Program-made: the position numbers and the translations under genes
Source of the DNA: a virus
Lineage: Duplodnaviria > Heunggongvirae > Uroviricota > Caudoviricetes
Strand: one strand, 5' to 3'
DNA length: 64,000 bases
IMG/VR virus record: IMGVR_UViG_3300029517_000186
Shown: one piece after another, positions 1-64,000 of the stretch
Layout of the letters: every line of letters begins with the position of its first letter
How positions within the stretch are numbered: the first letter of the stretch is position 1
Notes under the pieces: generated by a model
Told to the model about the DNA's origin: nothing
The model's database searches: none
Seen by the model: only the letters and a program-made list of their open reading frames with translations

Positions 1-174
1 AAATGTAAGTTTTATAATTAAACTTATAATGCTTAAAATAAAACATATAAGAATACCTGCTAAAACAATTTTAGTTATTCGTTTTTTTGACAAAGATTTA
101 TTGATATTTTCATCAGTCGCATTATCAAAATTAATATTAAAATATTCGTTATGTGTTTTTAATTTTAAATTCAT
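1..174 (-). CDS. hypothetical membrane protein, N-terminal part (ORF runs off the window start)
   Basis: ATG at 174 on the minus strand, open to position 1; hydrophobic segment LAGILICFILSIISLII; weak SD. Confidence 0.35.
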   Translation of the reverse strand, partial: MNLKLKTHNEYFNINFDNATDENINKSLSKKRITKIVLAGILICFILSIISLIIKLTF

Positions 175-290
175 AACTTATTTTTAGTAGCAGACTGTAT
201 CGTATGTATGGAAGTATTGTAAAATAAGCATTTATTACTTCTTTTACATAAAATACTGTCTACTACGTTCTCCTTTTCTAAAATTATTCT

Positions 291-863
291 TCATCCAATA
301 GCCTGTTTATCTGTTTTAGTTTTTGTTTCTTTTGAAAACTCTTTCTTTATTTCAGGTTGCAAGTATTTATCAAATATTTCAACAATTATATTTGCTCCTG
401 ACGGATAATCTTTTTCAATATAAATACTTTCCCAATCTATATCCGGGACAATACTTTTTACACTTTCATAGAAATAATGTTCATCCCATGTATCAATATC
501 TAAAATTTCATTTTTAATATCTTCCCATTCTTTTTCAGTTTTAATGCCATATTCTTCAAAGCCATTAGTTTCAATATTTTCGATTGTTCCTTTCTTGCTT
601 TTTTCAAGAAGAAATATGTTTCTGTTTGAAATCTTATTTACCAGATAATATTTATCAATCCGGCTCATAAGATGCATGAAATCTTCATGTTCATTATATC
701 CCCAGCGATATGAATAATCTCCGGCATCACTATTAATTGTGAGAATCCCTGCATCACAGTCAAATGTAAATCTAGCCCAAAAGCATAATGAATAAATTTC
801 ATCATCCTTAGAAGCCTTTAAGTTGTATGTATATATTCTTGGATTTATTTTTGTTATTTCCAT
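291..863 (-). CDS. hypothetical protein
   Basis: 190-aa ORF from the track; AGGAAA-type RBS upstream; no recognisable motif. Confidence 0.55.
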   Translation of the reverse strand: MEITKINPRIYTYNLKASKDDEIYSLCFWARFTFDCDAGILTINSDAGDYSYRWGYNEHEDFMHLMSRIDKYYLVNKISNRNIFLLEKSKKGTIENIETNGFEEYGIKTEKEWEDIKNEILDIDTWDEHYFYESVKSIVPDIDWESIYIEKDYPSGANIIVEIFDKYLQPEIKKEFSKETKTKTDKQAIG

Positions 864-1071
864 AGTTTTCCTTTCTTGCTATTAAACTGTTGTTACAAAC
901 TAATATTGATTTCTTTTTCTATTGTATTTTTAGGAACATACAGTTTAATTTCTTTAATTCCTAAAGAATTGTTCTTTATTAAATAACTTCATATCCAGAG
1001 CAGTTTTAAGCAGATGTTCAAAAACAATATAAAACTCCTTGCTATGGTCTGACCTGCCTCTGTTGCATGTA

Positions 1072-1746
1072 TCAATATGATGTAATTAAAGAACCTTCAT
1101 CTATATCAAAAGTTACTGTTTTGCCTTTCTTTAACTGGCAAAATAAATCAGCTCTGTCATCTCCAAATCCAAATGGAAGATAATCATACCTTTCTATTTC
1201 ATTCCTGATAAGAAAATCTTTATTAAGCTTAAATGATTCATTCCATATTCTTTTTACTGTTTTTGTTATCATTTTCATATCATCAACTGAAAAGATTACG
1301 CTGCCATCAAAATACTTCATCTGTTTTGTAAGGTAGTCTGTATAGCTTTCGGGAGTATCTTCAATTAATCCTTCATTTATAGCTTCTCTTACTTCATCTG
1401 CTGTTAATGGCAGGTATGTGTATCGTTTTACGGCTGTTATATGTGTTATTCCGGTTACTATTGCTATTACAATCATGCCTATAATAGCAAAAGCAATTAA
1501 CAGCACGAAAATAATGCCAAATAGCCATATAGCACCTATGATTGTTTTTATCAAAAATATTGAAAACTTACTGCTTACATCTTCTATATACGGATTTATT
1601 TCTTTTCCGTTATTTATGTATGGCAATATCAGATTGCCTATAATGGCAGATAAGGCAATATATATCATAATTGCCCCGACTAATATTACTCCTGTACACT
1701 CATTAAAAAATTCTTTCCAAAATGATTTCTTTTTCTTAAATTTCAT
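1072..1746 (-). CDS. hypothetical membrane protein
   Basis: 224 aa; AAGGAG RBS; two or three TM helices (ILVGAIMIYIALSAIIGNLIL, IIGAIWLFGIIFVLLIAFAIIGMIVIAIV). Confidence 0.6.
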   Translation of the reverse strand: MKFKKKKSFWKEFFNECTGVILVGAIMIYIALSAIIGNLILPYINNGKEINPYIEDVSSKFSIFLIKTIIGAIWLFGIIFVLLIAFAIIGMIVIAIVTGITHITAVKRYTYLPLTADEVREAINEGLIEDTPESYTDYLTKQMKYFDGSVIFSVDDMKMITKTVKRIWNESFKLNKDFLIRNEIERYDYLPFGFGDDRADLFCQLKKGKTVTFDIDEGSLITSY

Positions 1747-1749
1747 AAC

Positions 1750-2040
1750 TTATCTCCTTTTTAGTATTAATTCATATATTTTTAAATCTGTCTCTTCTGT
1801 AATAAGGAATCCATTCTTATAAGACTTCTTATACTTAAGTGACTTTAAAAATGCCATCTGCTCTTCCCTTGATAACTGCTTCTTAAAGGTAATAATCTCA
1901 TCATGGCTGCAATCAGTGCATTGCTCAATAAGACTATATAGAAATGACTTCTCTTTTACTCTGTCAATTAAATCAATAGTTGATTTAAACAGCATTATTA
2001 CCATAAAAGTTATAACAAACGAAAGTATAATAATCTTCAT
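1750..2040 (-). CDS. small membrane protein (paralogous C-terminal motif shared with 2638..3144)
   Basis: 96 aa; N-terminal TM; C-terminal motif QMAFLKSL resembles QIAFLKSV in ORF 2638..3144. Confidence 0.5.
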   Translation of the reverse strand: MKIIILSFVITFMVIMLFKSTIDLIDRVKEKSFLYSLIEQCTDCSHDEIITFKKQLSREEQMAFLKSLKYKKSYKNGFLITEETDLKIYELILKRR

Positions 2041-2171
2041 AAATAGCCCCCCATTTATTATCTTCTATCTAAATAGTGTAAAATCCACACTATTTTATAT
2101 TTAAGTAGTGTAAATGTACTAACTTAAATTAAAGAAAAATCACTATATATTGTAATTTTTTTATCATATAT

Positions 2172-2447
2172 CTAATAATCACCATGCTGTTCAATATATT
2201 TCATTAATTCGGGTGAAAATAAACACAGTCCTTTAATTCCCTGCTTATCAAGCTTCTTTTTTATCTTCTCATATTTTTGCATGTTAAGGATCTTACCATC
2301 CTTATTTACATAGAATGAATTATCAGAAGTAAAATTATTACAGTCTGATGTAAACCATTCCCCGGATTTATCCTTAAAAATATATCCCCAATATCCAGTT
2401 TGCTGTGCTATTTTTCTTGCTTCTTTTCTAGCTTCTTTAAATGTCAT
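2172..2447 (-). CDS. hypothetical protein
   Basis: 91 aa; start overlaps the stop of the upstream small ORF (TAATG). Confidence 0.5.
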   Translation of the reverse strand: MTFKEARKEARKIAQQTGYWGYIFKDKSGEWFTSDCNNFTSDNSFYVNKDGKILNMQKYEKIKKKLDKQGIKGLCLFSPELMKYIEQHGDY

Positions 2448-2620
2448 TATTTTTCTCCTAAAAAAGACATGTCCAAATTCTTTATATCAGCTTCATACCC
2501 ATTAGGAATATTCCTTAAGGTTATATTGCTTTTAATCTTAGATAATATTTCCTGCTGCCTTTCGTCTGGGTGCTGCATTGATTCAAAAAAATCAACAGCA
2601 TCATTTCCTGTAAGCGTCAT
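2447..2620 (-). CDS. small hypothetical protein (57 aa), translationally coupled to the downstream gene
   Basis: ATG at 2620 preceded by a GGAG RBS; stop TAA overlaps the ATG of 2172..2447; below the length cut-off of the ORF track. Confidence 0.4.
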   Translation of the reverse strand: MTLTGNDAVDFFESMQHPDERQQEILSKIKSNITLRNIPNGYEADIKNLDMSFLGEK

Positions 2621-2637
2621 AATAAATGCTCCATACT

Positions 2638-3144
2638 TTATTTTTTTCTAAGAATTGGTTCATACTCTGCTAATTCTTCATCATTTTCAATTAAAGGTAC
2701 TTGCTGTATTACTGTTTTGGTTGTAATAACCTTATTACCGTTCTCATCAGTGGACTCTTCCTTTTCTGCTGATTTTACAGTTGTAATAACAGACTTTAGA
2801 AAAGCAATCTGTTTATTACGGCTCATATGTCTGAATTTCTTTAAATCATCCTGTGATATATCATAAAGCAAACAATCATAAAGAATTTCTTTTTTATGTT
2901 CTTTCTCAAAAAATTTTGTAAAAGCTATCCATATAAGAGCCGTTACACTAATTAATAAAACTATCACAGTAGCTATAGAATTTTTAAAACTTACATTAAC
3001 AATTCCCGGGAATACTCCTATAAATAAGCTCATATATGCCTTATCAATAAGAGTTATATCGTATTTGATTGCAGTCACAAAATAAAAACTAAACATAATC
3101 AATGAAACAACAAAGACTACATTTATTAATATAGTTATAATCAT
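2638..3144 (-). CDS. hypothetical membrane protein
   Basis: 168 aa; three TM segments at the C-terminus; AFLKS motif. Confidence 0.55.
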   Translation of the reverse strand: MIITILINVVFVVSLIMFSFYFVTAIKYDITLIDKAYMSLFIGVFPGIVNVSFKNSIATVIVLLISVTALIWIAFTKFFEKEHKKEILYDCLLYDISQDDLKKFRHMSRNKQIAFLKSVITTVKSAEKEESTDENGNKVITTKTVIQQVPLIENDEELAEYEPILRKK

Positions 3145-3183
3145 TTTTCTCTTTCCTTTCTGTTTTAAATTATATTGTATTAT

Positions 3184-4119
3184 TTATTCTATTTTATTTA
3201 ATTCACCTGATTCTTTGTTAAATATAAATATATCTGAACTCAGATAATCTTCTTCTTCCTGAATACCAAATATCTTTAATGCCATTTGAATTTCTTCAGG
3301 AGTAAATTCACTGTATTTACATATCAACAGAATATGTGCTGTAACAGGAATAATGTATAAATTTGTTTTCAGTTTCTCTGAAATATTCTTAAGCAAATTA
3401 TTGTTCAGAATAGCACTTGTATTATAAAAGTCGATTACATTTTGAATTGCATATATTCCTTTAATACATTTGCTCTCAAACCCACCAGAATTACTTAGAA
3501 AAGATAATTCTTTCTTTGTCTTTTCATAATTATCATCATCTGCCAGTTGCGTCAAAAAATAATCACCTAATACACTGATAAAATATTTGTTGGAATATAT
3601 TGAATGAATTGCAAGATTGTACAATTCGTTTTCATTAATTTTCAGTATGTCCCTCATATAGTTATTATCAATTACAAACATTGTACCTTCTGAATTTTCT
3701 TTAGGTATGATCACATTATAAATTATTTCGAACTCATAAAATGGCTTATGAGGAATGCCGCTTAAATCTTCCATATTGTCCGGCTTTTGTATTAATTGAG
3801 GCATAATATAGTGTTTTATATCATTTGAATTAATTTCTGGAGCTAAATTATTAAGTTTATATTCACTACCATTAGAATTTTTGTTTCTATAAAATGCTTC
3901 AGATATTGACAATGCAATTTCTTCTATTGACGAATTATTTAAATATTGTTTATATAATTGATTTAATTTAAATTCTAAGGGACGCATAAACTGATTTTTA
4001 GAATGAAAAATAAGCTTATCTGATGTGTAAACTATATCTGTTGGTGTAATATCTTCAATATTTTGAAGTAATTCGAATTTAAGATGTTTAAGAAAATCTT
4101 CGTAATTCATTTTTTGCAT
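3184..4119 (-). CDS. hypothetical protein
   Basis: 311 aa; AAGGAGAA RBS; class II promoter at 4156. Confidence 0.6.
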   Translation of the reverse strand: MQKMNYEDFLKHLKFELLQNIEDITPTDIVYTSDKLIFHSKNQFMRPLEFKLNQLYKQYLNNSSIEEIALSISEAFYRNKNSNGSEYKLNNLAPEINSNDIKHYIMPQLIQKPDNMEDLSGIPHKPFYEFEIIYNVIIPKENSEGTMFVIDNNYMRDILKINENELYNLAIHSIYSNKYFISVLGDYFLTQLADDDNYEKTKKELSFLSNSGGFESKCIKGIYAIQNVIDFYNTSAILNNNLLKNISEKLKTNLYIIPVTAHILLICKYSEFTPEEIQMALKIFGIQEEEDYLSSDIFIFNKESGELNKIE

Positions 4120-4155
4120 ATAATTAGTTCTCCTTTTATTTAGTTATATTTTTAA

Positions 4156-4168
4156 TATGACAGAAAAA
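4156..4168 (-). promoter_or_regulatory. conserved promoter motif (class II: TTATGTAAA-N17-CTGTCATAT) for gene 3184..4119
   Basis: Plus strand reads TATGACAGAAAAA; TTTTACATAAAA box lies 17 nt away. Confidence 0.55.
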
Positions 4169-4317
4169 ATGAATTATTATTTTACATAAAATAATTGATG
4201 TGTATCAAAATAAGTCAGTAACTAAATGTAAATGCCTTTTATTTATTAAAATATCCCGTTTTTGTGTTCTTCTAAGCACTTTATTGGGTATACTATGCCT
4301 TTACTTGGGAAAAATAA

Positions 4318-4571
4318 TAACAATATATTGTACGTTTATTGTTGTATATTAGTTTAATATGTTAACTTTATTAACAATATATAGTTATTTAAGATTTATT
4401 AAAATATAGCTAAGATACAAAAATAATAACAATATATAGATATAAAATATGATTTAATATACATTAAAACTAACAACATTATGTTATAGAATAGAAAAAT
4501 TTGTGCAATAAAATTAACAATATATAGCTAAATATTTAATACATAAATGTAATAATGATAACAATATGTAG
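4318..4571. repeat. iteron-like array: five copies of TAACAATATATAG at 4318, 4372, 4427, 4515 and 4559
   Basis: 13-bp direct repeats spaced 54, 55, 88 and 44 bp (near multiples of 11) inside a 1.3 kb AT-rich non-coding region. Confidence 0.6.
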
Positions 4572-5504
4572 TAATGTATTATCCGTTGCATAGCCAATAA
4601 AATGCCTTATATGTGTCAGAATAATACCATGATGTAGTTATTATATGCTGATTTAAGAGATAAAAAATGTTAATTTGATAACATGTAATTGGTAATATTA
4701 GCAATTATATATGGATTAATTGGGTACAATAAACTGTATAATTAGTGAGAAAAATAAATATAACTGATTAATGGGATATAATTATTATTTACTAAAGTTA
4801 ATTAATGGAATTACTGGGAACATATATAGAAATGATAGAGTAAAGGAAATAGATCTAAGAGCAAATAAGAAAGAATTAGTGTATATGAATGCATCTATTG
4901 AGACAGAAATGGGATTATTGGGCTTACTAAGGCATTTGCAGGGCGAAGAATAGATTTACAGGAATCTAGTAATCATAATTTTTGTAAATATCATATATTA
5001 TATATAAGAAAATTATATGATTTATTGGTATATTAAAGGCATTAATTGGGATAAATGAAGTGCTTGCCAGAGACAGATAAGGAATTGCCAGGGAAATAAA
5101 CACAAAATGTATTAAGCTGATAAATGATATTGTATAAGGATATAACAATAATAGTTATACGCTTTTAATCCTTAATAATATTCTGGCGGTTATTATATTA
5201 AGTCTTAAAACGCTATTAAGGAATAATCAAATGTATTATATAAGGCTCTAATTTTTATATTTTAATAATAAAAAGCGTATCAATGAAAAAGAAAATAATA
5301 GAAGGGCTTTGAAGAAGGTGTATGACATATTACACTTAAAAGAAGTGTAATCATAAAAAATACAGCTACCTATTGATCAATGTCATTAAGTTAAGCTTTT
5401 GAGTATAAAAAAATAAAAACAGTCACTAATCTTGTAAAGAAAATGATATGATACCTCTTAAGTAGACATGGTAAATAACCAAAATCTATTTAAGGGGTAT
5501 TTTT

Positions 5505-6188
5505 ATGTCCAGAAAATCTAAGTATTCTATAGAACAGCGAGTACAAGCATGTGAAGACTATCACAATGGAACTCGTAGTTTAGAAGAAATATGTATAGCT
5601 CTCGGAACTACCAGAAAGAAAACTATCCGTGAGTGGTTAAAAAAATATGAGAAGTACGGAGTATCTGCTTTTCAGGAAAAGTCATATAACAAAAGTTATA
5701 CAAAAGAATTTAAAATTCAAGTAGTGGAAGAATATATAAGTGGTTATGGTTCACTAGAGGAACTGATTGTAAAATATGATATTTCTTCTACAACCCAACT
5801 ACGAAAATGGATTTCAGTGTATAATGCCAATAGAGAACTTAGGGACTATTGTCCAAAACCGGAGGTCTATATGGCAGAAGCAAGAAGAAAAACAAGCATT
5901 GAAGAACGCAAAGAAATCGTAAAGTATTGTATCGGACATAATCGTAATTATAAAGAAACTGCAAGTGCTTATGATGTCTCATACAATCAAGTCTATTCTT
6001 GGGTAAAAAAGTATGATGCACTAGGTGAAGAAGGATTAACAGATAAGCGTGGATGTCATAAAACGGATGAAGAGGTAGACGAATTGGAACGTCTTCGTCG
6101 GGAAAATGTACGTTTAAAGAAGCAACTCAAAGAAAAGGATATGTTAACGGAACTGTTAAAAAAAGTACAGGAATTCGAAAGGATGTGA
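5505..6188 (+). CDS. IS3-family transposase OrfA (HTH plus leucine zipper)
   Basis: 227 aa; two HTH regions; C-terminal LERLRRENVRLKKQLKEK zipper; AAGGGG RBS. Confidence 0.85.
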   Translation: MSRKSKYSIEQRVQACEDYHNGTRSLEEICIALGTTRKKTIREWLKKYEKYGVSAFQEKSYNKSYTKEFKIQVVEEYISGYGSLEELIVKYDISSTTQLRKWISVYNANRELRDYCPKPEVYMAEARRKTSIEERKEIVKYCIGHNRNYKETASAYDVSYNQVYSWVKKYDALGEEGLTDKRGCHKTDEEVDELERLRRENVRLKKQLKEKDMLTELLKKVQEFERM

Positions 6189-7150
6189 GGCTCGGAAAAC
6201 TTCGCTATAATTCGGAATTTATAGCAATAAAGTTTTTCTATGAAACAAAGAACTGGAGTATTAATTGGATGTGTAAACAGCTCGAAATATCAAGAGCTGC
6301 CTATTATAAGTGGTTGAATCGTGAGATACCTGAACAGGAAGCAGAAAATATGAAGTTGGCAGAACTTATAAAGGAGTACGATGAGCGCTTTAATCACATC
6401 CTGGGTTATAGAAGAATGACCTCTTGGATTAATCACTTTAACCATACTGATTATAAACCGAAGAGAGTACATCGAATTATGAAGAAGTTGGGTATTCATT
6501 CAGTCATTAGACGAAAGCAGAAAAAATATACTTCTTCGACACCGGAAGCAGTAGCTGAAAATAGATTAGGCAGAGACTTTTATGCAACTGCACCAAATGA
6601 GAAGTGGACAACTGATGTAACAGAGTTTAAGATTCCAGGTGAGAAAAAGAAACTTTATTTAAGTGCCATTCTTGACTTATATGATAGATACCCTGTTGCG
6701 TATGTTATCAGCACGAGAAATAATAATGAGCTCGTATTTAAAACCTTTGATAAAGCTATTGCCGCAAATCCTGAAGCTAAACCATTATTTCATAGTGATA
6801 GAGGTTTTCAGTATACAAGTAAGGTATTTCAAATGAAACTTAAGGAACATAAGATAGAACAATCTATGTCCAGAGTTGGACATTGTATAGATAATGGACC
6901 TACTGAAGGATTCTGGGGTATCATAAAATCAGAAATGTATCAGATGTACGATATAACAGATGAATCTTCATTAAGATTTGCAATAAAAGATTATATTAGA
7001 TTCTACAGTGAAGAACGACCACAAGACAGGTATCATTGCAAAACGCCACTAGATGTAAGAGCTGAAGCATTATCTACAGCAACACCACAACAGTATCTTA
7101 TTCCTAAAAATAAACGAATTGAAAAATATAAAGAGAAATGGTGTGCATAG
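6185..7150 (+). CDS. IS3-family transposase OrfB (DDE integrase core), made as an OrfAB fusion by -1 frameshift
   Basis: rve-type motifs WTTDVTEF, HSDRGFQYTS, CIDNGPTEGFWGIIKSE; overlaps orfA in the -1 frame. Confidence 0.85.
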   Translation: MRLGKLRYNSEFIAIKFFYETKNWSINWMCKQLEISRAAYYKWLNREIPEQEAENMKLAELIKEYDERFNHILGYRRMTSWINHFNHTDYKPKRVHRIMKKLGIHSVIRRKQKKYTSSTPEAVAENRLGRDFYATAPNEKWTTDVTEFKIPGEKKKLYLSAILDLYDRYPVAYVISTRNNNELVFKTFDKAIAANPEAKPLFHSDRGFQYTSKVFQMKLKEHKIEQSMSRVGHCIDNGPTEGFWGIIKSEMYQMYDITDESSLRFAIKDYIRFYSEERPQDRYHCKTPLDVRAEALSTATPQQYLIPKNKRIEKYKEKWCA

Positions 7151-7404
7151 AAAAACGACCGTACACTTTATACGGTCGTTTAGCAACACTTCATTTTAGA
7201 TATTTAACCTGTCTACTTGACAGGGGGCATATCAAAAGTGGCTGTTTTTTTTATTATAAATTCTTACAATTTATCCCTATACACATAGGTATAAATATGA
7301 TATACTTTCAGCAACATTTCTATAAACTAAATATGTCACTTCTCCGGGCATGTTATCATACTTTTTCATTCATACGATAACATCAATGAAGGGAGTGTAC
7401 GCCT

Positions 7405-7584
7405 ATGAATAGACTAAAGATGGGAGCCGGTTTGAATGTTCAAATTGGAAAAGCTTCTATCCGTTATAAGCAAGGTACTTTGCGTAATAAGTCACGCATT
7501 AAGTATAATTATGACGGTTATGAACTTTTTTGCATAATGCTAAAGAGCATTAAAAAAGCAACCTCTTTATGCTTGCCGGCGTAA
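7405..7584 (+). CDS. small hypothetical protein (59 aa) in a GC-richer insert
   Basis: AAGGGAG RBS; ATG at 7405; followed by the GCAACC...GGTTGC-TTTTT terminator at 7585..7600. Confidence 0.3.
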   Translation: MNRLKMGAGLNVQIGKASIRYKQGTLRNKSRIKYNYDGYELFCIMLKSIKKATSLCLPA

Positions 7585-7754
7585 GGTTGCTTTTTAAGTA
7601 ACTGAAAAATATAAGTGACATATCAGTTTATAGATATGTCTTTTTCTTGACATAAGTTTAAAGAAATCAAACATAAATGTCAAGAGTGTTTTTGATAATA
7701 AACGTGAATTTATTATATAATAAATTCTCCTTTAATATTAAAACTTAATATATA

Positions 7755-7767
7755 TATGACAGAAAAA
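7755..7767 (-). promoter_or_regulatory. orphan copy of the conserved promoter motif with no ORF downstream
   Basis: TATGACAGAAAAA; in the minus orientation it is followed by an AAAGGAGAA RBS but no start codon or ORF of 20 aa or more. Confidence 0.4.
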
Positions 7768-7788
7768 TAAAAATATACATAATAATTA

Positions 7789-7830
7789 AAAAACTGGTAC
7801 TAATTTATAAAAGAAAAGTACCAGTTTTTG
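7789..7830. terminator. bidirectional intrinsic terminator
   Basis: ACTGGTAC ... GTACCAGT stem flanked by an A-run and a T-run. Confidence 0.6.
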
Positions 7831-7870
7831 TATTTTAGGTGGCAATATTATATTTGAGTGAATTTCGTAA

Positions 7871-8356
7871 TTATTTCTGGTCTAATCCTTGCACCTTTCG
7901 TATTAAGATATATAGGACTTCTAAGTCGTCATCGCATTCTGCTAATGGATGAAAATAATCTCCTGTTAGTTTCATGTAATTTCTGCAATAAAAAGCCTTA
8001 GCACTTGGTAGTGTATGTAAATAAATAGCTTTTATTCCCATTGTATTTCTAGCCATTTTATCAATTATACCTATTATTTCAAAAATCTATGCAGCGATTG
8101 GTTTGTTTTCATTACCTTCTTTATAAAACACATTTTGATATTTTACATCGACACCAAACATGGTTATTTTAATTGCAGAAATTCCACATAATATATCATC
8201 TGTGTAGTCATTTCTTTCATCATCCACATCTCTGAAATAATAAGGTAATGAAGAAGCCGCTAAAGAAAAGTATGCTACAATTTCTTTCCCTTTAGTATTA
8301 TCAGTGTGTGTAACTAAATATGTTACAGCATCTCCTGTTTCCATATCCGAAAACAC
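7871..8356 (-). pseudogene. GNAT-like acetyltransferase fold (tentative) interrupted by an in-frame amber codon at 8087..8089
   Basis: ORFs 8087..8356 and 7871..8056 are in the same frame, separated only by TAG plus 10 sense codons; read through it gives a 161-aa protein; carries neither the element promoter motif nor a strong SD. Confidence 0.45.
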
Positions 8357-8587
8357 TTCATCTGAATTCAGGTTGATTATAGAAAGTCAGCCTTATTTCT
8401 ATGCAAATTTTTAGAATAAAAGAAAATACCTACCGCAGAATATCATCCACGATAGGTATTTTTGTTTTTACGACATCTTAACTAAATAGAGATTTAGTCG
8501 GCACTAATATCATTTTACATGTCAAGACTTGTGTGTGGTCTTAACTAAATGACATTGACCTATTGATAACTGCATTTTATTTATATA

Positions 8588-9616
8588 TTACATAAAAGAT
8601 TGTATATTATATCCTTTTCGTCTGAAACGAACTCTAATCTTTTTTATTGCTTTTGATTCAATCTGTCTGATTCGTTCTCTGGAAACATTCCATTCAGTAC
8701 CTATATCTTTTAAAGTTTTAACCTTTGAACCATATCCCATTCTACTCTTAATTACATATAATTCTCTAGGAGTGAGACAATCTTCAACTTCTTTCCAAAG
8801 CAGTTCATTCATTTCTTTTTGAATAATCGTATCTTCAACTTTAGGTTCAGGCACTTCTATATAATCAGCCAAACACGAATCGTCATGGCCTTCATCACTT
8901 TGAATAGGTGCATCTAACGAAACCAATTCATTAAAGCTCTGAATATGTACAAGCATTTCTTTAGTTAAAAGAGGATATCTTTGTTTTACTACATCATATA
9001 ATTCATCAATTGTAGGTTTTCTTTGAAGTTTATTAGTTAAATCCACAAATGTAGTCTTAACAAAAGAATCCTGTTCTCTTACATGTACAGGGAATCTAAC
9101 TAATAAATCATAATTGGCTAATTCTCTATATATACTCTGTCTAATCCAATGAGTTGCATAAGTTGAAAACGCATATCCTAATTTATAATCAAACATTTGT
9201 ATAGCTTTGTATAATCCGAAAATACCGGCCTGACATAAATCATCCATTTCAAAACTTTGCGTTTTAGCTGTAACAGCTTTAGCAATACTGATAACTAAAC
9301 GCATATTAGATAAAATCAATTTTTCTGTTATTTCCTTTTTCTTTTTAGGATGTTTTTTTATCTCTTCAAATAATTTAAGAGTTTCATCTTTGGATAAAAC
9401 CGGATAATCAGCAAATGATTTAATATAATAAGTTATATTATTTTCTAATAATAGTTTCTGTTTTTCATTTGAAATCTCTTTATCATTTAAAATATCGGTA
9501 TAATTATCCTCTGATAAAATATTTATGTTTTCTATTGGTTTATTTGTATCAAATAATTCATCAACATATTCATCTTTATTGTTTTTTTTATTTAATAATA
9601 AATTCTTATCTGCCAT
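8588..9616 (-). CDS. RNA polymerase sigma factor, sigma-70 family
   Basis: Region 2 motifs LVISIAK and YATHWIRQSI; region 4 HTH TLKDIGTEWNVSRERIRQIESKAIKKIR; AGAGGAG RBS. Confidence 0.9.
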   Translation of the reverse strand: MADKNLLLNKKNNKDEYVDELFDTNKPIENINILSEDNYTDILNDKEISNEKQKLLLENNITYYIKSFADYPVLSKDETLKLFEEIKKHPKKKKEITEKLILSNMRLVISIAKAVTAKTQSFEMDDLCQAGIFGLYKAIQMFDYKLGYAFSTYATHWIRQSIYRELANYDLLVRFPVHVREQDSFVKTTFVDLTNKLQRKPTIDELYDVVKQRYPLLTKEMLVHIQSFNELVSLDAPIQSDEGHDDSCLADYIEVPEPKVEDTIIQKEMNELLWKEVEDCLTPRELYVIKSRMGYGSKVKTLKDIGTEWNVSRERIRQIESKAIKKIRVRFRRKGYNIQSFM

Positions 9617-9628
9617 AAAAATCTCCTC

Positions 9629-10024
9629 TTAACATTGATGTCCTAGCATTTTTAATTCATTATTTGCTTCTATTTTCATTGTACATATTCTACTAATTGC
9701 ATTATATGTAAATTTAGATTGCTCTTCAAAGGTTCCTAATATATCTCGTTTAATCATAAGCTCTTTACATTTATCTGAAGACTCTTTGTGTAATTTCATT
9801 TCTTTTACCATTGAATCTAAAATAGAATGCATTGAGGAAAAATAGGTAAAATAATTTCCTACTTCACTCAATAAATTTCCTATTTCCAATAAATCTATTT
9901 CATCTGATCTAGGAATTTCTTTCTTAAAATTAATTAAATACCATTCATATAAATCCGTTGAAGAAGCTTCAAGGATATCACTTATAGACTTATTTTTTAA
10001 TTCATTATTCATATTTGTTTCCAT
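9629..10024 (-). CDS. hypothetical soluble protein co-transcribed between the CPBP protease and the sigma factor (candidate sigma partner)
   Basis: 131 aa; AAGGAG RBS; 3-nt gaps to both neighbours; no promoter of its own. Confidence 0.55.
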   Translation of the reverse strand: METNMNNELKNKSISDILEASSTDLYEWYLINFKKEIPRSDEIDLLEIGNLLSEVGNYFTYFSSMHSILDSMVKEMKLHKESSDKCKELMIKRDILGTFEEQSKFTYNAISRICTMKIEANNELKMLGHQC

Positions 10025-10027
10025 AAA

Positions 10028-10939
10028 TTATTGCTCCTTAATTTCTATATTGATATTTTCAAAACACTTAATTACAAAATAAATTAAACTCATTATGCAG
10101 ACTATTAAAATGCATACCTGTAAATATATATTTGTTATAAAAAACGTAAATGGTATTAATGCCACACAGTTTATTAGAATATGATATAAGCTGCTAAGTT
10201 TAATACCATATTTATCTCTTACAGCACCTAACAAATATCCGCCAAAAGCATATATAGGGAATAAAATAAAATTAAAATGAATTATTCCAAATAAAACTGC
10301 TTGGATTATATTTGCACATAATTTATTGTTGCTTGCTTTATATGCATAGCCATAAATTATATATCTAAAAGTCAATTCCTCAATAATAGGTGCCACAAAA
10401 GTTGCTATTATTGTAGATATAATTGTTTTTATTCCTAAACTTCCATAATCAATATTTGATACATTTACAAAATGCATTTGAATTCCTGAAATAAGCTGCA
10501 ATATTACAGAAGTTAATATGAAACAAAATACAAAATTCCAATTTACTACTAATTTATTTTTCATAAACAAATCTTTTTTATAATTGTAAAATGAGCTTTT
10601 TATACAAATAATGCACATAACAAACATTAATGTATATGTTGATATTGTGTAAATTAATCGAAATCCTTCATAATCTATTTTAGTTGAAATTCCTCCTGCA
10701 TCATTCATATACATATTTAATAGACTGTCTATAAATGTTGCAATAAACATAGAAAATAAAATTATAAAAACAGAAATAATAAATGGAATAAAAATCTTTA
10801 TATACTGTTTTGATTTTGAAAAGAAAGAATTACTTTTCATTTTGTTTTTTGCCATAAAATCCATATAAGAATTTAAATCATGCTTATTTTTTTTATTTCT
10901 TAATTCCTTAATATTACTGTTGTTGTTACTAAGTATCAT
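10028..10939 (-). CDS. CPBP-family (Abi/CAAX, PrsW-like) intramembrane metalloprotease
   Basis: Polytopic; motif 1 EELTFR (APIIEELTFRYII), motif 2 FGIIH, downstream conserved His; GGAGGA RBS. Confidence 0.8.
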   Translation of the reverse strand: MILSNNNSNIKELRNKKNKHDLNSYMDFMAKNKMKSNSFFSKSKQYIKIFIPFIISVFIILFSMFIATFIDSLLNMYMNDAGGISTKIDYEGFRLIYTISTYTLMFVMCIICIKSSFYNYKKDLFMKNKLVVNWNFVFCFILTSVILQLISGIQMHFVNVSNIDYGSLGIKTIISTIIATFVAPIIEELTFRYIIYGYAYKASNNKLCANIIQAVLFGIIHFNFILFPIYAFGGYLLGAVRDKYGIKLSSLYHILINCVALIPFTFFITNIYLQVCILIVCIMSLIYFVIKCFENINIEIKEQ

Positions 10940-10968
10940 ATATTTTCCTCCAACCTTTCTAATATATA

Positions 10969-10981
10969 TATGACAGATACA
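10969..10981 (-). promoter_or_regulatory. class II promoter for the CPBP-ORF-sigma operon
   Basis: TATGACAGATAC with TTTACATAAAAAAA placed so that ATGTAAA-N17-CTGTCAT on the coding strand. Confidence 0.55.
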
Positions 10982-11002
10982 ATTTTAAAAATCTTTACAT
11001 AA

Positions 11003-11036
11003 AAAAATACCGCTGCAATAAACAGCGGTAAAACAT
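11003..11036. terminator. intrinsic terminator
   Basis: TACCGCTG ... CAGCGGTA hairpin between A and T runs. Confidence 0.55.
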
Positions 11037-11051
11037 AAAATAAATATTAAA

Positions 11052-12737
11052 TTAGCATTTGCGTACTATTGAAGGGGCTGACATATCAGGGTTAATGAAT
11101 TTCTTACATAAATGTTCAATTCCAGTTGTTGAATCAAGCCAATATAAATAATCTCCATCAACGTCCACCAGATATTCATTAATAGAATCAAGAACATCGT
11201 TTACTTCGGAAACAGTACAAATAAATCTATATGAAGACTTATTTTTCTTTAAAGGTTTAACAGATTTAACAATAATCTGATATACAGTTTCGTCATCTGA
11301 AGATCTAAAATCATCTACTTGAATTTTCCCTGATAAACATAATTTAGCATCATTAACAAGTAAGTCTCTAATATTTGCATAATCCTTAGAAAAACATACA
11401 CCATTAATAGAACCTGTTTTATCTTCTACCTCAAAAGTTACCCATTCGTATCCATTTCTGTCCTTTCTTATAACAAGATTTTTAATTATACCAGATACAT
11501 CATTAACTTCTGTTGAAATATCAGAAATGGGATCTGTATAAATATTATACTCATCAATTGGATGCCCTGTAATATAAACACCTAACACTTCTTTTTCATC
11601 ATTTAGAATCTGACCTAAATCATCTTCTACATAATCAATATCTATATTTTCAAGATCATCTTCTAAGCTTTCTATAACTGTCTTAGCTGAATTGATACGT
11701 TTAATTATGGAATCCTTAGTTGGCATCTTTTTTGAAGTAACTTGAAAGGAAATATTTTCTTCTGAAATTTTTTCCTTAAACTCATCAAGATCAATATAAT
11801 CTTCCACAAATTCAATAACTTTACTTGCGTTTTCAATAAACTTACTCTTCTCTCTGATTTTCTTGATTGTATCCTGAATTTCTTTCATACAAATCATATC
11901 TAATGATATCATTGTTCTTGTATAACCAAGGCAATCAAAAGCACCTGCTTTAATTAAGGAACTTAATGCTTCTGCATTAATATTTGTTCGTTTGATAAAA
12001 TCCTTAATATCAGAATATTCTCCATTAGCATTTCTATCTTCAACAATTTTAGCTGCTTCTGCTCCAACATTCTTAATATTACTCAGACCATACAAAATAT
12101 TTCCATCTACAACATCACAATGTAAATTTGAAGCATTAATGTCCGGAGGCAATACCTTTACTCCAAAATCAAGAGCATCACTAATATCATCAGCGACTTC
12201 ATCAATCTTATCAGTATGATTTATTACATTTGTAAGATAATAAGCCGGATAATAATACTTAAGAAAAGCAGTCCAATATGATGTAACAGCATAAGCAGAG
12301 GCATGTGACTTATTAAAAGCATACTTAGCAAAATCAACCATCGCATCCCAGATTTTATGAGCAATTTCTTCTGGTATTCCATTTGCAATACAACCTGGTA
12401 CTAATGCTTCATTTTCTTTTTTAGTATCAGCATTGCCATATACAAAAGTGTGTCTTTCAGCATCAATTTCATCCTGATGTTTTTTTGACATAGCTCTACG
12501 GACTAAATCAGAACGCCCCCATGTATATCCTGCTAAATCACGAACAATCTGCATTACCTGTTCCTGATAAACTATCTGTCCATAAGTAGTTGACAAAATT
12601 GGCTCTAATTGAGGACATAAATATTTAATCTTAGATGCATCCTTTTTACCTTCTATGAAATCAGGTATAAACTTTTCAGGACCAGGACGATATAAAGCAT
12701 TCATTGCTATTAAATCTTCAATACCTGTTTTATTCAT
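11052..12737 (-). CDS. dnaE: DNA polymerase III alpha subunit (DnaE), C-terminal part of a split gene
   Basis: IEDLIAMNALYRPGP, YGQIVYQEQVMQIV, FAKYAFNKSHASAYAVTSYWTAFLKYYYP; begins exactly where the upstream ORF 18413..20962 ends in the DnaE alignment. Confidence 0.9.
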   Translation of the reverse strand: MNKTGIEDLIAMNALYRPGPEKFIPDFIEGKKDASKIKYLCPQLEPILSTTYGQIVYQEQVMQIVRDLAGYTWGRSDLVRRAMSKKHQDEIDAERHTFVYGNADTKKENEALVPGCIANGIPEEIAHKIWDAMVDFAKYAFNKSHASAYAVTSYWTAFLKYYYPAYYLTNVINHTDKIDEVADDISDALDFGVKVLPPDINASNLHCDVVDGNILYGLSNIKNVGAEAAKIVEDRNANGEYSDIKDFIKRTNINAEALSSLIKAGAFDCLGYTRTMISLDMICMKEIQDTIKKIREKSKFIENASKVIEFVEDYIDLDEFKEKISEENISFQVTSKKMPTKDSIIKRINSAKTVIESLEDDLENIDIDYVEDDLGQILNDEKEVLGVYITGHPIDEYNIYTDPISDISTEVNDVSGIIKNLVIRKDRNGYEWVTFEVEDKTGSINGVCFSKDYANIRDLLVNDAKLCLSGKIQVDDFRSSDDETVYQIIVKSVKPLKKNKSSYRFICTVSEVNDVLDSINEYLVDVDGDYLYWLDSTTGIEHLCKKFINPDMSAPSIVRKC

Positions 12738-12773
12738 TTTAAATTTCTCCTTTCAATTCATAACTATATAATT

Positions 12774-12786
12774 TATGACAGAAAAT
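12774..12786 (-). promoter_or_regulatory. conserved promoter motif for the dnaE C-part
   Basis: TATGACAGAAAAT, 35 nt upstream of the AAGGAG RBS and ATG. Confidence 0.55.
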
Positions 12787-12789
12787 TAA

Positions 12790-12816
12790 AAAAAGCGTCC
12801 AATTTTGGACGCTTGC
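12790..12816. terminator. intrinsic terminator
   Basis: AGCGTCC ... GGACGCT hairpin. Confidence 0.55.
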
Positions 12817-12823
12817 ATGAATA

Positions 12824-13129
12824 TTAAAAAGAATACTTGTTACATATATTTTCTTTTATATAAGTTATCAAATTTTTAGCATAATCTATTCTGCCTTTTA
12901 ATTTATCAATATCATTAATATCATATGAAACATTACCAGTAATACTAATATAAAAATCATCTTTTATGGTTTTAATTTCAATATCATAATATGGAATCTT
13001 TGGAGTAAAAAAGAATCTTATGACTTTACCTGTTCTTAAATCTCTTCTTAATAGAATTCTATATGTTTTATTATCGTATTCATCTATTATCCATGGACCG
13101 GATTCATATGTTCTAATAAAAGTTACCAT
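12824..13129 (-). CDS. hypothetical protein
   Basis: 101 aa; ATGA overlap with the upstream ORF. Confidence 0.5.
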   Translation of the reverse strand: MVTFIRTYESGPWIIDEYDNKTYRILLRRDLRTGKVIRFFFTPKIPYYDIEIKTIKDDFYISITGNVSYDINDIDKLKGRIDYAKNLITYIKENICNKYSF

Positions 13130-13659
13130 TATCTTACTTCTTCCTCTCTGTTATCTTTATTAATTTCAGTATGAATTACATCTGGCATAATTTTATCTTC
13201 ATCATCTTCTCCGCCTAAATCTAAATCAATATCTGATAGTTCATTTGTGTCAATATTGTTTGTTATATTACTAATATTAACACTTTTACAATTTTGAGTC
13301 ATTGCCTTTATAACATCATCTATAGTTTTAGCATCTCTACCGATTCCGTCAAGATAAAAAGCAGCCGTTACCTGAGCGCAAAAATCTGCGATTATATGTC
13401 TATCAGTTGTTTCAGGGCAAAACTTAGGAACATTATAATATTCACAATCTCTATTGATTTGGGAACACGCAGCTATTGCAGCTTCATGTTTAATTCTCCG
13501 ATTTTTATCCATAGACTGAATAGCTTCTCGTAATTCTTCTCCCTCAAGTGTAGCATATTTAATTGGAGTTGAATAGTTTTGATGATAAACAATCTGTACA
13601 TATTCTCCAAATGCGGCCATATTGTAATTTAACATATCTAAATCATTCTCTATATTCAT
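13129..13659 (-). CDS. hypothetical protein (Cys-containing)
   Basis: 176 aa; its start lies inside a 21-aa micro-ORF (13643..13708) that carries the strong GGAAGGAGAG RBS. Confidence 0.5.
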   Translation of the reverse strand: MNIENDLDMLNYNMAAFGEYVQIVYHQNYSTPIKYATLEGEELREAIQSMDKNRRIKHEAAIAACSQINRDCEYYNVPKFCPETTDRHIIADFCAQVTAAFYLDGIGRDAKTIDDVIKAMTQNCKSVNISNITNNIDTNELSDIDLDLGGEDDEDKIMPDVIHTEINKDNREEEVR

Positions 13660-13747
13660 TATCTGGCGAATTTATTGCATTTACTAATTCCTTAAATTCT
13701 TTAATCATATTTTTTACTCTCCTTCCATTTATTGTTATAATAAATAA

Positions 13748-13760
13748 ATGACAGAAAAAT
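13748..13760 (-). promoter_or_regulatory. conserved promoter motif (variant AATGACAGAAAAA)
   Basis: Upstream of 13129..13659, followed by the terminator at 13765..13795. Confidence 0.45.
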
Positions 13761-13807
13761 AAAATAACAAGTACCTATTAATGGGTACTTGTTATTAAGC
13801 ATTTGTT

Positions 13808-14116
13808 TTAATTTGAATTACTCTTATCATGTACAAAATATAATTTTTGTATTAATTCAGATTTTCTTTTTTCATACTGAAATAAATCATCACATTCACA
13901 TGATAAAAAACTTGCAACAGAATCAATTTGTTTTACAATTTCCTTTACTATACAATCAATGATTTCCTTTGGTAATTCCAATAGTTTAATTAAGCCTAAA
14001 TGCTCCCCTTCATGAATTATGAAAGCTGTATCCGGTGTCAAAACTAGCGTTGCTGTAGAGCCTTCAGAATCAAAATAACAGGATGCCGTATTATTGTTAT
14101 AATAATTAATGCACAT
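13808..14116 (-). CDS. hypothetical protein; possibly N-terminally extended to 14224 through an in-frame TAG
   Basis: 102 aa with no SD of its own; an AAGGAG RBS and ATG at 14224 are in frame, separated by TAG at codon 10. Confidence 0.45.
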   Translation of the reverse strand: MCINYYNNNTASCYFDSEGSTATLVLTPDTAFIIHEGEHLGLIKLLELPKEIIDCIVKEIVKQIDSVASFLSCECDDLFQYEKRKSELIQKLYFVHDKSNSN

Positions 14117-14244
14117 ATCTAATAAGTCATTTTGGACATCGGTTAAATATGAAGCGTTTACTCTACAATTTGTCTTTTCGAATTTAATATTACACTAACC
14201 ATTTGTTAAAATTTCAATTATCATGATTTTCTCCTTAAATATAA

Positions 14245-15126
14245 TTATAGGCAAACAATGTTACCATTTTTAAGTATACTTATAATACTGTTAAGTTCAT
14301 ACAAACCTAATATCTGCTCACTAATTTCATTTAACATATTATCTGATACATTAGCGTTATAAGCATCAAGTTCTACATCTGTTTTTATTGTTGCTAAAAT
14401 TTTTGACAACAAAATATTATCTTCACTATTTATCAAACAAGTTGAAATACTTTTTCCTTTAGACATATTAGATTCAATATCTGAAATATTCATATATATG
14501 TTAAACAAATTTCCATACTTATGTATTAGTTTACTTGCAGTTTTAGGTCCAATACCTGCAGCTCCAGGAATATTATCCGATTTATCTCCCATTAATGCTT
14601 TTACATCAATAAACTGTTTAGGAGTAACGGAATATTCATTCATAATTTCTGCCGGAGTCCAAATATCTTCCGGGTTGTTTGGAACAACTAATGATACTAA
14701 ATCATTACATAATTGCAACAAATCATGATCCGCAGATATGATATTTACTTTATTACCTGCTTTACTTTCAATAGTTGAAATTGTCCCTATAATATCATCT
14801 GCTTCATATCCTTCTTTTTCAATAACACATATATTCATTGTTTTAAGAATAGGGACAATAGCCTGTCTCTGAATCTTAAATTCTTCCGGTGCAGGATCTC
14901 TAGTTGCCTTGTACCCATTATACATTAAATGCCTGAAAGTTGGCTTTGCAGTATCAAATGCAACAATTAATTCATCAGGACTATACTTTTCTTTCATATA
15001 TAGAATTGTATTTAAAGCTCCTTTAATTGCATTAGTCGGAAATCCCTTTGAGGTTTTTAATTCTGGAACACCGTAAAAAGATCTTCTGAGAATGTAATTC
15101 CCATCAAAAATCATAATATTTTTCAT
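14245..15126 (-). CDS. 5'-3' exonuclease / flap endonuclease (Pol I N-terminal domain family)
   Basis: AAGGAG RBS and ATG at 15126 (MKNIMIFDGNYILRRS...); the ORF-track extension past the promoter is rejected; GFPTNAIKG, LIVAFD, helix-hairpin-helix region. Confidence 0.85.
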   Translation of the reverse strand: MKNIMIFDGNYILRRSFYGVPELKTSKGFPTNAIKGALNTILYMKEKYSPDELIVAFDTAKPTFRHLMYNGYKATRDPAPEEFKIQRQAIVPILKTMNICVIEKEGYEADDIIGTISTIESKAGNKVNIISADHDLLQLCNDLVSLVVPNNPEDIWTPAEIMNEYSVTPKQFIDVKALMGDKSDNIPGAAGIGPKTASKLIHKYGNLFNIYMNISDIESNMSKGKSISTCLINSEDNILLSKILATIKTDVELDAYNANVSDNMLNEISEQILGLYELNSIISILKNGNIVCL

Positions 15127-15158
15127 TAATTTTTCTCCTTTATAATTTTTAATATATT

Positions 15159-15171
15159 TATGACAGAAAAA
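15159..15171 (-). promoter_or_regulatory. conserved promoter motif for the FEN gene
   Basis: TATGACAGAAAAA. Confidence 0.55.
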
Positions 15172-15234
15172 AAGCAGGAAACATAAGTCTCCCGCTTTCA
15201 AAAAATCTTATTCAGTTATGAAAAATTAAAATAT

Positions 15235-15492
15235 TCAATTTCTTTCACTTAAGAATTTTTCCACAGCATCTTCAACAGCTTCATATTCAGTAAGACCGTT
15301 ACCTTCTGCGTAAGTATCATAAGCTGCTTCACCAATATCAATATAATCATTCTCAGTAATATCAGAATGATACTGAGGCTGAATAATCTCTTTAGCTGTA
15401 TTAATCATCCATGTTGAAACAAATTCCTTATGAGCCTTATAAATCTCATCATCTGTTAATTTTATTTCCTTACCATTTCTTATTATTGTCAT
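15235..15492 (-). CDS. small acidic protein
   Basis: 85 aa, D/E-rich; AAGGAG RBS. Confidence 0.55.
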   Translation of the reverse strand: MTIIRNGKEIKLTDDEIYKAHKEFVSTWMINTAKEIIQPQYHSDITENDYIDIGEAAYDTYAEGNGLTEYEAVEDAVEKFLSERN

Positions 15493-15504
15493 TATTTATT
15501 CTCC

Positions 15505-15774
15505 TTAGTTGTTATTATTTTCGTCAGAATTATCATATATGACGCTTTCAATTATATTAACTGCTGTATCTGCATAAATAACTTCCTCGCCATCATCGTT
15601 AGAATATCCATCGTCATCATATGTACTTTCAGTCAGCCAACTTGCCTCAGAAACTTCTTTAGAAGCTTCTGAAATCTCACTTATTAAAGTATTTTTAATG
15701 ATATTCAACATATTCTTTTCTGTTTCTGATTCTGAAGTTTTAATAAAGTCATTTATAATATTTAAAGTTTTCAT
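15505..15774 (-). CDS. small highly acidic protein (DNA-mimic candidate)
   Basis: 89 aa; DDDGYSNDDGEE and a poly-N tail. Confidence 0.5.
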   Translation of the reverse strand: MKTLNIINDFIKTSESETEKNMLNIIKNTLISEISEASKEVSEASWLTESTYDDDGYSNDDGEEVIYADTAVNIIESVIYDNSDENNNN

Positions 15775-15789
15775 GAAATCCCTTTCTTT

Positions 15790-16248
15790 TTACAATGTAC
15801 TTTTTATAACTTTAACAGGTTCTAATCTGCCATTTATAAATGAAGCCGTTCCTAATGTTTTGTCAGTATTTTCAGAAGATTCAAAGAAATCATTTGCCAT
15901 ATCCTCATTTGAAAAATATGAATATTCTCCTGAATTGTCTCCACTATCTGACTCATATCCTATCCATACATAATATAATGAAAAGCTTTCAAGGCTATCA
16001 CTGTCTTCAGGGATTTCTCCATCCCAATCATCATTTTCTTTTATATCTTCTTCTAATTCATATTTAAACTCGCTCATCATATTAGGATCGTCTAAATATA
16101 CACATTTATGGTAATTATCAACTGCAATTGCGCATTTCTGTCCTAATGGATGCAATAAATAATTCTTAGGCACTTCCAATAATGCTTTTATCATATCATT
16201 TACTGTTTCTAAGTTGTTTTCCTTAATTTCAAATGCGTTAGTTTTCAT
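15790..16248 (-). CDS. acidic protein
   Basis: 152 aa, D/E/S-rich; AAGGAG RBS; promoter at 16285. Confidence 0.55.
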   Translation of the reverse strand: MKTNAFEIKENNLETVNDMIKALLEVPKNYLLHPLGQKCAIAVDNYHKCVYLDDPNMMSEFKYELEEDIKENDDWDGEIPEDSDSLESFSLYYVWIGYESDSGDNSGEYSYFSNEDMANDFFESSENTDKTLGTASFINGRLEPVKVIKSTL

Positions 16249-16284
16249 AATTTTATTCTCCTTTTTAAATTTTATAATAATACA

Positions 16285-16297
16285 ATGACAGAAAAAT
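16285..16297 (-). promoter_or_regulatory. conserved promoter motif (ATGACAGAAAAA)
   Basis: Upstream of the acidic-protein operon, followed by the terminator at 16299..16330. Confidence 0.5.
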
Positions 16298-16332
16298 AAA
16301 AAAACTGGCTACTAATAGTAACCAGTTTAATT

Positions 16333-17322
16333 TTATAACTTTACAATTTTCTCATTGATTTTCATTCTAAATGTATTGATTTTGTCTATATCTGGCTCAT
16401 CTGGCAATACAGAGTTTTTACATGCATTTTCAAACTTATTCTTGTATTCATCTACTATTTCAAAAAACTGTTTATTAGGGATTCCATTTTCATCAAGATA
16501 TACACCATTTCTAATATCCATCAACAAATCATGTTCTTTAATTCTTTTCGTTTGAATTTTCCCTTCAGAAACTAAATCAATTCCCATCATATACAATCTA
16601 AGTAAATGCATACTATGTTTTGCTATTTTACCATGATTTAATGCATGTTCATTCCTTTTACTTGTTTTCCGGTAATCTCTTAAAGTGTTATTAAATTCTG
16701 AAAGCATTCCTAACAAATCTTCCATTGAACACTGTGTTGCAATAATATTACATTTGATTTTGCCATCAACCAAATAAAAAGACACATTATTTTCATCTAA
16801 ATTGTACTTATCATTCATTTTCTTGGACATATTATTAAGCACTCCAGAAATGTGTCTATTTAATTCTTCCTCAGTTAAAGCAGCGTTGGTCTTCTGCTGC
16901 ATACGGTATAACTGTTGTAATGCATATTCACTAAATGTATTAATACATCTATTCGATAAAAAAATATCTTTATTTTTTAATAAAAGCTCCCCAATTTCAT
17001 TTTTATAAATATAATCATCTGTATCTAATCCTAAAAGTTCAATAGTGTTTGGATTGCATTTTGTTAATAAATCAATAATTTTGTCAAAACTATAAATAGT
17101 TGTATCTGTATTAACATCTACAAAATTTTCAAAATCATTACCTAACAAGATATCTTCTTTTCTTCTAACAGCAACTCCTCTTATATCAATATCGCTTTCT
17201 GGAAGATTTGTCCCATATGCTCTGCTACCACCTAATCCAAGTATACAAATATTCTTATCTAAATTTTGATTTTCCTTTAAAAATGAATACTCAGGCATAT
17301 TTAATATATTTTTATTTATCAT
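16333..17322 (-). CDS. Pol-beta superfamily nucleotidyltransferase (PF10127-like)
   Basis: G[GS]x9-13DhD motif GLGGSRAYGTNLPESDIDIRGV; C-terminal H..RL helix KHSMHLLRL. Confidence 0.7.
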   Translation of the reverse strand: MINKNILNMPEYSFLKENQNLDKNICILGLGGSRAYGTNLPESDIDIRGVAVRRKEDILLGNDFENFVDVNTDTTIYSFDKIIDLLTKCNPNTIELLGLDTDDYIYKNEIGELLLKNKDIFLSNRCINTFSEYALQQLYRMQQKTNAALTEEELNRHISGVLNNMSKKMNDKYNLDENNVSFYLVDGKIKCNIIATQCSMEDLLGMLSEFNNTLRDYRKTSKRNEHALNHGKIAKHSMHLLRLYMMGIDLVSEGKIQTKRIKEHDLLMDIRNGVYLDENGIPNKQFFEIVDEYKNKFENACKNSVLPDEPDIDKINTFRMKINEKIVKL

Positions 17323-17346
17323 ATTCTCTTTCCTATCCTTGTAATT

Positions 17347-17401
17347 GAACTACTCGCAACCGGCTATTGTCGGTTGGAGTTTTCTTGCTTAATTGCGATA
17401 A
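17347..17401 (-). repeat. copy 1 of the 55-nt structured repeat element (between ORF 17412..18044 and the nucleotidyltransferase gene)
   Basis: Plus strand GAACTACTCGCAACCGGCTATTGTCGGTTGGAGTTTTCTTGCTTAATTGCGATAA. Confidence 0.7.
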
Positions 17402-17411
17402 TATCATTCTT

Positions 17412-18044
17412 TTATTTTCTAACAATAGCAGAAAAATCTACTGACTGTAAAATCTTAATGATATCTTCTACTTCAGGACTTCTCCATGCAGTCATAGCAT
17501 AGGTATGAGCGTACTCATCATAATGATAATGATTTGCCTTTAGGTGTTCAGCGGCTGCCTTTTCTGTTAAAAACATTGTGTTTTCATAAATTTTATCTCT
17601 ATATGCATAACAGGTGAAAGTATATCTGCCATAATTATGCTCATTCAACCAAGTCTTTAAATCATCAAGATCAGTTAAGTATTCCTCATAATCATTATCT
17701 TCTTTTGATGTGATATAATATCCATCATATTCTTTTGAAATAACCCAAGAGTCACCGTTTTCTTCAAATTCCTTATTAAAAAATACAATTGCATCATCAA
17801 TATTATCAGCAACTTCTTCTACAGCTTCATTATCGATTAGTGTTACACCGTCTTCATATCCTTCTGGAACAATACACTTTTCTTTTCCCATAATAACCCA
17901 AAATCGAGGATCAGCTTGTCCTACATGGTCCTGTGTATTTAATTCATGCTGCAAATCAGACAAAAATTTGATTTCTTTATCTGTAATTTTATGTTTCTCT
18001 ACTGTGTCTGGATGGTATTGTAAATGTTCATGAAATATTGCCAT
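17412..18044 (-). CDS. hypothetical protein
   Basis: 210 aa; AAGGAG RBS. Confidence 0.6.
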   Translation of the reverse strand: MAIFHEHLQYHPDTVEKHKITDKEIKFLSDLQHELNTQDHVGQADPRFWVIMGKEKCIVPEGYEDGVTLIDNEAVEEVADNIDDAIVFFNKEFEENGDSWVISKEYDGYYITSKEDNDYEEYLTDLDDLKTWLNEHNYGRYTFTCYAYRDKIYENTMFLTEKAAAEHLKANHYHYDEYAHTYAMTAWRSPEVEDIIKILQSVDFSAIVRK

Positions 18045-18071
18045 ATTTTTCTCCTTAAACTTTATTTATTT

Positions 18072-18308
18072 TTATTCAGTATAGTATTGGAATGCACAAT
18101 CATACATTTGTTTCCCAGTTATCTGATCTGTGAATATAGGACAATGCCAATCCTTATCAAATCCTGTTTCCTTACACCATTCATTAATAACTCTAGTAGT
18201 AATTGGTGTGACAAACACATATAAATCTGATTCATGGTGAAAGATATCTTTTTCAGAATATCCAGCCTCAATAAGCCGTTGCATAAGAGTTTTATTATTT
18301 TTCTCCAT
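18072..18308 (-). CDS. hypothetical protein
   Basis: 78 aa; AAGGAG RBS; promoter at 18347. Confidence 0.55.
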   Translation of the reverse strand: MEKNNKTLMQRLIEAGYSEKDIFHHESDLYVFVTPITTRVINEWCKETGFDKDWHCPIFTDQITGKQMYDCAFQYYTE

Positions 18309-18346
18309 AATATTGTTCTCCTTTATTTATTATAATTTAAAAGAAA

Positions 18347-18359
18347 TATGACAGAAAAA
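18347..18359 (-). promoter_or_regulatory. conserved promoter motif
   Basis: TATGACAGAAAAA, then terminator hairpin AACGCA ... TGCGTT (18357..18386). Confidence 0.55.
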
Positions 18360-18412
18360 ACGCACATCATAATGACATGCGTTTTAATACAAAATATTCA
18401 ATTAACTATTCA

Positions 18413-20962
18413 CTATGAACATAACTTCTTAAGGTTATTCCTCATACCGGCTGACTCAAACTGGAAAACATTCTTAGTTCTTCCTTTTGCATATACTTCT
18501 TTGTATACCTTATCAGCTTTAGGACCCTCTAATGGAATATTCATTACATCAATTACTTCTCCTGTATCTCTCTGAATCATTCTGAGTGTGTCAGTAATAA
18601 TTGTAAGAGTTTTTAATCCAAGAAAATCCATTTTTAATAATCCATTAGCTTCGCACTGAATCATGTCCATTTCTGTAGTTTTAATTCCCTTTTTTCCATC
18701 TCTAATAGGAATATAATCAGTAACATCATTACTATCATAAATAATAACACCTGCGGCATGTTGTCCGTATGTCGTAAGCATACCTTCACAATGAGCTGCA
18801 ATATTAAGAATAGAAATAGCATCTGGATTACTATTATATTCATCCTTTAAGAAATCTAACAAAGAAACGCTGTCCTGAATATTAATGCCTAATTCATCAA
18901 CCTTATTAGTATCTTTCATGCCAACAATATCTTCAAAATTAGTTGCTTTAGCAGGCACTTTCTTACGAATCTGATCTCCTAAAGATAAGAATTTCTTTTC
19001 ATCATCATAAGCTTTCTTTCCATAATATCTTGCAGCATCTCTGATAGCACCTTTAGCCTGCTGCCTTGATTCTGTAATAATTCCAACAACAGCTTCACTA
19101 CCATATTTAGCTCTTACATACTCAATTGTCTTTTCTCTTACTCCAAGAGCAAGATCGCTATCGATATCAGGCATACTTACTCTTTCTGGATTTAAGAATC
19201 GTTCAAAAATCAGATTATACTTAAATGGATCAATTCCGGTAATACCAAGTAAATATGTAACCAATGAACCGGCACCTGAACCTCTTCCAATGCCTATTCC
19301 AATTCCGGTATTATAATTGTGAGCCTTAACATACTCTTTTGCACCTTCAATTGTTAAAGGTACTTCTGATAGTTTATCCATAGGTACTAATCCACAAATT
19401 CTTCCATATTCCAGGAAGTCCTTTACAATTAAATGATAATCGGCAAAGCCCATCTGAATGATAATATTAAGTTCGTATTCCATTCGTTTCTGATGTTCTT
19501 CATCCCATCCTTTTCCGTTAGGATATCTCCAATTAATTCCCTTAATTGCTTCAGATCTTAATAATTCGTTTGAGTCCTTGTTCTTATCAAATACTGGATA
19601 ATGATTAGATTTTTCTGGAATATAAGCACATCTTTTTCCAATTACATTTAAGTTATTAAGTGCTTCTGCAACCTGATCATCTGTTAATATAGCTGATAAG
19701 GCCTGAGCAAGTTCGTAAGGTGTTTTTACATATAACTCTTTATCTGATTCCGACTCACTTATCTTAATAAATCTTAAAAATTTTGCTACATTACGCATAT
19801 CAATACTTCTATCAGAATTATCTGCCATATGTGCATCATTAGCAGCAACTAATGGGATATTATGCTTCCTTGCTAACTGAGCTAACACAGGATATGTCCT
19901 GCTTTCCATTTCAAGACCATGATTCTGAACTTCAATGTAATAATTACCTGCTCCAAAAATTTCCTGATAAAAAAGCATTGTCTTTTCTGCTTCAGACATT
20001 AATTCTATTGGGCTTTTCTTTAATGATTCATAATGCTGTATCTTATTTTCATGATTAATATATTCCTCTACCTTAAGACTTATATCCTTTAACTCGGCTT
20101 TCTTAGCATTAACTAATTTTCTGACATTAGGAATTTTATCTTTAGCTTCCAGAATTTTATTATTTATCTCCTCATATTCATTAATCAGTTTAATAAGCTC
20201 TGGATCATCATCATTTAAACACTTCCTTGCATCTCTTAATTTTCTTGAGATCTGTGTTCTTTCTGATTTAAGTTCCTTGGAATCACGAATATTAATTAAT
20301 TCATCTAAATCTGCCGATACCTTTTCAAATTCATCTTTAGCTGAAAGATATTCTTTATCATCAGGACTTATACAATCACGTATAACTAGCTCGTCTTTTT
20401 CAGTAGTATGCTGCTGTGCTTTTCTTTCTCTGTTAATCATTTTATCCAAAACATCATCTGATAATAATTGCAGAGCTGGTGCACCCGAAACGCAAGCTGA
20501 AGTTGCTATTATATCACCGTTAAAGTTATATTTCTTTAAATCTGATATTGTAATAACAGGCTTTCCCATTCTTTTTTCAGAAGCCTTAGAATTTAACTTA
20601 TCAATAATATGCTTGCCTCTTTCTGAAGTGGCTAACATAATCATATGGCCAATCTGCTCATTTATCTTAAATGGTGGCACTTCAATATAAGCCTCTACGC
20701 CATAAATGATATTAAAAGGATGTTCCTCAGTACTTATTTTCTTAGCGTAATCAATACATGTTTGCATTGCTGAAAATGATGCATGGTCCGTAACAGCAAA
20801 TTTAGTATATCCTGCATTAAATGCAGCATCTAAATAACTTTTAGGTTCATCTACGGCATCAAACAAAGAGCCTCCTGGATGGTTATGTTCACACACTGTA
20901 ACTCCTGACTCAATAACCTTTTTTGTTAATTCTCCAATTTTTACATGTTCAAACATTGACAT
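18413..20962 (-). CDS. dnaE: DNA polymerase III alpha subunit (DnaE), N-terminal part (PHP plus palm) of a split gene
   Basis: PHP VCEHNHPGG ... FAVTDHASF; palm GRGSGAGSLVTYLLGITGIDPFKYNLIFERFLNPERVSMPDIDSD; ends ...NVFQFESAGMRNNLKKLCS at the junction where the C-part resumes. Confidence 0.9.
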   Translation of the reverse strand: MSMFEHVKIGELTKKVIESGVTVCEHNHPGGSLFDAVDEPKSYLDAAFNAGYTKFAVTDHASFSAMQTCIDYAKKISTEEHPFNIIYGVEAYIEVPPFKINEQIGHMIMLATSERGKHIIDKLNSKASEKRMGKPVITISDLKKYNFNGDIIATSACVSGAPALQLLSDDVLDKMINRERKAQQHTTEKDELVIRDCISPDDKEYLSAKDEFEKVSADLDELINIRDSKELKSERTQISRKLRDARKCLNDDDPELIKLINEYEEINNKILEAKDKIPNVRKLVNAKKAELKDISLKVEEYINHENKIQHYESLKKSPIELMSEAEKTMLFYQEIFGAGNYYIEVQNHGLEMESRTYPVLAQLARKHNIPLVAANDAHMADNSDRSIDMRNVAKFLRFIKISESESDKELYVKTPYELAQALSAILTDDQVAEALNNLNVIGKRCAYIPEKSNHYPVFDKNKDSNELLRSEAIKGINWRYPNGKGWDEEHQKRMEYELNIIIQMGFADYHLIVKDFLEYGRICGLVPMDKLSEVPLTIEGAKEYVKAHNYNTGIGIGIGRGSGAGSLVTYLLGITGIDPFKYNLIFERFLNPERVSMPDIDSDLALGVREKTIEYVRAKYGSEAVVGIITESRQQAKGAIRDAARYYGKKAYDDEKKFLSLGDQIRKKVPAKATNFEDIVGMKDTNKVDELGINIQDSVSLLDFLKDEYNSNPDAISILNIAAHCEGMLTTYGQHAAGVIIYDSNDVTDYIPIRDGKKGIKTTEMDMIQCEANGLLKMDFLGLKTLTIITDTLRMIQRDTGEVIDVMNIPLEGPKADKVYKEVYAKGRTKNVFQFESAGMRNNLKKLCS

Positions 20963-20997
20963 TAAATTTCCTCCTTTATAAATTTTATAATTAATAC

Positions 20998-21010
20998 ATG
21001 ACAGAAAAAA
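20998..21010 (-). promoter_or_regulatory. conserved promoter motif (CATGACAGAAAAA)
   Basis: Upstream of the dnaE N-part, followed by the terminator at 21012..21039. Confidence 0.5.
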
Positions 21011-21073
21011 TACACCAGTTGAGATTAGTCAACTGGTGTATAAATGCACATTATTTAATTGTTAATTATTTTA

Positions 21074-22225
21074 TTATTCTACCTTAACAACGTCTCCTCT
21101 ATCTGATGTTTCAGTAATAACAATATACTTGATTTCCATATTGTCGTTTGCAAGAGCAATTCTTGTTACATTATCTTCCTTACTTGTATCGACAATCCAA
21201 TCATATCCTTCAACTGCAGACATTATCTTTGAATCAGTAATGATTTTATCAACATACTCTCCAATCATAATTCTGTCTTCAAGTCTGATAAAATCAGCAC
21301 TATTCCAACCAATTGAAACAGATTTAATATGTGAAGGGATATTAATGCTATTGAGTCTCATTAATGTACCACCATTAAGAGCAATCATTTCTGCTTTAAT
21401 ATGATCCATTTCGATTAATTCCTTAGTATTAGTAATTGTATCTAAATGATAATCACAATTATTGCATTCATCATAATCTCCACAATCATTTTCGCAGTCA
21501 TAACCACAATCACAATCAGGATTATAATAATTATTATCACATACCTGCTCTGTATATTCAATGACCCATGTAGGTACATTCATTGAATTTCTTACAGTAA
21601 TGACATTATTTATTGGTGCGTCAAGCATTAAATAACTTGAAATATAATTCTTTGCACCATCATAAACGATAATTTCAGCATTATCAAAATATTCAGCGAA
21701 AATATCTTTTCCATTACAATCCTTCTTTGTTTCAAAGTGTGTATAGGAAGTCTTTAGTATCACATATTTGTCACATACACCTATAACTTCCGGCATTGGA
21801 ATTGAAACTGGAATAAGTTTCTTAAACTTATCCTCATCCGGCTTATAAGCAAATAAATCAATATAATCATCATGTTCTGTTGTGTTTTCTCTAGGCAATA
21901 CAGCTAATAAAAGCTTACCTGGAACAGATGTAACGATACTCTTAATTACCAGTGAACCCTGCTGTGTAGCAGCAACACCATCCTTAAGTAAAATTCCGTC
22001 TTCTACTGAATATCCATCTGGAATATCTGGAATATTAGGATTGCTGATAAGTCTAAAAGCAATTGCGTTAGATGATGATATCATAACAGATATATCCTCG
22101 TTTACTTCACCATTTTCTAAAAGACAAGCCGTTCCTACGCCATCGGTAACAGATGTAATTAAATACTGTCTGTTGTCAACCTTGTTTAATACTGTTACAT
22201 TTTCTAAAATTTTGTTTTCTCTCAT
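21074..22225 (-). CDS. hypothetical protein, tandem paralogue A (Cys-rich insertion)
   Basis: 383 aa; shares N- and C-terminal blocks with 22358..23407; insert CDNNYYNPDCDCGYDCENDCGDYDECNNCDYH. Confidence 0.6.
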   Translation of the reverse strand: MRENKILENVTVLNKVDNRQYLITSVTDGVGTACLLENGEVNEDISVMISSSNAIAFRLISNPNIPDIPDGYSVEDGILLKDGVAATQQGSLVIKSIVTSVPGKLLLAVLPRENTTEHDDYIDLFAYKPDEDKFKKLIPVSIPMPEVIGVCDKYVILKTSYTHFETKKDCNGKDIFAEYFDNAEIIVYDGAKNYISSYLMLDAPINNVITVRNSMNVPTWVIEYTEQVCDNNYYNPDCDCGYDCENDCGDYDECNNCDYHLDTITNTKELIEMDHIKAEMIALNGGTLMRLNSINIPSHIKSVSIGWNSADFIRLEDRIMIGEYVDKIITDSKIMSAVEGYDWIVDTSKEDNVTRIALANDNMEIKYIVITETSDRGDVVKVE

Positions 22226-22263
22226 AATGAAAAATCTCCTTTTTTTATTTTATTCAAATAAAA

Positions 22264-22276
22264 TATGACAGAAAAA
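22264..22276 (-). promoter_or_regulatory. conserved promoter motif
   Basis: TATGACAGAAAAA. Confidence 0.55.
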
Positions 22277-22357
22277 ATAAAACAAAATAGGATTAAAGCA
22301 TATACATGCCTTAACCCTACTTTTTAAATTAATTATAGAGAATTCCGTTAATATCAA

Positions 22358-23407
22358 TTACTCTATGGTTATAATGTCTCCTCTATCTCTTGTTTCAGAA
22401 ATAACAAGAGTCTTTATCTCCATAGTATTTGTATTAGCAAGAGAAATTCTTGTAACATGATCCTTAGATGTAATATCCACAATTACATTATAACCTGCAA
22501 GCTCAGCAACTATCTTATCTGGGATCTTATATGTGATATCATTAATATACCACTTGCCTGAAGAAGCTTTAATAAGACTTGCGTTATATCCCTTTGAAAT
22601 TGATTCTGGAACACTGTCAATTGCTGTTGTCTTATAAAGACTTAATGAATGGCCTTCAGAAGTAATAAATCTTAATGTAATATAATCATCTTCCTTGATA
22701 ATTCCGTCAGAATCGACTACTGTATCTGCTTCAATTGCGAAAATTGTTTCATTAGGTGCCTTAACAGAATCTACAGCCTTAATTGGCTCTGCAAAAGAAA
22801 CATGATCAACAACTGCATCAGACATTACATCATATAACATGATTGCTGCAGCATCAAAGATATTATCTGTTTCAATAGTTCCATCTTCAAGCTTCTTATC
22901 CTTAGTATAAGTTCTTGAATATGTCATATATAACTGCATCTTATTCTCAGAAGAAGCAATGATTGTAACTTCTGGAATAGATCTTCTGATAAGCTTATTA
23001 AACTTATCTGACTCAACTGTATATGACATAATATCGAAATAACCTTCTCTTGGTTCTCTTGGTTCAACAGATAAAATAAGTCTTCCTGCAACACCTGTAA
23101 TAATACTATTAATTACCAGTGAACCCTGTTCCGTAGCAGGGACTCCATTCTTAAGCAAAATTCCGTTTTCTACAGTATATCCAGTTGGAACATCTGGGAT
23201 ATTAGGATCATCAATCAACTTGTAAGCTATTGCATTATTAGCTGTAATTACTGCAGTAACCGAAGCATCAAGTGAACCATCCTCCTTAATTAACTTGGCT
23301 GTTCCTTTAATGGAATCACCTGAACCATCAACATTAATTATCTGATAATTCTTACGGTCTACCTTGTTTAATACTGTTACATTAGTCTTAATCTTGTTTA
23401 TTCTCAT
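22358..23407 (-). CDS. hypothetical protein, tandem paralogue B
   Basis: 349 aa; NVTVLNKVD, IPDVPTGYTVENGILLKNGV, C-terminal VTRISLANTNTMEIKTLVISETRDRGDIITIE. Confidence 0.6.
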   Translation of the reverse strand: MRINKIKTNVTVLNKVDRKNYQIINVDGSGDSIKGTAKLIKEDGSLDASVTAVITANNAIAYKLIDDPNIPDVPTGYTVENGILLKNGVPATEQGSLVINSIITGVAGRLILSVEPREPREGYFDIMSYTVESDKFNKLIRRSIPEVTIIASSENKMQLYMTYSRTYTKDKKLEDGTIETDNIFDAAAIMLYDVMSDAVVDHVSFAEPIKAVDSVKAPNETIFAIEADTVVDSDGIIKEDDYITLRFITSEGHSLSLYKTTAIDSVPESISKGYNASLIKASSGKWYINDITYKIPDKIVAELAGYNVIVDITSKDHVTRISLANTNTMEIKTLVISETRDRGDIITIE

Positions 23408-23448
23408 GATTAAGTCCTCCTTTTATTTTTTATTTAATACAAATTACA

Positions 23449-23461
23449 TATGACAGAAAAA
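23449..23461 (-). promoter_or_regulatory. conserved promoter motif
   Basis: TATGACAGAAAAA, followed by the terminator at 23475..23510. Confidence 0.55.
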
Positions 23462-23528
23462 TAAAAATAAACAAAAAATAGGACTTGTTTTTTGTAAATC
23501 CTATTTTTTATTAATTATTAAAATTTAT

Positions 23529-24125
23529 TTAAATTAATTGATTGCTGATTTTATCATTTATTTTATATGATTTTTGCTTTTCTGTATCATACTTTTTTGC
23601 CAAATAATCTACATATTCATCAAAATCAGTTCTTAAATTCTGAGAATTATTATTAGCATAATCAGCTTTTTCTAATTCTTCATTTACAAGATCTGATAGT
23701 GATGTCTTAAGAACATGCTCCATTTTTTCCTTTTCAGTTTTTCTTTTTTCATTATTCTTACGAATTATATTACCGATAACTATTATCGCAATAACAATAG
23801 CTATAAAAATACCTAAACCAATTAATATACCCTTAATCGGAATATTAGTTAAAACATCTGATACGCTATTTCCAATATTTTCTGTAGCTTCTGTAGTACT
23901 TTCCGAATCTGTTTGTGAAGTATTATATTCGGTTCTTAAAATTGAAATTAAAATAGAAAATATAAATCTTGAAGAAATCAAGATTGTCCCCACTATACAG
24001 TTACCAACTCCACTAGATACTCCTGACTCATCATCATTTAAAATCGATCCAAGTATATTAGAAAAACCTATAGCAACAATGATAACCCCTAAGCAGCCTA
24101 AACATGTGTTTATTATATTTAACAT
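23529..24125 (-). CDS. hypothetical membrane protein
   Basis: 198 aa; three TM segments; AAGGAG RBS. Confidence 0.55.
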   Translation of the reverse strand: MLNIINTCLGCLGVIIVAIGFSNILGSILNDDESGVSSGVGNCIVGTILISSRFIFSILISILRTEYNTSQTDSESTTEATENIGNSVSDVLTNIPIKGILIGLGIFIAIVIAIIVIGNIIRKNNEKRKTEKEKMEHVLKTSLSDLVNEELEKADYANNNSQNLRTDFDEYVDYLAKKYDTEKQKSYKINDKISNQLI

Positions 24126-24385
24126 AAAAACTCCTTACATTTAAATATACTCTAAAACTATAATTTAAAAATTAACTTAGAGTTTTAAAATAGCATTTTT
24201 AATACTTCAATATCATCATATACAAATAAACATCGACTGAAATCCCATCTTCAGATATTTCACTGACAATGGCATGTATTCCATCGATGAGCGTCTTATT
24301 CACCTCATTTTATTGCTCAAAATACCAGCTATAGTCATACTTTATTATCAATCAACACTACCCCAAACACATCACACATTAATTG

Positions 24386-24553
24386 CTATTCATTTGCATA
24401 GTTCTCTACTGCAGCTTCTGTCTGCTGTGTTTCAACATTCGTATTCTTAGCTGTATTTCTAACACCATAGCCTACCACAAACATTATTGCACTGATCCAA
24501 ATAATAGCTATCATCACAACATAAATGCCACAATCATGCAAAAAATCTAACAT
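24386..24553 (-). CDS. small membrane protein (55 aa)
   Basis: GGGAGGG RBS; ATG at 24553; one TM helix; below the ORF-track cut-off. Confidence 0.4.
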   Translation of the reverse strand: MLDFLHDCGIYVVMIAIIWISAIMFVVGYGVRNTAKNTNVETQQTEAAVENYANE

Positions 24554-24861
24554 AATCTGTCCCTCCCATTTTATTTCTTCTTCTCTAATCTTTATTATTA
24601 AAATCCTGCCTTTTACAGGTAAGCAAAATGCTTAGGTTGAGTTTCACTATTTACTTTTATTGAAAAACAATAAAGGAAAATGTTAAAGCTGAATAATAAA
24701 TTATTCTGCCTTATTATTTTTCTTCTTGTTTTCTTCCTTTTCCTTTAAAAGACTATTCTCCATCTTTACAAAAATTGATTTCTTCTTGCCAAAAGGCTTT
24801 GCTGTAATTCCCATTTGTTAAATCCTTTCTTAATTAAAATATTTTTTAAAGACATTTAATA

Positions 24862-24874
24862 TATGACAGATTTA
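24862..24874 (-). promoter_or_regulatory. class II promoter (TTATGTAAAAAAT-N-CTGTCATATAT) after the kinase gene
   Basis: TATGACAGATTT with TTTACATAAA at 24886..24895; terminator hairpin at 24898..24926. Confidence 0.5.
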
Positions 24875-24934
24875 ATTACTCATTTTTTTACATAAAAAAA
24901 GAGATGGTTTTTGCCACCTCTTTTTTAAAATAAT

Positions 24935-25498
24935 TTAAAAATATTTCGAATAAAATAAATCAACCTGATGATACAAATATTGCAAATCTTTATCGTTAGT
25001 TATTAAAAAATCATATTCTTTTGAATTTTTATATGTATCAAATTCCTCTCTTTCACTCTCTAAGCGTATTCGCAAAGTATCAGGATTATCTCCTCTCAGA
25101 AGCCCTCTTTTAATTATTTTATTTTCAGCCAAATCAACATATACACAAATCAAATTAAATAAATTACGTTTATTATGCTCTTTTAACCATTTAACGCCAT
25201 CGGGATTTATAATGTATACGCATATATTTGAAGGTAAAGCTTCTAATGCAGCACAATATTCTATTCCAGTTTTATTATTTTTTGTATAAGCTATGATTGT
25301 TTTTTCTTTTAAAACATTGCTCATTTCTTCCTTTGAAATAAATACATGTTCCACACCATTTGTCTCATATTCTCTTTTGGGCCTTGTTGTCATTGAAACA
25401 ACTGAAGGAATTCTATACTTTTCATTTAACACCTTTGCGACTGTATCCTTACCACTTGATGTTTTCCCTATAACTGCAATTATTGTTTTTTTATCCAT
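24935..25498 (-). CDS. guanylate kinase-like (d)NMP kinase
   Basis: P-loop GKTSSGKDT; guanylate kinase signature TTRPKREYETNGVEHVF; AGGAGA RBS. Confidence 0.8.
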   Translation of the reverse strand: MDKKTIIAVIGKTSSGKDTVAKVLNEKYRIPSVVSMTTRPKREYETNGVEHVFISKEEMSNVLKEKTIIAYTKNNKTGIEYCAALEALPSNICVYIINPDGVKWLKEHNKRNLFNLICVYVDLAENKIIKRGLLRGDNPDTLRIRLESEREEFDTYKNSKEYDFLITNDKDLQYLYHQVDLFYSKYF

Positions 25499-25515
25499 AT
25501 TAAAAATCTCCTAAT

Positions 25516-25570
25516 GAACTACTCACAACCGACTTTTGTCGGATGGAGTTTTCTTGCAATTCTTCGATAA
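25516..25570 (-). repeat. copy 2 of the 55-nt structured repeat element (immediately upstream of the kinase RBS)
   Basis: GAACTACTCACAACCGACTTTTGTCGGATGGAGTTTTCTTGCAATTCTTCGATAA. Confidence 0.7.
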
Positions 25571-25720
25571 CTAATGCCATAAGCAATTATATAATTCATC
25601 AATGCGGTTCTGGCATCTGTCAGCTTCTAATTCATTACCGGATTCCGAATACTGGTCCCTTTTAATTTCCCAATTTTGAATTTCTTTTTTTATTCTTGTA
25701 TATTTACCATTTTCTTTCAT
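25571..25720 (-). CDS. small hypothetical protein (49 aa)
   Basis: AAGGAG RBS; ATG at 25720; TAG stop abuts the repeat element; promoter at 25756. Confidence 0.4.
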   Translation of the reverse strand: MKENGKYTRIKKEIQNWEIKRDQYSESGNELEADRCQNRIDELYNCLWH

Positions 25721-25755
25721 ATATTAACTCCTTTTATCTTAAAATTTATTAAATA

Positions 25756-25768
25756 TATGACAGAAAAA
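25756..25768 (-). promoter_or_regulatory. conserved promoter motif
   Basis: TATGACAGAAAAA, then the terminator at 25764..25800 (AGTCCCATTTA ... TAAATGGGACT). Confidence 0.55.
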
Positions 25769-25817
25769 AAGTCCCATTTAATTAAATGGGACTAAAAATT
25801 ATTTTTATGAATTAATG

Positions 25818-26072
25818 CTATTTATCATCCATATTTTCATTAATATTATCAATATTAATGACATCATTTTTATCAGCTATTATTATATAAGATGATATTA
25901 TTTTTGCAATAAATAAAGCGTTAACTACAATTAAAATAACTCCTGGGATTATGTTATTAAAGTGCTTAATAACATCAAAAGCAATATCAGGAATGAACAT
26001 AAAAGCTTCAATTATACAAGAAAATATTACACTATCTATTCCTTTTCTTATGCCTACTATATATTTATCCAT
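25818..26072 (-). CDS. small membrane protein
   Basis: AAAGGAGAA RBS and ATG at 26072 (MDKYIVGIRKG...); two TM helices. Confidence 0.5.
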   Translation of the reverse strand: MDKYIVGIRKGIDSVIFSCIIEAFMFIPDIAFDVIKHFNNIIPGVILIVVNALFIAKIISSYIIIADKNDVINIDNINENMDDK

Positions 26073-26098
26073 GATGTTCTCCTTTTTTTCTTTCCATA

Positions 26099-26995
26099 CT
26101 AAATTACTGCACATTGCAAATTTAACCGGTTTATTATACTTACTACATGCTCCTTACACTTTTCAATTAAAATACATTTCCTTTTTTTATTAAGACATGC
26201 TTCTCCTGTAACGCCACTACCCGCAAATTGATCTAAAACTAATTCACCAGGTAAAGTAAAATATTCTAATAACTGTTCAAATAAAGCAACTGGTTTTTCT
26301 GTCTGGACATTCTTTAATTTATTAGGAATGGCCTGCACATTAAATTCAGTAGGCAGCATTCCATTAGCTCCACTCATAAATCTGGTAGGTACTCCATTTA
26401 TAACGCCTCTTTGCTTATCTGGTCTTAATGCTCTTGGCTTACCTTTACTAAAAATCATTATGTCTTCTGTATTTTTAGCTTTTCTTCCTGTATTACTTAC
26501 AAATGTACCTTTTTTCCATGCAACTTTTGCATAATACTTAAATCCTGCCTGTTCTGCCATCTTCTTAATCTCATATAAATAATCAAAATTATTTTCATTT
26601 TCTGCAGGTAAAATTTCTACTAAGAAACTACCTTCCTTTAATACCCTAGCTTTTTCCATAAAATCTGATAAGGTATATTTAAAACAATCATACTGAGCTA
26701 AATGTCTTGTTCCACCATTATTAGATTTCTTATCATCCCATGGATGATCAGTAATTATGCAATCCATAGATTCACTTTCAAAAACAGATAAATCTCTTCC
26801 ATCGCCTTCAATAAGAACTACATCATCTGTTACATATAGTCCTTTTGATAGTTTCTTAAATTCTTTACCTAAATTTTCATAAATTCTTGCTCTGACTGAC
26901 TCTTTTTGATATGAAAGATTAACAGCATATGCTTCTTTTAATGTAAACTGCTGTCCTGGTTTAAAAGCCGCTAATAGGTTTGATAAAATACTCAT
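26099..26995 (-). CDS. DNA methyltransferase (beta-class N4-cytosine/N6-adenine, PF01555-like)
   Basis: Motif IV variant CIITDHPWD near the N-terminus; motif I ELVLDQFAGSGVTGEA near the C-terminus. Confidence 0.8.
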   Translation of the reverse strand: MSILSNLLAAFKPGQQFTLKEAYAVNLSYQKESVRARIYENLGKEFKKLSKGLYVTDDVVLIEGDGRDLSVFESESMDCIITDHPWDDKKSNNGGTRHLAQYDCFKYTLSDFMEKARVLKEGSFLVEILPAENENNFDYLYEIKKMAEQAGFKYYAKVAWKKGTFVSNTGRKAKNTEDIMIFSKGKPRALRPDKQRGVINGVPTRFMSGANGMLPTEFNVQAIPNKLKNVQTEKPVALFEQLLEYFTLPGELVLDQFAGSGVTGEACLNKKRKCILIEKCKEHVVSIINRLNLQCAVI

Positions 26996-27008
26996 ATTAT
27001 ATTCTCCT

Positions 27009-27875
27009 TTATTTTGTTTGATAAAGAAGATATGACAGAAAATTATTTACATTAGAATTTAAATTGTTATTTCTTATTACTAAAATATTTCTTATAACAA
27101 TTATGAAAAATATAATACTCATTACGATTAGACAAATATTTTGCAACATAACAGGCATAAATGAATACAATACACTACTTGCATTAACTCCAATATGAAT
27201 TAAAATAGAGGGCAATAAATTATCTGTTTTTATATATACATAGGCTAATATAATACCGAAAATAAATGCATAAGTGCTTTGAATAATATTAAAATGCACT
27301 AATCCAAAAACGAAAGCTGATATATAAATTGAGCTTACATCTGGTTTCTTAAAGAATTTGTTTTGCTTTATTATTTTTGTAATACCGTATCTAAATATTA
27401 ATTCTTCAACAACTGGCGTAATAACACCTGTTATTAAGAGTACTTGAAGCCAATTTCCGGTTACAGTAACATTCATCAAAGAATTATATGAGTTAGAAAC
27501 TAAATTATTAGGTAAGGAATCTATTACCACAGAAGCTAAAAAATTCATAATAATGCCTGTTAAAATAAATGTCTTGACATCTTTTAATGATAATTTTGAA
27601 ATAAATATGATTGATTTATTAACTTTATATTCTTTAAGCACAACAAACTCAAGTATTATAATGTCAGAAACAAATAATGCAGGCATAATTAATTCACTGA
27701 GCATACTAAGATAACTATATGAAAGTAAATTACCTGTTTCTATACATACATATAAATTATCATACCATTGTGAATCAGAAAACAATTTAAAAATAAATAC
27801 GCCCAATGTACATACAATTTGAGTAATAAGAAAGGCAAATACTATTCCAATAATCTTTGTAATTTGTTTAATCAT
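27009..27875 (-). CDS. CPBP-family (Abi/CAAX) intramembrane protease, second copy
   Basis: GGAGGT RBS and ATG at 27875 (MIKQITKII...); VVEELIFRYG, FVFGLVHFN, HIGVN. Confidence 0.8.
   Translation of the reverse strand: MIKQITKIIGIVFAFLITQIVCTLGVFIFKLFSDSQWYDNLYVCIETGNLLSYSYLSMLSELIMPALFVSDIIILEFVVLKEYKVNKSIIFISKLSLKDVKTFILTGIIMNFLASVVIDSLPNNLVSNSYNSLMNVTVTGNWLQVLLITGVITPVVEELIFRYGITKIIKQNKFFKKPDVSSIYISAFVFGLVHFNIIQSTYAFIFGIILAYVYIKTDNLLPSILIHIGVNASSVLYSFMPVMLQNICLIVMSIIFFIIVIRNILVIRNNNLNSNVNNFLSYLLYQTK
27031..27043 (-). promoter_or_regulatory. conserved promoter motif for the methyltransferase
   Basis: TATGACAGAAAAT; CTTTATCAAA box between the motif and the RBS. Confidence 0.55.
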
Positions 27876-28055
27876 TATTTTGTTGACCTCCAAATTGCTT
27901 TATTTTTATTTTGATATGATTTTTTAATTTCTATTAAGTCTATTATTATAATTCCTTCTTAAAAAAGTTTATATATATTAATATGACGGAGTGAAACAAA
28001 AAAAATAGCAGGAATTAACCTGCTATTTTTATTATATTCAATTGTATTAAATTAA

Positions 28056-30977
28056 TTAAGATACTGACTTCTTATTTTTAGGCTTAGTACTATATGCAGC
28101 AGCAATTTTTTTTGTATCAATTTTTGCAAGTGCTGATGAATTCTTCTTAGCTTTAACAGGAGAAGATGCATGAGAATTAGCTCTTACCTTTTTAATCTTA
28201 GCATCCTGTTCTCTTAACTTAGCAGCTTCTTTTAATGCCTTGTTTGGGTCAATAGGAACATAATTAGTATTAGTTACATCAAATACTTCCTTAAGGAATG
28301 TATTATATATTTCTCCATGTTCCTTATCTGAATAACAAACATATTGACCTGTTATAAATAATTCATCCTTTGCTCTGGTTAAGGAAACAAATAATAATCT
28401 TCTCATTTCCTCAATTTCTTTTTCATGATTAACTTTATTACGAATGCTATGCAAATGCTTGCTATCATACTTTGTAACACTGTTAAATATAACCGGCCAT
28501 TCAAGTCCCTTTGATGAATGAGCTGTTGTAAGTACAACACCTTCGTAAGTCTGCTCCATTTTCTTACAGCAATTAGTTCCAAATACTTTAAAATCCTGAA
28601 TATATTCCAATTCAGACTGTAAATCCTCATTTGCATATACCAAATCTAAAAAATATTCATAGATTTCATCTCCTTCATCTCCCTTAAGTGCGTCAAGCAT
28701 ATTATGGAAAATTTGTCTCTGAGACGGAATCGCTATCATATCCATATTCATAAACTGCTGCTTTAATTTAGAGATTTCATCATTAATATCATTAAATGAT
28801 AAAAGATTTAATATTTCTCCATTATATTTCGCAGCCAGATAATCTAAATAAAGCTTATCTGCTTCAGGCTGATAAAATGCATCAGCTAAAGATAATGCAG
28901 CTTTAACCTTTCCGTTTTCAGCTAATGGCATTGGATTCATCATAACCCAAGGAATGTTTGCTTTTGATAATGCGGCCCCAATAGAAACAAGTTCAGCCTT
29001 TGTATATGTAAGCACTGCAATGTCTTCTGGAATATGTTCGTTTAAATCCAACATCTCTTTAATTGTATCTACAATATACTCAATTTCTTCATCTTTGCTA
29101 TAAAAGCCCTTTACTGTTACAGGTGCACCATGATCCTTACATGGATTCATAGCTTTAATAAGTCTTTCCTTATTAAGTGCTTCTATATCAGTTGCGACCT
29201 TAAGTATTTCAGGAGTACTTCTTCTATTAACTGATAGATTAATATCTATACCTTTTATGCCTAACTTATCGAAGAAATGAATCATGTTTTCCGGAGATGT
29301 ATGTCTGAACCCATAAATACTCTGAGAATCATCACCTACAACCATTAAAGACTCAAAACATTTACAATTACATAGCTCCTTTATTGTATCCATCTGAATA
29401 TCATTAGAATCCTGAAATTCATCTACTATAATATGCTTAAAACCTAATCTTTCTAAATAACCCGGATGCGCATTGATAATGTTAAACATCATTGGTTCCT
29501 GATCAGCAAATGTAATAAGTGAATCTTCAAGTAGCTGTTTCTGGTATTCAGAATATAAATCCATTAACTGTGTAACAGCAATACCAGTGCCCATAAATCT
29601 TGAATAGCCCTTATCTCTTAAAAGTTCTGTAAGCTGATTATTTGCATCTGGAAGTGTAATATCAACATGTTCAGTTTTAATTAACTCAAAGCATTTTTCA
29701 GCACAAGCTAATGCACCTCTTAAGTTAGGTGTATCTGTCATAAAGTTCAAGTAATCGATTCCGTTAATATGATTATCAGTTAATAATTGAGTAATAATCT
29801 TACGATTTCTTACATCATCAATTACAACAGGAGGATTTGTAAATCCCAATTCCTTATACTCAAATTTAACAATATTATAAGCAAAACTGTTAAAAGTCAT
29901 TGCCTGAATATCGTCAGGGCTTACAGAAAGTCCATAAGTTAAACACTTACTTGCAATCCTTGTTTTCATTTCTGCTGCACCTGCGTCTGTAAATGTTATA
30001 AATAGCATTTCTTCCGGCTTAACACCTTCAACAAACATTTGTGCTCCTCTTTCAGTAACACATTCTGTTTTACCTGCACCGGCTGTAGCAATTACCCTTG
30101 CAATTCCTTTTCTAAAATCAACTATCTGCTGCTGTTCGTCTGATAAAATAATTTTATCTCTCTTCTTAAGCGTTTTCTTTTCGAAATGTGCAGGAGTTTT
30201 TGTATAATGGCAAAGCATATTATAAGAACATGTTTTACAATCATCTTCTGTACACTGAATATGACCCTGCTCAGATAAATTGATCTGCTTGATATAATCT
30301 AATTCTTCTCCACAAAGGCTATCTTTACCCCATTCAACTTCTTTTTCAAATGAAACAACATTACCGCCATAACCTGAAAAGAAATCAGCATCAGTCATAC
30401 ATTTAGAAGTATCTGTGCTTTTTCTTAAGTAATAATAAGATCCTTTAATAATCTTTTTTTCACCTGGTTTAAGTAATGATTTTGCATATAAATATAATGC
30501 ATATATTTCCGGACACTTTAAAACAGATAAATCCTGTTTCTTACCTGAGACAGTTACCACGGGCTTTGAAGCAAAAAACTTGATTGCTTCAATTTCATTT
30601 TTATTAACAGAAACAGCATCAGGTCTAATATGAATTGCATAATCCTGGCTTACAGGAATATCCTTAGCATCAACTTCAACTTCAAGTTTTCTTTTTTCAC
30701 AAGACGCATATCTTGTAAGAATTTCTGTAAGACGCTTAATTCTTCCTTCATTAGTTTCCACGGGTAAATTATTCTCTTCAACACCTTCAGACACTAAATC
30801 GTGAAATTCATTAATCTGAAACTCACCTTTTAAATAACCCATAATAATCTGCTTAATGATAATAGCATTATCATAATTGTCATTTTTCTTTGTAGTAACT
30901 TCAATTTCCTTTTTTAAGTTCTTCATAAGACGACAATGATATTTGCCTCTTAACTCTTCTGATTTTAATACTTTCAT
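28056..30977 (-). CDS. UvrD/PcrA-family SF1 helicase with a Cys-rich, Cas4/RecB-like nuclease-type N-terminal domain (tentative)
   Basis: Walker A ATAGAGKTE; IIVDEFQDSN; VSLTRAKDELFI; N-terminal four-Cys cluster C..CTEDDCKTCSYNMLC. Confidence 0.8.
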   Translation of the reverse strand: MKVLKSEELRGKYHCRLMKNLKKEIEVTTKKNDNYDNAIIIKQIIMGYLKGEFQINEFHDLVSEGVEENNLPVETNEGRIKRLTEILTRYASCEKRKLEVEVDAKDIPVSQDYAIHIRPDAVSVNKNEIEAIKFFASKPVVTVSGKKQDLSVLKCPEIYALYLYAKSLLKPGEKKIIKGSYYYLRKSTDTSKCMTDADFFSGYGGNVVSFEKEVEWGKDSLCGEELDYIKQINLSEQGHIQCTEDDCKTCSYNMLCHYTKTPAHFEKKTLKKRDKIILSDEQQQIVDFRKGIARVIATAGAGKTECVTERGAQMFVEGVKPEEMLFITFTDAGAAEMKTRIASKCLTYGLSVSPDDIQAMTFNSFAYNIVKFEYKELGFTNPPVVIDDVRNRKIITQLLTDNHINGIDYLNFMTDTPNLRGALACAEKCFELIKTEHVDITLPDANNQLTELLRDKGYSRFMGTGIAVTQLMDLYSEYQKQLLEDSLITFADQEPMMFNIINAHPGYLERLGFKHIIVDEFQDSNDIQMDTIKELCNCKCFESLMVVGDDSQSIYGFRHTSPENMIHFFDKLGIKGIDINLSVNRRSTPEILKVATDIEALNKERLIKAMNPCKDHGAPVTVKGFYSKDEEIEYIVDTIKEMLDLNEHIPEDIAVLTYTKAELVSIGAALSKANIPWVMMNPMPLAENGKVKAALSLADAFYQPEADKLYLDYLAAKYNGEILNLLSFNDINDEISKLKQQFMNMDMIAIPSQRQIFHNMLDALKGDEGDEIYEYFLDLVYANEDLQSELEYIQDFKVFGTNCCKKMEQTYEGVVLTTAHSSKGLEWPVIFNSVTKYDSKHLHSIRNKVNHEKEIEEMRRLLFVSLTRAKDELFITGQYVCYSDKEHGEIYNTFLKEVFDVTNTNYVPIDPNKALKEAAKLREQDAKIKKVRANSHASSPVKAKKNSSALAKIDTKKIAAAYSTKPKNKKSVS

Positions 30978-31010
30978 AAAATATCTCCTTTATTATTTTG
31001 ATAAAGAAAA

Positions 31011-31023
31011 TATGACAGAAAAA
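31011..31023 (-). promoter_or_regulatory. conserved promoter motif
   Basis: TATGACAGAAAAA upstream of the helicase gene. Confidence 0.55.
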
Positions 31024-31202
31024 ATATTCAAAAGTAACAATAATTCCATCTTGAAATTTAATATCAATATCCACAGCGCTTCTTATTTAATTAACTTAGC
31101 TTTAAATTAATTTCTTTATGCAATATTGCTTTATTTCCAAGGCCTTTATTATAAAAAGGACAGGCTGATTATACTTCAACCTGTCCTTAAAATTATATAT
31201 TT

Positions 31203-32777
31203 TTACTTAGTAGAATTCTTTTCTGACTTAGACACTTTTTCAGGAACATTCTTTACAGTTACCTTAATCTCCGGGTCAGCATCTTCTGGAATGCCTGTAA
31301 AGTTCACATTCTTTGTTGTCTTGGCATCATATGTATTAGCCTTCATTACTTCTGTTAAATCAAAGCCAGTTGTTTCCTTAACGGATTCAATTGTCTTTGC
31401 AAGTACTGATGGTACATTACTGCTGAATGAACCTACTCCGGTTTCACCATTACCACTGTCAATAATAGTTACCTTATCAATGGCTTCTAATGGCTTTGCA
31501 ATAGCTCCTGCCATCTCTGGAAGTACTTTGATAATCATTTCAGTCATGGCAGCTTTACCATACTTAGCCATTGCATCTGCTTTCTTCTCCATAGCTTCAG
31601 CTTCAGCTAATCCCCTTGCCTTAATACTTTCAGCATCAGCAACACCTTTTGCCTTAATACTCTCTGCTTCTGCAAAGCCCTGTGCCTTTACTGCTTCAGC
31701 TTCCTGTTCCTTAGCAAATCTGTCTGCTTCTGCCTGTGATTTCTTAGCTTCAGCCTGCTTCTGAATTTCAAACTGCTTTGCTTCTGCTTCCTTCTGTCTC
31801 TGATAAAGTTCTGCATCTGCCTTCTGCTGTGCTGCATACTTTTCAGCTTCAGCCTGCTTACGGATATCGGCATCAAGTGTCTTTTCCTTAACAGTGATTT
31901 CCTTTTCTCTTAATTCAATTTCCTTTTCCTGCTTTGCAATATTAGCATTGGCAGTTGTAATTTCAATTGTCTTTCTCTGTTCCTGCTGCTGAATTTCATA
32001 TGCCGCATCAGCTTCAGCCTTCTTGACATCTGCTGCTCTCTTTAATTCCTGCTTCTTTATCTCAAGTTCATTATTTCTTTCTGCAATAGCTGTCTCAGCT
32101 TCAATCCTTGCATCATTTGCCTGCTTTTCAGCATTAGCCTTTGCAACTGCAATATCTCTTTCAGACTCAGCTCTTGATATCTGTGCTGACTTACTGATAC
32201 TTACAACCCTGTCAATACCAAGATTTTCAATAACATTACCTTCATCTGTAACATTCTGAACATTAAAGCTTACAATTTCAAGACCCATTCTTTCCATATC
32301 AGGAGCAGCATTCTCCTGTACCTTTTCAGCAAATAACTTTCTGTCCTGTACAATATCCTCAAGCTTCATCTGTCCTATAATTTCACGGACATTACCTTCA
32401 AGTACATCTACAACTGATTCTCTGATATAATCTGAATTTTTATTAAGGAAGTTACTTGCCGCTTTTCCAAGCATTTCAGGTGATGAACCAATCTTAATCT
32501 TTACAGCAGAATCAATATTAACATTGATATACTCATTTGTTGGTACTGATTCCTTTGTCTTGACATCAACAGAAATCATCTTTAAATCAAGTTTATCAAC
32601 TCTCTGTAAAAATGGTATCTTAAGTGATGACCTTCCAATTACATACTTAGGTGTCTTTCTAAGTCCTGATACAATAAGTGCCTTGTCTGTCGGGGCCTTA
32701 ATATAACTTGCAAATAATAATGCAATTAATACTACAACCACCGCTACTACAATTCCAATCGTTACTTCAATTCCCAT
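31203..32777 (-). CDS. flotillin-like SPFH/band-7 protein
   Basis: N-terminal TM plus SPFH domain; long EA-rich coiled coil (AEAEKYAAQQKADAELYQRQKEAEA...). Confidence 0.85.
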   Translation of the reverse strand: MGIEVTIGIVVAVVVVLIALLFASYIKAPTDKALIVSGLRKTPKYVIGRSSLKIPFLQRVDKLDLKMISVDVKTKESVPTNEYINVNIDSAVKIKIGSSPEMLGKAASNFLNKNSDYIRESVVDVLEGNVREIIGQMKLEDIVQDRKLFAEKVQENAAPDMERMGLEIVSFNVQNVTDEGNVIENLGIDRVVSISKSAQISRAESERDIAVAKANAEKQANDARIEAETAIAERNNELEIKKQELKRAADVKKAEADAAYEIQQQEQRKTIEITTANANIAKQEKEIELREKEITVKEKTLDADIRKQAEAEKYAAQQKADAELYQRQKEAEAKQFEIQKQAEAKKSQAEADRFAKEQEAEAVKAQGFAEAESIKAKGVADAESIKARGLAEAEAMEKKADAMAKYGKAAMTEMIIKVLPEMAGAIAKPLEAIDKVTIIDSGNGETGVGSFSSNVPSVLAKTIESVKETTGFDLTEVMKANTYDAKTTKNVNFTGIPEDADPEIKVTVKNVPEKVSKSEKNSTK

Positions 32778-32813
32778 AAATTTTATTCCTTTCTTTTAGT
32801 AAAAATAAGCATG

Positions 32814-32868
32814 AACTACTCACAAACGACATTAGTCGGGTGGAGCTTTCTTGCTTGATTGCGATAAA
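32814..32868 (-). repeat. copy 3 of the structured repeat element, in the 5'UTR of the flotillin gene between its class II promoter and RBS
   Basis: GAACTACTCACAAACGACATTAGTCGGGTGGAGCTTTCTTGCTTGATTGCGATAA. Confidence 0.7.
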
Positions 32869-32908
32869 CATCTTTTAAATTATTTTGTTTACGCCAGTCA
32901 TTAATAAT

Positions 32909-32921
32909 ATGACAGATATTT
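32909..32921 (-). promoter_or_regulatory. class II promoter for the flotillin gene
   Basis: TATGACAGATAT plus TTTTTTTTACATAAAAAAA; terminator at 32940..32972. Confidence 0.55.
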
Positions 32922-32995
32922 AATTTATTTTTTTTACATAAAAAAATGGCTATGTTTTCACATAGCCATTCAGGAGGGAGGTTTAAAATTTATTG

Positions 32996-33421
32996 TCAAG
33001 CATACAGTGCATAGGTATGCTTATGAGTCAAACTTTTTGCTGCCGCAATATCTCTTTGAATAAATTCTTTGTTAATTCTTTTTTCGTAAGACTTAACAAT
33101 ATTCTGGAAGTTATGTAAACAGCTTTCAATTGATGACTGCAATTCTGAATATACGCAATCATTTCTCATGTCAATATTATCAGAATTAATAAAAATACTG
33201 ACAACATTGCAATCTGGTTCAGGCATTCCGTCATCTGTATAATAGCAATCGCTACCCATAAAAAGCACATATTTACCTTCACCAAACACTAATTTTTTAT
33301 CCATATAAATGTAAGATTCATCTTCATCTATATAGACCTCTGTTTCTCCAATTGATTCATCAAACATATTATTTTCAAATATGTCAATGTCTTCTTCTTT
33401 TATATCAAATAAATCTAACAT
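32996..33421 (-). CDS. hypothetical protein
   Basis: AAGGAGGA RBS and ATG at 33421 (MLDLFDIKEED...); the longer track ORF contains the promoter and is rejected. Confidence 0.55.
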   Translation of the reverse strand: MLDLFDIKEEDIDIFENNMFDESIGETEVYIDEDESYIYMDKKLVFGEGKYVLFMGSDCYYTDDGMPEPDCNVVSIFINSDNIDMRNDCVYSELQSSIESCLHNFQNIVKSYEKRINKEFIQRDIAAAKSLTHKHTYALYA

Positions 33422-33457
33422 ACTGTATGTCCTCCTTTTAAATTGATTTATCTTATA

Positions 33458-33470
33458 TATGACTGAAAAA
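33458..33470 (-). promoter_or_regulatory. conserved promoter motif (variant TATGACTGAAAAA)
   Basis: Upstream of 32996..33421. Confidence 0.45.
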
Positions 33471-33531
33471 TAAAATAAGATAAACAAAAAATGCATTTCT
33501 ATTTATTAATATAGAAATGCATTTAACACAA

Positions 33532-34470
33532 TTAAATATATTCAATTTTTAATTCTTCAGTTTTAAGCCATGCATTCATGATTTTGTTATATAATTCTTT
33601 AAGTCTCTTTATTTCTTTTTTCGTTAAATGAACAACATTAACTAACATTTTATTTGAAGAACCTGCTAATTTATTCAAGATAACCTGTTTATCTTTAATT
33701 AGATAAACAATTCGTGTACAAGCCAAATTTACTGCACAATCTGGATTTTCCTGAATCAAATCATTGAATGTAAATCTTGAGTTAATGCCATTTTTTTTTA
33801 TTAACCAAACGGCTTCAAGAGTTTCGTCAAATTTTACATTTGAAGCTTTCTTATCTGTACTATAAACATAATCCTTTTCTGCAACACAATTATCCGGTAT
33901 ATCAATTATAGACGGTTCATATTGCAAACAATCTATTATAGAACCATTTTTATCAAATATATTTAATGGATAATCCTGAATTCCTATTAATTTTAAGTCT
34001 TCAGATGTAAATATATTTTTGATAGGATTGTCAATGGCTTTAGATTTTTCTTCATTAGAATTATTATTTTTAACAGATAACTTTCCTGAAGAATCTATAG
34101 AAACAATACCCCAAGATGATTTATTATTTGCTTCTTCTAATGCGTAATTTGACTTATCTCCAGGACATAATTCAGCAAGCCAATTTAATGTCTGTCCATA
34201 ATTTAGCCCTGTTTTTAATTGGACCAGTTTAATTACATTCCAACTTTCTCCACAAGCAAAGCAATGGATTCCCTTAAAATGCTTTTTTGAATCCACATAT
34301 ATACTTGCTGAACCAAAATGTTTATCATTATGAAACGGACATAAAATTTCTCGTTTATTCCCAGTAACTATATCCGTTCCTGCAGTAGCATTTGAAATTT
34401 TAATATTAAGCTTGTTTATAACATCTAACATATTAATGCTATCTACAATAGCTTGTCTATCATATCTCAT
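33532..34470 (-). CDS. CHC2 zinc-finger (primase-type) domain protein
   Basis: CPFHNDKHFGSASIYVDSKKHFKGIHCFACGESWNV matches the DnaG zinc-binding domain; no TOPRIM recognised. Confidence 0.65.
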   Translation of the reverse strand: MRYDRQAIVDSINMLDVINKLNIKISNATAGTDIVTGNKREILCPFHNDKHFGSASIYVDSKKHFKGIHCFACGESWNVIKLVQLKTGLNYGQTLNWLAELCPGDKSNYALEEANNKSSWGIVSIDSSGKLSVKNNNSNEEKSKAIDNPIKNIFTSEDLKLIGIQDYPLNIFDKNGSIIDCLQYEPSIIDIPDNCVAEKDYVYSTDKKASNVKFDETLEAVWLIKKNGINSRFTFNDLIQENPDCAVNLACTRIVYLIKDKQVILNKLAGSSNKMLVNVVHLTKKEIKRLKELYNKIMNAWLKTEELKIEYI

Positions 34471-34739
34471 GCAACTGCCTCCACAACAACTTCATTACCT
34501 TCAATATGCGCATTGCTGCAATATCCGCCAATTGCTTTAAGGGATTCAACAACCAGATCCTTTGTAGCATATAAATGATCTCCAGGAGCTAAATAAAAAA
34601 CATTTTCTTCACTGTTTATTAATTCAATGCCTTCTGATGAAGAAACATTTTTGCATACATATGGGTAATTATCCTCCTTATTTTTGTTAACTTCTACTGC
34701 TAAAGCCTTTCTCCATGGCGTAAAATCGAATTTATTCAT
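34467..34739 (-). CDS. hypothetical protein (translationally coupled, ATGA overlap)
   Basis: 90 aa; GGAGGA RBS; promoter at 34775. Confidence 0.55.
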   Translation of the reverse strand: MNKFDFTPWRKALAVEVNKNKEDNYPYVCKNVSSSEGIELINSEENVFYLAPGDHLYATKDLVVESLKAIGGYCSNAHIEGNEVVVEAVA

Positions 34740-34774
34740 AACAAATTCCTCCTTTAAATTTTTGATATAAAGGA

Positions 34775-34787
34775 TATGACAGAAAAA
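34775..34787 (-). promoter_or_regulatory. conserved promoter motif
   Basis: TATGACAGAAAAAAAA. Confidence 0.55.
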
Positions 34788-34888
34788 AAAGCATTAATGA
34801 AAGGAGATTCTAAATTCATGATGATATAACAAAAGCAGGAGATGCTTGCTTATCTCCTGCTAAAATATTAATTTCTAAATTATTTTAT

Positions 34889-34943
34889 GAATTATTCACA
34901 ACCGACTATTGTCAAATAGAGTTTTCTTGCTATTCTTCGATAA
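34889..34943 (-). repeat. copy 4 (degenerate) of the structured repeat element
   Basis: GAATTATTCACAACCGACTATTGTCAAATAGAGTTTTCTTGCTATTCTTCGATAA; stem-disrupting substitutions. Confidence 0.55.
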
Positions 34944-35002
34944 TATAGAAATAAAATTGATTTTTTCTTTTTAATTGAATATTTTATATATGACATAAAA
35001 TA

Positions 35003-35437
35003 TCATTTAATCAAAATTCTAATCAAATTAGAATCTGCATCTGCTACAAAGTTTTCTATTAAAACTATTTTTATAATGTTGCTTTTGTTATCCACGAATG
35101 TATATGTTAATACTGGATTTTCTAATACTGATTTATCCAGATCATAATATTTAATTAGTAAATTTCTTAACTTATCATAATTCATTATGAATTTATCTTT
35201 GTGATCATTTTGAATAATATGAACCTTCTTATCTTTAGCATTAAATCTTATTCTGTCTTCCGAAATTGTAAATGCAGAAATTCCATTGTATATATTAAAA
35301 TTATAACTAAAAATATATTCGTAATTAATTTCTGAAATGAAATTATTGATTATCTGATTTAATTCATACCTAATTTTTTGTCTTGATACTTGTTTTTGTT
35401 TTGTTTTTCTCATAATTTGAAACATAAAGTCCTCCAT
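35003..35437 (-). CDS. hypothetical protein (start uncertain)
   Basis: 144 aa; the first ATG lacks an SD; promoter at 35463. Confidence 0.45.
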   Translation of the reverse strand: MEDFMFQIMRKTKQKQVSRQKIRYELNQIINNFISEINYEYIFSYNFNIYNGISAFTISEDRIRFNAKDKKVHIIQNDHKDKFIMNYDKLRNLLIKYYDLDKSVLENPVLTYTFVDNKSNIIKIVLIENFVADADSNLIRILIK

Positions 35438-35462
35438 AATTAAAAAATATATTATATTTTTA

Positions 35463-35475
35463 ATATGACAGAGGA
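35463..35475 (-). promoter_or_regulatory. conserved promoter motif
   Basis: TATGACAGAGGAA; preceded by the terminator at 35478..35510 (AACTGTCAG ... CTGACAGTT). Confidence 0.5.
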
Positions 35476-35527
35476 AATAAAAAAACTGTCAGAAAACATC
35501 CTGACAGTTTAATTATGAAATAATAAA

Positions 35528-38062
35528 CTATAATTCTAATTCATCATCAAATAATTTATTTTCCTTATGTTCTACTTTAGATAAATTCTTTAAATCTAAC
35601 TCATCTGCTGCCTTTATTGTTACTTTTTCTAATTCCTTATTTGCAACAGGATTATCTAATTTTTCAGATTTACCGCAAAATTCATTAGAAATATAATCAA
35701 GGTCATACGATGATACTACCTTTGTATTCTCTTTCAGACCTTCTTTTTGAACATCTAGTGGATATAATGAGAACACTGTATCAGCCTCTTTTATATCAGT
35801 TGTAAGCTCTCCGCAGCCTTCAGCATATAAATCAAATAATTGTTTCATATCTGGAATAGCGTTATTTAATATATATCCTAATTCAACTGATGTCTGTTTA
35901 TTTAAATCATTTGAAACAACATTCTGCCCTAAATTTAAACTACCTACATGATCAATCCAATATGTCGCATCGTTTTCTACATCATAAACACATGGAGTTG
36001 CCATGGTTGATGCTGCATTTATTTTAATTGGATGCTCAATCTGTGATATTTCGAACTGTTTTCCAAGGAAAATAACAGATCGTTCATCTTTAGTAAAATC
36101 AATAACCTCATCATAATCATCATATTCAGCATCATGATCCCTATGACATGCTTTTCTTGTATCCATATACTCACCTAAAGAACCCTCTTTTTCCATTTCA
36201 ATAAATTTAAGTCCTTCAGCTTTATTAAATGGCACTGAGAATCCATGAATTTCTACAACAGCATATTTAATACCGGCATCTTTCATAGCTTTTTTATCTA
36301 ATAAAACCATTTCAGTAGCACCATTTGGGGCATCTGTGTAATCGCCACTATGTACACCAAATTTTCCGGATTTTAAATTATAATAATACAGGGTATCAAC
36401 TGCTATGTTTTTATCATTATAAAACTTAACACTTAAATCAATGTCCCCTCTTACTTCATGTCCATTATTATCCTTATAATTTTTCCAATATATTCCATAA
36501 GCTAACAAGTTTTTATCCTGATTACCGGATAATTTACTATATGGAGTAATAATATTACCTGCAGAACAATCTCTCATATCTCTTAAAGGAATTTTAATAT
36601 CTTCTAATTTAGGGTCAATATATACTTTACCCAACTGTTTTGTATCTGAAATGTTATGAACAATAGTCTGTCTAATAATATTTCTTATATTATTCATTTG
36701 AGCATCTGAAAGATGTAACGGTTTATTATCTGAAACTAATAATTTCCCATTTTTGTTCTTATAAATTCTATTCTCATGTTCTTTATTTCTTAATTCAAAC
36801 GAATTATACATAGTAAGCATTGATTGCACAGGAACATTACAATACATAATTTTGTTTGCAATTGAAGTTAAAGCTAAACCATTGCCTTCTTTTGCTGCTT
36901 TATCAACATACTGAATATAATGCTGAACAAAATACCCAGGGAAATTATCCGCAAGTTTATTAAATTTTTGTACATTTTCAAATGATGAAACTTTAATAAG
37001 ATTATCTATCGCTTTTTCAAACTGTCTTGGGACTGGAATAATATCCTTACCATTTTCATCCTTTTTTATTTTATTAGCAAGATTATCGAATGCCTTTACT
37101 ACTCTTTCAGGACCAGTATGTGAATCAATTCTATTCATTAATCTCTTATATAATCCTTCATCCTTCCAGATATCATAGTAAAGATTTGGACAGTTATTTA
37201 ACATATCCTTTATTAACCTTTTGTCTGAATTGGTTAACTTATATTTAACTTTGCCGTTCTTATTTGAAACTGTTTTCTTAGTATTTAATGATATATCATT
37301 AACTTTGCTTCCAAAATTCTGATTTGAAAGTTCTGCTGCAAATCTTAATACATCTTTAGAATCCTTTATCATATTAACTGCTGAATTTCTTGCCCCCAGT
37401 TTATATAATAGACTAGCTGTTTTAACTAAATTTTCTTTACTCTGATAAGGTATCTCGGTTGAAACAATTTGATCAATTTTAAACGGATATTCACGAAAAT
37501 ATGTTTCAACATCTTTCAAGTTTTCTTCATTCATACCTTTTGGCGCATGAATTCTGTTTATCATTAATTCATCTAATTCTTTTATATTTGTATTATTAAT
37601 TACCTTTAATTTGTCAGGGAAGTTTTCCAATAATGGGAGTCTATTAACTTTTTCCTCAGTTACAGAATCTCTTATCATCTGTGCTATCGTTTTACATCTT
37701 TCATCATCTGTCTGAGAAAATGTATAATATAATAACGAATTAATATATAATGCTTCCTCAGATTTATCCATGACTTCTTCCGGGAAATTAGGATAGAATA
37801 ACTCAACAGAATTAAATTCATCAATCCCTTTATATTCTTTAATAATATCTGTCAAATCATTATATACCCCACATATTTCCTGTGCAGGCAATTTAGCTAA
37901 TGCGGATATAGCATCCGTGCTTAATGTATAACCATAACTTTCCAAATTTCTATTGACTGATAAAGCCATATTAATGTTTTCATATTCAATATCAATGGGA
38001 TTTTGTGGGATTGAAAACTTAGATAGATTGTTAAATAAAATAGAATTAATAGATTTATTCAT
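35528..38062 (-). CDS. large hypothetical protein (844 aa)
   Basis: GGAGG RBS; roughly 450-nt 5' leader carrying three AAAAGTAGGATG repeats. Confidence 0.65.
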   Translation of the reverse strand: MNKSINSILFNNLSKFSIPQNPIDIEYENINMALSVNRNLESYGYTLSTDAISALAKLPAQEICGVYNDLTDIIKEYKGIDEFNSVELFYPNFPEEVMDKSEEALYINSLLYYTFSQTDDERCKTIAQMIRDSVTEEKVNRLPLLENFPDKLKVINNTNIKELDELMINRIHAPKGMNEENLKDVETYFREYPFKIDQIVSTEIPYQSKENLVKTASLLYKLGARNSAVNMIKDSKDVLRFAAELSNQNFGSKVNDISLNTKKTVSNKNGKVKYKLTNSDKRLIKDMLNNCPNLYYDIWKDEGLYKRLMNRIDSHTGPERVVKAFDNLANKIKKDENGKDIIPVPRQFEKAIDNLIKVSSFENVQKFNKLADNFPGYFVQHYIQYVDKAAKEGNGLALTSIANKIMYCNVPVQSMLTMYNSFELRNKEHENRIYKNKNGKLLVSDNKPLHLSDAQMNNIRNIIRQTIVHNISDTKQLGKVYIDPKLEDIKIPLRDMRDCSAGNIITPYSKLSGNQDKNLLAYGIYWKNYKDNNGHEVRGDIDLSVKFYNDKNIAVDTLYYYNLKSGKFGVHSGDYTDAPNGATEMVLLDKKAMKDAGIKYAVVEIHGFSVPFNKAEGLKFIEMEKEGSLGEYMDTRKACHRDHDAEYDDYDEVIDFTKDERSVIFLGKQFEISQIEHPIKINAASTMATPCVYDVENDATYWIDHVGSLNLGQNVVSNDLNKQTSVELGYILNNAIPDMKQLFDLYAEGCGELTTDIKEADTVFSLYPLDVQKEGLKENTKVVSSYDLDYISNEFCGKSEKLDNPVANKELEKVTIKAADELDLKNLSKVEHKENKLFDDELEL

Positions 38063-38201
38063 AATATAACCTCCAAAAAAATAAACACAATAGTTCTTAC
38101 AAAAAAAGTCTTAATATCATAGTTTATTTACTATGACATTAAGACTCAAATAATATAATAATCAGCGTTAAACAAAAAAATAATTTTCCATAATTTGAAA
38201 T

Positions 38202-38465
38202 AAAAGTAGGATGTTTAGCATAGATATTATTATATATTTTTATATTTTAATACATCAGCATATAGCAAAAGGATCTATGATTATAACAAGTTTATTCTTT
38301 ATTTAATCCCGCAGGATGTCTCAAAAGAAAACCTGATATAATCATACTTACTATCAGAATATTAAAAAGTAGGATGCTATATATATTATGCCTTAAAATA
38401 TAAATCTGAGTCAGCTTACAACAAATATAATAACCAAATTGTTTTTTATTTTAAAAAGTAGGATG
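38202..38465. repeat. three direct repeats AAAAGTAGGATG(T/C)T at 38202, 38365 and 38454 in the long leader of gene 35528..38062
   Basis: Exact 12-mer three times in 265 bp. Confidence 0.5.
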
Positions 38466-38513
38466 TTGTAAATAATACTCAAAATACTCCATTAATTTGA
38501 AAGCATATATAAT

Positions 38514-38526
38514 ATGACAGAAATAA
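38514..38526 (-). promoter_or_regulatory. conserved promoter motif heading the long leader
   Basis: TATGACAGAAATA immediately after the recA stop. Confidence 0.5.
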
Positions 38527-38544
38527 AAAATAATATGATGATTT

Positions 38545-39639
38545 TTACTCATCAATTACATTTTTTATATTTTTTTCGGTAAAGGATGTAATATTTTCTT
38601 CTCCCTTAAGTCTTTTTCTGATTAAAGTTTCTAATTTATCTTTATATTCCGAGTGCTCTTCTATATATAATTTAGCATTTGCTCTGCCCTGCCATCTTAA
38701 ACTAGAATCTTCTGCATCTGTAAACCAAGCTCCAGTTTTATTGATAAATCCATGTTCAACAGCTAAATCAATTATTTCACCATTCTTGTCTATACCTTTA
38801 CCAAATGAAATTTCAAATGTTGCCTCCTTAAATGGAGGGGCTATTTTATTTTTAACTACCTTTGCTTTTGTTCTGTTAGCAACAATGGCTCCGCCTTCCT
38901 TAATTGACTCAATTCTTCGTACATCAATTCTTACAGAAGAGTAAAACTTTAATGCTCGTCCCCCAGTTGTTGTTTCTGGGTTGCCAAACATAATTCCAAC
39001 CTTTTCTCTTAACTGATTAATAAAAATAACTGAACAATTACTTTTACTTACAACGGGAGTCAATTTCCTTAAAGCCTGCGACATAAGTCTTGCTTGTAAT
39101 CCAACATGTGAATCCCCCATTTCTCCATCAATTTCTGCCTTAGGTACAAGAGCTGCTACAGAATCTATTACAACCAAATCTAAAGCTCCGGATCTTACCA
39201 TTGTTTCTGCTATTTCTAAAGCCTGTTCTCCGCTGTCTGGCTGTGAAATATATAAATTATTTATATCCACACCTAAATTAGAAGCATAAACAGGGTCTAA
39301 TGCATGTTCAGCATCAATAAACCCGGCAATTCCACCATTTTTTTGTGTTTCTGCAATCATATGCAAGGTTAAGGTTGTTTTACCACTTGATTCCGGGCCA
39401 AATACTTCTACAATTCTTCCTTTTGGAATTCCTCCGCCTAAAGCCTGATCCAGTGCTAAGGAACCTGATGAAAATGTTTCAACATTTAATTTCTTTGTAT
39501 CACCTAATTTAAAAACAGAACCTTTACCATAAGTCTTTTCAATTTCTAACATTGCAGCATCAAGTGCTTTTAATTTGTCATTTGAAATTGATTCGTTACC
39601 CTGTGTTTCGGCATTAATATTCTTTGGTGGTCTTCCCAT
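38545..39639 (-). CDS. recA: RecA recombinase
   Basis: Walker [10 protein letters not shown]; [18 protein letters not shown]; L2 region [30 protein letters not shown]; AGGAGG RBS. Confidence 0.95.
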
Positions 39640-39678
39640 ATTTAATTCCTCCTAAAAAATGATTTATACATTGATATA

Positions 39679-39691
39679 TATGACAGTTTTT
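39679..39691 (-). promoter_or_regulatory. class II promoter for recA
   Basis: TATGACAGTTTT plus TTTTTTACATAAA 17 nt away. Confidence 0.55.
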
Positions 39692-39729
39692 GTTGAACAA
39701 TTTTTTACATAAATTAATTTAATTTATAT

Positions 39730-40221
39730 TTAAGAGACATTTTGTTTAAGCAACTCTTCTCTCTTTTTATCTAAATAGACTACACCAACAGCATATGAAG
39801 CCCAGATATCTTTTTTAAAGCCATAAAACCATCCCGGATTCTTTTTAGTTCCTACAATTCCAAATCTATCTATTAATGCTTGCCTTATATTCGCATCCTT
39901 TGCTCTCGAATCATGGCAAATAAATTGTTTTTCTTCTATTCTGTATATTTGCGTCCATTTAATATTTCTGCTTTCAGTTACTTGAATGAATCTGCCAATC
40001 CATACACATGTATCAAATACAGTTTTTCCTACTGCCATACCATATGAAGCTATCATTTCTATTGCTAAAATATCAAAATCAATTTTATTCATTAATTTTA
40101 ATAATTCATTATTATCTAATAATCCTTTGTCCAATATATGATAATTACTATCTAATAATGAATAAGCCGATTTAACATCTCCTGGATCTATTGCTAATAT
40201 AATCTGTCTATTATTTTCCAT
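39730..40221 (-). CDS. RuvC-like Holliday junction resolvase (tentative)
   Basis: N-terminal ILAIDPGDVKSAY resembles the RuvC/YqgF catalytic start; GGAGGA RBS. Confidence 0.55.
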   Translation of the reverse strand: MENNRQIILAIDPGDVKSAYSLLDSNYHILDKGLLDNNELLKLMNKIDFDILAIEMIASYGMAVGKTVFDTCVWIGRFIQVTESRNIKWTQIYRIEEKQFICHDSRAKDANIRQALIDRFGIVGTKKNPGWFYGFKKDIWASYAVGVVYLDKKREELLKQNVS

Positions 40222-40257
40222 ATTTTTCCTCCAATATATATAACTTTATATTAAAAA

Positions 40258-40270
40258 TATGACAGCTTAA
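40258..40270 (-). promoter_or_regulatory. conserved promoter motif (TATGACAGCTTAA)
   Basis: Upstream of the RuvC-like gene. Confidence 0.45.
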
Positions 40271-40351
40271 AAAGAAAAATAAGACAATCTCAAATTAATG
40301 AAATTGCCTTATTTATTAAAATATTTAGTTGCTGTGTTGTGTATTCAGATA

Positions 40352-42103
40352 TTAATAATCAATATCTTCGAAAATAATCTGTGGAGTTGTTACGCCATTC
40401 CATGTATTTTCACTTAATCTTCCATATAAAGTTAAAACAGTTGGTTCTCCAAGCTTTTCAAATTTTTCAACTAACCCGCCAAAATTAATTGCGTTAGCCT
40501 GATTATTAAAGAGTTTTAAAACCTTTTTTTCAGCACCCAAAAGCTGATAATATACACCTTTTCTTAGTTCTGTCATATAAGAAATTTTATATCTTGGCTC
40601 TTCAAATCCTTTTCCAAAAATGTAATTATGAAAGGCTTCCTGCTCTTCCTTTACCTGCTCTACTGTAATATCGTAATCATAATACTTGTAATTGAACTCT
40701 TTTGGCTTTTCTCCTGCAGCTTCATGTATAGCTTCAATAAACTTATCCATATTTTCAGCTTTAACTTCTGAAATACCTGCTGCATACGGATGTCCTCCAT
40801 AATTACCCATATACTGCTTAACCTGATCTAATAATAACTTCATATTAACATTTGCCCCTTCAATTTCTGGTGCTCTTGCAGAACCTTTATAGGCGGTACC
40901 ATTATTTATTGGAGCAAATACAATAACAGAAGTATTGTATTCTTCCTGTAACTTACCGGCAATTAAGCCAATAACTCCCGGATGTATTTCTCCTTCCTTA
41001 CCACATATAACAATAGGATAGTCATTTTCCATATGAGCTTCCTCTATACGCTGTTTTAAAACAGGTAAAAGGTCATTAGTATATGCCTTTCTTTTTTCGT
41101 TTGCTTCTACTAGAACCTTTGCTTTTGCAATTGCTGTAACAAAGTCATTGTCATTCTGAAGGAAAAGGTCTACTACCTGATTAGAACCAAAAGTTTCCAG
41201 TCTTGAAATAGCGTTAATGGTAGGACTTATTAAATAAGCTAAATCATCAGTTGTTACAACAGTTTCAAGATCAGGTTTAAGACCTACAAGTAAGCAGAAC
41301 ATTCCGGTTGTACGTCCAGAATTCTGTGTTAATGTGAATAGCCCGTTCTTGAGTATTAAATAATTATCATATCCATATACTCCATTAATATTTTCAATTA
41401 AATTAACACTATCACCAACAGTTGCAATAGCAGCAAGACCGTTTATCTTATCTATTGTTTCATCTTTAATATACCATTCTGGCAAATTTAATTGCTTAAT
41501 ATGCTGAGCAAATTTATATACAAGCCCTGCACCACAATAATCTGAGAATTTTGCACCACAATCAACTGCATGAGGATCAATAATTACATCTGCAGGTGGC
41601 AATATTTTTTTATTGGTTTCGTCAATAACTGGAAGGTGATGATCTAAAATAAGAACACTCCAACCTAATTCTTTTGCCTTTGTTATTGCATCAAGAGCTG
41701 CGATACCATTATCTACAGTTATTAATAATCCTGTATCATAATTTTTTATAACTGGTAAACCATGAATTGATATTTCGTTACATAAATATTCTACAATATT
41801 TGCAGAAGCTCCATATCCATCTAATTCTCTATCTGGTATATACCATTTTACATCTGAGAATTTAAGGTCTAATAACATAAGATTTAATTCAGATGTTGAA
41901 CATATTCCATCGGTATCATAATCTCCTATTATTCTAACTGGCTTATATTTAAATAAACTAAGTAAATTAAACGCCTTGTCAAAATCGGAAATTTTATAAT
42001 ATTCAGATGTTTCTCTACCATTATTAAAATCAGCAAAATATTTATTTGCTTTTTCAATAAAATTTACCTCATCAGTATTTTTCTTCTTCCATGTTATACA
42101 CAT
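40352..42103 (-). CDS. RecJ-like DHH/DHHA1 single-strand DNA exonuclease
   Basis: DHH motif SVLILDHHLP; DHHA1 GGHPYAAGIS; AAAGGAGAA RBS and ATG at 42103. Confidence 0.8.
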   Translation of the reverse strand: MCITWKKKNTDEVNFIEKANKYFADFNNGRETSEYYKISDFDKAFNLLSLFKYKPVRIIGDYDTDGICSTSELNLMLLDLKFSDVKWYIPDRELDGYGASANIVEYLCNEISIHGLPVIKNYDTGLLITVDNGIAALDAITKAKELGWSVLILDHHLPVIDETNKKILPPADVIIDPHAVDCGAKFSDYCGAGLVYKFAQHIKQLNLPEWYIKDETIDKINGLAAIATVGDSVNLIENINGVYGYDNYLILKNGLFTLTQNSGRTTGMFCLLVGLKPDLETVVTTDDLAYLISPTINAISRLETFGSNQVVDLFLQNDNDFVTAIAKAKVLVEANEKRKAYTNDLLPVLKQRIEEAHMENDYPIVICGKEGEIHPGVIGLIAGKLQEEYNTSVIVFAPINNGTAYKGSARAPEIEGANVNMKLLLDQVKQYMGNYGGHPYAAGISEVKAENMDKFIEAIHEAAGEKPKEFNYKYYDYDITVEQVKEEQEAFHNYIFGKGFEEPRYKISYMTELRKGVYYQLLGAEKKVLKLFNNQANAINFGGLVEKFEKLGEPTVLTLYGRLSENTWNGVTTPQIIFEDIDY

Positions 42104-42140
42104 ATAATTTATTCTCCTTTTCAATATTATTTAACAAATT

Positions 42141-42153
42141 AATGACAGAAAAA
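42141..42153 (-). promoter_or_regulatory. conserved promoter motif (AATGACAGAAAAA)
   Basis: Followed by the terminator at 42160..42205. Confidence 0.5.
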
Positions 42154-42208
42154 TAAAATAAAAAGCATACATTATATTGTTTTATGCAATACAATGTATG
42201 CTTCTGAA

Positions 42209-42595
42209 TCATAAATAGAAAAACAACCCTGAATAATAATACTTAGGAAGTTTATCTATCTCTTTACAAATTTGAATAATTCTTTCATCCACTAAGAAAG
42301 AATATTGTTTTACTCTTCTTACATCAGATTTAAAATAATGTACATCATTTATAAATCCTATAAGAATAGTAAAGAATATAACATAAGACAAAATACTTAT
42401 TATACTTAATATAATATGTATTAAACCTGTAGTTAATAAATTCAAATTTGTAAAAACAGAAATTAACAAAGTTACACATAACTTTGTCTGCTGCATAGCT
42501 GTATATTTTTCAATATCACGCCAATAAGTTGTATAACCTGCAGCAACAGAGTTATATTTCTTTAAGAAAAAATGATTTAATATATTTTTATTCAT
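42209..42595 (-). CDS. hypothetical membrane protein
   Basis: 128 aa; two TM helices; AAGGAGAAG RBS. Confidence 0.55.
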   Translation of the reverse strand: MNKNILNHFFLKKYNSVAAGYTTYWRDIEKYTAMQQTKLCVTLLISVFTNLNLLTTGLIHIILSIISILSYVIFFTILIGFINDVHYFKSDVRRVKQYSFLVDERIIQICKEIDKLPKYYYSGLFFYL

Positions 42596-42632
42596 TATTT
42601 CTTCTCCTTTATTAATTATATTCTGATAGATA

Positions 42633-42645
42633 TATGACAGAAAAA
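42633..42645 (-). promoter_or_regulatory. conserved promoter motif
   Basis: TATGACAGAAAAA. Confidence 0.55.
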
Positions 42646-43002
42646 TTAATAGGAGTATGTATATAATTTTTATTCCCTTATTACAATAAATAATAAAGTA
42701 ATTTTTAGACTTAATTTAATTAATATGAAAATATTAAATTTATTAATAATAGAGTATGGAGTTTTACTATAATTTTTGTAAAATTACATCTTAGAAAATA
42801 AATAATTATCAAAATATAAATTAGCTTATTAATAGATTGATTTGTATATCAAAAATATTTAAAAAATATAATTCTGGGTGCTGTTAATATTTTTAAAATT
42901 CATAAAAATAATATATGAAATGATTCATTTGATTTTAGGGTAACTTTAATAAGAATACCGTGTATACGCCATTTCAAATCCTAAAATATTGATATTATTT
43001 TT

Positions 43003-44769
43003 TTATAAATCAAATACTAGCCTGTAATTTGCATTAAGAGCAATACTTACGTCATTATGACTTAAGCTATGTTTATTCATAAATCCGCAGGCATTAAGTT
43101 TAAAGATGATATCGTCAACATCATCTTTCCATAGTCCCCATTTTTTATCCTGATAATATATTTTTTCAAATAAATTAAAAAAGCTTGAATTTAAAATAAA
43201 TTCCTTTATTTTCTTTTTAAGTATTCTATATTTGTTTGCATATTTTTTTATTGTATCTAACTTTTCTTTATATTTTTTTACAAGCTTTTGTTTGTCTACT
43301 ATGGGATTCCTCCGTGTAGCGCTAACAATTTTTCTTTTATTAACCTCTTTGATATTGTTTTTTATCTGTTCAAGTCTGTCAGCATCTTCAGTAAGTTTTC
43401 GTGAAATTACATTTGAAGATACATGCAATTCTTTCATTATTTCCTTATATGTTTTACCCATTGCATATAATTCTACAATTTTATTATATTTGAATTCTCT
43501 TCGCTTTTTATTTCTTTCTACCTGTTCTTTTTTCTTTAACTTTTCTTCCATTCTATAGCCTTCAAGATTTTTAAGACCATATTCTCTTCTTGCTGTAAGT
43601 GGATCCAATCCTAGCCCTTTTATGAAGGTCGTTGTTTTAAATTTACACCAATTCACATTATTAACATTATTAAAATCTTTGAATGTAAATAATTCTAATT
43701 CATCAATTGATAATGGCTCTGAAGTTTTATTTGTTAGCTTCAGCATTTCCTTTTTTGCAGTTTCATCATCATACGCAGCTCTCAAAGTATTGTATGCGTA
43801 ATAGGCAAAATCTAATTTATCAACATATTTAGGAACAGCATCCTTAGCAAAATTATTAAGGAATTCTATTCTGTTTATTAAATTATCCTGTAAATATGAA
43901 GGAAGGTTTAATTTATTGCTGCTTTTGCTGTCTGAATCTTCATAGTTTACAATATCATGCAATCTGTCATTATTCTTTATAAAATATAAAGGGTGTAATG
44001 TGTTATATAAATCATGTACAGTTGTTTTATTTTTATTAATAAATAATAATGTTGGAGTCTCAAAATTTATTGCATCATAAGTTCCAGGTACACGAATTAA
44101 AGAGTCACATTTTACTGACTCTTTATCTACTTCAGGGAAACCTAATGAAATTCCATTCATGTCTATTTGTTTATTTATAACCTGTGACAATACCTTTCCT
44201 ACCAGATTATATTTCCACAAGAGATCCTTTGATAATTCTTCAATGCCATATATTAATTCAACTTCATTATATATAGCGTTAATAATATTAGGCTTTGGGG
44301 CATCTCCTAAAATACAATCATAGTTATTGAGGAAATATTGAATATTGTCTTTATAATCTTCTTCTGGCCATATTATTCTTACACATATAGCTTTTAGACA
44401 GAATATATTTTTTTCACATCTAGCCATTCGCTTTTGTATTCTACTATGTGGTGTCTTACCAGTACTATACCCTGAAGTAGAAAAACCTATTTCAATTTTG
44501 TCGTAGAATTCTTTATCTGAAACAACAGATGTCTTTAATGGGTTAATGCACATATATCTATTATATTCTTCGTTCAAATAATCCTTATTGAGATTAGAAA
44601 GCACATCTTCTGCATTAGACCTAAAAACTGCTGTCTTAGATGAATCATTAACATTTAATGCAACAAATTGATAATGGCATTGATACTGCTTATTCTCTTG
44701 TTCTGTTATAAATTTAATAGCTCTCTTCTCATTTTTATCTGCACAATTTAAAAATTTTTGTTTTGTCAT
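43003..44769 (-). CDS. hypothetical protein with an HTH motif near the C-terminus
   Basis: GAGGT RBS and ATG at 44769 (MTKQKFLN...); HTH GKTYKEIMKELHVSSNVISRKL; the track extension past the promoter is rejected. Confidence 0.55.
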   Translation of the reverse strand: MTKQKFLNCADKNEKRAIKFITEQENKQYQCHYQFVALNVNDSSKTAVFRSNAEDVLSNLNKDYLNEEYNRYMCINPLKTSVVSDKEFYDKIEIGFSTSGYSTGKTPHSRIQKRMARCEKNIFCLKAICVRIIWPEEDYKDNIQYFLNNYDCILGDAPKPNIINAIYNEVELIYGIEELSKDLLWKYNLVGKVLSQVINKQIDMNGISLGFPEVDKESVKCDSLIRVPGTYDAINFETPTLLFINKNKTTVHDLYNTLHPLYFIKNNDRLHDIVNYEDSDSKSSNKLNLPSYLQDNLINRIEFLNNFAKDAVPKYVDKLDFAYYAYNTLRAAYDDETAKKEMLKLTNKTSEPLSIDELELFTFKDFNNVNNVNWCKFKTTTFIKGLGLDPLTARREYGLKNLEGYRMEEKLKKKEQVERNKKRREFKYNKIVELYAMGKTYKEIMKELHVSSNVISRKLTEDADRLEQIKNNIKEVNKRKIVSATRRNPIVDKQKLVKKYKEKLDTIKKYANKYRILKKKIKEFILNSSFFNLFEKIYYQDKKWGLWKDDVDDIIFKLNACGFMNKHSLSHNDVSIALNANYRLVFDL

Positions 44770-44804
44770 AAATAACCTCGCTATGAAAATCTTATATATA
44801 TCTT

Positions 44805-44817
44805 TATGACAGACAAA
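44805..44817 (-). promoter_or_regulatory. class II-like promoter (TGTGTAA-N17-CTGTCAT)
   Basis: TATGACAGACAAAAAAA plus TTCTTACACAAAAAAAA. Confidence 0.45.
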
Positions 44818-44880
44818 AAAATTTTTTTTCTTACACAAAAAAAATAGTGCCATTTCTGACACTATTAAAACTTGGATATA

Positions 44881-46806
44881 TTAGTAATTATACGAAAATG
44901 ACATATGATTATTTAAATGTTTTAAATATGGGGTAAGATATACTTTACGTTCATGATATATTTCTGGGACACATAAGTACATTTGTTTTTTTGCTCTTGT
45001 AATAGCAACATAGAATACTCTTAGATTTTCCTGTCTTTCTTCTTCAGCCATGCTCATAGCATTAAATCCTGGGTAAACTCCTGTAACACAATCAAGTACA
45101 AATACATATTCCCATTCCAAACCTTTTGCTGAATGTACTGTTGAAATAACCAAGCCCTCTTCTTCATCTTTGTTATCCATCCCTAAAGTTAAATTATCAA
45201 GAAAAGCGTTTAAAGATTTGTGATTATTAAACACTGTACATAATTCATACAACTGTTTTAAAATATTTTTATCATCATCTAATTTATCCTGTTCATTTAT
45301 TTTTTGCTCTTCATTTAATTTAGCATTTTCCAATAATTCTTTTCTTTGTTCAATATAATATTCATTTATTTTTAGTACAAGATCAGGGATACTTAACTGG
45401 TTCCTATAATACTTGATTCTAAAATTCAAAATTGTATTATGCAATTTTTCCATGTCTTGATGAAATTTTTTTGTTGGATATTCATGCAGCAAGAAATCTT
45501 TTTCTGTTACATGTTCTACAATATTCCTTGCATATGTATCACCAATTCCATATATTAATTGCAATATTCTAAACCACGCTAATGTGTCAATTGGATTAGC
45601 AATAACTCTTAAATAGGCTAAGATATCCTGGACAGCTTCTCTTTCAAAAAATTTAGGGCCGCCAACTTTTTTGTATGGAATATTATTATTCATTAACAAT
45701 GTTTCCAATATAGCTGAATCTCTGGAATACTTCTCTAGCACTGCTATATCCTTATATGGGACATTTTTATTATGCAGTTTAATTATTCTATTTAAAATGC
45801 AGGTTGCCTCTTCTGCCTGATTTTGAAGGCTTATGACTTCAGGCATAGTTCCTTGTTTATTATTACTTGTCATATTCTTAGGATATCCAAAATTAGCATA
45901 CCGGTTCATAACTGAATTTGCTAAATTAAGTATTTCTGTAGTGGAACGATAATTCTTTTCAAGTTTTATTACTTTGCAATTTTTATGCTTTTTAGGGAAA
46001 TTAATAAAGTTAGACACATTACTTCCTCTGAAAGCATAAATACTTTGATAATCATCTCCTACAACTGCTAGATTCTCATATTTCTGAGCCATTTTAAATA
46101 TAATTCTTTCCTGCAGATTATTGGTATCTTGATACTCATCTACCATAATATATTTATAACTGCTTGAAATTTGATTTCTGACAGCTTTATTATCTAATAA
46201 TTCGTTAAAGTATATTAACAAATCATCATAATCTACCAGATTATTTTCCTTTTTATAATTTTTGTATTTTTCAAACAGCTCAGTATATATATATGATAAA
46301 AATGCCAAGTTACTATCTTTAAGCCCAATAACTGTTTCTAATGGTAAATCTTGATTAATTGACATGCTAAATATTTTGGCGATTTCAGATACAGAGAAGC
46401 CGCTTTTTATTTTATATTTTTCTGGATTTTCAGCTATAAGAAGTTTAATTGTATTTACAACATCGCTCTCAGAAAGTATAGTAAAGTTTTTTCTTAGACC
46501 AACTAAAACCCCATATATCCTTAACATTTTGGCACAAAAAGAATGATATGTACATGCAGTAATCTTATTGCATCTTTCATCTAATATTTGCGCAGCTCTT
46601 TCACTCATTTCATTAGCTGCCTTATTAGTGAATGTTAAAAGCAGAATACTCTGAGGTGGAATTCCATTTTCTATCATATATGCAACTCTATGTATTAATG
46701 TTGCTGTTTTACCTGTACCTGCTCCTGCAATAATAAGTAATGGCCCATCAATTGTTGTAGCAGCTTCATATTGCTGCTCATTTAAAACAGCTTTATAATC
46801 AATCAT
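44881..46806 (-). CDS. UvrD/PcrA/Rep-family DNA helicase
   Basis: Walker A AGAGTGKT; VDEYQDTN; VAITRAKK. Confidence 0.9.
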   Translation of the reverse strand: MIDYKAVLNEQQYEAATTIDGPLLIIAGAGTGKTATLIHRVAYMIENGIPPQSILLLTFTNKAANEMSERAAQILDERCNKITACTYHSFCAKMLRIYGVLVGLRKNFTILSESDVVNTIKLLIAENPEKYKIKSGFSVSEIAKIFSMSINQDLPLETVIGLKDSNLAFLSYIYTELFEKYKNYKKENNLVDYDDLLIYFNELLDNKAVRNQISSSYKYIMVDEYQDTNNLQERIIFKMAQKYENLAVVGDDYQSIYAFRGSNVSNFINFPKKHKNCKVIKLEKNYRSTTEILNLANSVMNRYANFGYPKNMTSNNKQGTMPEVISLQNQAEEATCILNRIIKLHNKNVPYKDIAVLEKYSRDSAILETLLMNNNIPYKKVGGPKFFEREAVQDILAYLRVIANPIDTLAWFRILQLIYGIGDTYARNIVEHVTEKDFLLHEYPTKKFHQDMEKLHNTILNFRIKYYRNQLSIPDLVLKINEYYIEQRKELLENAKLNEEQKINEQDKLDDDKNILKQLYELCTVFNNHKSLNAFLDNLTLGMDNKDEEEGLVISTVHSAKGLEWEYVFVLDCVTGVYPGFNAMSMAEEERQENLRVFYVAITRAKKQMYLCVPEIYHERKVYLTPYLKHLNNHMSFSYNY

Positions 46807-46840
46807 AAATTATTACAATCCTTTCCATTATTAAATTTAT

Positions 46841-46895
46841 GAACTACTCGCAACTGACTATTGTCGGATGGAGTTTTCTTACTATTCTTCGATAA
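46841..46895 (-). repeat. copy 5 of the structured repeat element, in the 5'UTR of the UvrD gene
   Basis: GAACTACTCGCAACTGACTATTGTCGGATGGAGTTTTCTTACTATTCTTCGATAA. Confidence 0.7.
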
Positions 46896-46911
46896 AATCT
46901 TTTATTTAAAA

Positions 46912-46924
46912 TATGACAGATTTA
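46912..46924 (-). promoter_or_regulatory. class II promoter for uvrD
   Basis: TATGACAGATTTA plus TTCTTACATAAAAAA; terminator at 46947..46975. Confidence 0.55.
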
Positions 46925-46956
46925 TAGTGAATTTTTCTTACATAAAAAAGAGAAGC

Positions 46957-47700
46957 TTATTGCTCCTCTTTTTCAACTCTTATTTCAATAATCTCACCTT
47001 TGAAATAATCATCAACAGATTCAATGTTCCCTGTATGGATTACTCTATTATCCAATAATGGAGTATCTACAATGAATTCTATTACAGATCCATTTGGATT
47101 CTGCCTATGCGTCAGTTTATCTGTATGTTCATCAGATTTAGCTTCAGCAAAAATACAGGGGATAATAGTTCCGTTTTCTAAAACCACATCAATTTTTTTA
47201 CCTATAGTCTTTGTATAAAATGAACCTACTGCTATACAATATCTATCATTTACCATTCTAAGACCGGTATTAACATCTGTATAAGCTTCATTATCTTGCA
47301 TATCAAATTGCTTAGATGTTTTATCTGTAATTGTTCTATAATCCATAAAGGATTTGAAATGGCAATTATCAGGAGTATCATATAATTCATATTCAGATAA
47401 ATAAATATTAGGAATATCGTTTTTATCCGAATCGGATTCTAAATCTGAATTATCTTCATTAACTTCAACTTCTTCAATTGTTTGACAATTAACATCATCA
47501 TCTAATGAATTATCTGATATTTTCTTTTGAATTGTTGTAAAAAAAGCTGATTGATTAGGCTTTATTGTATGGTTTGTAAAATTAGAACATTTTTTGTTTT
47601 CAGCCGCATACACATATGGCTTAAAATTACATAAGCAAATACACAGTGAAAATAAAAATAAACTTAAAGTAACATTGAATTGTTTTAAAAATTTTTTCAT
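46957..47700 (-). CDS. secreted hypothetical protein
   Basis: N-terminal signal peptide MKKFLKQFNVTLSLFLFSLCICLC...A; GGAGA RBS. Confidence 0.6.
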   Translation of the reverse strand: MKKFLKQFNVTLSLFLFSLCICLCNFKPYVYAAENKKCSNFTNHTIKPNQSAFFTTIQKKISDNSLDDDVNCQTIEEVEVNEDNSDLESDSDKNDIPNIYLSEYELYDTPDNCHFKSFMDYRTITDKTSKQFDMQDNEAYTDVNTGLRMVNDRYCIAVGSFYTKTIGKKIDVVLENGTIIPCIFAEAKSDEHTDKLTHRQNPNGSVIEFIVDTPLLDNRVIHTGNIESVDDYFKGEIIEIRVEKEEQ

Positions 47701-47734
47701 AATGTTTCTCCATTAATATATTGTTCATTATATA

Positions 47735-47747
47735 TATGACAGAGAAA
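47735..47747 (-). promoter_or_regulatory. conserved promoter motif
   Basis: TATGACAGAGAAAAAAA; terminator at 47745..47782. Confidence 0.55.
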
Positions 47748-47805
47748 AAAAGTCTTTATGCGATTAAACATAAAGACTTTTACAATAGTTTGATAAAGTA
47801 AAGTA

Positions 47806-48426
47806 TTATCTGGATATATCTTCTTCCATATTTTTTATATTTAATTGTTTATTTTGTGTTTTTTGAATAGATTTAATAATTTTAATTCTATCATCTGGGG
47901 ACAGGCTTTGTGATAATTCAGCAAGCTTTTTAAAAGAACAATACTCCTGACCGTTAATTATCATAATATCTCCTTTTTCAATATATCCTTCATCCTCTTT
48001 TAATAAATCGAATACATTATTGTTTATATTTTGTTTTATTTCAGATTTATTATTATTTAAATTATCATCTTTATTAACAGCTTCAGAATCAATTTTATTA
48101 TTCCATTGTGAACTTATATTGATTTCATCATCATTAATTGTATAGATCACAGTACCTTCATTATCTTCAAATATTACTTTTTCCCAAAATAATCCACAAT
48201 CAAAATCATTTACTATAATATTCAGTTCTTCATCTAAAAATCTTGTGTCGCTATCATATTCATCTGCTGCATCTCCTAAAATTTCAGCTTCTGAACATTC
48301 AAAGTATTCTTCATCTTGAGTTTCAGAATCACTAATATTTATTAAAACAGATTGATTATTTTTAAGTTTTATTTCCATATATTCAGGAATATTCATATAG
48401 TTATTTGCATAACATTTTATTTTCAT
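47806..48426 (-). CDS. hypothetical protein
   Basis: 206 aa; AGGAGG RBS; coupled to the upstream ORF. Confidence 0.55.
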   Translation of the reverse strand: MKIKCYANNYMNIPEYMEIKLKNNQSVLINISDSETQDEEYFECSEAEILGDAADEYDSDTRFLDEELNIIVNDFDCGLFWEKVIFEDNEGTVIYTINDDEINISSQWNNKIDSEAVNKDDNLNNNKSEIKQNINNNVFDLLKEDEGYIEKGDIMIINGQEYCSFKKLAELSQSLSPDDRIKIIKSIQKTQNKQLNIKNMEEDISR

Positions 48427-48448
48427 ACGGCCTCCTAAAAAATTGGTT

Positions 48449-49768
48449 TTAATGAGTAATAATATTAGATAATGCAGTCATAATTTCGTCATTATTTTCT
48501 ATTATTTGGTTTTTATCAAAGCCAATTATGTACTGAACATAAAAATTATAAAGGACATCATAACTGATTTTGTAATCTAAAATTGACTTATCATTAATAA
48601 CAGGGGCAAAATTATATTCTATGCATAATTGCAATGACTTTAAATTTGCATATTTACCTTTAATAGCCTTTGAAATATCATTAATCCATAAAACATTATG
48701 TCCTGCTTCAAATTGATTCATACGCAAAGCTGTATATTCAATTTGGAATAATGACTTCTGTTCTTCAGCGGTAAATAATCTTTCAGGCTCAGCATACAAT
48801 TTTTTAATATTTATAATATTATTTGACATAAATTCAAGAATATTACAAATAATTCCACTACCAGTTATTGCTGTTACATTATCAATTGACGATGCTAAAA
48901 TAGCGTGTTCCTTTAATTTTCCCTCTGGAATATCAATTAAAAGATTATTTGCTACAAAATTCATTTCTTTTGTTAATGTTTTCTTTATCTGTTTAATAAT
49001 TTTTGCTTCAAAATATGTCGCTTTTATCATACTAAGTTCCTTAATATGATATTTTTCATATAATTCCACACCTAATATTTTTTGTAAATTATGTTTTGCT
49101 TCTATATCAGGGACAATAATGTTTTTGTTTTCATCAGTCTTTATATATAAAGAATATCTGAACACAGAAAAAGGGATACTTTTTATTGAACTGTAATTTT
49201 TATACATATTTATTCTTTCATTTAAAAAATTTGTTATATTATTTAATTCATCTTCTGTAAGATTTGATTTTTTCTCATTAACACTATAATGAGCTAAGAA
49301 ATCTCTTATTGTATTTCCTCCATAAATTTCAGTGCCGTTATGATTTTTTATGACATTACCTGCATTAATAATTTTGTCAGGAGTCATAAAATAATTTAAA
49401 TCTAATCCTTTTAATTTAAATACCAAACCCTTATAAATCATTCCATAAGCTAAATCGGCTAATTCGATAATAGAGCGTGTAGGTAAATTTTCAATATTTA
49501 ATTTAACAACATCATCATATTTAAATAAATTAATGAGTGCATTCTTTTTTGCATTATATCCATTTTGTAAATTATAAATATGTAATGGTGATAATTCTAA
49601 TATATGCCTGCCACACATATATCCATACATTGTTTTATAAAAAATATCACATTTGTTATAATCATATTTAAATGCTTTTAAAATTTCTTTAGGATATTTC
49701 CTATTTGCTCTTTTTTTTACATTATTGTTTTTATTACTATTTTCTTTAAATTCAACTTTTGTTATCAT
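48449..49768 (-). CDS. hypothetical protein
   Basis: 439 aa; GGAGGA RBS; promoter at 49832. Confidence 0.6.
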   Translation of the reverse strand: MITKVEFKENSNKNNNVKKRANRKYPKEILKAFKYDYNKCDIFYKTMYGYMCGRHILELSPLHIYNLQNGYNAKKNALINLFKYDDVVKLNIENLPTRSIIELADLAYGMIYKGLVFKLKGLDLNYFMTPDKIINAGNVIKNHNGTEIYGGNTIRDFLAHYSVNEKKSNLTEDELNNITNFLNERINMYKNYSSIKSIPFSVFRYSLYIKTDENKNIIVPDIEAKHNLQKILGVELYEKYHIKELSMIKATYFEAKIIKQIKKTLTKEMNFVANNLLIDIPEGKLKEHAILASSIDNVTAITGSGIICNILEFMSNNIINIKKLYAEPERLFTAEEQKSLFQIEYTALRMNQFEAGHNVLWINDISKAIKGKYANLKSLQLCIEYNFAPVINDKSILDYKISYDVLYNFYVQYIIGFDKNQIIENNDEIMTALSNIITH

Positions 49769-49831
49769 ATAAATCCTCCAAAATATATTAATCTTATATT
49801 GTTTGATAGAAAATTAATTCTATATAATATA

Positions 49832-49844
49832 TATGACAGAACAA
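49832..49844 (-). promoter_or_regulatory. conserved promoter motif
   Basis: TATGACAGAACAAAA; terminator at 49849..49877. Confidence 0.55.
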
Positions 49845-49894
49845 AATAAAAAACAGGGCAATATATACCCTGTTTTAAATCATTAATTTGCATC

Positions 49895-50263
49895 CTAAAT
49901 ATTCATTTCTAAATATTTTTCTTGTTCATCATTTAATGCATCATATATTTCCGTAGAAGGAATTACTTCACAATTCATTAAACTGTTATGATATGATTTT
50001 TCAGAAACATCATGACGTAAATGATCAATAGGAACTCTTAGATTCCACATTTTTATTGCTTCATCTTTAGTCTTACCCATTCCACCGCTGGCTCCACAGC
50101 CTCCTTTTGCGTAATCGCAAGTAATCTTAAAGCCATTAGTTTTAATAGGGATAATACTCATTGAGTCCCACTTTCTACAAAATGGACATCTTTTGAGTCC
50201 TACCTTTATTGTCTTATTTGTCTTATTTATTGCATTTGTTGACACTGTTGCTGTTGTTACCAT
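49895..50263 (-). CDS. Lar-family restriction-alleviation-like zinc-ribbon protein
   Basis: CPFC ... C..GGCG zinc ribbon and C-terminal KDEAIKMWNLR resemble the Lar family signature. Confidence 0.5.
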   Translation of the reverse strand: MVTTATVSTNAINKTNKTIKVGLKRCPFCRKWDSMSIIPIKTNGFKITCDYAKGGCGASGGMGKTKDEAIKMWNLRVPIDHLRHDVSEKSYHNSLMNCEVIPSTEIYDALNDEQEKYLEMNI

Positions 50264-50293
50264 TATTGTATTCTCCTTTTTTCTAGTTGTTTT

Positions 50294-50806
50294 TTAAATT
50301 GATGAATTCGAAGAAGTAATTGTATGTTCGATATTTTCAATTCTTATATTATCATCAAATAATTTTTCTATTGGTGATTTGTCCTTATCGGAAATCAAAT
50401 TATATTTATTAGCAATTCTTGGCATCATTCTATGTAAATCTTCAAGTTTAAAACTTCCGTAAAAACTCAGAAAATTCTCACGATTCATACTATAATTGCT
50501 ATCAGATTGCTTATAAAATTGATTTATTTCTCTTCTTAAAGCTTCTTGTATTATACTCGGAAGCTCTGATACACATGTATGTCGATCTACTATACCTGCA
50601 TCATACCAGTTATACTTTTCTAAATCAGCCTTAGAAATAATAGTTTTGGATAATAAAAATCCAAATGCAGTTATTTTTTCTAACTTTTCAGATTCATGCT
50701 TTTTTATAATGATATCTTTAGCTTCATTAAAATTTTGAAAAGCTATTGGCTCAATTGAATCCGGAATTTCCTCTATTGTATCTTTTAAAGCATAATATTT
50801 ATACAT
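50294..50806 (-). CDS. hypothetical protein
   Basis: 170 aa; AAGGAGG RBS. Confidence 0.55.
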   Translation of the reverse strand: MYKYYALKDTIEEIPDSIEPIAFQNFNEAKDIIIKKHESEKLEKITAFGFLLSKTIISKADLEKYNWYDAGIVDRHTCVSELPSIIQEALRREINQFYKQSDSNYSMNRENFLSFYGSFKLEDLHRMMPRIANKYNLISDKDKSPIEKLFDDNIRIENIEHTITSSNSSI

Positions 50807-50818
50807 AAATTTACCTCC

Positions 50819-51034
50819 TTAAGATGCCAGTACAGTTGCATCAATAATATCGATTACTTTTCTCAATCCATCATTATATGTTTTGCTTCCGCAAATAATA
50901 TTAATAATAGAATCCTGAGTTCTGTTATCATTTAATACACAAAAATCATCTGCTATTACCATTAATTGTTGTGCATCTGCAATTGGCATTAATATTTTTC
51001 TGTCACCTATCATTTTTTGATATCTCTTCTTCAT
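50819..51034 (-). CDS. hypothetical protein
   Basis: 71 aa; AAAGGAGAAAA RBS. Confidence 0.5.
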   Translation of the reverse strand: MKKRYQKMIGDRKILMPIADAQQLMVIADDFCVLNDNRTQDSIINIICGSKTYNDGLRKVIDIIDATVLAS

Positions 51035-51069
51035 TTTTTCTCCTTTGGCTTTGTTATTATATATATTGA

Positions 51070-51082
51070 ATGACAGAAATAT
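51070..51082 (-). promoter_or_regulatory. conserved promoter motif (variant ATGACAGAAATA)
   Basis: Upstream of operon 51034..49895. Confidence 0.45.
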
Positions 51083-51147
51083 AAAATAAGATGAAAATTA
51101 TGATACTGTTTCTTAAATTAAAATCTTAAATGCTGTGATTTTTTAAA

Positions 51148-51762
51148 TTAGTGTTTAGAAAACCATTCTATCCATTTACTTGTGTCTTGTAATTCTATGA
51201 ATTCACTAGAATATTTTACGCAATCATAGTGCCCTATTGTGATTAGCGCATAAATAATAAAATTATTTTCATCGTTACTAATTTTGCAATTATAAGATAT
51301 ATTTCTTTTATTCTTTTCTAAGCAAAAGAATTTATTGTATATTTCTGTTTCATGATTAATTGACTGTAATACAACAACAATAATTTTATTATTTTTTTTG
51401 ATACACATAAGGTTTTTATTAAATAATTTTGATTCATATAATGAATAGATATTTTTTCCATCTCTAATTGTTCTATAGAAATATTTTTTTCGTTCATAAT
51501 AACTTTCTCCCTGATCAATAATATAAAGATCACTTGATTGAAAATTAAAAACGAATAATCTGTTTTTATCTGAAAATAAATTATAATAATTATTGTTATA
51601 TGCAAGTGTTCCACTTAAATCAATTTTGTTATTTTCAGAAAGTCTTGAATTTTGTATTATATGCTTTTTGTTTTCTTGTATGATATCTGGGAATTTTAAT
51701 TCATATGAATACAGCCCATTTTCTTTTTTGGTATTTTCAATACATGGTATATTAATAAACAT
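51148..51762 (-). CDS. hypothetical protein
   Basis: 204 aa; promoter at 51807. Confidence 0.5.
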   Translation of the reverse strand: MFINIPCIENTKKENGLYSYELKFPDIIQENKKHIIQNSRLSENNKIDLSGTLAYNNNYYNLFSDKNRLFVFNFQSSDLYIIDQGESYYERKKYFYRTIRDGKNIYSLYESKLFNKNLMCIKKNNKIIVVVLQSINHETEIYNKFFCLEKNKRNISYNCKISNDENNFIIYALITIGHYDCVKYSSEFIELQDTSKWIEWFSKH

Positions 51763-51806
51763 AATATCTATTTAACTCCTTAAATTAAAATCTTAATTAA
51801 TAAATA

Positions 51807-51819
51807 TATGACAGTTTAA
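51807..51819 (-). promoter_or_regulatory. conserved promoter motif
   Basis: TATGACAGTTTAA; terminator at 51846..51876. Confidence 0.5.
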
Positions 51820-51877
51820 AAAAATATTTTTCGAAAAACAATATAAAAAACAGCCATCAAATGATGACTGCTTTTGC

Positions 51878-52525
51878 TTAAGATTTTTTATTTTTAGCTT
51901 TTTTAATTATGCTCCAATCCTCTTCTGTGAAATATGGGTACATATCATAGACTGCAAATTCTCCATCTTTTTTAGAAATTGTATATTCTAAAACAATATG
52001 AAGTCCATGACAGTCAAAAGGAATATCATAATTTGTACCTTTTACAATTCCTTTTCCTATAACCGTATTAGATACTATATCTATAACTAAACGATTATGT
52101 CTTTTGTCGTTGTAATAAATATCTCTATCCTCACACCAGTTCTGAATTTTAGAAATAATAGAAGTATTATTTGAAGCAATTAAAACTCTCTCTAATGCTT
52201 CAGATGCACTTTCTAATGAATCAAACCATGTAGGATGAAAGGTACCATTCTTAGCGCCTTTAATTCCTTTCTTTTCTTTTGTAGCTTCAGAAATTTTATT
52301 TATAGCCCATGAAATTTCTGGAGCTATATGTTGTAGCACATGAGGAGTATGTTCCTCAACATAATCATTTGCTCCTGATCTGGTTTCAACCAAATCATTA
52401 GCTTCGAAATTGAAAAGATATTCTTCTGCATCATAAAATTTTTCGATATATGATGCTACATTAAAAAAATCCTTTTTATATGTGCCAGCCTTTTTGTCTG
52501 ACATAATTTCATTTAATTCTGCCAT
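51878..52525 (-). CDS. hypothetical protein
   Basis: AAAGGAA RBS and ATG at 52525 (MAELNEIMSDKK...); the TTG-started track extension is rejected. Confidence 0.55.
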   Translation of the reverse strand: MAELNEIMSDKKAGTYKKDFFNVASYIEKFYDAEEYLFNFEANDLVETRSGANDYVEEHTPHVLQHIAPEISWAINKISEATKEKKGIKGAKNGTFHPTWFDSLESASEALERVLIASNNTSIISKIQNWCEDRDIYYNDKRHNRLVIDIVSNTVIGKGIVKGTNYDIPFDCHGLHIVLEYTISKKDGEFAVYDMYPYFTEEDWSIIKKAKNKKS

Positions 52526-52633
52526 AGTGCAGCGTTCCTTTCTTCGCAATGTGCGAACAAAAAAAGCTACCCTAAAAAGTCTATAAAGACATTTTAAGGT
52601 AGCTAAACAAATAGTTCTAATTTTCAAAATTAT

Positions 52634-52921
52634 TTAATCTGGATTATATGGATATTCTATAAAGAATTCATATTCCGGATTGTCGCTCATTAAGCGGGCA
52701 ATATTTTCTGCTTTGGATACATAATATGTATGTCTGTTATCCAACCCATCCTTTTCATTAAGCATTTCGCACTTAGCTCGTGTAACAATCTTATGAAACT
52801 GATTACCAGATAAATCTACAATTATTTCGTTATCTCTATAGAAATAATCAATATTCTTTCTTTCAAGAATTTTGTTGATATAAGGAATTAATTCTTCCTT
52901 TGCTTTCTTAAAATGTCTCAT
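52634..52921 (-). CDS. hypothetical protein
   Basis: AAGGGAG RBS and ATG at 52921 (MRHFKKAKEEL...); the track extension contains the promoter and overlaps the PBP gene, so it is rejected. Confidence 0.5.
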   Translation of the reverse strand: MRHFKKAKEELIPYINKILERKNIDYFYRDNEIIVDLSGNQFHKIVTRAKCEMLNEKDGLDNRHTYYVSKAENIARLMSDNPEYEFFIEYPYNPD

Positions 52922-52965
52922 ATATAAGACTCCCTTCTTGGAGTTATTCTCCATTAAATTTATTG

Positions 52966-52978
52966 ATAAAAAATATAT
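52966..52978 (-). promoter_or_regulatory. conserved promoter motif
   Basis: TATGACAGAAAAAAC. Confidence 0.55.
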
Positions 52979-53006
52979 GACAGAAAAAACAGTATATGTT
53001 AAAGAT

Positions 53007-55340
53007 TTATCCAAACTGTTGTCTTTTTATTAAAATATTATTATATATTTCATCCCAGTATTTATTTATAGCATCAATTTCTTGTTGATCAGTTAATGCA
53101 TTCTTATCGATAATAACATCATCAAGACTTTTTATAACAGTATTAGCAGTTTTATAATCTGAAATATTAGTATTCTCAGCTTCTTTTAAAGCATCATATG
53201 CTTTTTTGTAACAAAAACTGGCATTTTCATAATTAGGAAAATCGATTTGAAAAAAATCTTTTTTACCAGAATTATAATTACATTTTTTCCCTTCCCAGTC
53301 AATATAATGCTCATAAATAGTTTCAGGTTTCTCAAATTCCTTGTTATCTAAATTCTGGTGCAAATATTCATTAAACTGCTTCCATATTTCTCCACATATT
53401 GCTGAACCATTATCAAAATTTTTAGGAATATCATATCCGGTCCATACACATGTTGTATAATATGGTGTATAAGCACATAACCAGGAATCCTTATTATCAT
53501 TTGTAGTTCCTGTTTTTCCTGCACAAATCTGATTATCTATTTGATAATTTTTGACGTATCCTTCTGTAAAATTTGAAATTAAACAATCTGTCATCATATA
53601 AGCGGTGCCTTTTTTATATACTTGAATATCTTCTTTATTTTGATATATTTCTTCATTTTGACGCAACATATGTTTGATGCATGTATTATTATTGTATTTA
53701 CCATTATTAGCTAATGCATTGTATGCTTTAGTCATGTTTTCTACTGTTACACCATTTGTAAAACCACCTATGGCAATTGCAGCATTATTATTATCTTCAT
53801 ATGAAATATTATAAAAGTGCATTTTATTTAAATACTCTAAACAATTATTTATTCCAACATTCATTAATGTTTTAACAGCCGTTGTATTGACTGATTGTAA
53901 TAAAGCTGTTCTTACTGAAATATTGCCTCTGTAATATCCATCATGATTTTTAGGCTGATATTTACCCTCAAGTGGAGAATCCAAAATCATAGATGATGGA
54001 TGATAGTCTAAAATATCAAAAGCCGGAGCATAATCTAATATTGGTTTAATGGAAGAGCCTGGTTGTCTAGGAGATTGATATGCTCTATTTATATATTCAT
54101 TATCTTCTTGTCCACCTATAATTGCTCTAACATATCCAGTTTCATTATCAATACACATGGATGATGTTTGAAGAAGATGCCGCCCATCCTCGGATAAGCT
54201 GTTATCATATTGTGATAAAACATTTTTTGAAATTTGTAATAGCTCAAGCTGCTTATCTTTATCTATTGAAGTATATATCCTGTATCCTCCAGTTAATATT
54301 TCTTCTTTGTACTTAGAGTATATTTTATTATATTGATTAATATAATCTTGCTCATCTTCTGAAGAATCAAAAAGGTATTTAAAATTAAATCCATTTATTT
54401 CCATAAGATATTCAATAGAACATTTAAGTGTATATGAAAATTCATAAGATGTTGGTAAATCAGATGTTTCTTTATATAAAATTAAATCAAGAGGATCTTC
54501 TAATGCTTCATTGTATTGTTTTTCTGTAATTATTTTCTGATTATACATTGTATTAAGGACTTGATTTCTTTTACATATTGCTAATTCATAATTTGTTTCA
54601 GGATTATATTTTGTAGGGGCATTTGAAATACCTATTAACATTGCGGCCTGAGATATTGTTACATCAGATGCATCACATCCAAAATAATATTTACAAGCTG
54701 CCTGAATTCCGTAACAATTGCTGCCATAGAAATTAGAGTTTAAATACATTTCAAGTATTTGTTCTTTAGAATATGATTTTTCCATTTCAAGTGATGCTAT
54801 CATTTCAGTAAGTTTTCTATCTATTGTTTTGTCTGAATTTTTTATAACAATATTTTTTACAACCTGTTGTGTAATTGTACTGCCGCCCTGAGTTATTTTT
54901 CCTTTATTCTTTATATAAGCCAAAGAAGCTCGTAACAATGCTTTAGCATCAATACCTTTATGAATATAGAAATTCTTATCTTCCACAGCAATATATCCTT
55001 GTATTATATAATCACTGACATCGCTGATATTAACATATTCATAAGAGCCGTTAATATTAGCTGCCATTAATGTGCCATCATCATAATAAAAATATGTATT
55101 CAGTTCTTTATTAAATTCATCTTGATTCATATTTTGTAATGACTCATATGCATTTTCCTGTGCCAATTTGAATTTACTGTAAAATTTAATATAAAATACT
55201 GATAATGATATTAAAGATAATAATATGACTATCATAATAATCAATATAAAAATTTTAAATATGGTTAAAAGATGATTTTTCCTTTTTTTTAGTGGAATAT
55301 TTTTATCATCATTATAAAGTGGTTGCTTTTTAGAACTCAT
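53007..55340 (-). CDS. class A penicillin-binding protein (GT51 transglycosylase plus transpeptidase)
   Basis: N-terminal TM; GT51 motifs [12 protein letters not shown] and GGSTITQQ; transpeptidase SxxK (GSSIKP) and KTG (GKTGTTND); AAAGGAGAA RBS. Confidence 0.85.
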
Positions 55341-55375
55341 AATTATTCTCCTTTATATTTATTTACACAATAAAT

Positions 55376-55388
55376 ATGACAGAGAATA
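55376..55388 (-). promoter_or_regulatory. conserved promoter motif for the PBP gene
   Basis: TATGACAGAGAAT; preceded by the terminator at 55391..55422. Confidence 0.55.
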
Positions 55389-55424
55389 ACAAAAAGCTCC
55401 CACCATTAAGGTGAGAGCTATAAT

Positions 55425-55590
55425 CAAAGTTGCTAGTAGAATTGTAAAATTCTATTAAAGTGTATCTTTACGACAAAATTACCGGCTTTAACAAAAGTGC
55501 TAGTCTTTGAGGAGGCATATATGTATGCCTAATATATACCGACAATATTTTATCACATTGTAAATTATAATACAATATTGATTTAATCAT
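55425..55590 (-). ncRNA. candidate small RNA unit (class II promoter to terminator, no ORF)
   Basis: Promoter at 55593..55626 and terminator at 55391..55422 bracket about 170 nt with no ORF over 20 aa; contains the palindrome AGGCATATATGTATGCCT and a CCUCCUC stretch. Confidence 0.25.
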
Positions 55591-55592
55591 TA

Positions 55593-55605
55593 TATGACAG
55601 ATTTT
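55593..55605 (-). promoter_or_regulatory. class II promoter with no downstream protein gene
   Basis: TATGACAGATTTT plus TTTTTACATAA 17 nt away. Confidence 0.45.
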
Positions 55606-55618
55606 TGACTGCAAATTT

Positions 55619-56752
55619 TTACATAATTTTATTTTTGCCTGTTCTTTTAGCTTTATACAAATTTTTATCTGCTGCATCAAATAAATCGTGAACGGTATTA
55701 TTTTTCTTATATTCTGTTATTCCTCCAGAGAAAGTAAATTGCTGCGGAATATTCTCATATTTAATATTGTTGAATTTAATTCTGATATCGTTAATTATAT
55801 TATACGCCTCAGTATATTCATAATCTGCAAATAATATTCCGAATTCTTCGCCTCCATATCTGGCGACAAAAATATTTGATTGGTTAATATTTTGAAGTTC
55901 CTTAGCTAAATTAATTAAAACAGTATTTCCAAATTCATGTCCATATGTATCGTTAACTGATTTAAAATCATCTATATCTATTATACAAAAATGAAGTTTT
56001 TTCTTATATGATATCCATTTCTTTGTTGTATTAAAAAGAGACCTATAATTATCTAATCGAGTTAATCCATCTTGTGAAATTTCTTTTAGTAATTGTGCAT
56101 TTCTATTTTCAGATAAAACCAGTTTAAGTTCTTTTTCTTTCTCATATTTAATAACAAGTCTTGAATAAATATATGCAAATATTGTTATGATACATGATAA
56201 AAACATATATATTAAATAATTTGATGGTAACTTATTTAATTCAGAGATTGATGATAATGAAATTGTAATAATTTCAAATTGACTTATCAAAAATAATTGC
56301 CAATTAACCTTGTTACTACCATATACAATACACATAAAAATTGGGCAGGCTATTAATGTATATAATACCGGATAATTATAATGAATGATAATTGAAACCA
56401 CTATAATTAAAGTTAAAATATACAAAGGCATGGCTTCATATATTTCTGGTATAATATTATCTTGATATTTTCTTATAATTTGTCTACCGGTAAACCATAT
56501 TATTAAATTAGATGTAGTAGGTATAAATACATTCAATATAATATAAGATAATATATTTATTGTTTGTTTTTCTATTATTATGTGTATTGGTATAAATAAT
56601 AATTCAAAAATAAATATTGTGATTATTATAAGAAGGTTAATAGCCATTATTTTATTTTGAAATTTATTATACAAATATGCGTATAAACTGGTTTGTTTTT
56701 CTGTATGATTTATTGTATTATCTTGTATTTTAATTTTTTCTATTGTTTTCAT
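55619..56752 (-). CDS. GGDEF-domain diguanylate cyclase with an N-terminal polytopic membrane domain
   Basis: Active-site RYGGEEF; about seven TM helices at the N-terminus. Confidence 0.85.
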   Translation of the reverse strand: MKTIEKIKIQDNTINHTEKQTSLYAYLYNKFQNKIMAINLLIIITIFIFELLFIPIHIIIEKQTINILSYIILNVFIPTTSNLIIWFTGRQIIRKYQDNIIPEIYEAMPLYILTLIIVVSIIIHYNYPVLYTLIACPIFMCIVYGSNKVNWQLFLISQFEIITISLSSISELNKLPSNYLIYMFLSCIITIFAYIYSRLVIKYEKEKELKLVLSENRNAQLLKEISQDGLTRLDNYRSLFNTTKKWISYKKKLHFCIIDIDDFKSVNDTYGHEFGNTVLINLAKELQNINQSNIFVARYGGEEFGILFADYEYTEAYNIINDIRIKFNNIKYENIPQQFTFSGGITEYKKNNTVHDLFDAADKNLYKAKRTGKNKIM

Positions 56753-56894
56753 AATAATATTTATTAATCACTGAATTCCTTATCTGAAGATAAGGGAAGA
56801 AGTAATTCTCCTTTCTGCCATATTGCATCTTTTTGTTTCTAATATATGAGTATTTTACAAAGTTATTATCATTTTTATTAATTAAAATCTAACA

Positions 56895-58109
56895 TTACTC
56901 TGTTGCATCATAAAATTCTTTCTCTGGATACAATTCGTTCAAATTTTCTGCTAAATCAATTTCTTCAAGTAAAGCATTATAGTTCATTTTGATTTTCTCA
57001 GATTTAATTAAACTTAACATAGCATCTGCAATTACCGGATCAAATTGAGTACTTTTACCTTTTTCAAGCTCATTGATTACAATTATTGAATCTAAATGTT
57101 TCCTATATACTCTGTCACTTGTCATTGCATCAAAGGCATCTGCCACAGAAATAATCCTTGCAATATAAGGTATTTGTTCTCCCTTTAAGCCATCTGGATA
57201 TCCTTTTCCATCATATCTTTCATGATGATATTTTGCTCCCAAATCAATGTCCTTAAGCATTGACATATCTTTTAAGATATTTCCACCTATTACTGTGTGG
57301 TTCTTCATTACTTGGTACTCTTCATTTGTTAATTTCCCTGGTTTATTTAATATGCTATCCGGGATTCCTAGTTTTCCTATATCATGCAATAGTGCTATTG
57401 AATGAATATCTTCAATTTCATTTTTATTCATTCCTAATTTATATGCTAATAAGGCTGTATAATCCGCCACTCTGGTTGAGTGGCCTTTTGTGTAATTATC
57501 TCTGGCATCAATAATATTTGCTATAGTTGTAATTGTTTGGAGAGACATTTTGTTAATTTGTTCTATTTGATTTATTATTGTTTGTGTATTTTGTAAATTT
57601 AGGTCTGTATTTCTTTTATAAAACTTTGAAACAATATATGCTGCAGCAAAGCATAAAATAATTATTGCAAGTTGTATCTCCATGTCTTTGCCACCTGATT
57701 TATCAATTTTATTATATGTCTTAATAAATATTGCTGTAATATTCAACACTGTCGAAAATAAACCAGTTACTATAATTAAAGTTGGATCATAATATAAAAT
57801 TAAAAGCAGGATAATTGGGAATATATAAGTAAAACATAAAACAGTATTTCCTGTAAATAAGGTAAATGTATACATTATTAAAAACGAGAATGTTACAAAA
57901 TATTTTAAAAATAGCCAGTTTTTATTATAAATAAAAACCAACCACCCTGTTAAATTCGGGATACTGATTAATATAGCAAATATTGCAAAATATGGTGGTG
58001 ATATAGCATGTTTTAACATTTCACCAAAATAAATGCCTAATAGTGTTATTGTTATTACTGACCAACCACATAAAAGTGATGTATTTAATCTTTCTTGTTC
58101 TCTATCCAT
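56895..58109 (-). CDS. HD-GYP-domain c-di-GMP phosphodiesterase with an N-terminal membrane domain
   Basis: HD motif LLHDIGK; HHERYDGKGYPDGL; AAGGAGGA RBS. Confidence 0.85.
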   Translation of the reverse strand: MDREQERLNTSLLCGWSVITITLLGIYFGEMLKHAISPPYFAIFAILISIPNLTGWLVFIYNKNWLFLKYFVTFSFLIMYTFTLFTGNTVLCFTYIFPIILLLILYYDPTLIIVTGLFSTVLNITAIFIKTYNKIDKSGGKDMEIQLAIIILCFAAAYIVSKFYKRNTDLNLQNTQTIINQIEQINKMSLQTITTIANIIDARDNYTKGHSTRVADYTALLAYKLGMNKNEIEDIHSIALLHDIGKLGIPDSILNKPGKLTNEEYQVMKNHTVIGGNILKDMSMLKDIDLGAKYHHERYDGKGYPDGLKGEQIPYIARIISVADAFDAMTSDRVYRKHLDSIIVINELEKGKSTQFDPVIADAMLSLIKSEKIKMNYNALLEEIDLAENLNELYPEKEFYDATE

Positions 58110-58149
58110 AGGTCCTCCTTATAGTCAAAAAAAGTTATATTAATATATA

Positions 58150-58162
58150 TATGACAGATAAT
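58150..58162 (-). promoter_or_regulatory. conserved promoter motif for the HD-GYP/GGDEF operon
   Basis: TATGACAGATAAT. Confidence 0.5.
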
Positions 58163-58268
58163 ATTAAAAAAAGAGTTCAACGTGACTAAGTAAGATCATG
58201 CTTACCGTTACCGCTGAACCCTTTTTATAAAAAATATAATTAGCTCCTTTATTTTTAGCTAATAATAA

Positions 58269-58281
58269 TATGACAGAATTA
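58269..58281 (-). promoter_or_regulatory. promoter motif heading a roughly 90-nt unit with no ORF
   Basis: TATGACAGAATTA; downstream AAAGGAGC then a 10-bp stem (with G-U pairs), 29-nt structured loop and U-run at about 58170..58225. Confidence 0.4.
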
Positions 58282-58287
58282 AAATAA

Positions 58288-58320
58288 ATAAAGCGTAGAA
58301 TAATTAATTCTACGCTTTAT
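58288..58320. terminator. intrinsic terminator after the PARP operon
   Basis: AGCGTAGA ... TCTACGCT hairpin. Confidence 0.6.
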
Positions 58321-58327
58321 GCAATCA

Positions 58328-58471
58328 TTATTTATTAATTTTTTTCTGATGTAAATTATTTATAAAAGTAATTGCCTCAGGAGGCAATGGAGAAAATCTA
58401 TATACTTTTTTCATTTCTTCTTCGCAGCATATACCTGCTCTTTTTAATTCATATATATTTTTCTTTTTCAT
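58328..58471 (-). CDS. small Cys-containing protein (47 aa) downstream of PARP
   Basis: AAGGAGGAAA RBS and ATG at 58471; MKKKNIYELKRAGICCEEEMKK...; below the ORF-track cut-off. Confidence 0.45.
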   Translation of the reverse strand: MKKKNIYELKRAGICCEEEMKKVYRFSPLPPEAITFINNLHQKKINK

Positions 58472-58483
58472 AAAATTTCCTCC

Positions 58484-59770
58484 TTACTGAGCTGCTGTAA
58501 ATTCAACAAAATATTCTATAGTACTTTGCTGATCCTGATATACAATAATTTCATCATTACATAAACTATGGCCCGCATGAGCAAAAGTACAATGAGCGCC
58601 AGGACATCTCTGTTGTAAAACATTATAAGTTAAATCACTTTCAGCAGATGTTACATCATATGTTTTACCAGTAGCCACTTTGAAAATGCCTAAATATCCA
58701 ATTGCTTCACTACCATGAGTCCAATAAGAACCGGAGCTTGAAGTATATCCCATCGATTTTTTTGCCTTATTAGCAAAATATGTACCTAATCCAAACATCT
58801 TTCCATTAGTTACAACTCCAACTGGATTTATTGTTAAACCATTAGTTATAATGGACCAGAAGTTTTCTGATCTTGAACCATGAAATAAATGAGATATTCC
58901 ATTATTTTCATCACTTAAATTTTCTTTAGCACAATATTCATTGAAAGCCTTTTCGGTCTTTTTATTAATGATTCTCCAAGCATTTTTATATTGCTTTGCA
59001 TTTTCTCCCATAAGCTTCTTGATTTTAGTCTCTTCTTCGTCAGATACAGGTCTCCATTCAAGTCCATAGGCCTGAAGAACTGTTGGCATAGTGTCATATT
59101 TAGCTAAATTACTATTAGATCTTACCTGAGAATACACAATATCAAACAGTTCCTGCTCTTTGTCAATGATATCAACAAATTCAATCTTTCTTTTAGCCAA
59201 ATGTTTAGATAAATTATCCATTCTTCTAGGAATTGCAGCATATAATACTTTTAATTTATTATTAAACTCTGCAATTGACATAGAATCATGGTTCTTAGCT
59301 AATTCAGTCAAAATCGAATTACCATATTCAAGCATCTCATCTGAAATATCTTCAACTGAAGTTGAATAATTATCTGAAATAACCTTATTAGCGTATGAAA
59401 GCAGTTTTGTTATAATAGAATCAACAGAGAAAATTCCAGTCTGTGCATATGTGCCGCCATTAAAACTTAAACCTTTTTTTGTAATCTTTTTTTTCTCCAT
59501 TTTTTGAGTCTTTGTAAGCAACCAACCTCTATTTACCTTAGACAAATAAAAAGAATCCCAATTAGTCATAGGAAGTGAATATGTCCTTGGCCTGTTCCTT
59601 CCTATCCTGATTCCAATTCTACCTTCAGTAACATCAAAAACATTCTTATTATTGGCATTAACCTGCATAATAATCTGTTGATTATTACCTTTACCTGTAG
59701 CTGTTTCTGCAACATAATTAAGTTCCAAATATTCATGATTTGGTATTGTATTTATATCTGCCTGTTTCAT
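58484..59770 (-). CDS. poly(ADP-ribose) polymerase-like protein (WGR plus PARP catalytic domain)
   Basis: WGR-like EGRIGIRIGR ... WDSFYLSKVNRGW; catalytic H-G-S (LFHGSRSENFWSIITNGL), GLGTYFA, and E in CNDEIIVY. Confidence 0.8.
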   Translation of the reverse strand: MKQADINTIPNHEYLELNYVAETATGKGNNQQIIMQVNANNKNVFDVTEGRIGIRIGRNRPRTYSLPMTNWDSFYLSKVNRGWLLTKTQKMEKKKITKKGLSFNGGTYAQTGIFSVDSIITKLLSYANKVISDNYSTSVEDISDEMLEYGNSILTELAKNHDSMSIAEFNNKLKVLYAAIPRRMDNLSKHLAKRKIEFVDIIDKEQELFDIVYSQVRSNSNLAKYDTMPTVLQAYGLEWRPVSDEEETKIKKLMGENAKQYKNAWRIINKKTEKAFNEYCAKENLSDENNGISHLFHGSRSENFWSIITNGLTINPVGVVTNGKMFGLGTYFANKAKKSMGYTSSSGSYWTHGSEAIGYLGIFKVATGKTYDVTSAESDLTYNVLQQRCPGAHCTFAHAGHSLCNDEIIVYQDQQSTIEYFVEFTAAQ

Positions 59771-59786
59771 AAATCCTCCTTATATA

Positions 59787-59987
59787 TTACGCAATTTTAT
59801 CTTTAAATTTTTCGAAAGCTTCTTTTGTAAATTGTGTATACATCCCAGAATCATTTCTTACTGATACGAAATCGCCAAATGCAATACATTCATATGTATG
59901 TCCTTTTGTCCAGCATCCATAGAATGATTCATTAGTATCAGATAAAGTTTTATTTGCCTGCACATTAAAAACAATATGTTCTATCAT
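59787..59987 (-). CDS. hypothetical protein
   Basis: 66 aa; AAGGAGG RBS; promoter variant TATGTCAGAAAAA at 60025. Confidence 0.55.
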   Translation of the reverse strand: MIEHIVFNVQANKTLSDTNESFYGCWTKGHTYECIAFGDFVSVRNDSGMYTQFTKEAFEKFKDKIA

Positions 59988-60024
59988 TTTGAATACGCCT
60001 CCTTTAATTAATTGATGTAATATA

Positions 60025-60037
60025 TATGTCAGAAAAA
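60025..60037 (-). promoter_or_regulatory. conserved promoter motif (variant CTGACATAT on the coding strand)
   Basis: Plus strand TATGTCAGAAAAA. Confidence 0.45.
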
Positions 60038-60113
60038 TAAAATTGGATATAAATTTGTAAATTTAATTTATATATAGTATATTATTAAATATTGTAAAAT
60101 TAAGGAGAGTAAA

Positions 60114-60512
60114 ATGAATATGAACAAACTTAATATTTTTTCAATTGAATTTGGAAATGGAAAAATGTTTTTTGTTGTAAAGAATGAGTCTATCAAATAT
60201 ATAAAAAATCATTTTAATTGGAAAGATACTCATAACGATGTGGTTAATATAAATGTAATGACCGATTTAGCAATAAAAAACAATGTATTTGTTAATATAA
60301 TGCCTAATAATATTAAGGATAAATTATATGCAAAATTATTTATTATTTCTAAACTAAAGAAACATAAATTATGGATGTCTTTTGATCAATATTTAGCTGC
60401 TATGTGTTTTACGGAAAACGGTAAAAAAGAAATAAAAATGTTATTGAATATGTCTGATGATGACATAGATTTAATCTGTAAAAATTCAGAATGGAATAAA
60501 ATTTTAAAATAA
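60114..60512 (+). CDS. hypothetical protein (one of very few plus-strand genes)
   Basis: 132 aa; AAGGAGAG RBS; sigma-70-like TTGTAA-N17-TATATT upstream; terminator at 60515..60561. Confidence 0.6.
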   Translation: MNMNKLNIFSIEFGNGKMFFVVKNESIKYIKNHFNWKDTHNDVVNINVMTDLAIKNNVFVNIMPNNIKDKLYAKLFIISKLKKHKLWMSFDQYLAAMCFTENGKKEIKMLLNMSDDDIDLICKNSEWNKILK

Positions 60513-60566
60513 ATAAAAAGACTTAGTATGATACATATTATAAACATACTAAGTCTTTTTCTATCT

Positions 60567-60620
60567 GAACTACTCACAACCAACTATTGTTGGATGGAGT
60601 TTTTTGCTTAATTGCGATAA
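60567..60620 (-). repeat. copy 6 of the structured repeat element, directly after the stop of 60624..61340
   Basis: GAACTACTCACAACCAACTATTGTTGGATGGAGTTTTTTGCTTAATTGCGATAA; CCAAC/GTTGG replaces CCGAC/GTCGG, a compensatory double change. Confidence 0.7.
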
Positions 60621-60623
60621 TTA

Positions 60624-61340
60624 TTATTTTGTTGAAGTAGTTACTTTTATATTTGGTTTATCAATTGTAATATCCATCCTATCAGAATCATTTAGTTTTT
60701 TTGCCATTTCGTCTTTAACCATTTTTATATTTTGTTCTAAATCAGGCATTTCAGTAGATTCAGTAACTATATCTATATTATTTGAATCATTATTTTTTTC
60801 TTCTGGTTTATCAGCTAAACAATTATTTAATTCATTAATATATTGCCTTTTTTTGAATTCCTGCAATTCTAATAATATTTTGTTTTTTAATTCCTTATTA
60901 GCAATATAAAATTTGTATTTATCAAGTGCTTCATAATTAAGTTTTGCTGCAGGTTTATGTTTTATAATACCTGTTACTGTTAAACCATCAAATGTTTCTT
61001 TAATATGGTCAATTTGTTCAACTTTATAATCTGTCATTTTGTCAATTCCAGGTACAAAATAGCTAAAATCAATATATTCATTATATATTTCAAATCTAGC
61101 CTGAGGGTACCAATTAATAACATTTTTAAGAATCAAAAAGCATAATAAATTTGAACCCGCAATTATTCCGCTGGCAATTACACCTGCAAAATTTTCTGTT
61201 CCGTAAAAAATAATTTCGCAAACAAGTCCACCTATAATAAGTGCAAGATTAAAAATAATAATAAGAGAATGAACTGGCCTGATATCCGGTAGTCTACTCA
61301 ACATATTATATGAATTAATTGGGTTATTTTTATTGTTCAT
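60624..61340 (-). CDS. hypothetical membrane protein
   Basis: 238 aa; two N-terminal TM helices; charged C-terminal region. Confidence 0.6.
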   Translation of the reverse strand: MNNKNNPINSYNMLSRLPDIRPVHSLIIIFNLALIIGGLVCEIIFYGTENFAGVIASGIIAGSNLLCFLILKNVINWYPQARFEIYNEYIDFSYFVPGIDKMTDYKVEQIDHIKETFDGLTVTGIIKHKPAAKLNYEALDKYKFYIANKELKNKILLELQEFKKRQYINELNNCLADKPEEKNNDSNNIDIVTESTEMPDLEQNIKMVKDEMAKKLNDSDRMDITIDKPNIKVTTSTK

Positions 61341-61423
61341 AAATTACTACCTTGTTGCTATATTAGCAACTTCCTTTCTAAAATAATATTGAAGTTTTTA
61401 TTACACAAAACATCTAAAAATAA

Positions 61424-61460
61424 TATGACAGACATAAAAAATAAAATCTGTCATATATAT
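61424..61460. promoter_or_regulatory. inverted pair of promoter motifs (TATGACAGAC ... CTGTCATATATAT): divergent promoters
   Basis: Minus copy serves 60624..61340; plus copy is followed by an AAAGGAGGAAA RBS and ATG-TAG start-stop at 61491..61496, then the terminator at 61566..61600. Confidence 0.45.
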
Positions 61461-61600
61461 AAATAGCGTTTTATTAAAGGAGGAAATGTTATGTAGTTTT
61501 TTTTGATTAAAAATTAATTTAGTATTGTAGATTCAAAGACGGGTGAATTTGCAATAATTAAACATAAAAAGGTTGAGCTTTATTGCCCAACCTTTTTTTC

Positions 61601-61771
61601 TTAAGCTGTTATACAGCCTGTTATATGAGAATCATTAATATTGATTCTAATATTATTGTCTTCCAATTCCTTCGCTAAATCGAAAATGGAAAGCATTTCC
61701 AGATATTCTAAATATGAAATCATTTGTTTTCTTCCCTTAAGTAACATATCAACATACTCACTTGTACTCAT
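61601..61771 (-). CDS. small hypothetical protein (56 aa)
   Basis: AAAGGAG RBS and ATG at 61771; ends at the bidirectional terminator 61566..61600. Confidence 0.4.
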   Translation of the reverse strand: MSTSEYVDMLLKGRKQMISYLEYLEMLSIFDLAKELEDNNIRININDSHITGCITA

Positions 61772-61792
61772 ATATACTTTCTCCTTTTCATT

Positions 61793-62614
61793 TTACATAT
61801 CAAAGTTTCTAGTTATTCTTGCCGTTCTAAGGATAATGTCCTTTGTATTCTGATCAAGATTTTCTGCATTAATAATAACTGCTGTCTTATCATTGCTAAG
61901 CTTCATTTCTGGAGTAATCTTAGCGTACATTAATGTGGCTTCAAGACCGCCTATAACTGCATCTGCATTTTTATTAGCAGAAATCTTTAATACCATTTCA
62001 GAATCATCTGAACTATCATTAGGTGTTACTGGAACTGAAGATTCTGATTCTGATGATTCTTCTACTGGGTCAACATTTACTGTGTCTGATACATCAGTAT
62101 TTGAATTATTGTAAACAGCTTCAGATACATCTTCATTTTCACTTGAAACTAATTCATCATCGACCTGTTCATTATATTCTGGGACCTCTGTAATAACTGC
62201 TGTACTTTCTGATACCTGTGAATCATTATTTGCTTCTTCATTAATAGGTTCATTAATGGTATCAACAATAGTGTCAGCAATAGTGTCATCAACAGAATCA
62301 TTAGAAGTATCATCCTGATTCCAAGGCAATTCCTTTTCATCTAAAACTGGTTCTTCAACCATTTCAGTTATTTCTGATTCAGCAATTTTAGACGAGATTT
62401 TTTCTTTTTCTGCATTAATATCTTCAAGTGTTGGAGCAATTTCTTTTGCAACAACAGGAGCTTCTACATCTAAAACTGACTCCTTTGTATTTGCTCCAAC
62501 ATTATTAATTAATAATGCTGCCATTAGATTCTTTATTTCTTCAATTTTTGTATTTGGAATAACAATATGTACTCCATTGCCCTCTTCAAAAAGGCTTATT
62601 GTCTGCATATTCAT
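61793..62614 (-). CDS. highly acidic, low-complexity protein
   Basis: AAAGGAGCA RBS and ATG at 62614 (MNMQTISLFEEGNG...); D/E/S-rich middle segment; promoter at 62654. Confidence 0.6.
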   Translation of the reverse strand: MNMQTISLFEEGNGVHIVIPNTKIEEIKNLMAALLINNVGANTKESVLDVEAPVVAKEIAPTLEDINAEKEKISSKIAESEITEMVEEPVLDEKELPWNQDDTSNDSVDDTIADTIVDTINEPINEEANNDSQVSESTAVITEVPEYNEQVDDELVSSENEDVSEAVYNNSNTDVSDTVNVDPVEESSESESSVPVTPNDSSDDSEMVLKISANKNADAVIGGLEATLMYAKITPEMKLSNDKTAVIINAENLDQNTKDIILRTARITRNFDM

Positions 62615-62653
62615 ACTATATATGCTCCTTTCATTTTTTATTACTAAATAATG

Positions 62654-62666
62654 TATGACAGAAAAA
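62654..62666 (-). promoter_or_regulatory. conserved promoter motif
   Basis: TATGACAGAAAAAAAAA. Confidence 0.5.
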
Positions 62667-62707
62667 AAAATCAAACTGCAAAATTAATAAAAAAATAAAT
62701 TAATTAT

Positions 62708-62725
62708 AAGTGTATATATACACTT
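62708..62725. promoter_or_regulatory. perfect 18-bp palindrome AAGTGTATATATACACTT between divergent promoters; oriT candidate for the MobV relaxase
   Basis: Lies 55 bp upstream of the mob start; resembles MobV-type oriT inverted repeats with a GTGT core. Confidence 0.45.
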
Positions 62726-62741
62726 TATTATTTTTTCTGTC

Positions 62742-62757
62742 ATATCTTAATTAATAT
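62742..62757 (+). promoter_or_regulatory. conserved promoter motif in plus orientation (TTTTTTCTGTCATATC) for mob
   Basis: 34 nt upstream of the GAGG RBS and ATG of 62781. Confidence 0.5.
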
Positions 62758-62780
62758 TATTTGAAAGTTGAGGTATTTGA

Positions 62781-63986
62781 ATGTCAGATAAATCTTATAC
62801 AATTTGCAAAATCATGAAATTAAATTCACTAAATGCTAATGGCAGATATAGTGTTAGATCTGCAGGCGAACATAATTTAAGGGAGTATGTACCATATAAT
62901 TGTGATTCTGAAAAACAAAATTTAAATAAAGATATTGTTGAACTTCCTAAAATGCTTAATGGAAGCCATTACTCCTATCAGACTGTTGTAAAAAATGCAA
63001 TTAAAGAAATTCAAGATAATGGTACAATGGGAAAAGTTCGTCCTGATGCAGTTTATGCATTTGAAATTTGTCTAGGTTTTAATCCGGCAGATGGAAAGGA
63101 CTGGAAAGATATTATTTCAGAAAAAGACCTAGATAAATGGTGTCAGGAAAATAAAAAATGGCTTGAAGAGCGTTTTGGTAAAAACAATTTAAAGCATTTA
63201 GTATTACATATGGATGAATCAACTCCTCATTTACATGCTTTAATTGTTCCTATTAATAATAAAGGTAGGTTAAGTGCTAAATCATTTATTAATGGCCCGA
63301 CTGATTTATCAAAATTGCAGACTGAATATGCAAAGAAAGTAGGTTCACAATTTGGGTTATCAAGGGGTGTTTCTAAAAAAGAAATAAGAGCTTCTAAAGA
63401 ATTGGAAAATAAATTATATCCTAACTATTCTGATATATCTAAATTCAAAAAAGCCACTCTTGGTAAAATAATGGATGAAAGTGAAATAATAAAGGTTAAC
63501 CCGAAAGAATTGGATAGTAATGGGCATATTTTGCCATCTTACGAAGAAAGAGTGTTAGGTGAATTTCAGAATGTAAAATATCATTATTTAACTTTAGAAA
63601 ATTCATTACGCCAGGAATTAAAAGAAGAACTAAAGCAAGAAATAAAAAAAGTAGATACAGACTTTGAAAGGATTGCACTTGAAAAAGAAGAATTTGAAAA
63701 AGAAAAAAAGAAAAAAGATGCAGAGTTAAAACAAAAAGAAGAGGAACTTATTTCAAAAGAACATGAGTTACAGAAGCTATTAGGTGTATTAGAAAGTACA
63801 AAAAAATCAATCAGGGAAATCAAAAAAGATTATACATATTTTGAAACATTAAATCGTGCCCTTAAGCATGAATCTAATAAGGATATTGCTAAAGATTTAT
63901 ATAAACAGTTAAATAAGTTAGTTGAAGAACAGCATAAAAGAGATAAAGAAAATATTCATGCAATTAAACAATTTGATATAAGATAA
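62781..63986 (+). CDS. mob: MobV/Pre-family plasmid mobilisation relaxase
   Basis: N-terminal HNLRE motif; motif III HMDESTPHLHALIVPI; C-terminal coiled coil. Confidence 0.85.
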   Translation: MSDKSYTICKIMKLNSLNANGRYSVRSAGEHNLREYVPYNCDSEKQNLNKDIVELPKMLNGSHYSYQTVVKNAIKEIQDNGTMGKVRPDAVYAFEICLGFNPADGKDWKDIISEKDLDKWCQENKKWLEERFGKNNLKHLVLHMDESTPHLHALIVPINNKGRLSAKSFINGPTDLSKLQTEYAKKVGSQFGLSRGVSKKEIRASKELENKLYPNYSDISKFKKATLGKIMDESEIIKVNPKELDSNGHILPSYEERVLGEFQNVKYHYLTLENSLRQELKEELKQEIKKVDTDFERIALEKEEFEKEKKKKDAELKQKEEELISKEHELQKLLGVLESTKKSIREIKKDYTYFETLNRALKHESNKDIAKDLYKQLNKLVEEQHKRDKENIHAIKQFDIR

Positions 63987-64000
63987 AAAAATATGAGGGT

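Follow-up and report, generated by a model that had tools for sequence, protein, structure and literature searches.

A DnaE-type replicative polymerase gene split in two within the fingers domain, without an intein, in a mobile element of human-gut Lachnospiraceae

Cyanobacterial DnaE is made in two pieces that carry split inteins, and 'fractured' DnaE genes from marine metagenomes have their pieces either at a shared locus, parted by a gene, or far apart, for which Dassa et al. proposed a series of break, endonuclease loss and genomic uncoupling (PMC2677866). In Aeromonas phages 25 and 44RR, it is gene 43 of a B-family replicative polymerase that is split, into 43A and 43B (Petrov, Ratnayaka & Karam 2010, as reviewed in PMC2988022); the cistrons are parted by an untranslated spacer in 44RR and by an inserted gene in phage 25, an intein plays no part, and the products co-purify and are active. 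The DNAP-N and DNAP-C proteins of the chimallivirus PhiKZ form a stable 1:1 complex, the structurally characterised core replicase of a large phage (PMC13648687). For group 2.2 jumbo phages, Iyer et al. (2021, PMC7824862) predicted a minimal Pol III alpha in which two genes far apart each encode a stand-alone protein; this module has a palm and template-binding core without PHP, HhH and OB, is split between the NTP-binding and the metal/DNA-binding subdomains, and stands alongside a B-family main polymerase. Finally, in the PeSL (promoter-early stem-loop) cassettes of T4-type phages, a terminator hairpin and a promoter precede variable genes, an arrangement for which modular gene shuffling has been proposed (PMC2839356, PMC4122927).

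In the window analysed here, a stretch of 64,000 nt, the gene for a DnaE-type replicative polymerase is split in two within the fingers domain, without an intein (Table 1). The split dnaE is carried by a mobile element of human-gut Lachnospiraceae that is large and low in GC, and the exact sequence of the C-part is listed in 232 blocks of a public assembly collection, on contigs of up to 458 kb. With a probability of roughly 85%, judged from sequence comparisons and a structure model, the two ORFs are subunits of one DnaE-type (C-family) replicative polymerase that would assemble non-covalently. DnaE is the sole polymerase seen in the window, in which neither a clamp nor a clamp loader or tau partner was found.

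Like the split-intein genes, the present dnaE is in two pieces, and the series of Dassa et al. parallels the spacings among the present relatives; however, the intein-bearing pieces rejoin by protein trans-splicing, while the present halves are without any Hint sequence. The Aeromonas gene 43 is alike in placing a replicative polymerase in two cistrons without an intein, the spacer of 44RR resembling that of our relative L171 and the insertion in phage 25 resembling the inserted genes of the window. It differs in its family (B there, C here), and here the gap holds no homing endonuclease (no HNH, GIY-YIG, LAGLIDADG or Vsr Pfam match among the ten block proteins) and reaches 10 genes or 18 kb, the clade is much deeper with two cut sites, and the enzyme is predicted. 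PhiKZ shows that separately encoded polymerase halves work as an architecture, but it is a B-family case with another split position and a known structure, whereas the present C-family case is predicted. The group 2.2 module likewise consists of a C-family catalytic module in two separate proteins; here, in contrast to that minimal core, Pfam finds all domains of a full-length DnaE, with the cut in the fingers. With the genes-in-pieces group (gp43A/B, Aeh1 NrdA, PhiKZ DNAP N/C) the present genes share two full cistrons, both pieces being retained and constrained.

Table 1. Coordinates of the two dnaE parts, the four cassettes between them and the flanking signals in the window.
Feature	Position	Strand	Basis and remarks
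Upstream of N-part	20998..21041	-	terminator-like hairpin (21041..21010), TTCTGTCAT motif (21006..20998), then AAAGGAGG, ATG
DnaE N-part	18413..20962	-	849 aa; Pfam, PDB alignments; PHP, palm, thumb, first third of fingers; ends ...FQFESAGMRNNLKKLCS and stop
Cassette 1	16333..18356	-	TTCTGTCAT motif (18356..18348), three ORFs, closing terminator 16328..16302
78-aa ORF, cassette 1	18072..18308	-	ORF call
Acidic 210-aa ORF, cassette 1	17412..18044	-	phrog_3205
RlaP/Pol-beta-type nucleotidyltransferase, 329 aa, cassette 1	16333..17322	-	
Cassette 2	15235..16293	-	TTCTGTCAT motif (16293..16285), small acidic ORFs of 152, 89 and 85 aa, closing terminator 15199..15170
Cassette 3	13808..15168	-	TTCTGTCAT motif (15168..15160), FEN, 102-aa ORF, closing terminator 13796..13763
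5'-3' exonuclease / flap endonuclease (FEN), 293 aa	14245..15126	-	Pfam 5_3_exonuc_N, 5_3_exonuc
102-aa ORF, cassette 3	13808..14116	-	ORF call
Cassette 4	12824..13756	-	TTCTGTCAT motif (13756..13748), DUF3232 gene, 101-aa ORF
DUF3232 gene	13129..13659 as read in window	-	Pfam
101-aa ORF, cassette 4	12824..13129	-	ORF call
Upstream of C-part	12775..12814	-	terminator-like hairpin (12814..12793), TTCTGTCAT motif (12783..12775), then AAAGGAGA, ATG
DnaE C-part	11052..12737	-	561 aa; Pfam, PDB alignments; remaining fingers, HhH/beta-binding domain, helical linker, OB fold
Terminator-like hairpin after C-part	11008..11030	-	hairpin scan

Pfam agrees with the earlier note that the N-part holds the PHP and palm domains: PHP is matched at aa 26-175 (E=2.3e-18), the DNA_pol3_alpha match ends at aa 782, and positions 1-59 of the DNA_pol3_finger profile are found at aa 785-847. 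Among 47 homologs, the nine PHP ligands (H26, H28, D35, H60, E90, H106, C157, D376 and H378) and the catalytic D599, D601 and D779 are invariant, and the motifs MPDIDSD (D599, D601) and KMDFLG (D779) align to PDIDTD and MDFLGL of Taq. The PHP domain is interrupted by a helical hairpin insertion at aa 168-336; a coiled-coil insertion had been proposed for this region, and a helical one is indeed there, but with a length of ~165 aa instead of ~190. The AF2 model of the N-part has a pLDDT of 91.9. Positions 63-162 of the finger profile are found in the C-part at aa 5-102, together with HHH_6 at 192-275 and OB at 422-496 (Pfam). The fingers motifs of the C-part are IEDLIAMNALYRPGP, YQEQVM, RRAMSKK and FNKSH, and the motif residues are invariant in 24 split-clade homologs. 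Only when both ORFs are combined are complete fingers, HhH and OB obtained, without an internal exonuclease domain, as in DnaE and unlike PolC.

Residue 645 of M. tuberculosis DnaE1 (5lew) is aligned by both aa 847 of the N-part and aa 1 of the C-part, the former ending ...LKKLCS and a stop at residue ~647 and the latter starting MNKTGIEDL at residue 645. In the Taq alignment N 844 corresponds to residue 679 and C 5 to residue 686, and in E. coli chain 4jom N 847 corresponds to 624 and C 6 to 629 (628 in 2hnh). The junction thus differs by at most 0-3 loop residues; all essential residues are present, and an intein would have no room. Neither half has a Pfam match to Hint or intein families, the break lacks the flanking Hint fragments with a C-extein +1 nucleophile that mark a split intein, extra residues are absent, and no Rfam family is matched in the window. 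The cyanobacterial split site, which we take to adjoin the FNKSH motif, would lie ~140 residues downstream of the present cut. The halves are separate cistrons, each having a stop, an RBS and a start, and homologs are contiguous at the point where the two part. These results uphold a dnaE split into two minus-strand ORFs by a clean break free of intein or Hint remnants, as had been claimed; an essential segment missing between the halves together with degraded palm aspartates, which would have meant a pseudogene, was looked for, and the segment is complete and the aspartates are invariant.

The distance from the stop of the N-part to the start of the C-part is 5675 bp and holds ten ORFs, all on the minus strand, in agreement with the 5.7-kb block of ten genes described before; identical contigs are called with the same ten block genes. 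The block consists of four terminator-plus-TTCTGTCAT cassettes with variable cargo, and only the FEN recurs. Of the content listed in the earlier note, the flap endonuclease and the Pol-beta nucleotidyltransferase are present, but the count of three acidic proteins does not hold, with a pI <5.1 in seven of the ten. The start of the FEN, placed at an upstream TTG in an earlier reading, is instead the ATG at 15126. The DUF3232 protein is 193 aa long in identical contigs, from which it follows that a 5' frameshift affects the copy in the window. No endonuclease match was obtained in a PHROGs scan of the nucleotidyltransferase and the acidic 210-aa ORF. The FEN is the only block gene common to the relatives L090 (62% identity) and L081 (60% identity). 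The three ORFs of cassette 1 have no match in the blocks of L090 or L081, and in cassette 2 the 85-aa ORF alone has a homolog, in L090. Block gene content varies among the window and these two relatives, with the FEN alone shared; on the sequence comparisons, the block accreted as several cassettes and is not a single insertion.

The motif TTCTGTCAT occurs 24 times in the window versus 0.94 expected, 22 of these copies being on the coding strand upstream of an RBS, and several come after a hairpin and T-run (terminator-like hairpins: 10 versus 2.1 expected). It stands before four block units and both dnaE halves, each half carrying terminator, TTCTGTCAT, RBS and ATG, and is also found in L001, L002, L090 and L171. 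From its position, we infer that TTCTGTCAT is a promoter-like element of common use. The claim that each block unit has its own promoter is thus borne out by a repeated motif before four units, but not by a generic sigma-70 promoter scan, which was not above chance in the window. The units between the halves resemble PeSL cassettes in that a terminator stem-loop and then a conserved promoter-like motif precede variable genes; they differ in motif sequence (TTCTGTCAT) and host lineage, and recombination here would be suggested by the gene-content variation among relatives.

Related genomes were searched for the split, and the same cut was found with spacers from 125 nt to 18.4 kb. The two halves are separated by 125 nt in L171 (N/C identity to the window 55%/50%), by 3 genes in L081 (69%/64%), by 8 genes in L090 (73%/63%), and by 18.4 kb including Rep3, ParA and opposite-strand genes in L083/L088, one 110.6-kb contig (55%/53%). 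When the best homologs of the N-part are aligned, the break column is shared to within one residue by ~20 N-parts (47-78% identity, 808-893 aa), while fused relatives run on past it with P-x-x-IEDI; the same break is kept in relatives down to about 50% identity. Since the split occurs with a mere 125-nt spacer and with other spacings, it predates the ten-gene block and is not its product, and these arrangements refute the suggestion that a recent insertion of the block inactivated the polymerase. More distant relatives use a second cut site ~30 residues downstream in a different loop (L087, P0141, P0143), and fused forms also occur. Fused P0127 nests among split proteins in a neighbour-joining tree without support values, and the history may be one fission plus re-fusion, or several fissions.

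Both halves are under purifying selection (dN/dS of 0.09-0.21 for the N-part; for the C-part, 0.09-0.16 versus closer relatives and 0.38-0.39 versus the two most distant), these values being rough because dS is saturated. No ORF is disrupted in either half among the compared relatives, N and C identities drop in parallel across genomes, and both halves are on every sufficiently long contig examined (window, L001, L002, L081, L082, L090, L171, L087, L083+L088, L172-174).

The nucleotide pocket of M. tuberculosis DnaE1 includes Gln638, Arg667, Pro668 and His787 (PMC8922275). By 7pu7 alignments, the first three correspond to Q834 of the N-part and R17 and P18 of the C-part, and His787 corresponds to H145 of the C-part by motif correspondence only. 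Since the pocket draws residues from both halves, we infer an obligate non-covalent heterodimer. An AF2 model of the joined chain (pLDDT 91.6, pTM 0.87) has both cut sites in loops and, junction included, matches solved DnaE with a TM of 0.73-0.76 at 34-36% identity, versus a TM of ~0.6 and 17% identity for PolC. As the two chains were modelled as one covalent sequence, with fused homologs in the input alignment, the model speaks to fold compatibility, not association; the modelled halves are fold-compatible as one DnaE.

A pseudogene, that is, an intact dnaE recently broken by the 5.7-kb block and now decaying, with replication by host polymerases, is in our estimate extremely improbable. In its favour, the nearest relatives from annotated phage and plasmid collections (35-40% identity) have an uninterrupted gene in one frame, and a block gene, DUF3232, is frameshifted in the window; but lineages down to about 50% identity keep the split with both ORFs intact at dN/dS of 0.09-0.2, the block did not make the break that L171 has with its spacer only, the catalytic and PHP residues are all invariant, and the identical sequence is widespread in metagenomes. 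Restoration of a single polypeptide, whether by a split intein, RNA trans-splicing or a giant intron, or regulated DNA excision as in the skin and nifD elements, is very improbable as well. It has a precedent in the naturally split full-length DnaE genes that use split inteins (PMC2677866), and mobile elements have invaded dnaE in this clade: a 99%-identical strain has a 940-nt intron-like insertion with an HNH ORF at the catalytic site. Against it, the N-part stops 2-5 residues past the last DnaE-aligned residue and the C-part begins 0-5 before the next, with no space for a split intein of ~100 + ~35 aa; along with the missing Hint match and the absence of an Rfam intron from the window, the ten block genes include no recombinase and no direct repeats flank the block except the general promoter motif. 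In L083/L088, excision would take Rep3 and ParA with the opposite-strand genes of the gap and so remove maintenance functions.

The halves might also be functionally independent and not obligate partners, the N-part serving as a PHP exonuclease or a polymerase core with a host partner and the C-part as an HhH/OB DNA-binding or clamp-binding factor. This is unlikely, although the halves lie up to 18 kb apart and are putatively transcribed separately, NCBI labels the C-part merely as an OB-fold protein, some C-parts have gained novel N-terminal extensions of 40-90 aa, and the C-part keeps its synteny (Rce1-like gene, then sigma factor) while the N-part varies in position. Both halves are nevertheless present wherever the contig is long enough and diverge in parallel, the pocket-lining fingers residues are invariant in the C-part though the catalytic aspartates sit in the N-part, and half a fingers domain would probably not fold alone.

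The conserved break, purifying selection, intact residues and own expression signals favour the other option raised in the earlier note, a polymerase working as two non-covalently assembled polypeptides. As the cut is kept in relatives whose halves are adjacent or up to 18 kb apart, the split dnaE is most likely a working two-subunit enzyme rather than a broken gene. The ancestral full-length gene would have encoded ~1400 aa, with the helical PHP insertion already present, and the site of fission would have been the loop that joins the FQFES and IEDxIAxNALYRPGP helices at the surface of the fingers. In its smallest form the break would comprise ~125 nt with a stop codon, a terminator hairpin, the CTGTCAT promoter-like motif, an RBS and an ATG, and this spacer may then have become a landing site for terminator-promoter-bounded gene cassettes; the FEN gene would have arrived first and the variable cargo later, giving ten genes in the window, and in some lineages the halves would have drifted 18 kb apart. 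A separate copy of the promoter-like motif that is common in the element would drive transcription of each half. Once both are translated, the ~60 initial residues of the fingers, carried by the N-part, would pack on the fingers of the C-part and rebuild a composite active site, to which the N-part would contribute the metal-binding D599, D601 and D779 and also Q834, and the C-part R17/P18 of YRPGP, the RRAMSKK motif and H145 of FNKSH. The intact PHP domain probably gives proofreading. In the literature that we located, the described naturally split full-length DnaE genes rely on split inteins, and the present intein-free case differs from them.

Pfam, structure alignments and gene calls confirmed the arrangement described in the earlier note, in which a DnaE polymerase is carried by two ORFs around a ten-gene block and has no intein. 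The N-part contains the PHP domain (aa 26-175), DNA_pol3_alpha ending at aa 782 and positions 1-59 of DNA_pol3_finger (aa 785-847), and the C-part resumes the fingers profile at positions 63-162 (aa 5-102), followed by HHH_6 (aa 192-275) and an OB domain (aa 422-496). In structure alignments, residue 645 of M. tuberculosis DnaE1 (5lew) is the partner of both N-part aa 847 and C-part aa 1, residues 679 and 686 of Taq DnaE correspond to N-part aa 844 and C-part aa 5, and residues 624 and 629 of E. coli chain 4jom correspond to N-part aa 847 and C-part aa 6. These alignments agree with Pfam, and the break is clean. Ten minus-strand ORFs occupy the 5675 bp from the N-part stop to the C-part start, and the same ten genes are called between the halves in identical metagenomic contigs. 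The window as a whole has a low GC content (~28%), and almost all of its genes lie on the minus strand.

Features of the split dnaE region and other parts of the window
Feature	Window position	Strand	Basis
DnaE N-part, 849 aa	18413..20962	-	Pfam and structure alignments
DnaE C-part, 561 aa	11052..12737	-	Pfam and structure alignments
TTCTGTCAT before N-part	21006..20998	-	
TTCTGTCAT before C-part	12783..12775	-	
Other TTCTGTCAT sites (examples)	4157-4165, 31012-31020, 58270-58278		
Sigma factor	8588..9616		
Rce1-like (CPBP/CAAX) membrane protease	10028-10939	-	
DUF3232 frameshift region	13659-13710		
Point of the 940-nt insertion (codons 598/599)	19168/19169		
Paralogous ORFs, 383 and 349 aa	21074-22225, 22358-23407	-	
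IS3-family pair	5505-7150	+	
Mob_Pre relaxase, full RecA, bifunctional PBP (transglycosylase and transpeptidase), GGDEF, HD, PARP-like	62781-63986 (+), 38545-39639 (-), 53007-55340 (-), 55619-56752 (-)		

The N-part holds the catalytic aspartates D599 and D601 (MPDIDSD) and D779 (KMDFLG) and nine PHP metal ligands (H26, H28, D35, H60, E90, H106, C157, D376 and H378), and none of these 12 residues varies among 47 aligned homologs. Residues of the C-part motifs YRPGP, YQEQVM, RRAMSKK and FNKSH are invariant or almost so among 24 split-clade sequences. The earlier note had pictured a pseudogene as one with degraded catalytic residues and a segment missing at the junction; instead, the aspartates are invariant and the junction is clean. 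Its coiled-coil insertion in the PHP region is indeed helical (aa 168-336, a hairpin including a 61-residue helix in the AF2 model of the N-part, pLDDT 91.9), with a size of ~165 aa by that model and not 190 aa. Fused relatives (~1370-1400 aa) equal the total of N-part and C-part, so this insertion is older than the split. With both ORFs combined, every sequence-level defining feature of a DnaE-type polymerase is found, and the protein is assigned to that type by sequence.

The same split is present in related genomes. Among C-part homologs listed by identity to the query (43-70%), almost all are 536-658 aa long and lack the palm domain, and N-part homologs (47-78% identity) are mostly 808-893 aa. 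In the alignment, N-part homologs stop within one residue of a common column (...LKKLxx), past which fused relatives run on with P-x-x-IEDI, and C-part homologs begin 1-12 residues ahead of IEDIIAMNALYRPGP. The gap is 125 nt in locus L171 (stop, hairpin, CTGTCAT, RBS and ATG; identity 55% for N and 50% for C), holds a flap endonuclease gene (FEN), DUF3232 and a 107-aa ORF in L081 (69% and 64%), eight genes (4.0 kb) including FEN in L090 (73% and 63%) and ten genes in the window and its near-identical copies, and reaches 18.4 kb in L083/L088 (55% and 53%). The last is one 110.6-kb contig (N gene 47417-49891, C gene 27295-28974), and the interval genes, some on the opposite strand, include MCM-like, HNH, UvrD, PARP, AAA, ParA and Rep3. 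More distant members, namely L087 (protein P0033 and an 865-aa partner), P0141 and P0143, are cut at a second site (site B) ~30 residues downstream of the window's break (site A), where N-parts end in ...RPGPLDSIPEYIEGALKARAN directly before the stop and C-parts start with MIFKETDQDIALLDDILGDTYG. The possibility that P0141 and P0143 are truncated fused proteins was rejected, because the L087 sequence puts their ends at a genuine second split site. The fused proteins P0127, P0139 and P0145 fall in the same identity range as the split ones. In a neighbour-joining tree (no support values), site-A split forms make up one clade with P0127 nested within it; outside this clade lie the site-B forms and the remaining fused forms. 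The linker of P0127 is three residues longer than in other fused forms, which weakly hints at re-fusion.

Several C-parts of 602-658 aa (P0012, P0016, P0017, P0018, P0021, P0022, P0026 and P0030) carry N-terminal extensions of 40-90 aa before IELIIAMNALYRPGP, unrelated to the DnaE sequence at the equivalent place in fused proteins; these may be newly gained docking or regulatory segments. A gene for an Rce1-like membrane protease always lies 3' of the C-part (the window, L081, L083, L086, L090 and L171), followed by a small ORF and then a sigma-factor gene in the window, L086 and L090; this synteny is steadier than the linkage of the two DnaE halves. The adjacent halves of L171 have Tn7-type transposition genes (TnsA-like and TnsB-like; 2652-5851) as their immediate upstream neighbours.

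The dN/dS of each half, for which dS was saturated in all comparisons so that the values are rough, ranged over 0.09-0.21 for N and 0.09-0.39 for C (window vs L090, N 0.09 and C 0.15; vs L081, 0.14 and 0.16; vs L087, 0.12 and 0.39; vs L088 for N and L083 for C, 0.21 and 0.38; L090 vs L081, 0.11 and 0.09). Both halves are nevertheless clearly under constraint, and across genomes their identity to the window drops in parallel. The alternative raised in the earlier note, a recent insertion that inactivated the polymerase, is excluded by this constraint and parallel divergence. The pseudogene reading is likewise contradicted, since the split is old and conserved in relatives and both halves are constrained.

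The nucleotide pocket of M. tuberculosis DnaE1 includes Gln638, Arg667, Pro668 and His787 (PMC8922275). In alignments to 7pu7 (N-part 552-847 to 374-651, C-part 1-277 to 651-924), Gln638 corresponds to N-part Q834 (FQFES), and Arg667 and Pro668 to C-part R17 and P18 (YRPGP); His787 corresponds to C-part H145 (FNKSH) by motif. Because the metal ligands lie in the N-part and pocket residues come from both chains, the active site is composite; even the Pfam fingers domain is divided between the chains. We infer from these correspondences that the halves would have to cooperate in one enzyme. When N 471-849 and C 1-330 were modelled as one chain, the fold was confident (pLDDT 91.6, pTM 0.87), and superposition across the junction gave TM 0.73-0.76 with the DnaE structures of M. 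tuberculosis, Taq and E. coli; since the joining was artificial and fused homologs made up the alignment, these values speak for compatibility and not for association. In this model, helices 368-378 and 385-395 enclose the six-residue loop that contains site A, and site B lies in the next loop (412-420). The FQFES helix of the N-part would pack onto the IEDLIAMNALYRPGP helix of the C-part, giving a large buried interface within the fingers.

A single chain could in principle be restored by a split intein, RNA splicing or DNA excision, and all three routes are unsupported. The Pfam search gave no Hint matches and the junction has no spare residues for an intein, while no intron was found in the window by Rfam (zero families over its whole length at gathering thresholds). 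As to excision, none of the ten block genes is a recombinase, no direct or inverted repeats marking an excisable element flank the block's borders, where only the general promoter motif recurs, and the 18-kb interval of L083/L088 carries Rep3 and ParA. That the halves serve functions independent of each other is disfavoured, since N and C co-occur and diverge in parallel, and the C-part keeps its pocket residues although the catalytic aspartates are absent from it. The comparative evidence strongly supports the other reading of the earlier note, that two non-covalently assembled polypeptides form one DnaE, as a predicted assembly (probability about 0.85).

Natural cases of split full-length DnaE described so far rely on split inteins, both in cyanobacterial genes and in 'fractured genes' with a homing endonuclease between the halves (PMC2677866); the window DnaE, without Hint, is not of this kind. 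Some jumbo phages have a predicted minimal split Pol III alpha with little beyond the catalytic core, beside a B-family polymerase (PMC7824862). The closest working analogues are the 43A/43B polymerases of Aeromonas phages, which are separated by an intercistronic spacer in 44RR and an inserted seg gene in phage 25 and whose products co-purify and are active (PMC2988022), and DNAP-N/DNAP-C of PhiKZ, which form a stable 1:1 complex (PMC13648687). Those are B-family enzymes, whereas the present case belongs to the C family and its assembly is predicted; with them it is placed among the genes in pieces.

Megablast of the 9.9-kb region against annotated phages gave no match, and tblastn against phages and PLSDB plasmids recovered relatives only at <=40% identity; the split clade was not found in these collections. 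The best-matching phage and plasmid records that were checked, and 81 further loci, have dnaE contiguous in one frame. A single peptide scan of genome contigs, driven by generic DnaE peptides (YAFNKSHA), yielded only chromosomal Lachnospiraceae dnaE (~40% identity), every one contiguous, so it gave neither a host assignment nor new split loci. No earlier example of a full-length DnaE-type replicase in two natural pieces without an intein was found in the literature or in annotated phage and plasmid collections, and to that extent the present case is the first.

The 9-mer TTCTGTCAT occurs 24 times in the window (0.94 expected), 22 of them on the coding strand, nearly always with a GGAG-type RBS and start codon ~20-40 nt downstream, and in several cases directly after a hairpin and T-run. 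It is frequent in the closest relatives too. Its probable role is that of a promoter proper to the element, or of some other 5' control signal, and the window's sigma factor may be what reads it. A generic sigma-70 promoter scan (68 matches vs 68.9 in shuffled expectation) was left out of the argument, since it did not exceed chance. Hairpins and TTCTGTCAT before four units within the block divide it into four cassettes bounded by terminator and motif: a 78-aa ORF, a 210-aa ORF and an RlaP-type nucleotidyltransferase; three acidic ORFs (152, 89 and 85 aa); FEN with a 102-aa ORF; and DUF3232 with a 101-aa ORF. FEN is the only block gene common to both L090 and L081; DUF3232 and the 101-aa ORF also occur in L081, the 85-aa ORF also in L090, and the other six ORFs had no match in the blocks of these relatives. 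The layout resembles PeSL cassettes, proposed as gene shufflers in T4-type phages (PMC2839356, PMC4122927), and such cassettes may mediate insertion in this element. In identical metagenomic contigs DUF3232 is 193 aa long and begins with MIKEFKELVNAINSPDNEY, but the window copy has a 1-nt frameshift close to the 5' end of the gene, so that its ORF runs from an internal ATG and is 176 aa long; either a strain polymorphism or a sequencing error accounts for the difference.

In 99%-identical strains (L001 2627-3566, also L174), a 940-nt insertion with a 172-aa HNH-type ORF interrupts the N-part gene, falling exactly between P598 and D599 of MPDIDSD. A group I intron would fit: U is the last base of the exon, G is the last base of the insertion, and GGGCGU close to the insertion's 5' end can base-pair with exon AUGCCU; as Rfam gave no match for the L001 insertion at E<=0.1, that nature is suggested by splice-site logic only. 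Gene callers report the interrupted gene as 613-aa and 252-aa products, common in the protein cluster (>150 contigs).

The window also encodes two UvrD-like helicases, a RecJ-like protein, RecA, a DnaG-type zinc ribbon, a sigma-70-type factor, PARP, HD, GGDEF, PBP, two CAAX-protease-like proteins, a DNA methylase, an IS3 transposase pair and a Mob_Pre relaxase; the relaxase, RecA, PBP, GGDEF, HD and PARP cargo is unusual for an element that IMG/VR lists as viral. No virion genes were recognisable within the 64 kb, near-identical contigs are listed as viral in IMG/VR, and relatives carry Rep3 and ParA. The C-part was found in a Lachnospira pectinoschiza MAG (NCBI), and the exact protein in 232 collection blocks, on contigs of up to 458 kb. 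The element may be a huge phage, a phage-plasmid or a megaplasmid. The IS3 pair (HTH ORF and rve integrase-core ORF) is encoded on the opposite strand; GC is higher around it (0.33) and the GC skew is reversed, and in the loci L172-L174 the corresponding place has no IS3, DUF5688 following ~1.3 kb after the sigma factor (~2.7 kb in L174); this looks like a recent IS insertion in the window copy. The two paralogous ORFs directly upstream of the N-part share an N-terminal LNKVD..Y.I, end in ...ETSDRGDVVKVE and ...ETRDRGDIITIE and gave no Pfam or PHROG matches; one has a Cys/Asp-rich insert (CDCGYDCENDCGDYDECNNCDYH).

The known gaps stage a gene fission, from fused genes through a 125-nt spacer to 3, 8 and 10 intervening genes and 18 kb. 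Site A and site B are two fingers cut sites tested by evolution, beside the FQFES and YRPGP active-site elements, and can serve the engineering of split C-family polymerases as well as work on folding and closure of the fingers. The halves are also an annotation trap: they bear the labels OB-fold protein or truncated Pol III alpha, and a pseudogene flag would be expected. Since the element is very common in human-gut metagenomes, its replication is of ecological interest. A broader and rather doubtful idea is that C-family replicases tolerate intein-free fission in pocket-side loops and, in this lineage, have undergone it repeatedly. What causes it would be a small mobile cassette of terminator and promoter that enters a coding loop without a homing endonuclease, and the gap between the subunits would then become a hotspot gathering replication accessories (FEN) and cargo. 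On this idea the split may also be exploited, for instance for separate dosage or timing of the catalytic half and the DNA/clamp-binding half. If true, this would be a general, previously unrecognised path by which a single essential gene becomes an enzyme of several dispersed subunits.

Follow-up and report, generated by a model that had tools for sequence, protein, structure and literature searches.

All genes in the window (the whole 64,000-nt stretch of DNA that was analysed) lie on the minus strand. Pfam content comprises Pol III alpha, RecA, RecJ, two UvrD-like helicases, a primase-like protein, a bifunctional PBP, GGDEF, HD-GYP, a PARP-like protein and a MobV relaxase. Related contigs are 320–400 kb in length and originate from human-associated metagenomes. 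Published Inocle-type giant extrachromosomal elements are about 395 kb in size with 24–32% GC; they conserve a bifunctional PBP, and their ORFs run in the direction of replication (PMC12340149). The replicon carrying the window appears to fit this description.

Six copies of a short repeat are present in the window, all co-oriented with the genes. The element is 57 nt long with the TAM (TTAT) and 53 nt as the miniature itself (hereafter mini). It has no coding capacity at this length (53–57 nt). The copies, with their covariance model scores, are as follows.

Copy 1, 17345..17401, minus strand: 76.2 bits, found by pattern and covariance model; TAM TTAT at 17398–17401, tail derived from the left end (LE) at 17385–17397, hairpin at 17347–17384, right terminus TTCAA at 17345–17349.
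Copy 2, 25514..25570, minus strand: 84.3 bits, found by pattern and covariance model; TAM at 25567–25570, hairpin at 25516–25553, TTCAT at 25514–25518.
Copy 3, 32811..32867, minus strand: 76.2 bits; inner stem partly decayed (CCCGAC/GTCGTT).
Copy 4, 34887..34943, minus strand: 67.6 bits; decayed, with end GAATAATTCAT and stem TTTGAC.
Copy 5, 46839..46895, minus strand: 79.4 bits; C·A mismatch in the stem on the sense strand.
Copy 6, 60565..60620, minus strand: 73.1 bits; 1-nt deletion in the tail.

The pattern GAACTACTCRCAA-N16-GGAGYTTT, with at most 3 mismatches, matches the plus strand of the window at exactly six places; 100 dinucleotide shuffles gave no match. Repeat finding in the window recovers the same family. 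A covariance model built from 22 independent sites, minis only, scores the six copies at 67.6–84.3 bits; the next best match in the window reaches 18 bits. The six places and the shared orientation with the genes given in the initial annotation are confirmed, with refined coordinates. Read on the minus strand, the element is TTATCG(C/A)A…AGCAAGAAAACTCCATCCGAC-loop-GTCGGTTGTGAGTAGTTCA(T). The annotated start, TTATCG(C/A)A, is common to all copies; the annotated end, GAGTAGTTCA(T), is common to all except copy 4.

Copy 1 begins 10 nt past the stop of gene 17412–18044 and lies 22 nt upstream of the start codon of an RlaP-like nucleotidyltransferase gene (Pfam; 16333–17322). Copy 2 is 15 nt upstream of a guanylate/dNMP-kinase-like gene (Pfam; 24935–25498). 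A 47-codon ORF absent from the gene list (about 25571–25714) ends in TAG directly at its edge. The copy is not in a plain 5′UTR, a correction to previously described contexts that are otherwise mostly right. Copy 3 follows a CTGTCAT promoter-like motif and precedes a flotillin/SPFH gene (31203–32777) by 33 nt. Copy 5 is about 15 nt downstream of the same motif and 32 nt upstream of a UvrD-like helicase gene (44881–46806). Both precede the RBS of the respective gene. Copy 4 is located between the promoter-like TGTCATAT and an intrinsic terminator. Copy 6 directly abuts the TAATAA stop of gene 60624–61340, and a strong intrinsic terminator then follows.

Fold and substitution pattern

The hairpin proposed for the coding strand is the minimum-free-energy fold, with a consensus of 11 pairs. 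Minus-strand RNA of the non-decayed copies, folded as single sequences, has z-scores of −2.3 to −3.3. Plus-strand RNA folds equally well or better (−13 to −22 kcal/mol), so neither strand nor molecule is identifiable from folding alone. As ssDNA, the hairpin has −9 kcal/mol and a z-score of −4.9.

Covariation in copies 1 and 6 had been taken as a sign of selection on RNA structure. In copy 6, CCAAC/GTTGG is a true double change (G-C to A-T), the sole one among the six copies. The 'register shift' of copy 1 is not covariation: its U-to-A change adds one pair, and its other change creates an A·C mismatch. Extension to 22 independent sites gave no excess over shuffles. One double change was observed, compared with 0.5 expected from shuffles; the covariation score was 0.057, compared with 0.060 in shuffles; the named structure was paired in 94.4% of the cells of the alignment, exactly the shuffled mean. 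Across strains, orthologous copies diverge by 4.1% in the element and by 1.9–2.2% in the 120-nt flanks. Private substitutions strike stems, tails and loops alike. Among stem transitions, G·U on the sense strand is about as frequent as G·U on the antisense strand. The loop varies among the orthologues of site 8 (AATA, TAAT, AAAT). With no excess covariation, change faster than in the flanks and mutations that do not spare the stems, single copies are under no detectable purifying or structure-preserving selection. The family consensus must therefore be kept by the way in which copies are generated. The same observations weigh against the RNA processing or stability site, or regulator-binding site, suggested in the initial annotation; its other suggestion, a miniature mobile element, proved correct, the ends being homologous to those of a full-length IS200/IS605 element.

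Distribution and insertion sites

Viral, genome and metagenome collections were searched by pattern scans and then by BLAST, which gathered 66 copies at 22 distinct sites. Loci were fetched via element matches; the sample is therefore biased towards filled sites. Most of the 22 sites are in relatives of the same giant-element family, several of which have the CTGTCATAT promoter motif in common. Lachnospiraceae MAG chromosomes account for two sites: one (L011) between thiD and thiC, downstream of a TPP riboswitch, the other (L012) with a PBP1A gene on one side and a convergent gene on the other. Nearly every site is intergenic, and the element there has the orientation of one or both neighbouring genes. 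All 21 tail-bearing sites have TTAT at their left edge, and 20 of the 22 sites have TTCAT at the right. No conservation beyond these edges was found in the 22-site set, and the flanks are unrelated. Two independent minis lie directly 3′ of the promoter sequence ctgtcatattaa; the promoter-then-element arrangement is explained by AT-rich promoter regions, which supply the TTAT target. Unrelated sites carry identical 57-mers (site 6 and site 15; site 8 in L032 and site 1 in L050), and linker subfamilies are common to several sites. Both GTG (LE-type) and GCG (RE-type, right end) variants occur among the minis.

The 57-mer has no match in PLSDB plasmids or INPHARED phages. No Rfam family was found at the element, either at gathering thresholds in the window or at E ≤ 1 in seven loci. 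String searches of the literature for the core sequence gave irrelevant matches only. The loci from the relaxed viral scan (L017–L028) and four of the seven genome matches (L010, L013–15) were discarded as chance matches in which the hairpin is absent.

Insertion is visible directly for a full-length IS (not a mini). The filled site in L029 reads …GAGTAATTCAT/AAAAAAGAAATAGG…, and the empty orthologous sites in L049 and L065, about 94% identical to L029 over 1.2–1.9 kb, read …GAATAATTAT/AAAAAAGAAATAGG…. The IS thus inserted exactly 3′ of TTAT and ends in TTCAT, with nothing duplicated. For the mini, the thiD-thiC spacer of L011 is informative. It is 102 nt long with the mini, compared with 43–49 nt in the nearest relatives, in which the covariance model finds nothing. 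ThiD of L011 ends in …GYDW-LSRC, compared with …SYEYFEK, the element supplying the last four codons and the stop. The mini is acquired, not ancestral, in this spacer, as judged from spacer length and C-terminus, the nearest ThiD being 65% identical. Filled/empty polymorphism of minis was not found among related contigs; every orthologous site is filled in this sample, which was drawn from element matches. None of the 22 sites carries a full-length copy in any strain sampled; all have the mini form.

Relation to the ends of an insertion sequence

On the top (coding) strand, the element consists of the TAM TTAT, a left-end tail CG...AGCAAGAAAAC, an imperfect-palindrome hairpin CTCCATCCGAC-loop-GTCGGTTGTGAG and a right-end tip TAGTTCAT (TEM, TTCAT). 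In contig L029, from the same giant-element family, tblastn with approximate Y1-transposase queries detected an IS605 unit. Its tnpA (10554–10967) is intact (Pfam Y1_Tnp, 4.7e-40) and is followed by a tnpB. This unit was rejected as parent; its left-end hairpin is unrelated. Next to it in L029, a hairpin-only copy (site 18, 12964–13001) is located 50–88 nt past the stop of another gene, the product of which ends in …GNADINGAANIIRKVFPN… and has OrfB_IS605 and Cas12f1-like TNB domains, i.e., is a TnpB. Relatives of this TnpB were fetched with the surrounding DNA, and the identities below relate to it. A hairpin ending in …GAGTAGTTCAT follows the tnpB stop in three tnpB lineages of related contigs. 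The 38 nt at the 3′ side of the mini match the sequence past the tnpB stop in L029, L072–75 and L077, with a diverged, iso-structural form in L076, which makes four independent contexts.

L072–75: hairpin at 2329–2366, after the tnpB stop; TnpB with 83% amino acid identity; end …CATAGAAACTCCATCCGACGTTAGTCGGTTGCGAGTAGTTCAT.
L077: hairpin after the tnpB stop; TnpB with 61% amino acid identity; variant 3′ tip …GTGGGTAGACAAT.
L076 (Butyrivibrio): hairpin after the tnpB stop; TnpB with 60% amino acid identity; diverged, same shape.

The hairpin past the tnpB stop is at the right end (RE) of the IS, where the ωRNA region lies. L072–75 have a second hairpin at the left end of the IS, next to a Y1_Tnp remnant and about 1 kb ahead of tnpB. 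This left end reads TTAT/CGTAACTTAGCAAGAAAACTCCATCCGACAACTGTCGGTTGTGAG/ATGAATTGC (in short form TTAT/CGTAACTTAGCAAGAAAACTCC…GTCGGTTGTGAG) and includes the 5′ tail of the window element in full; the 45 nt at the 5′ side of the mini match it (512–560). The element hairpin is thus present in both ends of the full-length IS, as direct repeats of about 33 nt. The covariance model, built from minis only, scores the full-length LE at 50.1 bits and the RE at 49.6 bits; another score is 57 bits. The parent IS consists of a divergent tnpA remnant and a compact tnpB of about 330 aa. Y1_Tnp genes in related contigs are those of L029 (intact) and L075 (remnant). An intact TnpA of matching end-specificity was not found, tnpA of L072–75 being a remnant and the intact tnpA of L029 having an unrelated left end. 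Neither tnpA nor a tnpB of this clade was found in the window, and its copies are therefore non-autonomous.

On these end matches, the six repeats are most probably (probability about 0.9) gene-less miniatures of the IS200/IS605 family, in which LE and RE are fused through one hairpin, i.e., 'terminal-only' PATEs. Members of this family encode a Y1 transposase (tnpA) and an RNA-guided nuclease (tnpB). A classical MITE was rejected: the element lacks terminal inverted repeats (TTATCG... at one end, ...GTTCAT at the other), and no target-site duplication is present at the minis or at the full-length insertion in L029. The initial annotation had named these two features as marks of a simple MITE. 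Neither was found, and the check is unsuited to the IS200/IS605 class, which has neither and inserts 3′ of a fixed tetranucleotide. A TnpB ωRNA (reRNA) was also rejected. The ωRNA scaffold is about 100 nt or more, overlaps the 3′ end of tnpB and ends at the RE, where the guide follows; of all this the minis retain no more than the terminal stem (about 38 nt), with LE sequence in front of it. Protein coding was rejected as well: copy 2 and L032 are readable as micro-ORFs, but most copies are interrupted by in-frame TAG stops, in the tail and in the loop. Nut-like antitermination, an RNase III-type processing site, a riboswitch, a small ribozyme, a recombinase site, parS or an operator, and oriT/ssi were considered anatomically and abandoned: the free loop, the absence of covariation, change faster than in the flanks and, decisively, the identity with IS ends speak against them all.

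A cis-acting structured RNA kept by selection on its fold, acting as a processing or stability site or as a site for an RNA-binding protein of the element or the host, would account for copies that are always on the sense strand, intergenic and often just upstream of an RBS or abutting a stop. It would also account for the stable hairpin, the RNA z-scores and the compensatory change in copy 6; REP-type hairpins affect mRNA decay and translation. This reading is nevertheless improbable. Covariation is at shuffle level, the element changes faster than its flanks, sense and antisense G·U substitutions are equally frequent, Rfam has no match even at E ≤ 1, the same sequence forms transposon ends, and the element in the thiD-thiC spacer is acquired. 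Still less credible is a terminator facing against the genes, in which the plus-strand hairpin and the following TTTTCTT would stop antisense transcription or end convergent genes. The plus-strand RNA does fold as well or better, and in L012 the antisense orientation starts 10 nt past the stop of the convergent gene; yet the T-tract is interrupted, real sense-strand terminators follow several copies, and the 5′ tail, the TTAT/TTCAT termini and the identity with IS ends are left unexplained. A solitary CRISPR-repeat-like unit (anti-CRISPR RNA or crRNA mimic) or a REP mobilised by a RAYT has next to nothing in its favour. Invariant stems and 5′ flank with a free loop are as in Cas-bound repeats, and the single hairpin with a GTAG motif recalls REPs (PMC3333891). 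Against this, a scan of 185,579 species genomes gave single copies only and never arrays, GTAG is 3′ of the hairpin (3′ arm/tail) and not 5′ of its foot, tblastn with an approximate RAYT query gave no match in the examined loci, a weak point, and the ends derive from a tnpA/tnpB IS.

Within the miniature IS reading, the minis may never have moved as minis: each of the 22 sites would be the in-situ core-deletion scar of a separate full-length insertion, comparable with a solo LTR. The directly repeated LE and RE hairpins suit such deletion, the route is documented in Haloquadratum (PMC3119063), GTG and GCG minis are expected from varied crossover points, and related contigs have no mini-specific filled/empty site. 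On the other side, none of the 22 sites has a full-length copy in the strains sampled, unrelated sites carry identical 57-mers, and linker subfamilies recur across sites. The Haloquadratum authors likewise saw only the 52-bp form at six strain-specific insertions. In-situ scarring is regarded as the less likely origin. Few deletions followed by spread in trans are favoured because of the shared 57-mers, the shared linker subfamilies and the absence of full-length copies from the sites.

Proposed origin and known systems

In the favoured reading, a core of about 1.8 kb would have been lost by repeat-mediated deletion between the directly repeated end-hairpins, giving a terminal-only PATE; the repeats are about 33 nt long, and the product expected of a deletion between them is precisely the element seen. 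The mini form probably arose in this way once or a few times. Minis would then have spread in trans, via TnpA encoded elsewhere in the element or the host, and inserted copies would decay roughly neutrally. The hairpin is presumed to be the ssDNA structure recognised by the TnpA transposase. In full-length copies it would double as the 3′ terminal stem of the tnpB-linked right-end/ωRNA region. Its conservation reflects a requirement of the transposition machinery and not a need of the host for an RNA. Site-specific effects on mRNA stability or translation would be by-products. As a secondary possibility, sense-strand hairpins, which share the terminal ωRNA stem, might titrate TnpB or be processed by it.

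IS200/IS605 elements move as single-stranded top-strand circles, and TnpA binds their subterminal hairpins, a short guide 5′ of the hairpin foot locating the cleavage sites (PMC5027513, PMC3333891, PMC10055086). Insertion prefers the lagging-strand template (PMC5027513). Strict co-orientation with genes would follow from strand-specific insertion of the top strand into this template, and purging of disruptive insertions may reinforce it. Plus-strand GC skew in the window is −0.15 to −0.25, and all six copies are on the G-rich, gene-coding strand. Their orientation is consistent with a top strand on the lagging-strand template, as expected if genes are co-oriented with replication, replication direction being read from skew and gene orientation. 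Within the window, replication and transcription are inseparable as possible causes of copy orientation.

The 53-nt, one-hairpin mini might itself be an active transposon, its single palindrome, TAM and TEM being enough for peel-and-paste by TnpA; this is put forward tentatively, as the less likely case. Known TnpA dimers synapse two hairpins, and a one-hairpin substrate is not known to transpose. If active, minis would be a living link from IS200/IS605 insertion sequences to REP elements, and the smallest autonomous-in-cis transposition substrate known in bacteria.

A repeated 57-mer that folds neatly and lies in 5′UTRs resembles a new regulatory RNA. The element is in fact selfish DNA of a familiar sort, one of the PATEs (non-autonomous derivatives of IS200/IS605): transposon debris, with a hairpin maintained for a DNA transposase. 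Terminal-only PATEs, known earlier from haloarchaea, now extend to Lachnospiraceae chromosomes and to a giant extrachromosomal element (320–400 kb) of the human microbiome. The presence of one element in both hints at DNA traffic between them. Ends, TAM (TTAT) and TEM (TTCAT) are defined for a clade of compact TnpB (about 330 aa) and are needed to test these nucleases.

The class had been described, contrary to the initial annotation, which recognised no family. In Haloquadratum walsbyi, 52-bp terminal-only PATEs arise by repeat-mediated deletion between the near-terminal palindromes of a 1.5-kb TnpB-encoding IS; examples are the 52-bp core-deletion form of HqIRS46 and the 52-bp derivative of the TnpB-encoding ISHwa23 (PMC3119063). 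Its authors suspected that the tiny form is still mobile (PMC3119063). The present minis resemble them in size (about 52–53 nt), in the lack of inverted terminal repeats and target duplication, in the single near-terminal palindrome left by deletion between directly repeated IS605-type end palindromes, and in multiple dispersed copies; in both, the tiny form may itself be mobile. They differ in being bacterial (from Lachnospiraceae and from an AT-rich giant extrachromosomal element in the human microbiome, not from haloarchaea), in their unrelated sequence and in the parent, here a tnpA remnant with a tnpB of about 330 aa.

As in IS608, ISDra2 and ISGst2, subterminal imperfect palindromes are on the top strand (PMC10055086, PMC5027513). 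TAM/TEM logic with TTTAT and TTCAT, together with PATE-like minis, is on record (PMC10055086). As in IS200/IS605 elements generally, insertion is 3′ of a TAM of 4–5 nt (TTAT here, TTTAT in ISGst2), the right-end TEM (TTCAT here) is one or two bases off the TAM, and terminal inverted repeats and target-site duplications are absent; the replication-biased orientation of these elements may apply to the copies too. Unlike full IS200/IS605 elements, the window copies have no genes and one hairpin only. They also lack the upstream ωRNA scaffold of about 100 nt and should therefore not make a functional guide RNA. REPs (PMC3333891) are likewise short, single-hairpin intergenic repeats related to IS200/IS605 end palindromes, dispersed at about one per 10 kb and transcribed within mRNAs. 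Unlike REPs, the minis have no GTAG 5′ of the hairpin foot and form no inverted pairs (BIME/REPIN). Unlike REP/RAYT systems, in which a RAYT would be expected (none was found with the approximate query), they come straight from a tnpA/tnpB IS of which full-length copies survive.

Promoter-like motif and candidate sigma factor

The promoter-like motif TTTTTCTGTCATAT(AT) occurs in the window 37 times on the gene (minus) strand versus 8 times on the opposite strand, with about 2 per strand expected from base composition. Usual position about 20–30 nt upstream of an RBS; ATGTAAAAA is often found about 20 nt upstream of the motif. Examples on the minus strand lie at 25757, 32909, 34776 and 46913 (plus-strand coordinates of ATGACAG). 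The motif is common to the window and the related contigs L029 (same giant-element family), L034 and L058. It looks like the main promoter type of the window replicon. A candidate reader of these unusual CTGTCATAT promoters is encoded in the window.

8588–9616, minus strand: gene for a sigma factor of the sigma-70 family, with regions 2 and 4

Surroundings of copies 2 and 4 of the mini

Copy 2 of the mini (one-hairpin repeat of 53–57 nt) adjoins the TAG stop of a short ORF with a CTGTCAT promoter directly upstream, left off the ORF list by the cut-off of 50 aa.

About 25571–25714, minus strand: ORF of 47 codons with its own RBS

The decayed copy 4 appears to be part of a stand-alone unit (34887–35000, minus strand), in which a promoter-like sequence, TGTCATATAT, is followed by about 45 nt, the copy itself, about 30 nt and an intrinsic terminator. 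Given this layout, a short non-coding transcript bearing the hairpin may be made there. A terminator after the mini is also present in L034 and L041.

Genes with a direct repeat, IS3-family segment and window edges

Copies of a 155-nt direct repeat (21887–22041 and 23054–23208, 79% identity) lie inside two neighbouring genes, 21074–22225 and 22358–23407. Neither gene has a Pfam match. They are probably tandem paralogues.

The segment 5357–8578 is an IS3-family insertion sequence, oriented opposite to the surrounding genes. Since about 3.2 kb lie between its inverted repeats, it may hold extra cargo.

5357–5395 and 8540–8578: 39-nt inverted repeats, 82% complementary
5505–6188, plus strand: gene with HTH_Tnp_1 domain
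6185–7150, plus strand: gene with rve integrase-core domain

GC skew in the window is flat at 1–8 kb and 56–64 kb and strongly negative between. Gene orientation switches at a relaxase gene. The switch and the flattening at the window edges could correspond to borders between modules or to a replication landmark.

62781–63986, plus strand: MobV-type relaxase (Mob_Pre) gene

IS200/IS605 units in relatives and a possible Lachnospiraceae link

Several further IS200/IS605-family units are present in relatives of the giant element. "Clade tnpB" denotes the tnpB of about 330 aa whose IS ends match the mini.

L029, 9451–10967: intact IS605 with tnpA and tnpB, left-end hairpin unrelated to the mini
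L046, 11912–13027: tnpB of another clade
L006, 9093–10193: tnpB of another clade
L037, 7279–8058: tnpB of another clade
L054, 3499–3657: fragment with the right end and last ~100 nt of a clade tnpB

The giant-element family is therefore heavily colonised by IS200/IS605-family elements. The mini is also carried, one copy each, by two Lachnospiraceae chromosomes (MAG loci L011 and L012), and outside the giant element the closest full-length tnpB relatives are those of Butyrivibrio (Lachnospiraceae; L076). Together, these occurrences hint that the giant element exchanges DNA with, or resides in, Lachnospiraceae.

Follow-up and report, generated by a model that had tools for sequence, protein, structure and literature searches.

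Bacterial and phage PARPs have been regarded as rare: 28 sequences were on record in 2014, and 72 in 2018. Characterized bacterial PARPs are thought to have been acquired horizontally (PMC5966428), and in many of them the helical domain is visible in models but not by Pfam (Garcia-Saura et al. 2018, PMC5966428). The PARP of Herpetosiphon aurantiacus (HaPARP) requires DNA for activation and makes PAR, and that of Clostridioides difficile CD160 (CdPARP) is active in vitro (PMC8120803, PMC5966428). DNA-dependent activation of PARP1, PARP2 and PARP3 is abolished by mutating the aromatic residue that precedes G-R in the WGR motif (PMC4081085). The first descriptions of PARPs in bacteria and phages date back more than ten years. 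A further point of reference is provided by Inocles, giant plasmid-like elements of oral Streptococcus that measure 245–368 kb at a GC content of 24–32%, carry VirD4/VirB4, DNA polymerase III, RecJ, a sigma factor, a bifunctional transglycosylase and IS elements, and consist mostly of genes of unknown function (Kiguchi et al. 2025, PMC12340149).

We analyzed a PARP gene within a window of 64,000 nucleotides, the whole stretch of DNA studied here (IMG/VR virus record IMGVR_UViG_3300029517_000186). Three minus-strand ORFs of 66, 428 and 47 aa, all recovered where the preliminary description had placed them, lie between an element-type promoter motif and an intrinsic terminator (Table 1). Each ORF is preceded by a strong Shine–Dalgarno sequence of its own, the genes are separated by 16 and 12 nt, and the ribosome-binding site of the peptide gene overlaps with the stop codon of the PARP gene. 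The promoter-type motif, TCTGACATAT, is one version of TCTGTCATAT, a motif that recurs across the element. The window holds 28 copies of TCTGWCATAT where 0.56 would be expected; on the gene strand, most copies precede a ribosome-binding site and ATG by 25–45 nt, and the same motif stands ahead of the relaxase gene, the PARP operon and the replication genes. The same arrangement precedes the operon in the related locus L005, and a variant motif lies directly before the PARP gene in L017. The next promoter motif (58277..58268) follows directly after the terminator. With one promoter-type motif and one 14-bp-stem terminator for all three genes, the cotranscription asserted earlier is plausible.

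Table 1 Coordinates of the PARP operon, its encoded domains and associated features in the window.
Feature	Position	Strand	Remarks
Promoter-type motif TCTGACATAT	60024..60033	(-)	T-run before it; first operon ATG 37 nt downstream
66-aa ORF, first operon gene	59787..59987	(-)	No family match
PARP-type ADP-ribosyltransferase, 428 aa	58484..59770	(-)	Pfam PF00644; best PDB matches PARP1/PARP2
WGR-like N-terminal domain, aa 12–92	59495..59737	(-)	Profile and fold match
Motif E49-G50-R51 of WGR-like domain	59618..59626	(-)	
Helical domain, aa 112–230	59081..59437	(-)	Counterpart of PARP regulatory/autoinhibitory HD
ART catalytic domain, aa 235–425	58496..59068	(-)	Pfam, profile, residue alignment
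Catalytic H297	58880..58882	(-)	
Catalytic Y331	58778..58780	(-)	
Catalytic E407	58550..58552	(-)	
47-aa Lys-rich peptide gene	58328..58471	(-)	Own ribosome-binding site; KKKNI[YF]EL.RAG and PLPPE
Intrinsic terminator, 14-bp stem and T-tract	58288..58320	(-)	8 nt past last stop; ends operon
Mob_Pre relaxase	62781..63986		2.8 kb from PARP operon, divergently transcribed

According to profile searches and structural modeling, the 428-aa protein is a PARP1–3-type enzyme with a WGR-like/helical/ART layout. Pfam PARP (PF00644) matched it with E = 1e-18 and 68 bits (cut-off 26.7) and also matched all 48 aligned homologs, and PARP1 and PARP2 were its top PDB matches by sequence as well as by fold. 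The catalytic H-Y-E context described previously was confirmed by alignment to PARP1, in which H862, Y896 and E988 are the counterparts of H297, Y331 and E407. This triad is unchanged in the 48 homologs as well as in 120 distinct relatives, among which G298, S299, K338, S339 and Y342 of the NAD pocket are likewise invariant. From its sequence, the protein is predicted to be catalytically competent and NAD+-dependent. H-Y-E is necessary but insufficient for polymer synthesis, and poly- versus mono-ADP-ribosylation cannot be read from sequence.

The WGR-like domain of the preliminary description is upheld by profile and fold, but not by Pfam, and its motif reads E-G-R rather than W-G-R. The family profile aligned continuously to the PARP1 WGR–HD–CAT fragment from position 26 through the WGR (E = 1.6e-20), pairing PARP1 WGRVGTVIG with GRvGikvG. 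An AlphaFold model of the protein (pLDDT 89) had PARP1/PARP2 WGR–HD–CAT chains as its best Foldseek matches, over ~490 columns, with 4dqy_C and 7aeo_A as full-length fold matches. A WGR fold, basic in this protein (pI ~9.6), is therefore present N-terminal to the HD by profile and Foldseek. Model, profile and fold likewise place a helical regulatory domain directly N-terminal to the ART domain, with helices at residues 114–224 of the model and alignment of the family profile to the PARP1 HD. Pfam WGR (PF05406) and PARP_reg (PF02877) remained silent, with no match among 48 family members at E ≤ 1, so HMMER recovers the PARP profile and neither of the other two.

The residue before G-R, Trp or Tyr in PARP1–3, is Glu49 in the window PARP. 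Plasmid-clade proteins carry E, Q, N or D at this position in 48 of 55 cases, and phage-clade proteins Y, W or F in 64 of 65. The window PARP thus lacks the aromatic needed for DNA-dependent activation of the PARP1–3 type, and activation by DNA breaks may not occur at all because this essential residue is missing. On these grounds, the DNA-break sensing previously ascribed to the domain is doubtful.

PARPs had been characterized as sporadic in bacteria and phages, which understates the size of this family: homologs form 1,629 clusters at 90% identity and are full length over the 35–100% identity range. The sole NCBI-named member carries the label ‘hypothetical protein’. From these comparisons, the family divides into a phage form and a plasmid form, with the window PARP assigned to the latter. 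Of 83 phage-clade loci, 75 encode a TARG1/OARD1-like macrodomain in the flanks, and in 59 it stands immediately upstream of the PARP; an HMM of this partner detected a macrodomain in none of 61 plasmid-clade loci and gave no match in the window. No Macro, PARG or ARH family appeared among the Pfam matches for genes of the window or of the adjoining 10 kb on the relaxase side, and the PARG or macrodomain partner considered previously was thus found in none of these places. A tblastn match of the phage macrodomain to ORF 1072..1746 (E = 0.025) was rejected, as neither HMM nor Pfam confirmed it. The plasmid lineage has evidently lost both the break-sensing aromatic and the eraser that its phage relatives keep. 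Glu at the activating contact, together with no eraser nearby, indicates that trigger and reversibility are probably unlike those of PARP1–3 and the phage relatives.

The reading that we prefer, quite possible though short of probable, is nucleic-acid-triggered ADP-ribosylation by the operon PARP in the service of the element’s replication, repair or establishment. The operon would be transcribed from the element’s own promoter type, supplying the PARP together with the 66-aa and 47-aa proteins. The helical domain would hold the PARP inactive until a nucleic-acid ligand on the basic WGR-like domain frees it from this block, and ADP-ribose from NAD+ would then be moved onto the PARP itself, DNA-bound proteins or DNA ends. 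Because an eraser was not found, a signaling role fits less well than that of an irreversible effector or toxin. Neighbors of the PARP gene in other loci are DNA-metabolism and plasmid-establishment genes. Of 70 plasmid-clade loci, 24 have a UvrD-like helicase nearby, which immediately follows the PARP gene in one subclade, and of 90 phage loci, 34 have NAD-dependent LigA nearby. Because the neighbors vary between subclades, arguing from guilt by association is weak here.

Comparative evidence identifies the 47-aa ORF as a genuine conserved gene and a clade-specific PARP companion. Previously described as a Cys-containing downstream protein, it stands as a gene, but its Cys is not conserved, having been lost in two lineages. 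The gene directly follows PARP in L005/L048, L017, L019-21/L175 and L177; in L016 it comes 1.3 kb after PARP. The linkage persists down to 62% PARP identity. PLPPE is retained by way of synonymous codon changes in five further lineages, and the population variants (three synonymous, none non-synonymous) point to purifying-type variation. An exhaustive representative search at 50% clustering recovered three true relatives, besides two spurious low-complexity matches. A hairpin in the ORF (58388..58371) was rejected as an RNA element or attenuator because it derives from Pro-Pro-Glu codons and lacks conservation in relatives; Rfam and tRNA scans of the window returned nothing. The peptide is the best candidate for a putative lineage-specific cofactor or regulator of the PARP.

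Conservation of the small ORFs does not extend to the 66-aa protein, which is shared by close relatives only. Apart from near-identical copies, it occurs in one 77%-identity relative; upstream of PARP in L005 stands a 95-aa relative at 47% identity. A word-index search for the two small proteins returned near-identical copies only. The population variants of the 66-aa ORF were four synonymous and one non-synonymous, and its AF2 model was unusable (pLDDT 54). A role as a conserved PARP partner is not supported by these comparisons. Neither small protein had a meaningful match in Pfam, NCBIfam, PADLOC or PHROGs.

The PARP–peptide pairing is preserved over ~40% PARP sequence divergence, as might be expected of an addiction or toxin–antidote system in which the PARP depletes NAD+ or hits essential targets and the 47-aa peptide or the 66-aa protein neutralizes it, stabilizing the element. 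The macrodomain directly upstream of phage-clade PARPs recalls DarT–DarG, and the plasmid clade, having no macrodomain, would need another antidote. Such a system is nevertheless improbable: both the peptide and a macrodomain are missing beside most plasmid-clade PARPs of less than 60% identity, the helical domain already supplies autoinhibition, PADLOC toxin–antitoxin and defense models are silent, and the peptide shows no recognizable antitoxin features.

The replicon that carries the PARP gene is plasmid-like, very large and equipped for conjugation. The gene is a fixed part of its backbone, and the operon occupies an identical position in eight of eight independent contigs of 235–555 kb. 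The proposed location on a mobile element was confirmed by the Mob_Pre relaxase near the operon and by a 982-aa T4SS-DNA_transf/TrwB/TraG-D_C coupling protein 2.4 kb past the window end; the presence of a relaxase and a type IV coupling protein on one replicon classifies it as conjugative or mobilizable. The window encodes PolIII, RecA, RecJ, two UvrD proteins and a 5'-3' exonuclease, with further genes for a sigma70-type protein, a PBP1A-type protein and a pair of IS3-family transposases. A DNA search of PLSDB plasmids with the PARP region gave no match. The PARP-carrying giant element is common in human gut samples.

Among 17 operon copies, the PARP gene is split in two in L183 and the 66-aa ORF carries a frameshift in L014. 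These lesions and the missing canonical WGR aromatic could be taken as signs that a PARP acquired horizontally is in decay or persists as a remnant without function, a reading rendered hardly credible by catalytic and NAD-pocket residues that are invariant in 120 relatives, homologs that are full length at 35–100% identity and a position kept in all eight contigs. NAD+-consuming enzymes are common defense effectors, and the sensor–effector architecture of the PARP and its carriage by a mobile element would accord with abortive infection, in which it would sense phage DNA or damage and burn NAD+, stopping phage replication. We judge this highly improbable, and the ‘defense-like’ designation proposed at first was not sustained: PADLOC-DB v2 defense models gave no match for any of the three operon proteins at E ≤ 1, the gene belongs to a fixed backbone rather than a variable defense island, homologs abound in phages themselves, and the neighbors are replication and repair genes rather than defense genes.

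The surroundings of the operon also bear on host takeover or counter-defense, in which the PARP would act early after entry into a new cell and ease establishment by ADP-ribosylating host proteins, for instance nucleases, RNA polymerase or defense proteins, in the manner of T4 Alt/ModA/ModB. A palindrome representing an oriT candidate lies near the divergent relaxase and the operon, with the same layout in L005, and Lar-like restriction-alleviation genes share the block in the window, L017 and L019-21/L175. Other subclades adjoin DUF3846–YodL, LPD1, topoisomerase IA and C5 methyltransferase genes, as is typical of establishment regions. The absence of an eraser suits an irreversible effector, and phage ARTs/PARPs have been proposed to modify host proteins (PMC7824862). 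We consider this role somewhat unlikely, since the L175 operon lies beside Rep3/ParA on a 17-kb contig from which a relaxase is absent, and the retained WGR-like and autoinhibitory helical domains point to a ligand-gated rather than constitutive effector. A survey of leading regions (Nature 2024) also makes no mention of PARP or ADP-ribosylation.

Nucleic-acid-triggered ADP-ribosylation for the element’s own needs remains our preferred reading. A bolder and, in our estimation, unlikely proposal is that plasmid-clade PARPs are rewired sensors, with Glu substituted for the aromatic and the eraser dropped, that would respond to a different trigger and tag DNA ends or host proteins irreversibly with ADP-ribose. 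The trigger might be, for example, ssDNA entering by conjugation, or the 47-aa peptide might serve as an HPF1-like or antidote-like cofactor. If true, this would be the first defined physiological role of a bacterial PARP, located on a giant element highly prevalent in the human microbiome. Gut plasmids and phages carry >1,600 clusters of this one PARP family, which separates cleanly into two forms: the phage form has Y-G-R and a TARG1-like eraser, and the plasmid form has E-G-R, no eraser and sometimes a peptide partner. One of its members is fixed on a giant plasmid-like element of very high prevalence.

Compared to human PARP1, PARP2 and PARP3, the window PARP shares the three-domain order, the H-Y-E triad and the nicotinamide-pocket residues, but is ~17–20% identical, has no zinc fingers or BRCT and carries E-G-R in place of W-G-R. 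Its short WGR–helical–ART layout with H-Y-E is like that of HaPARP, the CD160 PARP and the ‘Clostridiales clade 1.2’ WGR-PARP_cat (PMC5966428). The first motif position in characterized bacterial PARPs is mostly Y, followed by W or F (PMC5966428), in contrast to E here, and HaPARP and CdPARP are paired with a cognate PARG (PMC8120803, PMC5966428), whereas none was detected in the window and 10 kb beyond. Among isolates, the nearest plasmid-borne PARPs, one from Chondrinema litorale (H1, 30.9%) and one from Butyrivibrio proteoclasticus (H3, 30.4%), reach no more than ~30% identity. Phage PARPs, from Cellulophaga phage phi4:1, jumbo phages and ~90 IMG/VR contigs, are 35–41% identical over nearly the full length and share the architecture and catalytic residues of the window PARP. 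They keep Y/W/F-G-R and the TARG1-like macrodomain, whereas plasmid-clade PARPs mostly have E/Q/N/D-G-R and no macrodomain.

The pairing of an ADP-ribosyltransferase gene with a small partner gene is reminiscent of DarT–DarG and ParT–ParS, and the TARG1-like macrodomain that accompanies phage-clade PARPs has its parallel in DarG. Unlike in those systems, the transferase in the window is a full PARP with sensor and autoinhibitory domain, and its partner is a 47-aa peptide rather than a macrodomain. At the level of the replicon, the samples analyzed here are gut metagenomes, unlike the oral source of the Inocles, and the Inocle paper makes no mention of a PARP (PMC12340149). Shared features are a GC content of ~28% in the window, contigs carrying the window that span 235–555 kb and never exceed 1 Mb, and a gene complement with a T4 coupling protein, a split PolIII alpha, RecJ, proteins of the sigma70 and PBP1A types and an IS3-family transposase pair. 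Judged by these descriptive features, the host replicon resembles a giant ‘Inocle-like’ plasmid.

The three ORFs of the preliminary description, encoding a 66-aa protein, a 428-aa PARP and a 47-aa peptide, were found exactly at the positions given there on the minus strand (see table). A strong Shine-Dalgarno sequence precedes each; the intergenic gaps are 16 nt and then 12 nt, and the ribosome-binding site of the peptide contains the PARP stop codon. Because one promoter-type motif lies before the genes and one terminator after them, a single transcript covering all three, as proposed earlier, is the simplest reading of the sequence. Among 17 near-identical copies, one has the PARP gene broken into 100-aa and 346-aa ORFs (L183:5341-6626) and another a frameshift in the 66-aa ORF (L014:151-344), reflecting either occasional inactivation or assembly errors.

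Positions of the analyzed features (window coordinates unless a locus or residues are given)
Feature	Position	Strand	Remark
66-aa ORF	59987..59787	minus	first gene of operon
428-aa PARP ORF	59770..58484	minus	second gene
47-aa peptide ORF	58471..58328	minus	third gene
Promoter-type motif TCTGACATAT with preceding T-run	60033..60024	minus	37 nt 5' of first ATG of operon
Terminator	58320..58288	minus	14-bp stem, 8 nt beyond last operon stop
WGR-like domain	aa 12-92		family profile and fold
Helical domain	aa 112-230		family profile and fold
ART domain	aa 235-425		
Cys/His cluster	aa 389-398; 58574-58606		within ART domain
Mob_Pre relaxase	62781..63986		candidate oriT palindrome in gap upstream
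Palindrome AAGTGTATATATACACTT	62708-62725		perfect, 18 bp
Split PolIII alpha	18413..20962 and 11052..12737		
Sigma70-type protein	8588..9616	minus	
HD-GYP and GGDEF genes	55619-58109	minus	after PARP operon
PBP1A-type gene	53007..55340		beyond HD-GYP/GGDEF genes
IS3-family transposase pair	5505-7150	plus	HTH_28/HTH_Tnp_1, then rve integrase core
Lar-like small protein	49895-50263	minus	same gene block as PARP
TCTGWCATAT examples	62736-62745	plus	
TCTGWCATAT examples	60024-60033; 58268-58277; 58149-58158; 38512-38521; 18346-18355	minus	
Candidate small RNA or leader	58159-58277	minus	between operon terminator and HD-GYP gene
Second candidate small transcript	61447-61605	plus	hairpin terminator 61561..61602
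UvrD-family helicase in relatives	L059, L061, L062, L064, L070		+15/16 nt after PARP stop
UvrD-family helicase in relative	L074:9588-12401		near PARP

The 428-aa protein is a PARP family member. It matched the Pfam PARP catalytic domain (E=1e-18, 68 bits, cut-off 26.7), and its closest solved structures were PARP1, PARP2, tankyrases and PARP3. Alignment equated its triad H297/Y331/E407 with PARP1 H862/Y896/E988. These residues, together with G298, S299, K338, S339 and Y342, showed no variation in a 48-homologue alignment; across 120 distinct relatives, all were invariant except position 299, which was Ser or Thr. The full H-Y-E triad noted earlier is thereby confirmed, and because of the domain match and the invariant triad and pocket residues the protein looks catalytically competent. 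That the gene is decaying, a reading to which the single split copy might be referred, is extremely improbable.

Of the profiles suggested for checking the architecture, PARP matched, but Pfam WGR and PARP_reg gave no match in the window protein or any of 48 relatives, even at E<=1. A family profile nevertheless aligned continuously (positions 26 to 372, E=1.6e-20) to the PARP1 WGR-HD-CAT fragment, comprising WGR, helical regulatory and ART catalytic domains, and placed 'GRvGikvG' over PARP1 'WGRVGTVIG'. Likewise, Foldseek searches with an AlphaFold model (pLDDT 89, pTM 0.83) ranked the PARP1 and PARP2 WGR-HD-CAT chains highest, the alignments extending over some 490 columns. The WGR-like/helical/ART architecture was therefore derived from profile and fold, which recover the postulated WGR-like domain, although with an E-G-R motif. 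Within the ART domain, we also noted a Cys/His cluster, C389-x3-H393-C394-x3-H398, with zf-CCCH_2 as its sole Pfam match (E-value 0.23). C394 is retained in 47/55 plasmid-clade and 55/65 phage-clade proteins, and H398 in 29/55 and 61/65, respectively. Tankyrase catalytic domains contain a zinc motif, and the cluster could be a small metal site resembling it.

These clades comprise 55 proteins from plasmid-like contexts (>=42% identity), including the window, and 65 from IMG/VR phage contigs (35-41% identity). The residue before G-R is Y/W/F in 64/65 phage-clade proteins but E/Q/N/D in 48/55 plasmid-clade proteins, with Glu49 in the window PARP. In bacterial PARPs surveyed earlier, this position is mostly Y, followed by W or F (PMC5966428), and W589A and the equivalent PARP2 and PARP3 mutants lost all DNA-dependent activity (PMC4081085). 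The canonical break-sensing contact is thus missing from the window PARP, which speaks against the DNA-break sensing initially ascribed to it. Since the WGR-like domain stays basic in both clades (pI about 9.5), nucleic-acid binding is still plausible.

The clades also differ in their ADP-ribose-removing partner, or eraser. A TARG1-like macrodomain lies <=500 bp upstream on the same strand in 59/83 phage-clade loci versus 0/61 plasmid-clade loci, and anywhere in the fetched flanks in 75/83 versus 0/61. This 145-aa protein matches human OARD1/TARG1 (E=1e-24) and Pfam Macro (3e-4) and would form a compact writer-eraser pair with PARP, as exemplified among loci L092-L170 by L146, where the macrodomain (69-506, plus strand) sits directly 5' of PARP (537-1718). 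The search for a PARG or macrodomain partner of the window PARP was negative: an HMM of the phage-clade protein had no match in the window or the 61 plasmid-clade loci, and no Macro, PARG or ARH family occurred among Pfam matches of window genes and 10 kb past the relaxase end. Relative to the phage clade, the plasmid clade has lost both the aromatic sensor residue and the eraser. None of the three operon proteins matched PADLOC defence models, leaving the 'defence-like' label unsupported; an NAD-burning defence module is very unlikely.

The 47-aa peptide is encoded by a genuine gene. Its relatives follow PARP by 4-29 nt in L005/L048 (PARP identity 77-79%), L017 (76%), L019-21 = L175 (62%) and L177; in L016, four small genes intervene and put the peptide 1.3 kb downstream. 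A ribosome-binding site of its own precedes every copy. PLPPE is kept as a motif despite many synonymous codon changes, and among 11 haplotypes of the element to which the window belongs, the peptide shows three synonymous and no non-synonymous variants. A read-through extension of PARP was ruled out because the relative reading frame varies. Below about 60% PARP identity, another gene sits downstream, and only three true peptide relatives emerged when 1.8 billion representatives were searched exhaustively. The peptide is hence a conserved PARP companion within a subclade, but the Cys singled out earlier is missing in L017 and L019. A toxin-antidote pair of PARP and peptide would accord with this linkage and its confinement to a subclade would not favor it; we regard it as rather unlikely. 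The 66-aa ORF did not hold up as a conserved partner: it is confined to near-identical copies and a 95-aa relative in L005, had no match in family-library searches and gave an unusable structure model.

The inferred mobile-element context was borne out by the Mob_Pre relaxase and a T4SS coupling protein just past the window end. The window (GC about 28%, nearly all genes on one strand) encodes split DNA polymerase III alpha, RecA, RecJ, two UvrD-like helicases, a DnaG-type zinc ribbon, a 5'-3' exonuclease, a sigma70-type protein and flotillin, besides many ORFs without family match; scans for tRNA and Rfam families gave no match. Contigs carrying these genes span 235-555 kb, none >1 Mb, and the element is very prevalent: 1,125 collection blocks list the exact HD-GYP protein. 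The operon occupied the same place in 8/8 independent contigs examined and is backbone of a large conjugation-equipped replicon. The window appears to derive from a giant plasmid-like replicon, one 95-kb piece of which is classed as viral in IMG/VR (L091). The palindrome, located in the 106-bp gap before the relaxase gene and 2.7 kb from the PARP operon start on the diverging side, is a candidate oriT hairpin. With an HD-GYP phosphodiesterase (404 aa), a membrane GGDEF cyclase (377 aa) and a PBP1A-type transglycosylase/transpeptidase, the element carries c-di-GMP signalling and cell-wall genes. The opposite-strand IS3-family pair has higher local GC (0.33) and was inserted into a gene array that otherwise runs on one strand.

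TCTGWCATAT (TCTG(T/A)CATAT) occurs 28 times in the window versus 0.56 expected, usually after a T-run, with 25/28 copies on the gene strand and most 25-45 nt 5' of a ribosome-binding site and ATG; in a subset of copies, TTATGTAAAA lies roughly 17-19 nt farther 5'. The motif recurs in L005 and L048, which are related elements, and has the look of a promoter class belonging to the element itself. Because it precedes the PARP operon, relaxase and replication genes alike and recurs in L005, the operon is part of the element's own transcription programme, not a foreign island. Two candidate small transcripts were also seen. The first, which matches no Rfam family, may be a small RNA or a leader ahead of the c-di-GMP genes: the motif (58277..58268) is followed by about 95 nt that end in a strong terminator hairpin (-29.8 kcal/mol, z=-5.1), and a second motif (58158..58149) comes next. 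In the other, a motif (61447..61456), back-to-back with a minus-strand copy (61423..61432), precedes an ORF of six codons equipped with a ribosome-binding site.

In the plasmid clade, a UvrD-like helicase lies near PARP in 24/70 loci, and in a 45-47%-identity subclade a 937-948-aa UvrD-family helicase is directly 3'. Other neighbors are DUF3846-YodL with LPD1, topoisomerase IA with C5 methyltransferase, Rep3/ParA and Lar-like restriction-alleviation genes. The window's Lar-like protein (weak Pfam match) recurs in peptide-sharing plasmids (L175:11401-11736; L017, L019-21), a hint of genes grouped for establishment or anti-restriction. Phage-clade PARPs have NAD-dependent DNA ligase nearby in 34/90 loci, and ribonucleotide reductase, ThyX, nucleotide kinases and RlaP-type nucleotidyltransferase were assigned by eye. 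An entry-phase effector modifying the host, to which an establishment setting would be congenial, is possible but doubtful. We tentatively favor ligand-triggered ADP-ribosylation: the helical domain would hold the enzyme off until a nucleic-acid or protein ligand switches it on, whereupon ADP-ribose would be placed on the enzyme itself, on proteins bound to DNA or on DNA ends, to the benefit of DNA metabolism or establishment of the element.

In its descriptive features the replicon resembles the giant plasmid-like elements named 'Inocle' (PMC12340149), whose paper makes no mention of PARP, a feature of the window's element. The window PARP shares the domain order of DNA-dependent PARP1-3 but not the defining aromatic of their WGR motif, and whereas the two characterized bacterial PARPs come with an eraser, none was found for it in the window or the 10 kb past the relaxase end. 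Bacterial and phage PARPs are known already (PMC4245714, PMC5966428, PMC8120803, PMC7824862), so the system is not novel in kind. Apparently undescribed in the searched literature are the family size of 1,629 clusters, the clean split between a phage form with TARG1-like partner and an eraser-less E-G-R plasmid form, the 47-aa peptide companion and the presence of a PARP on a prevalent giant element.
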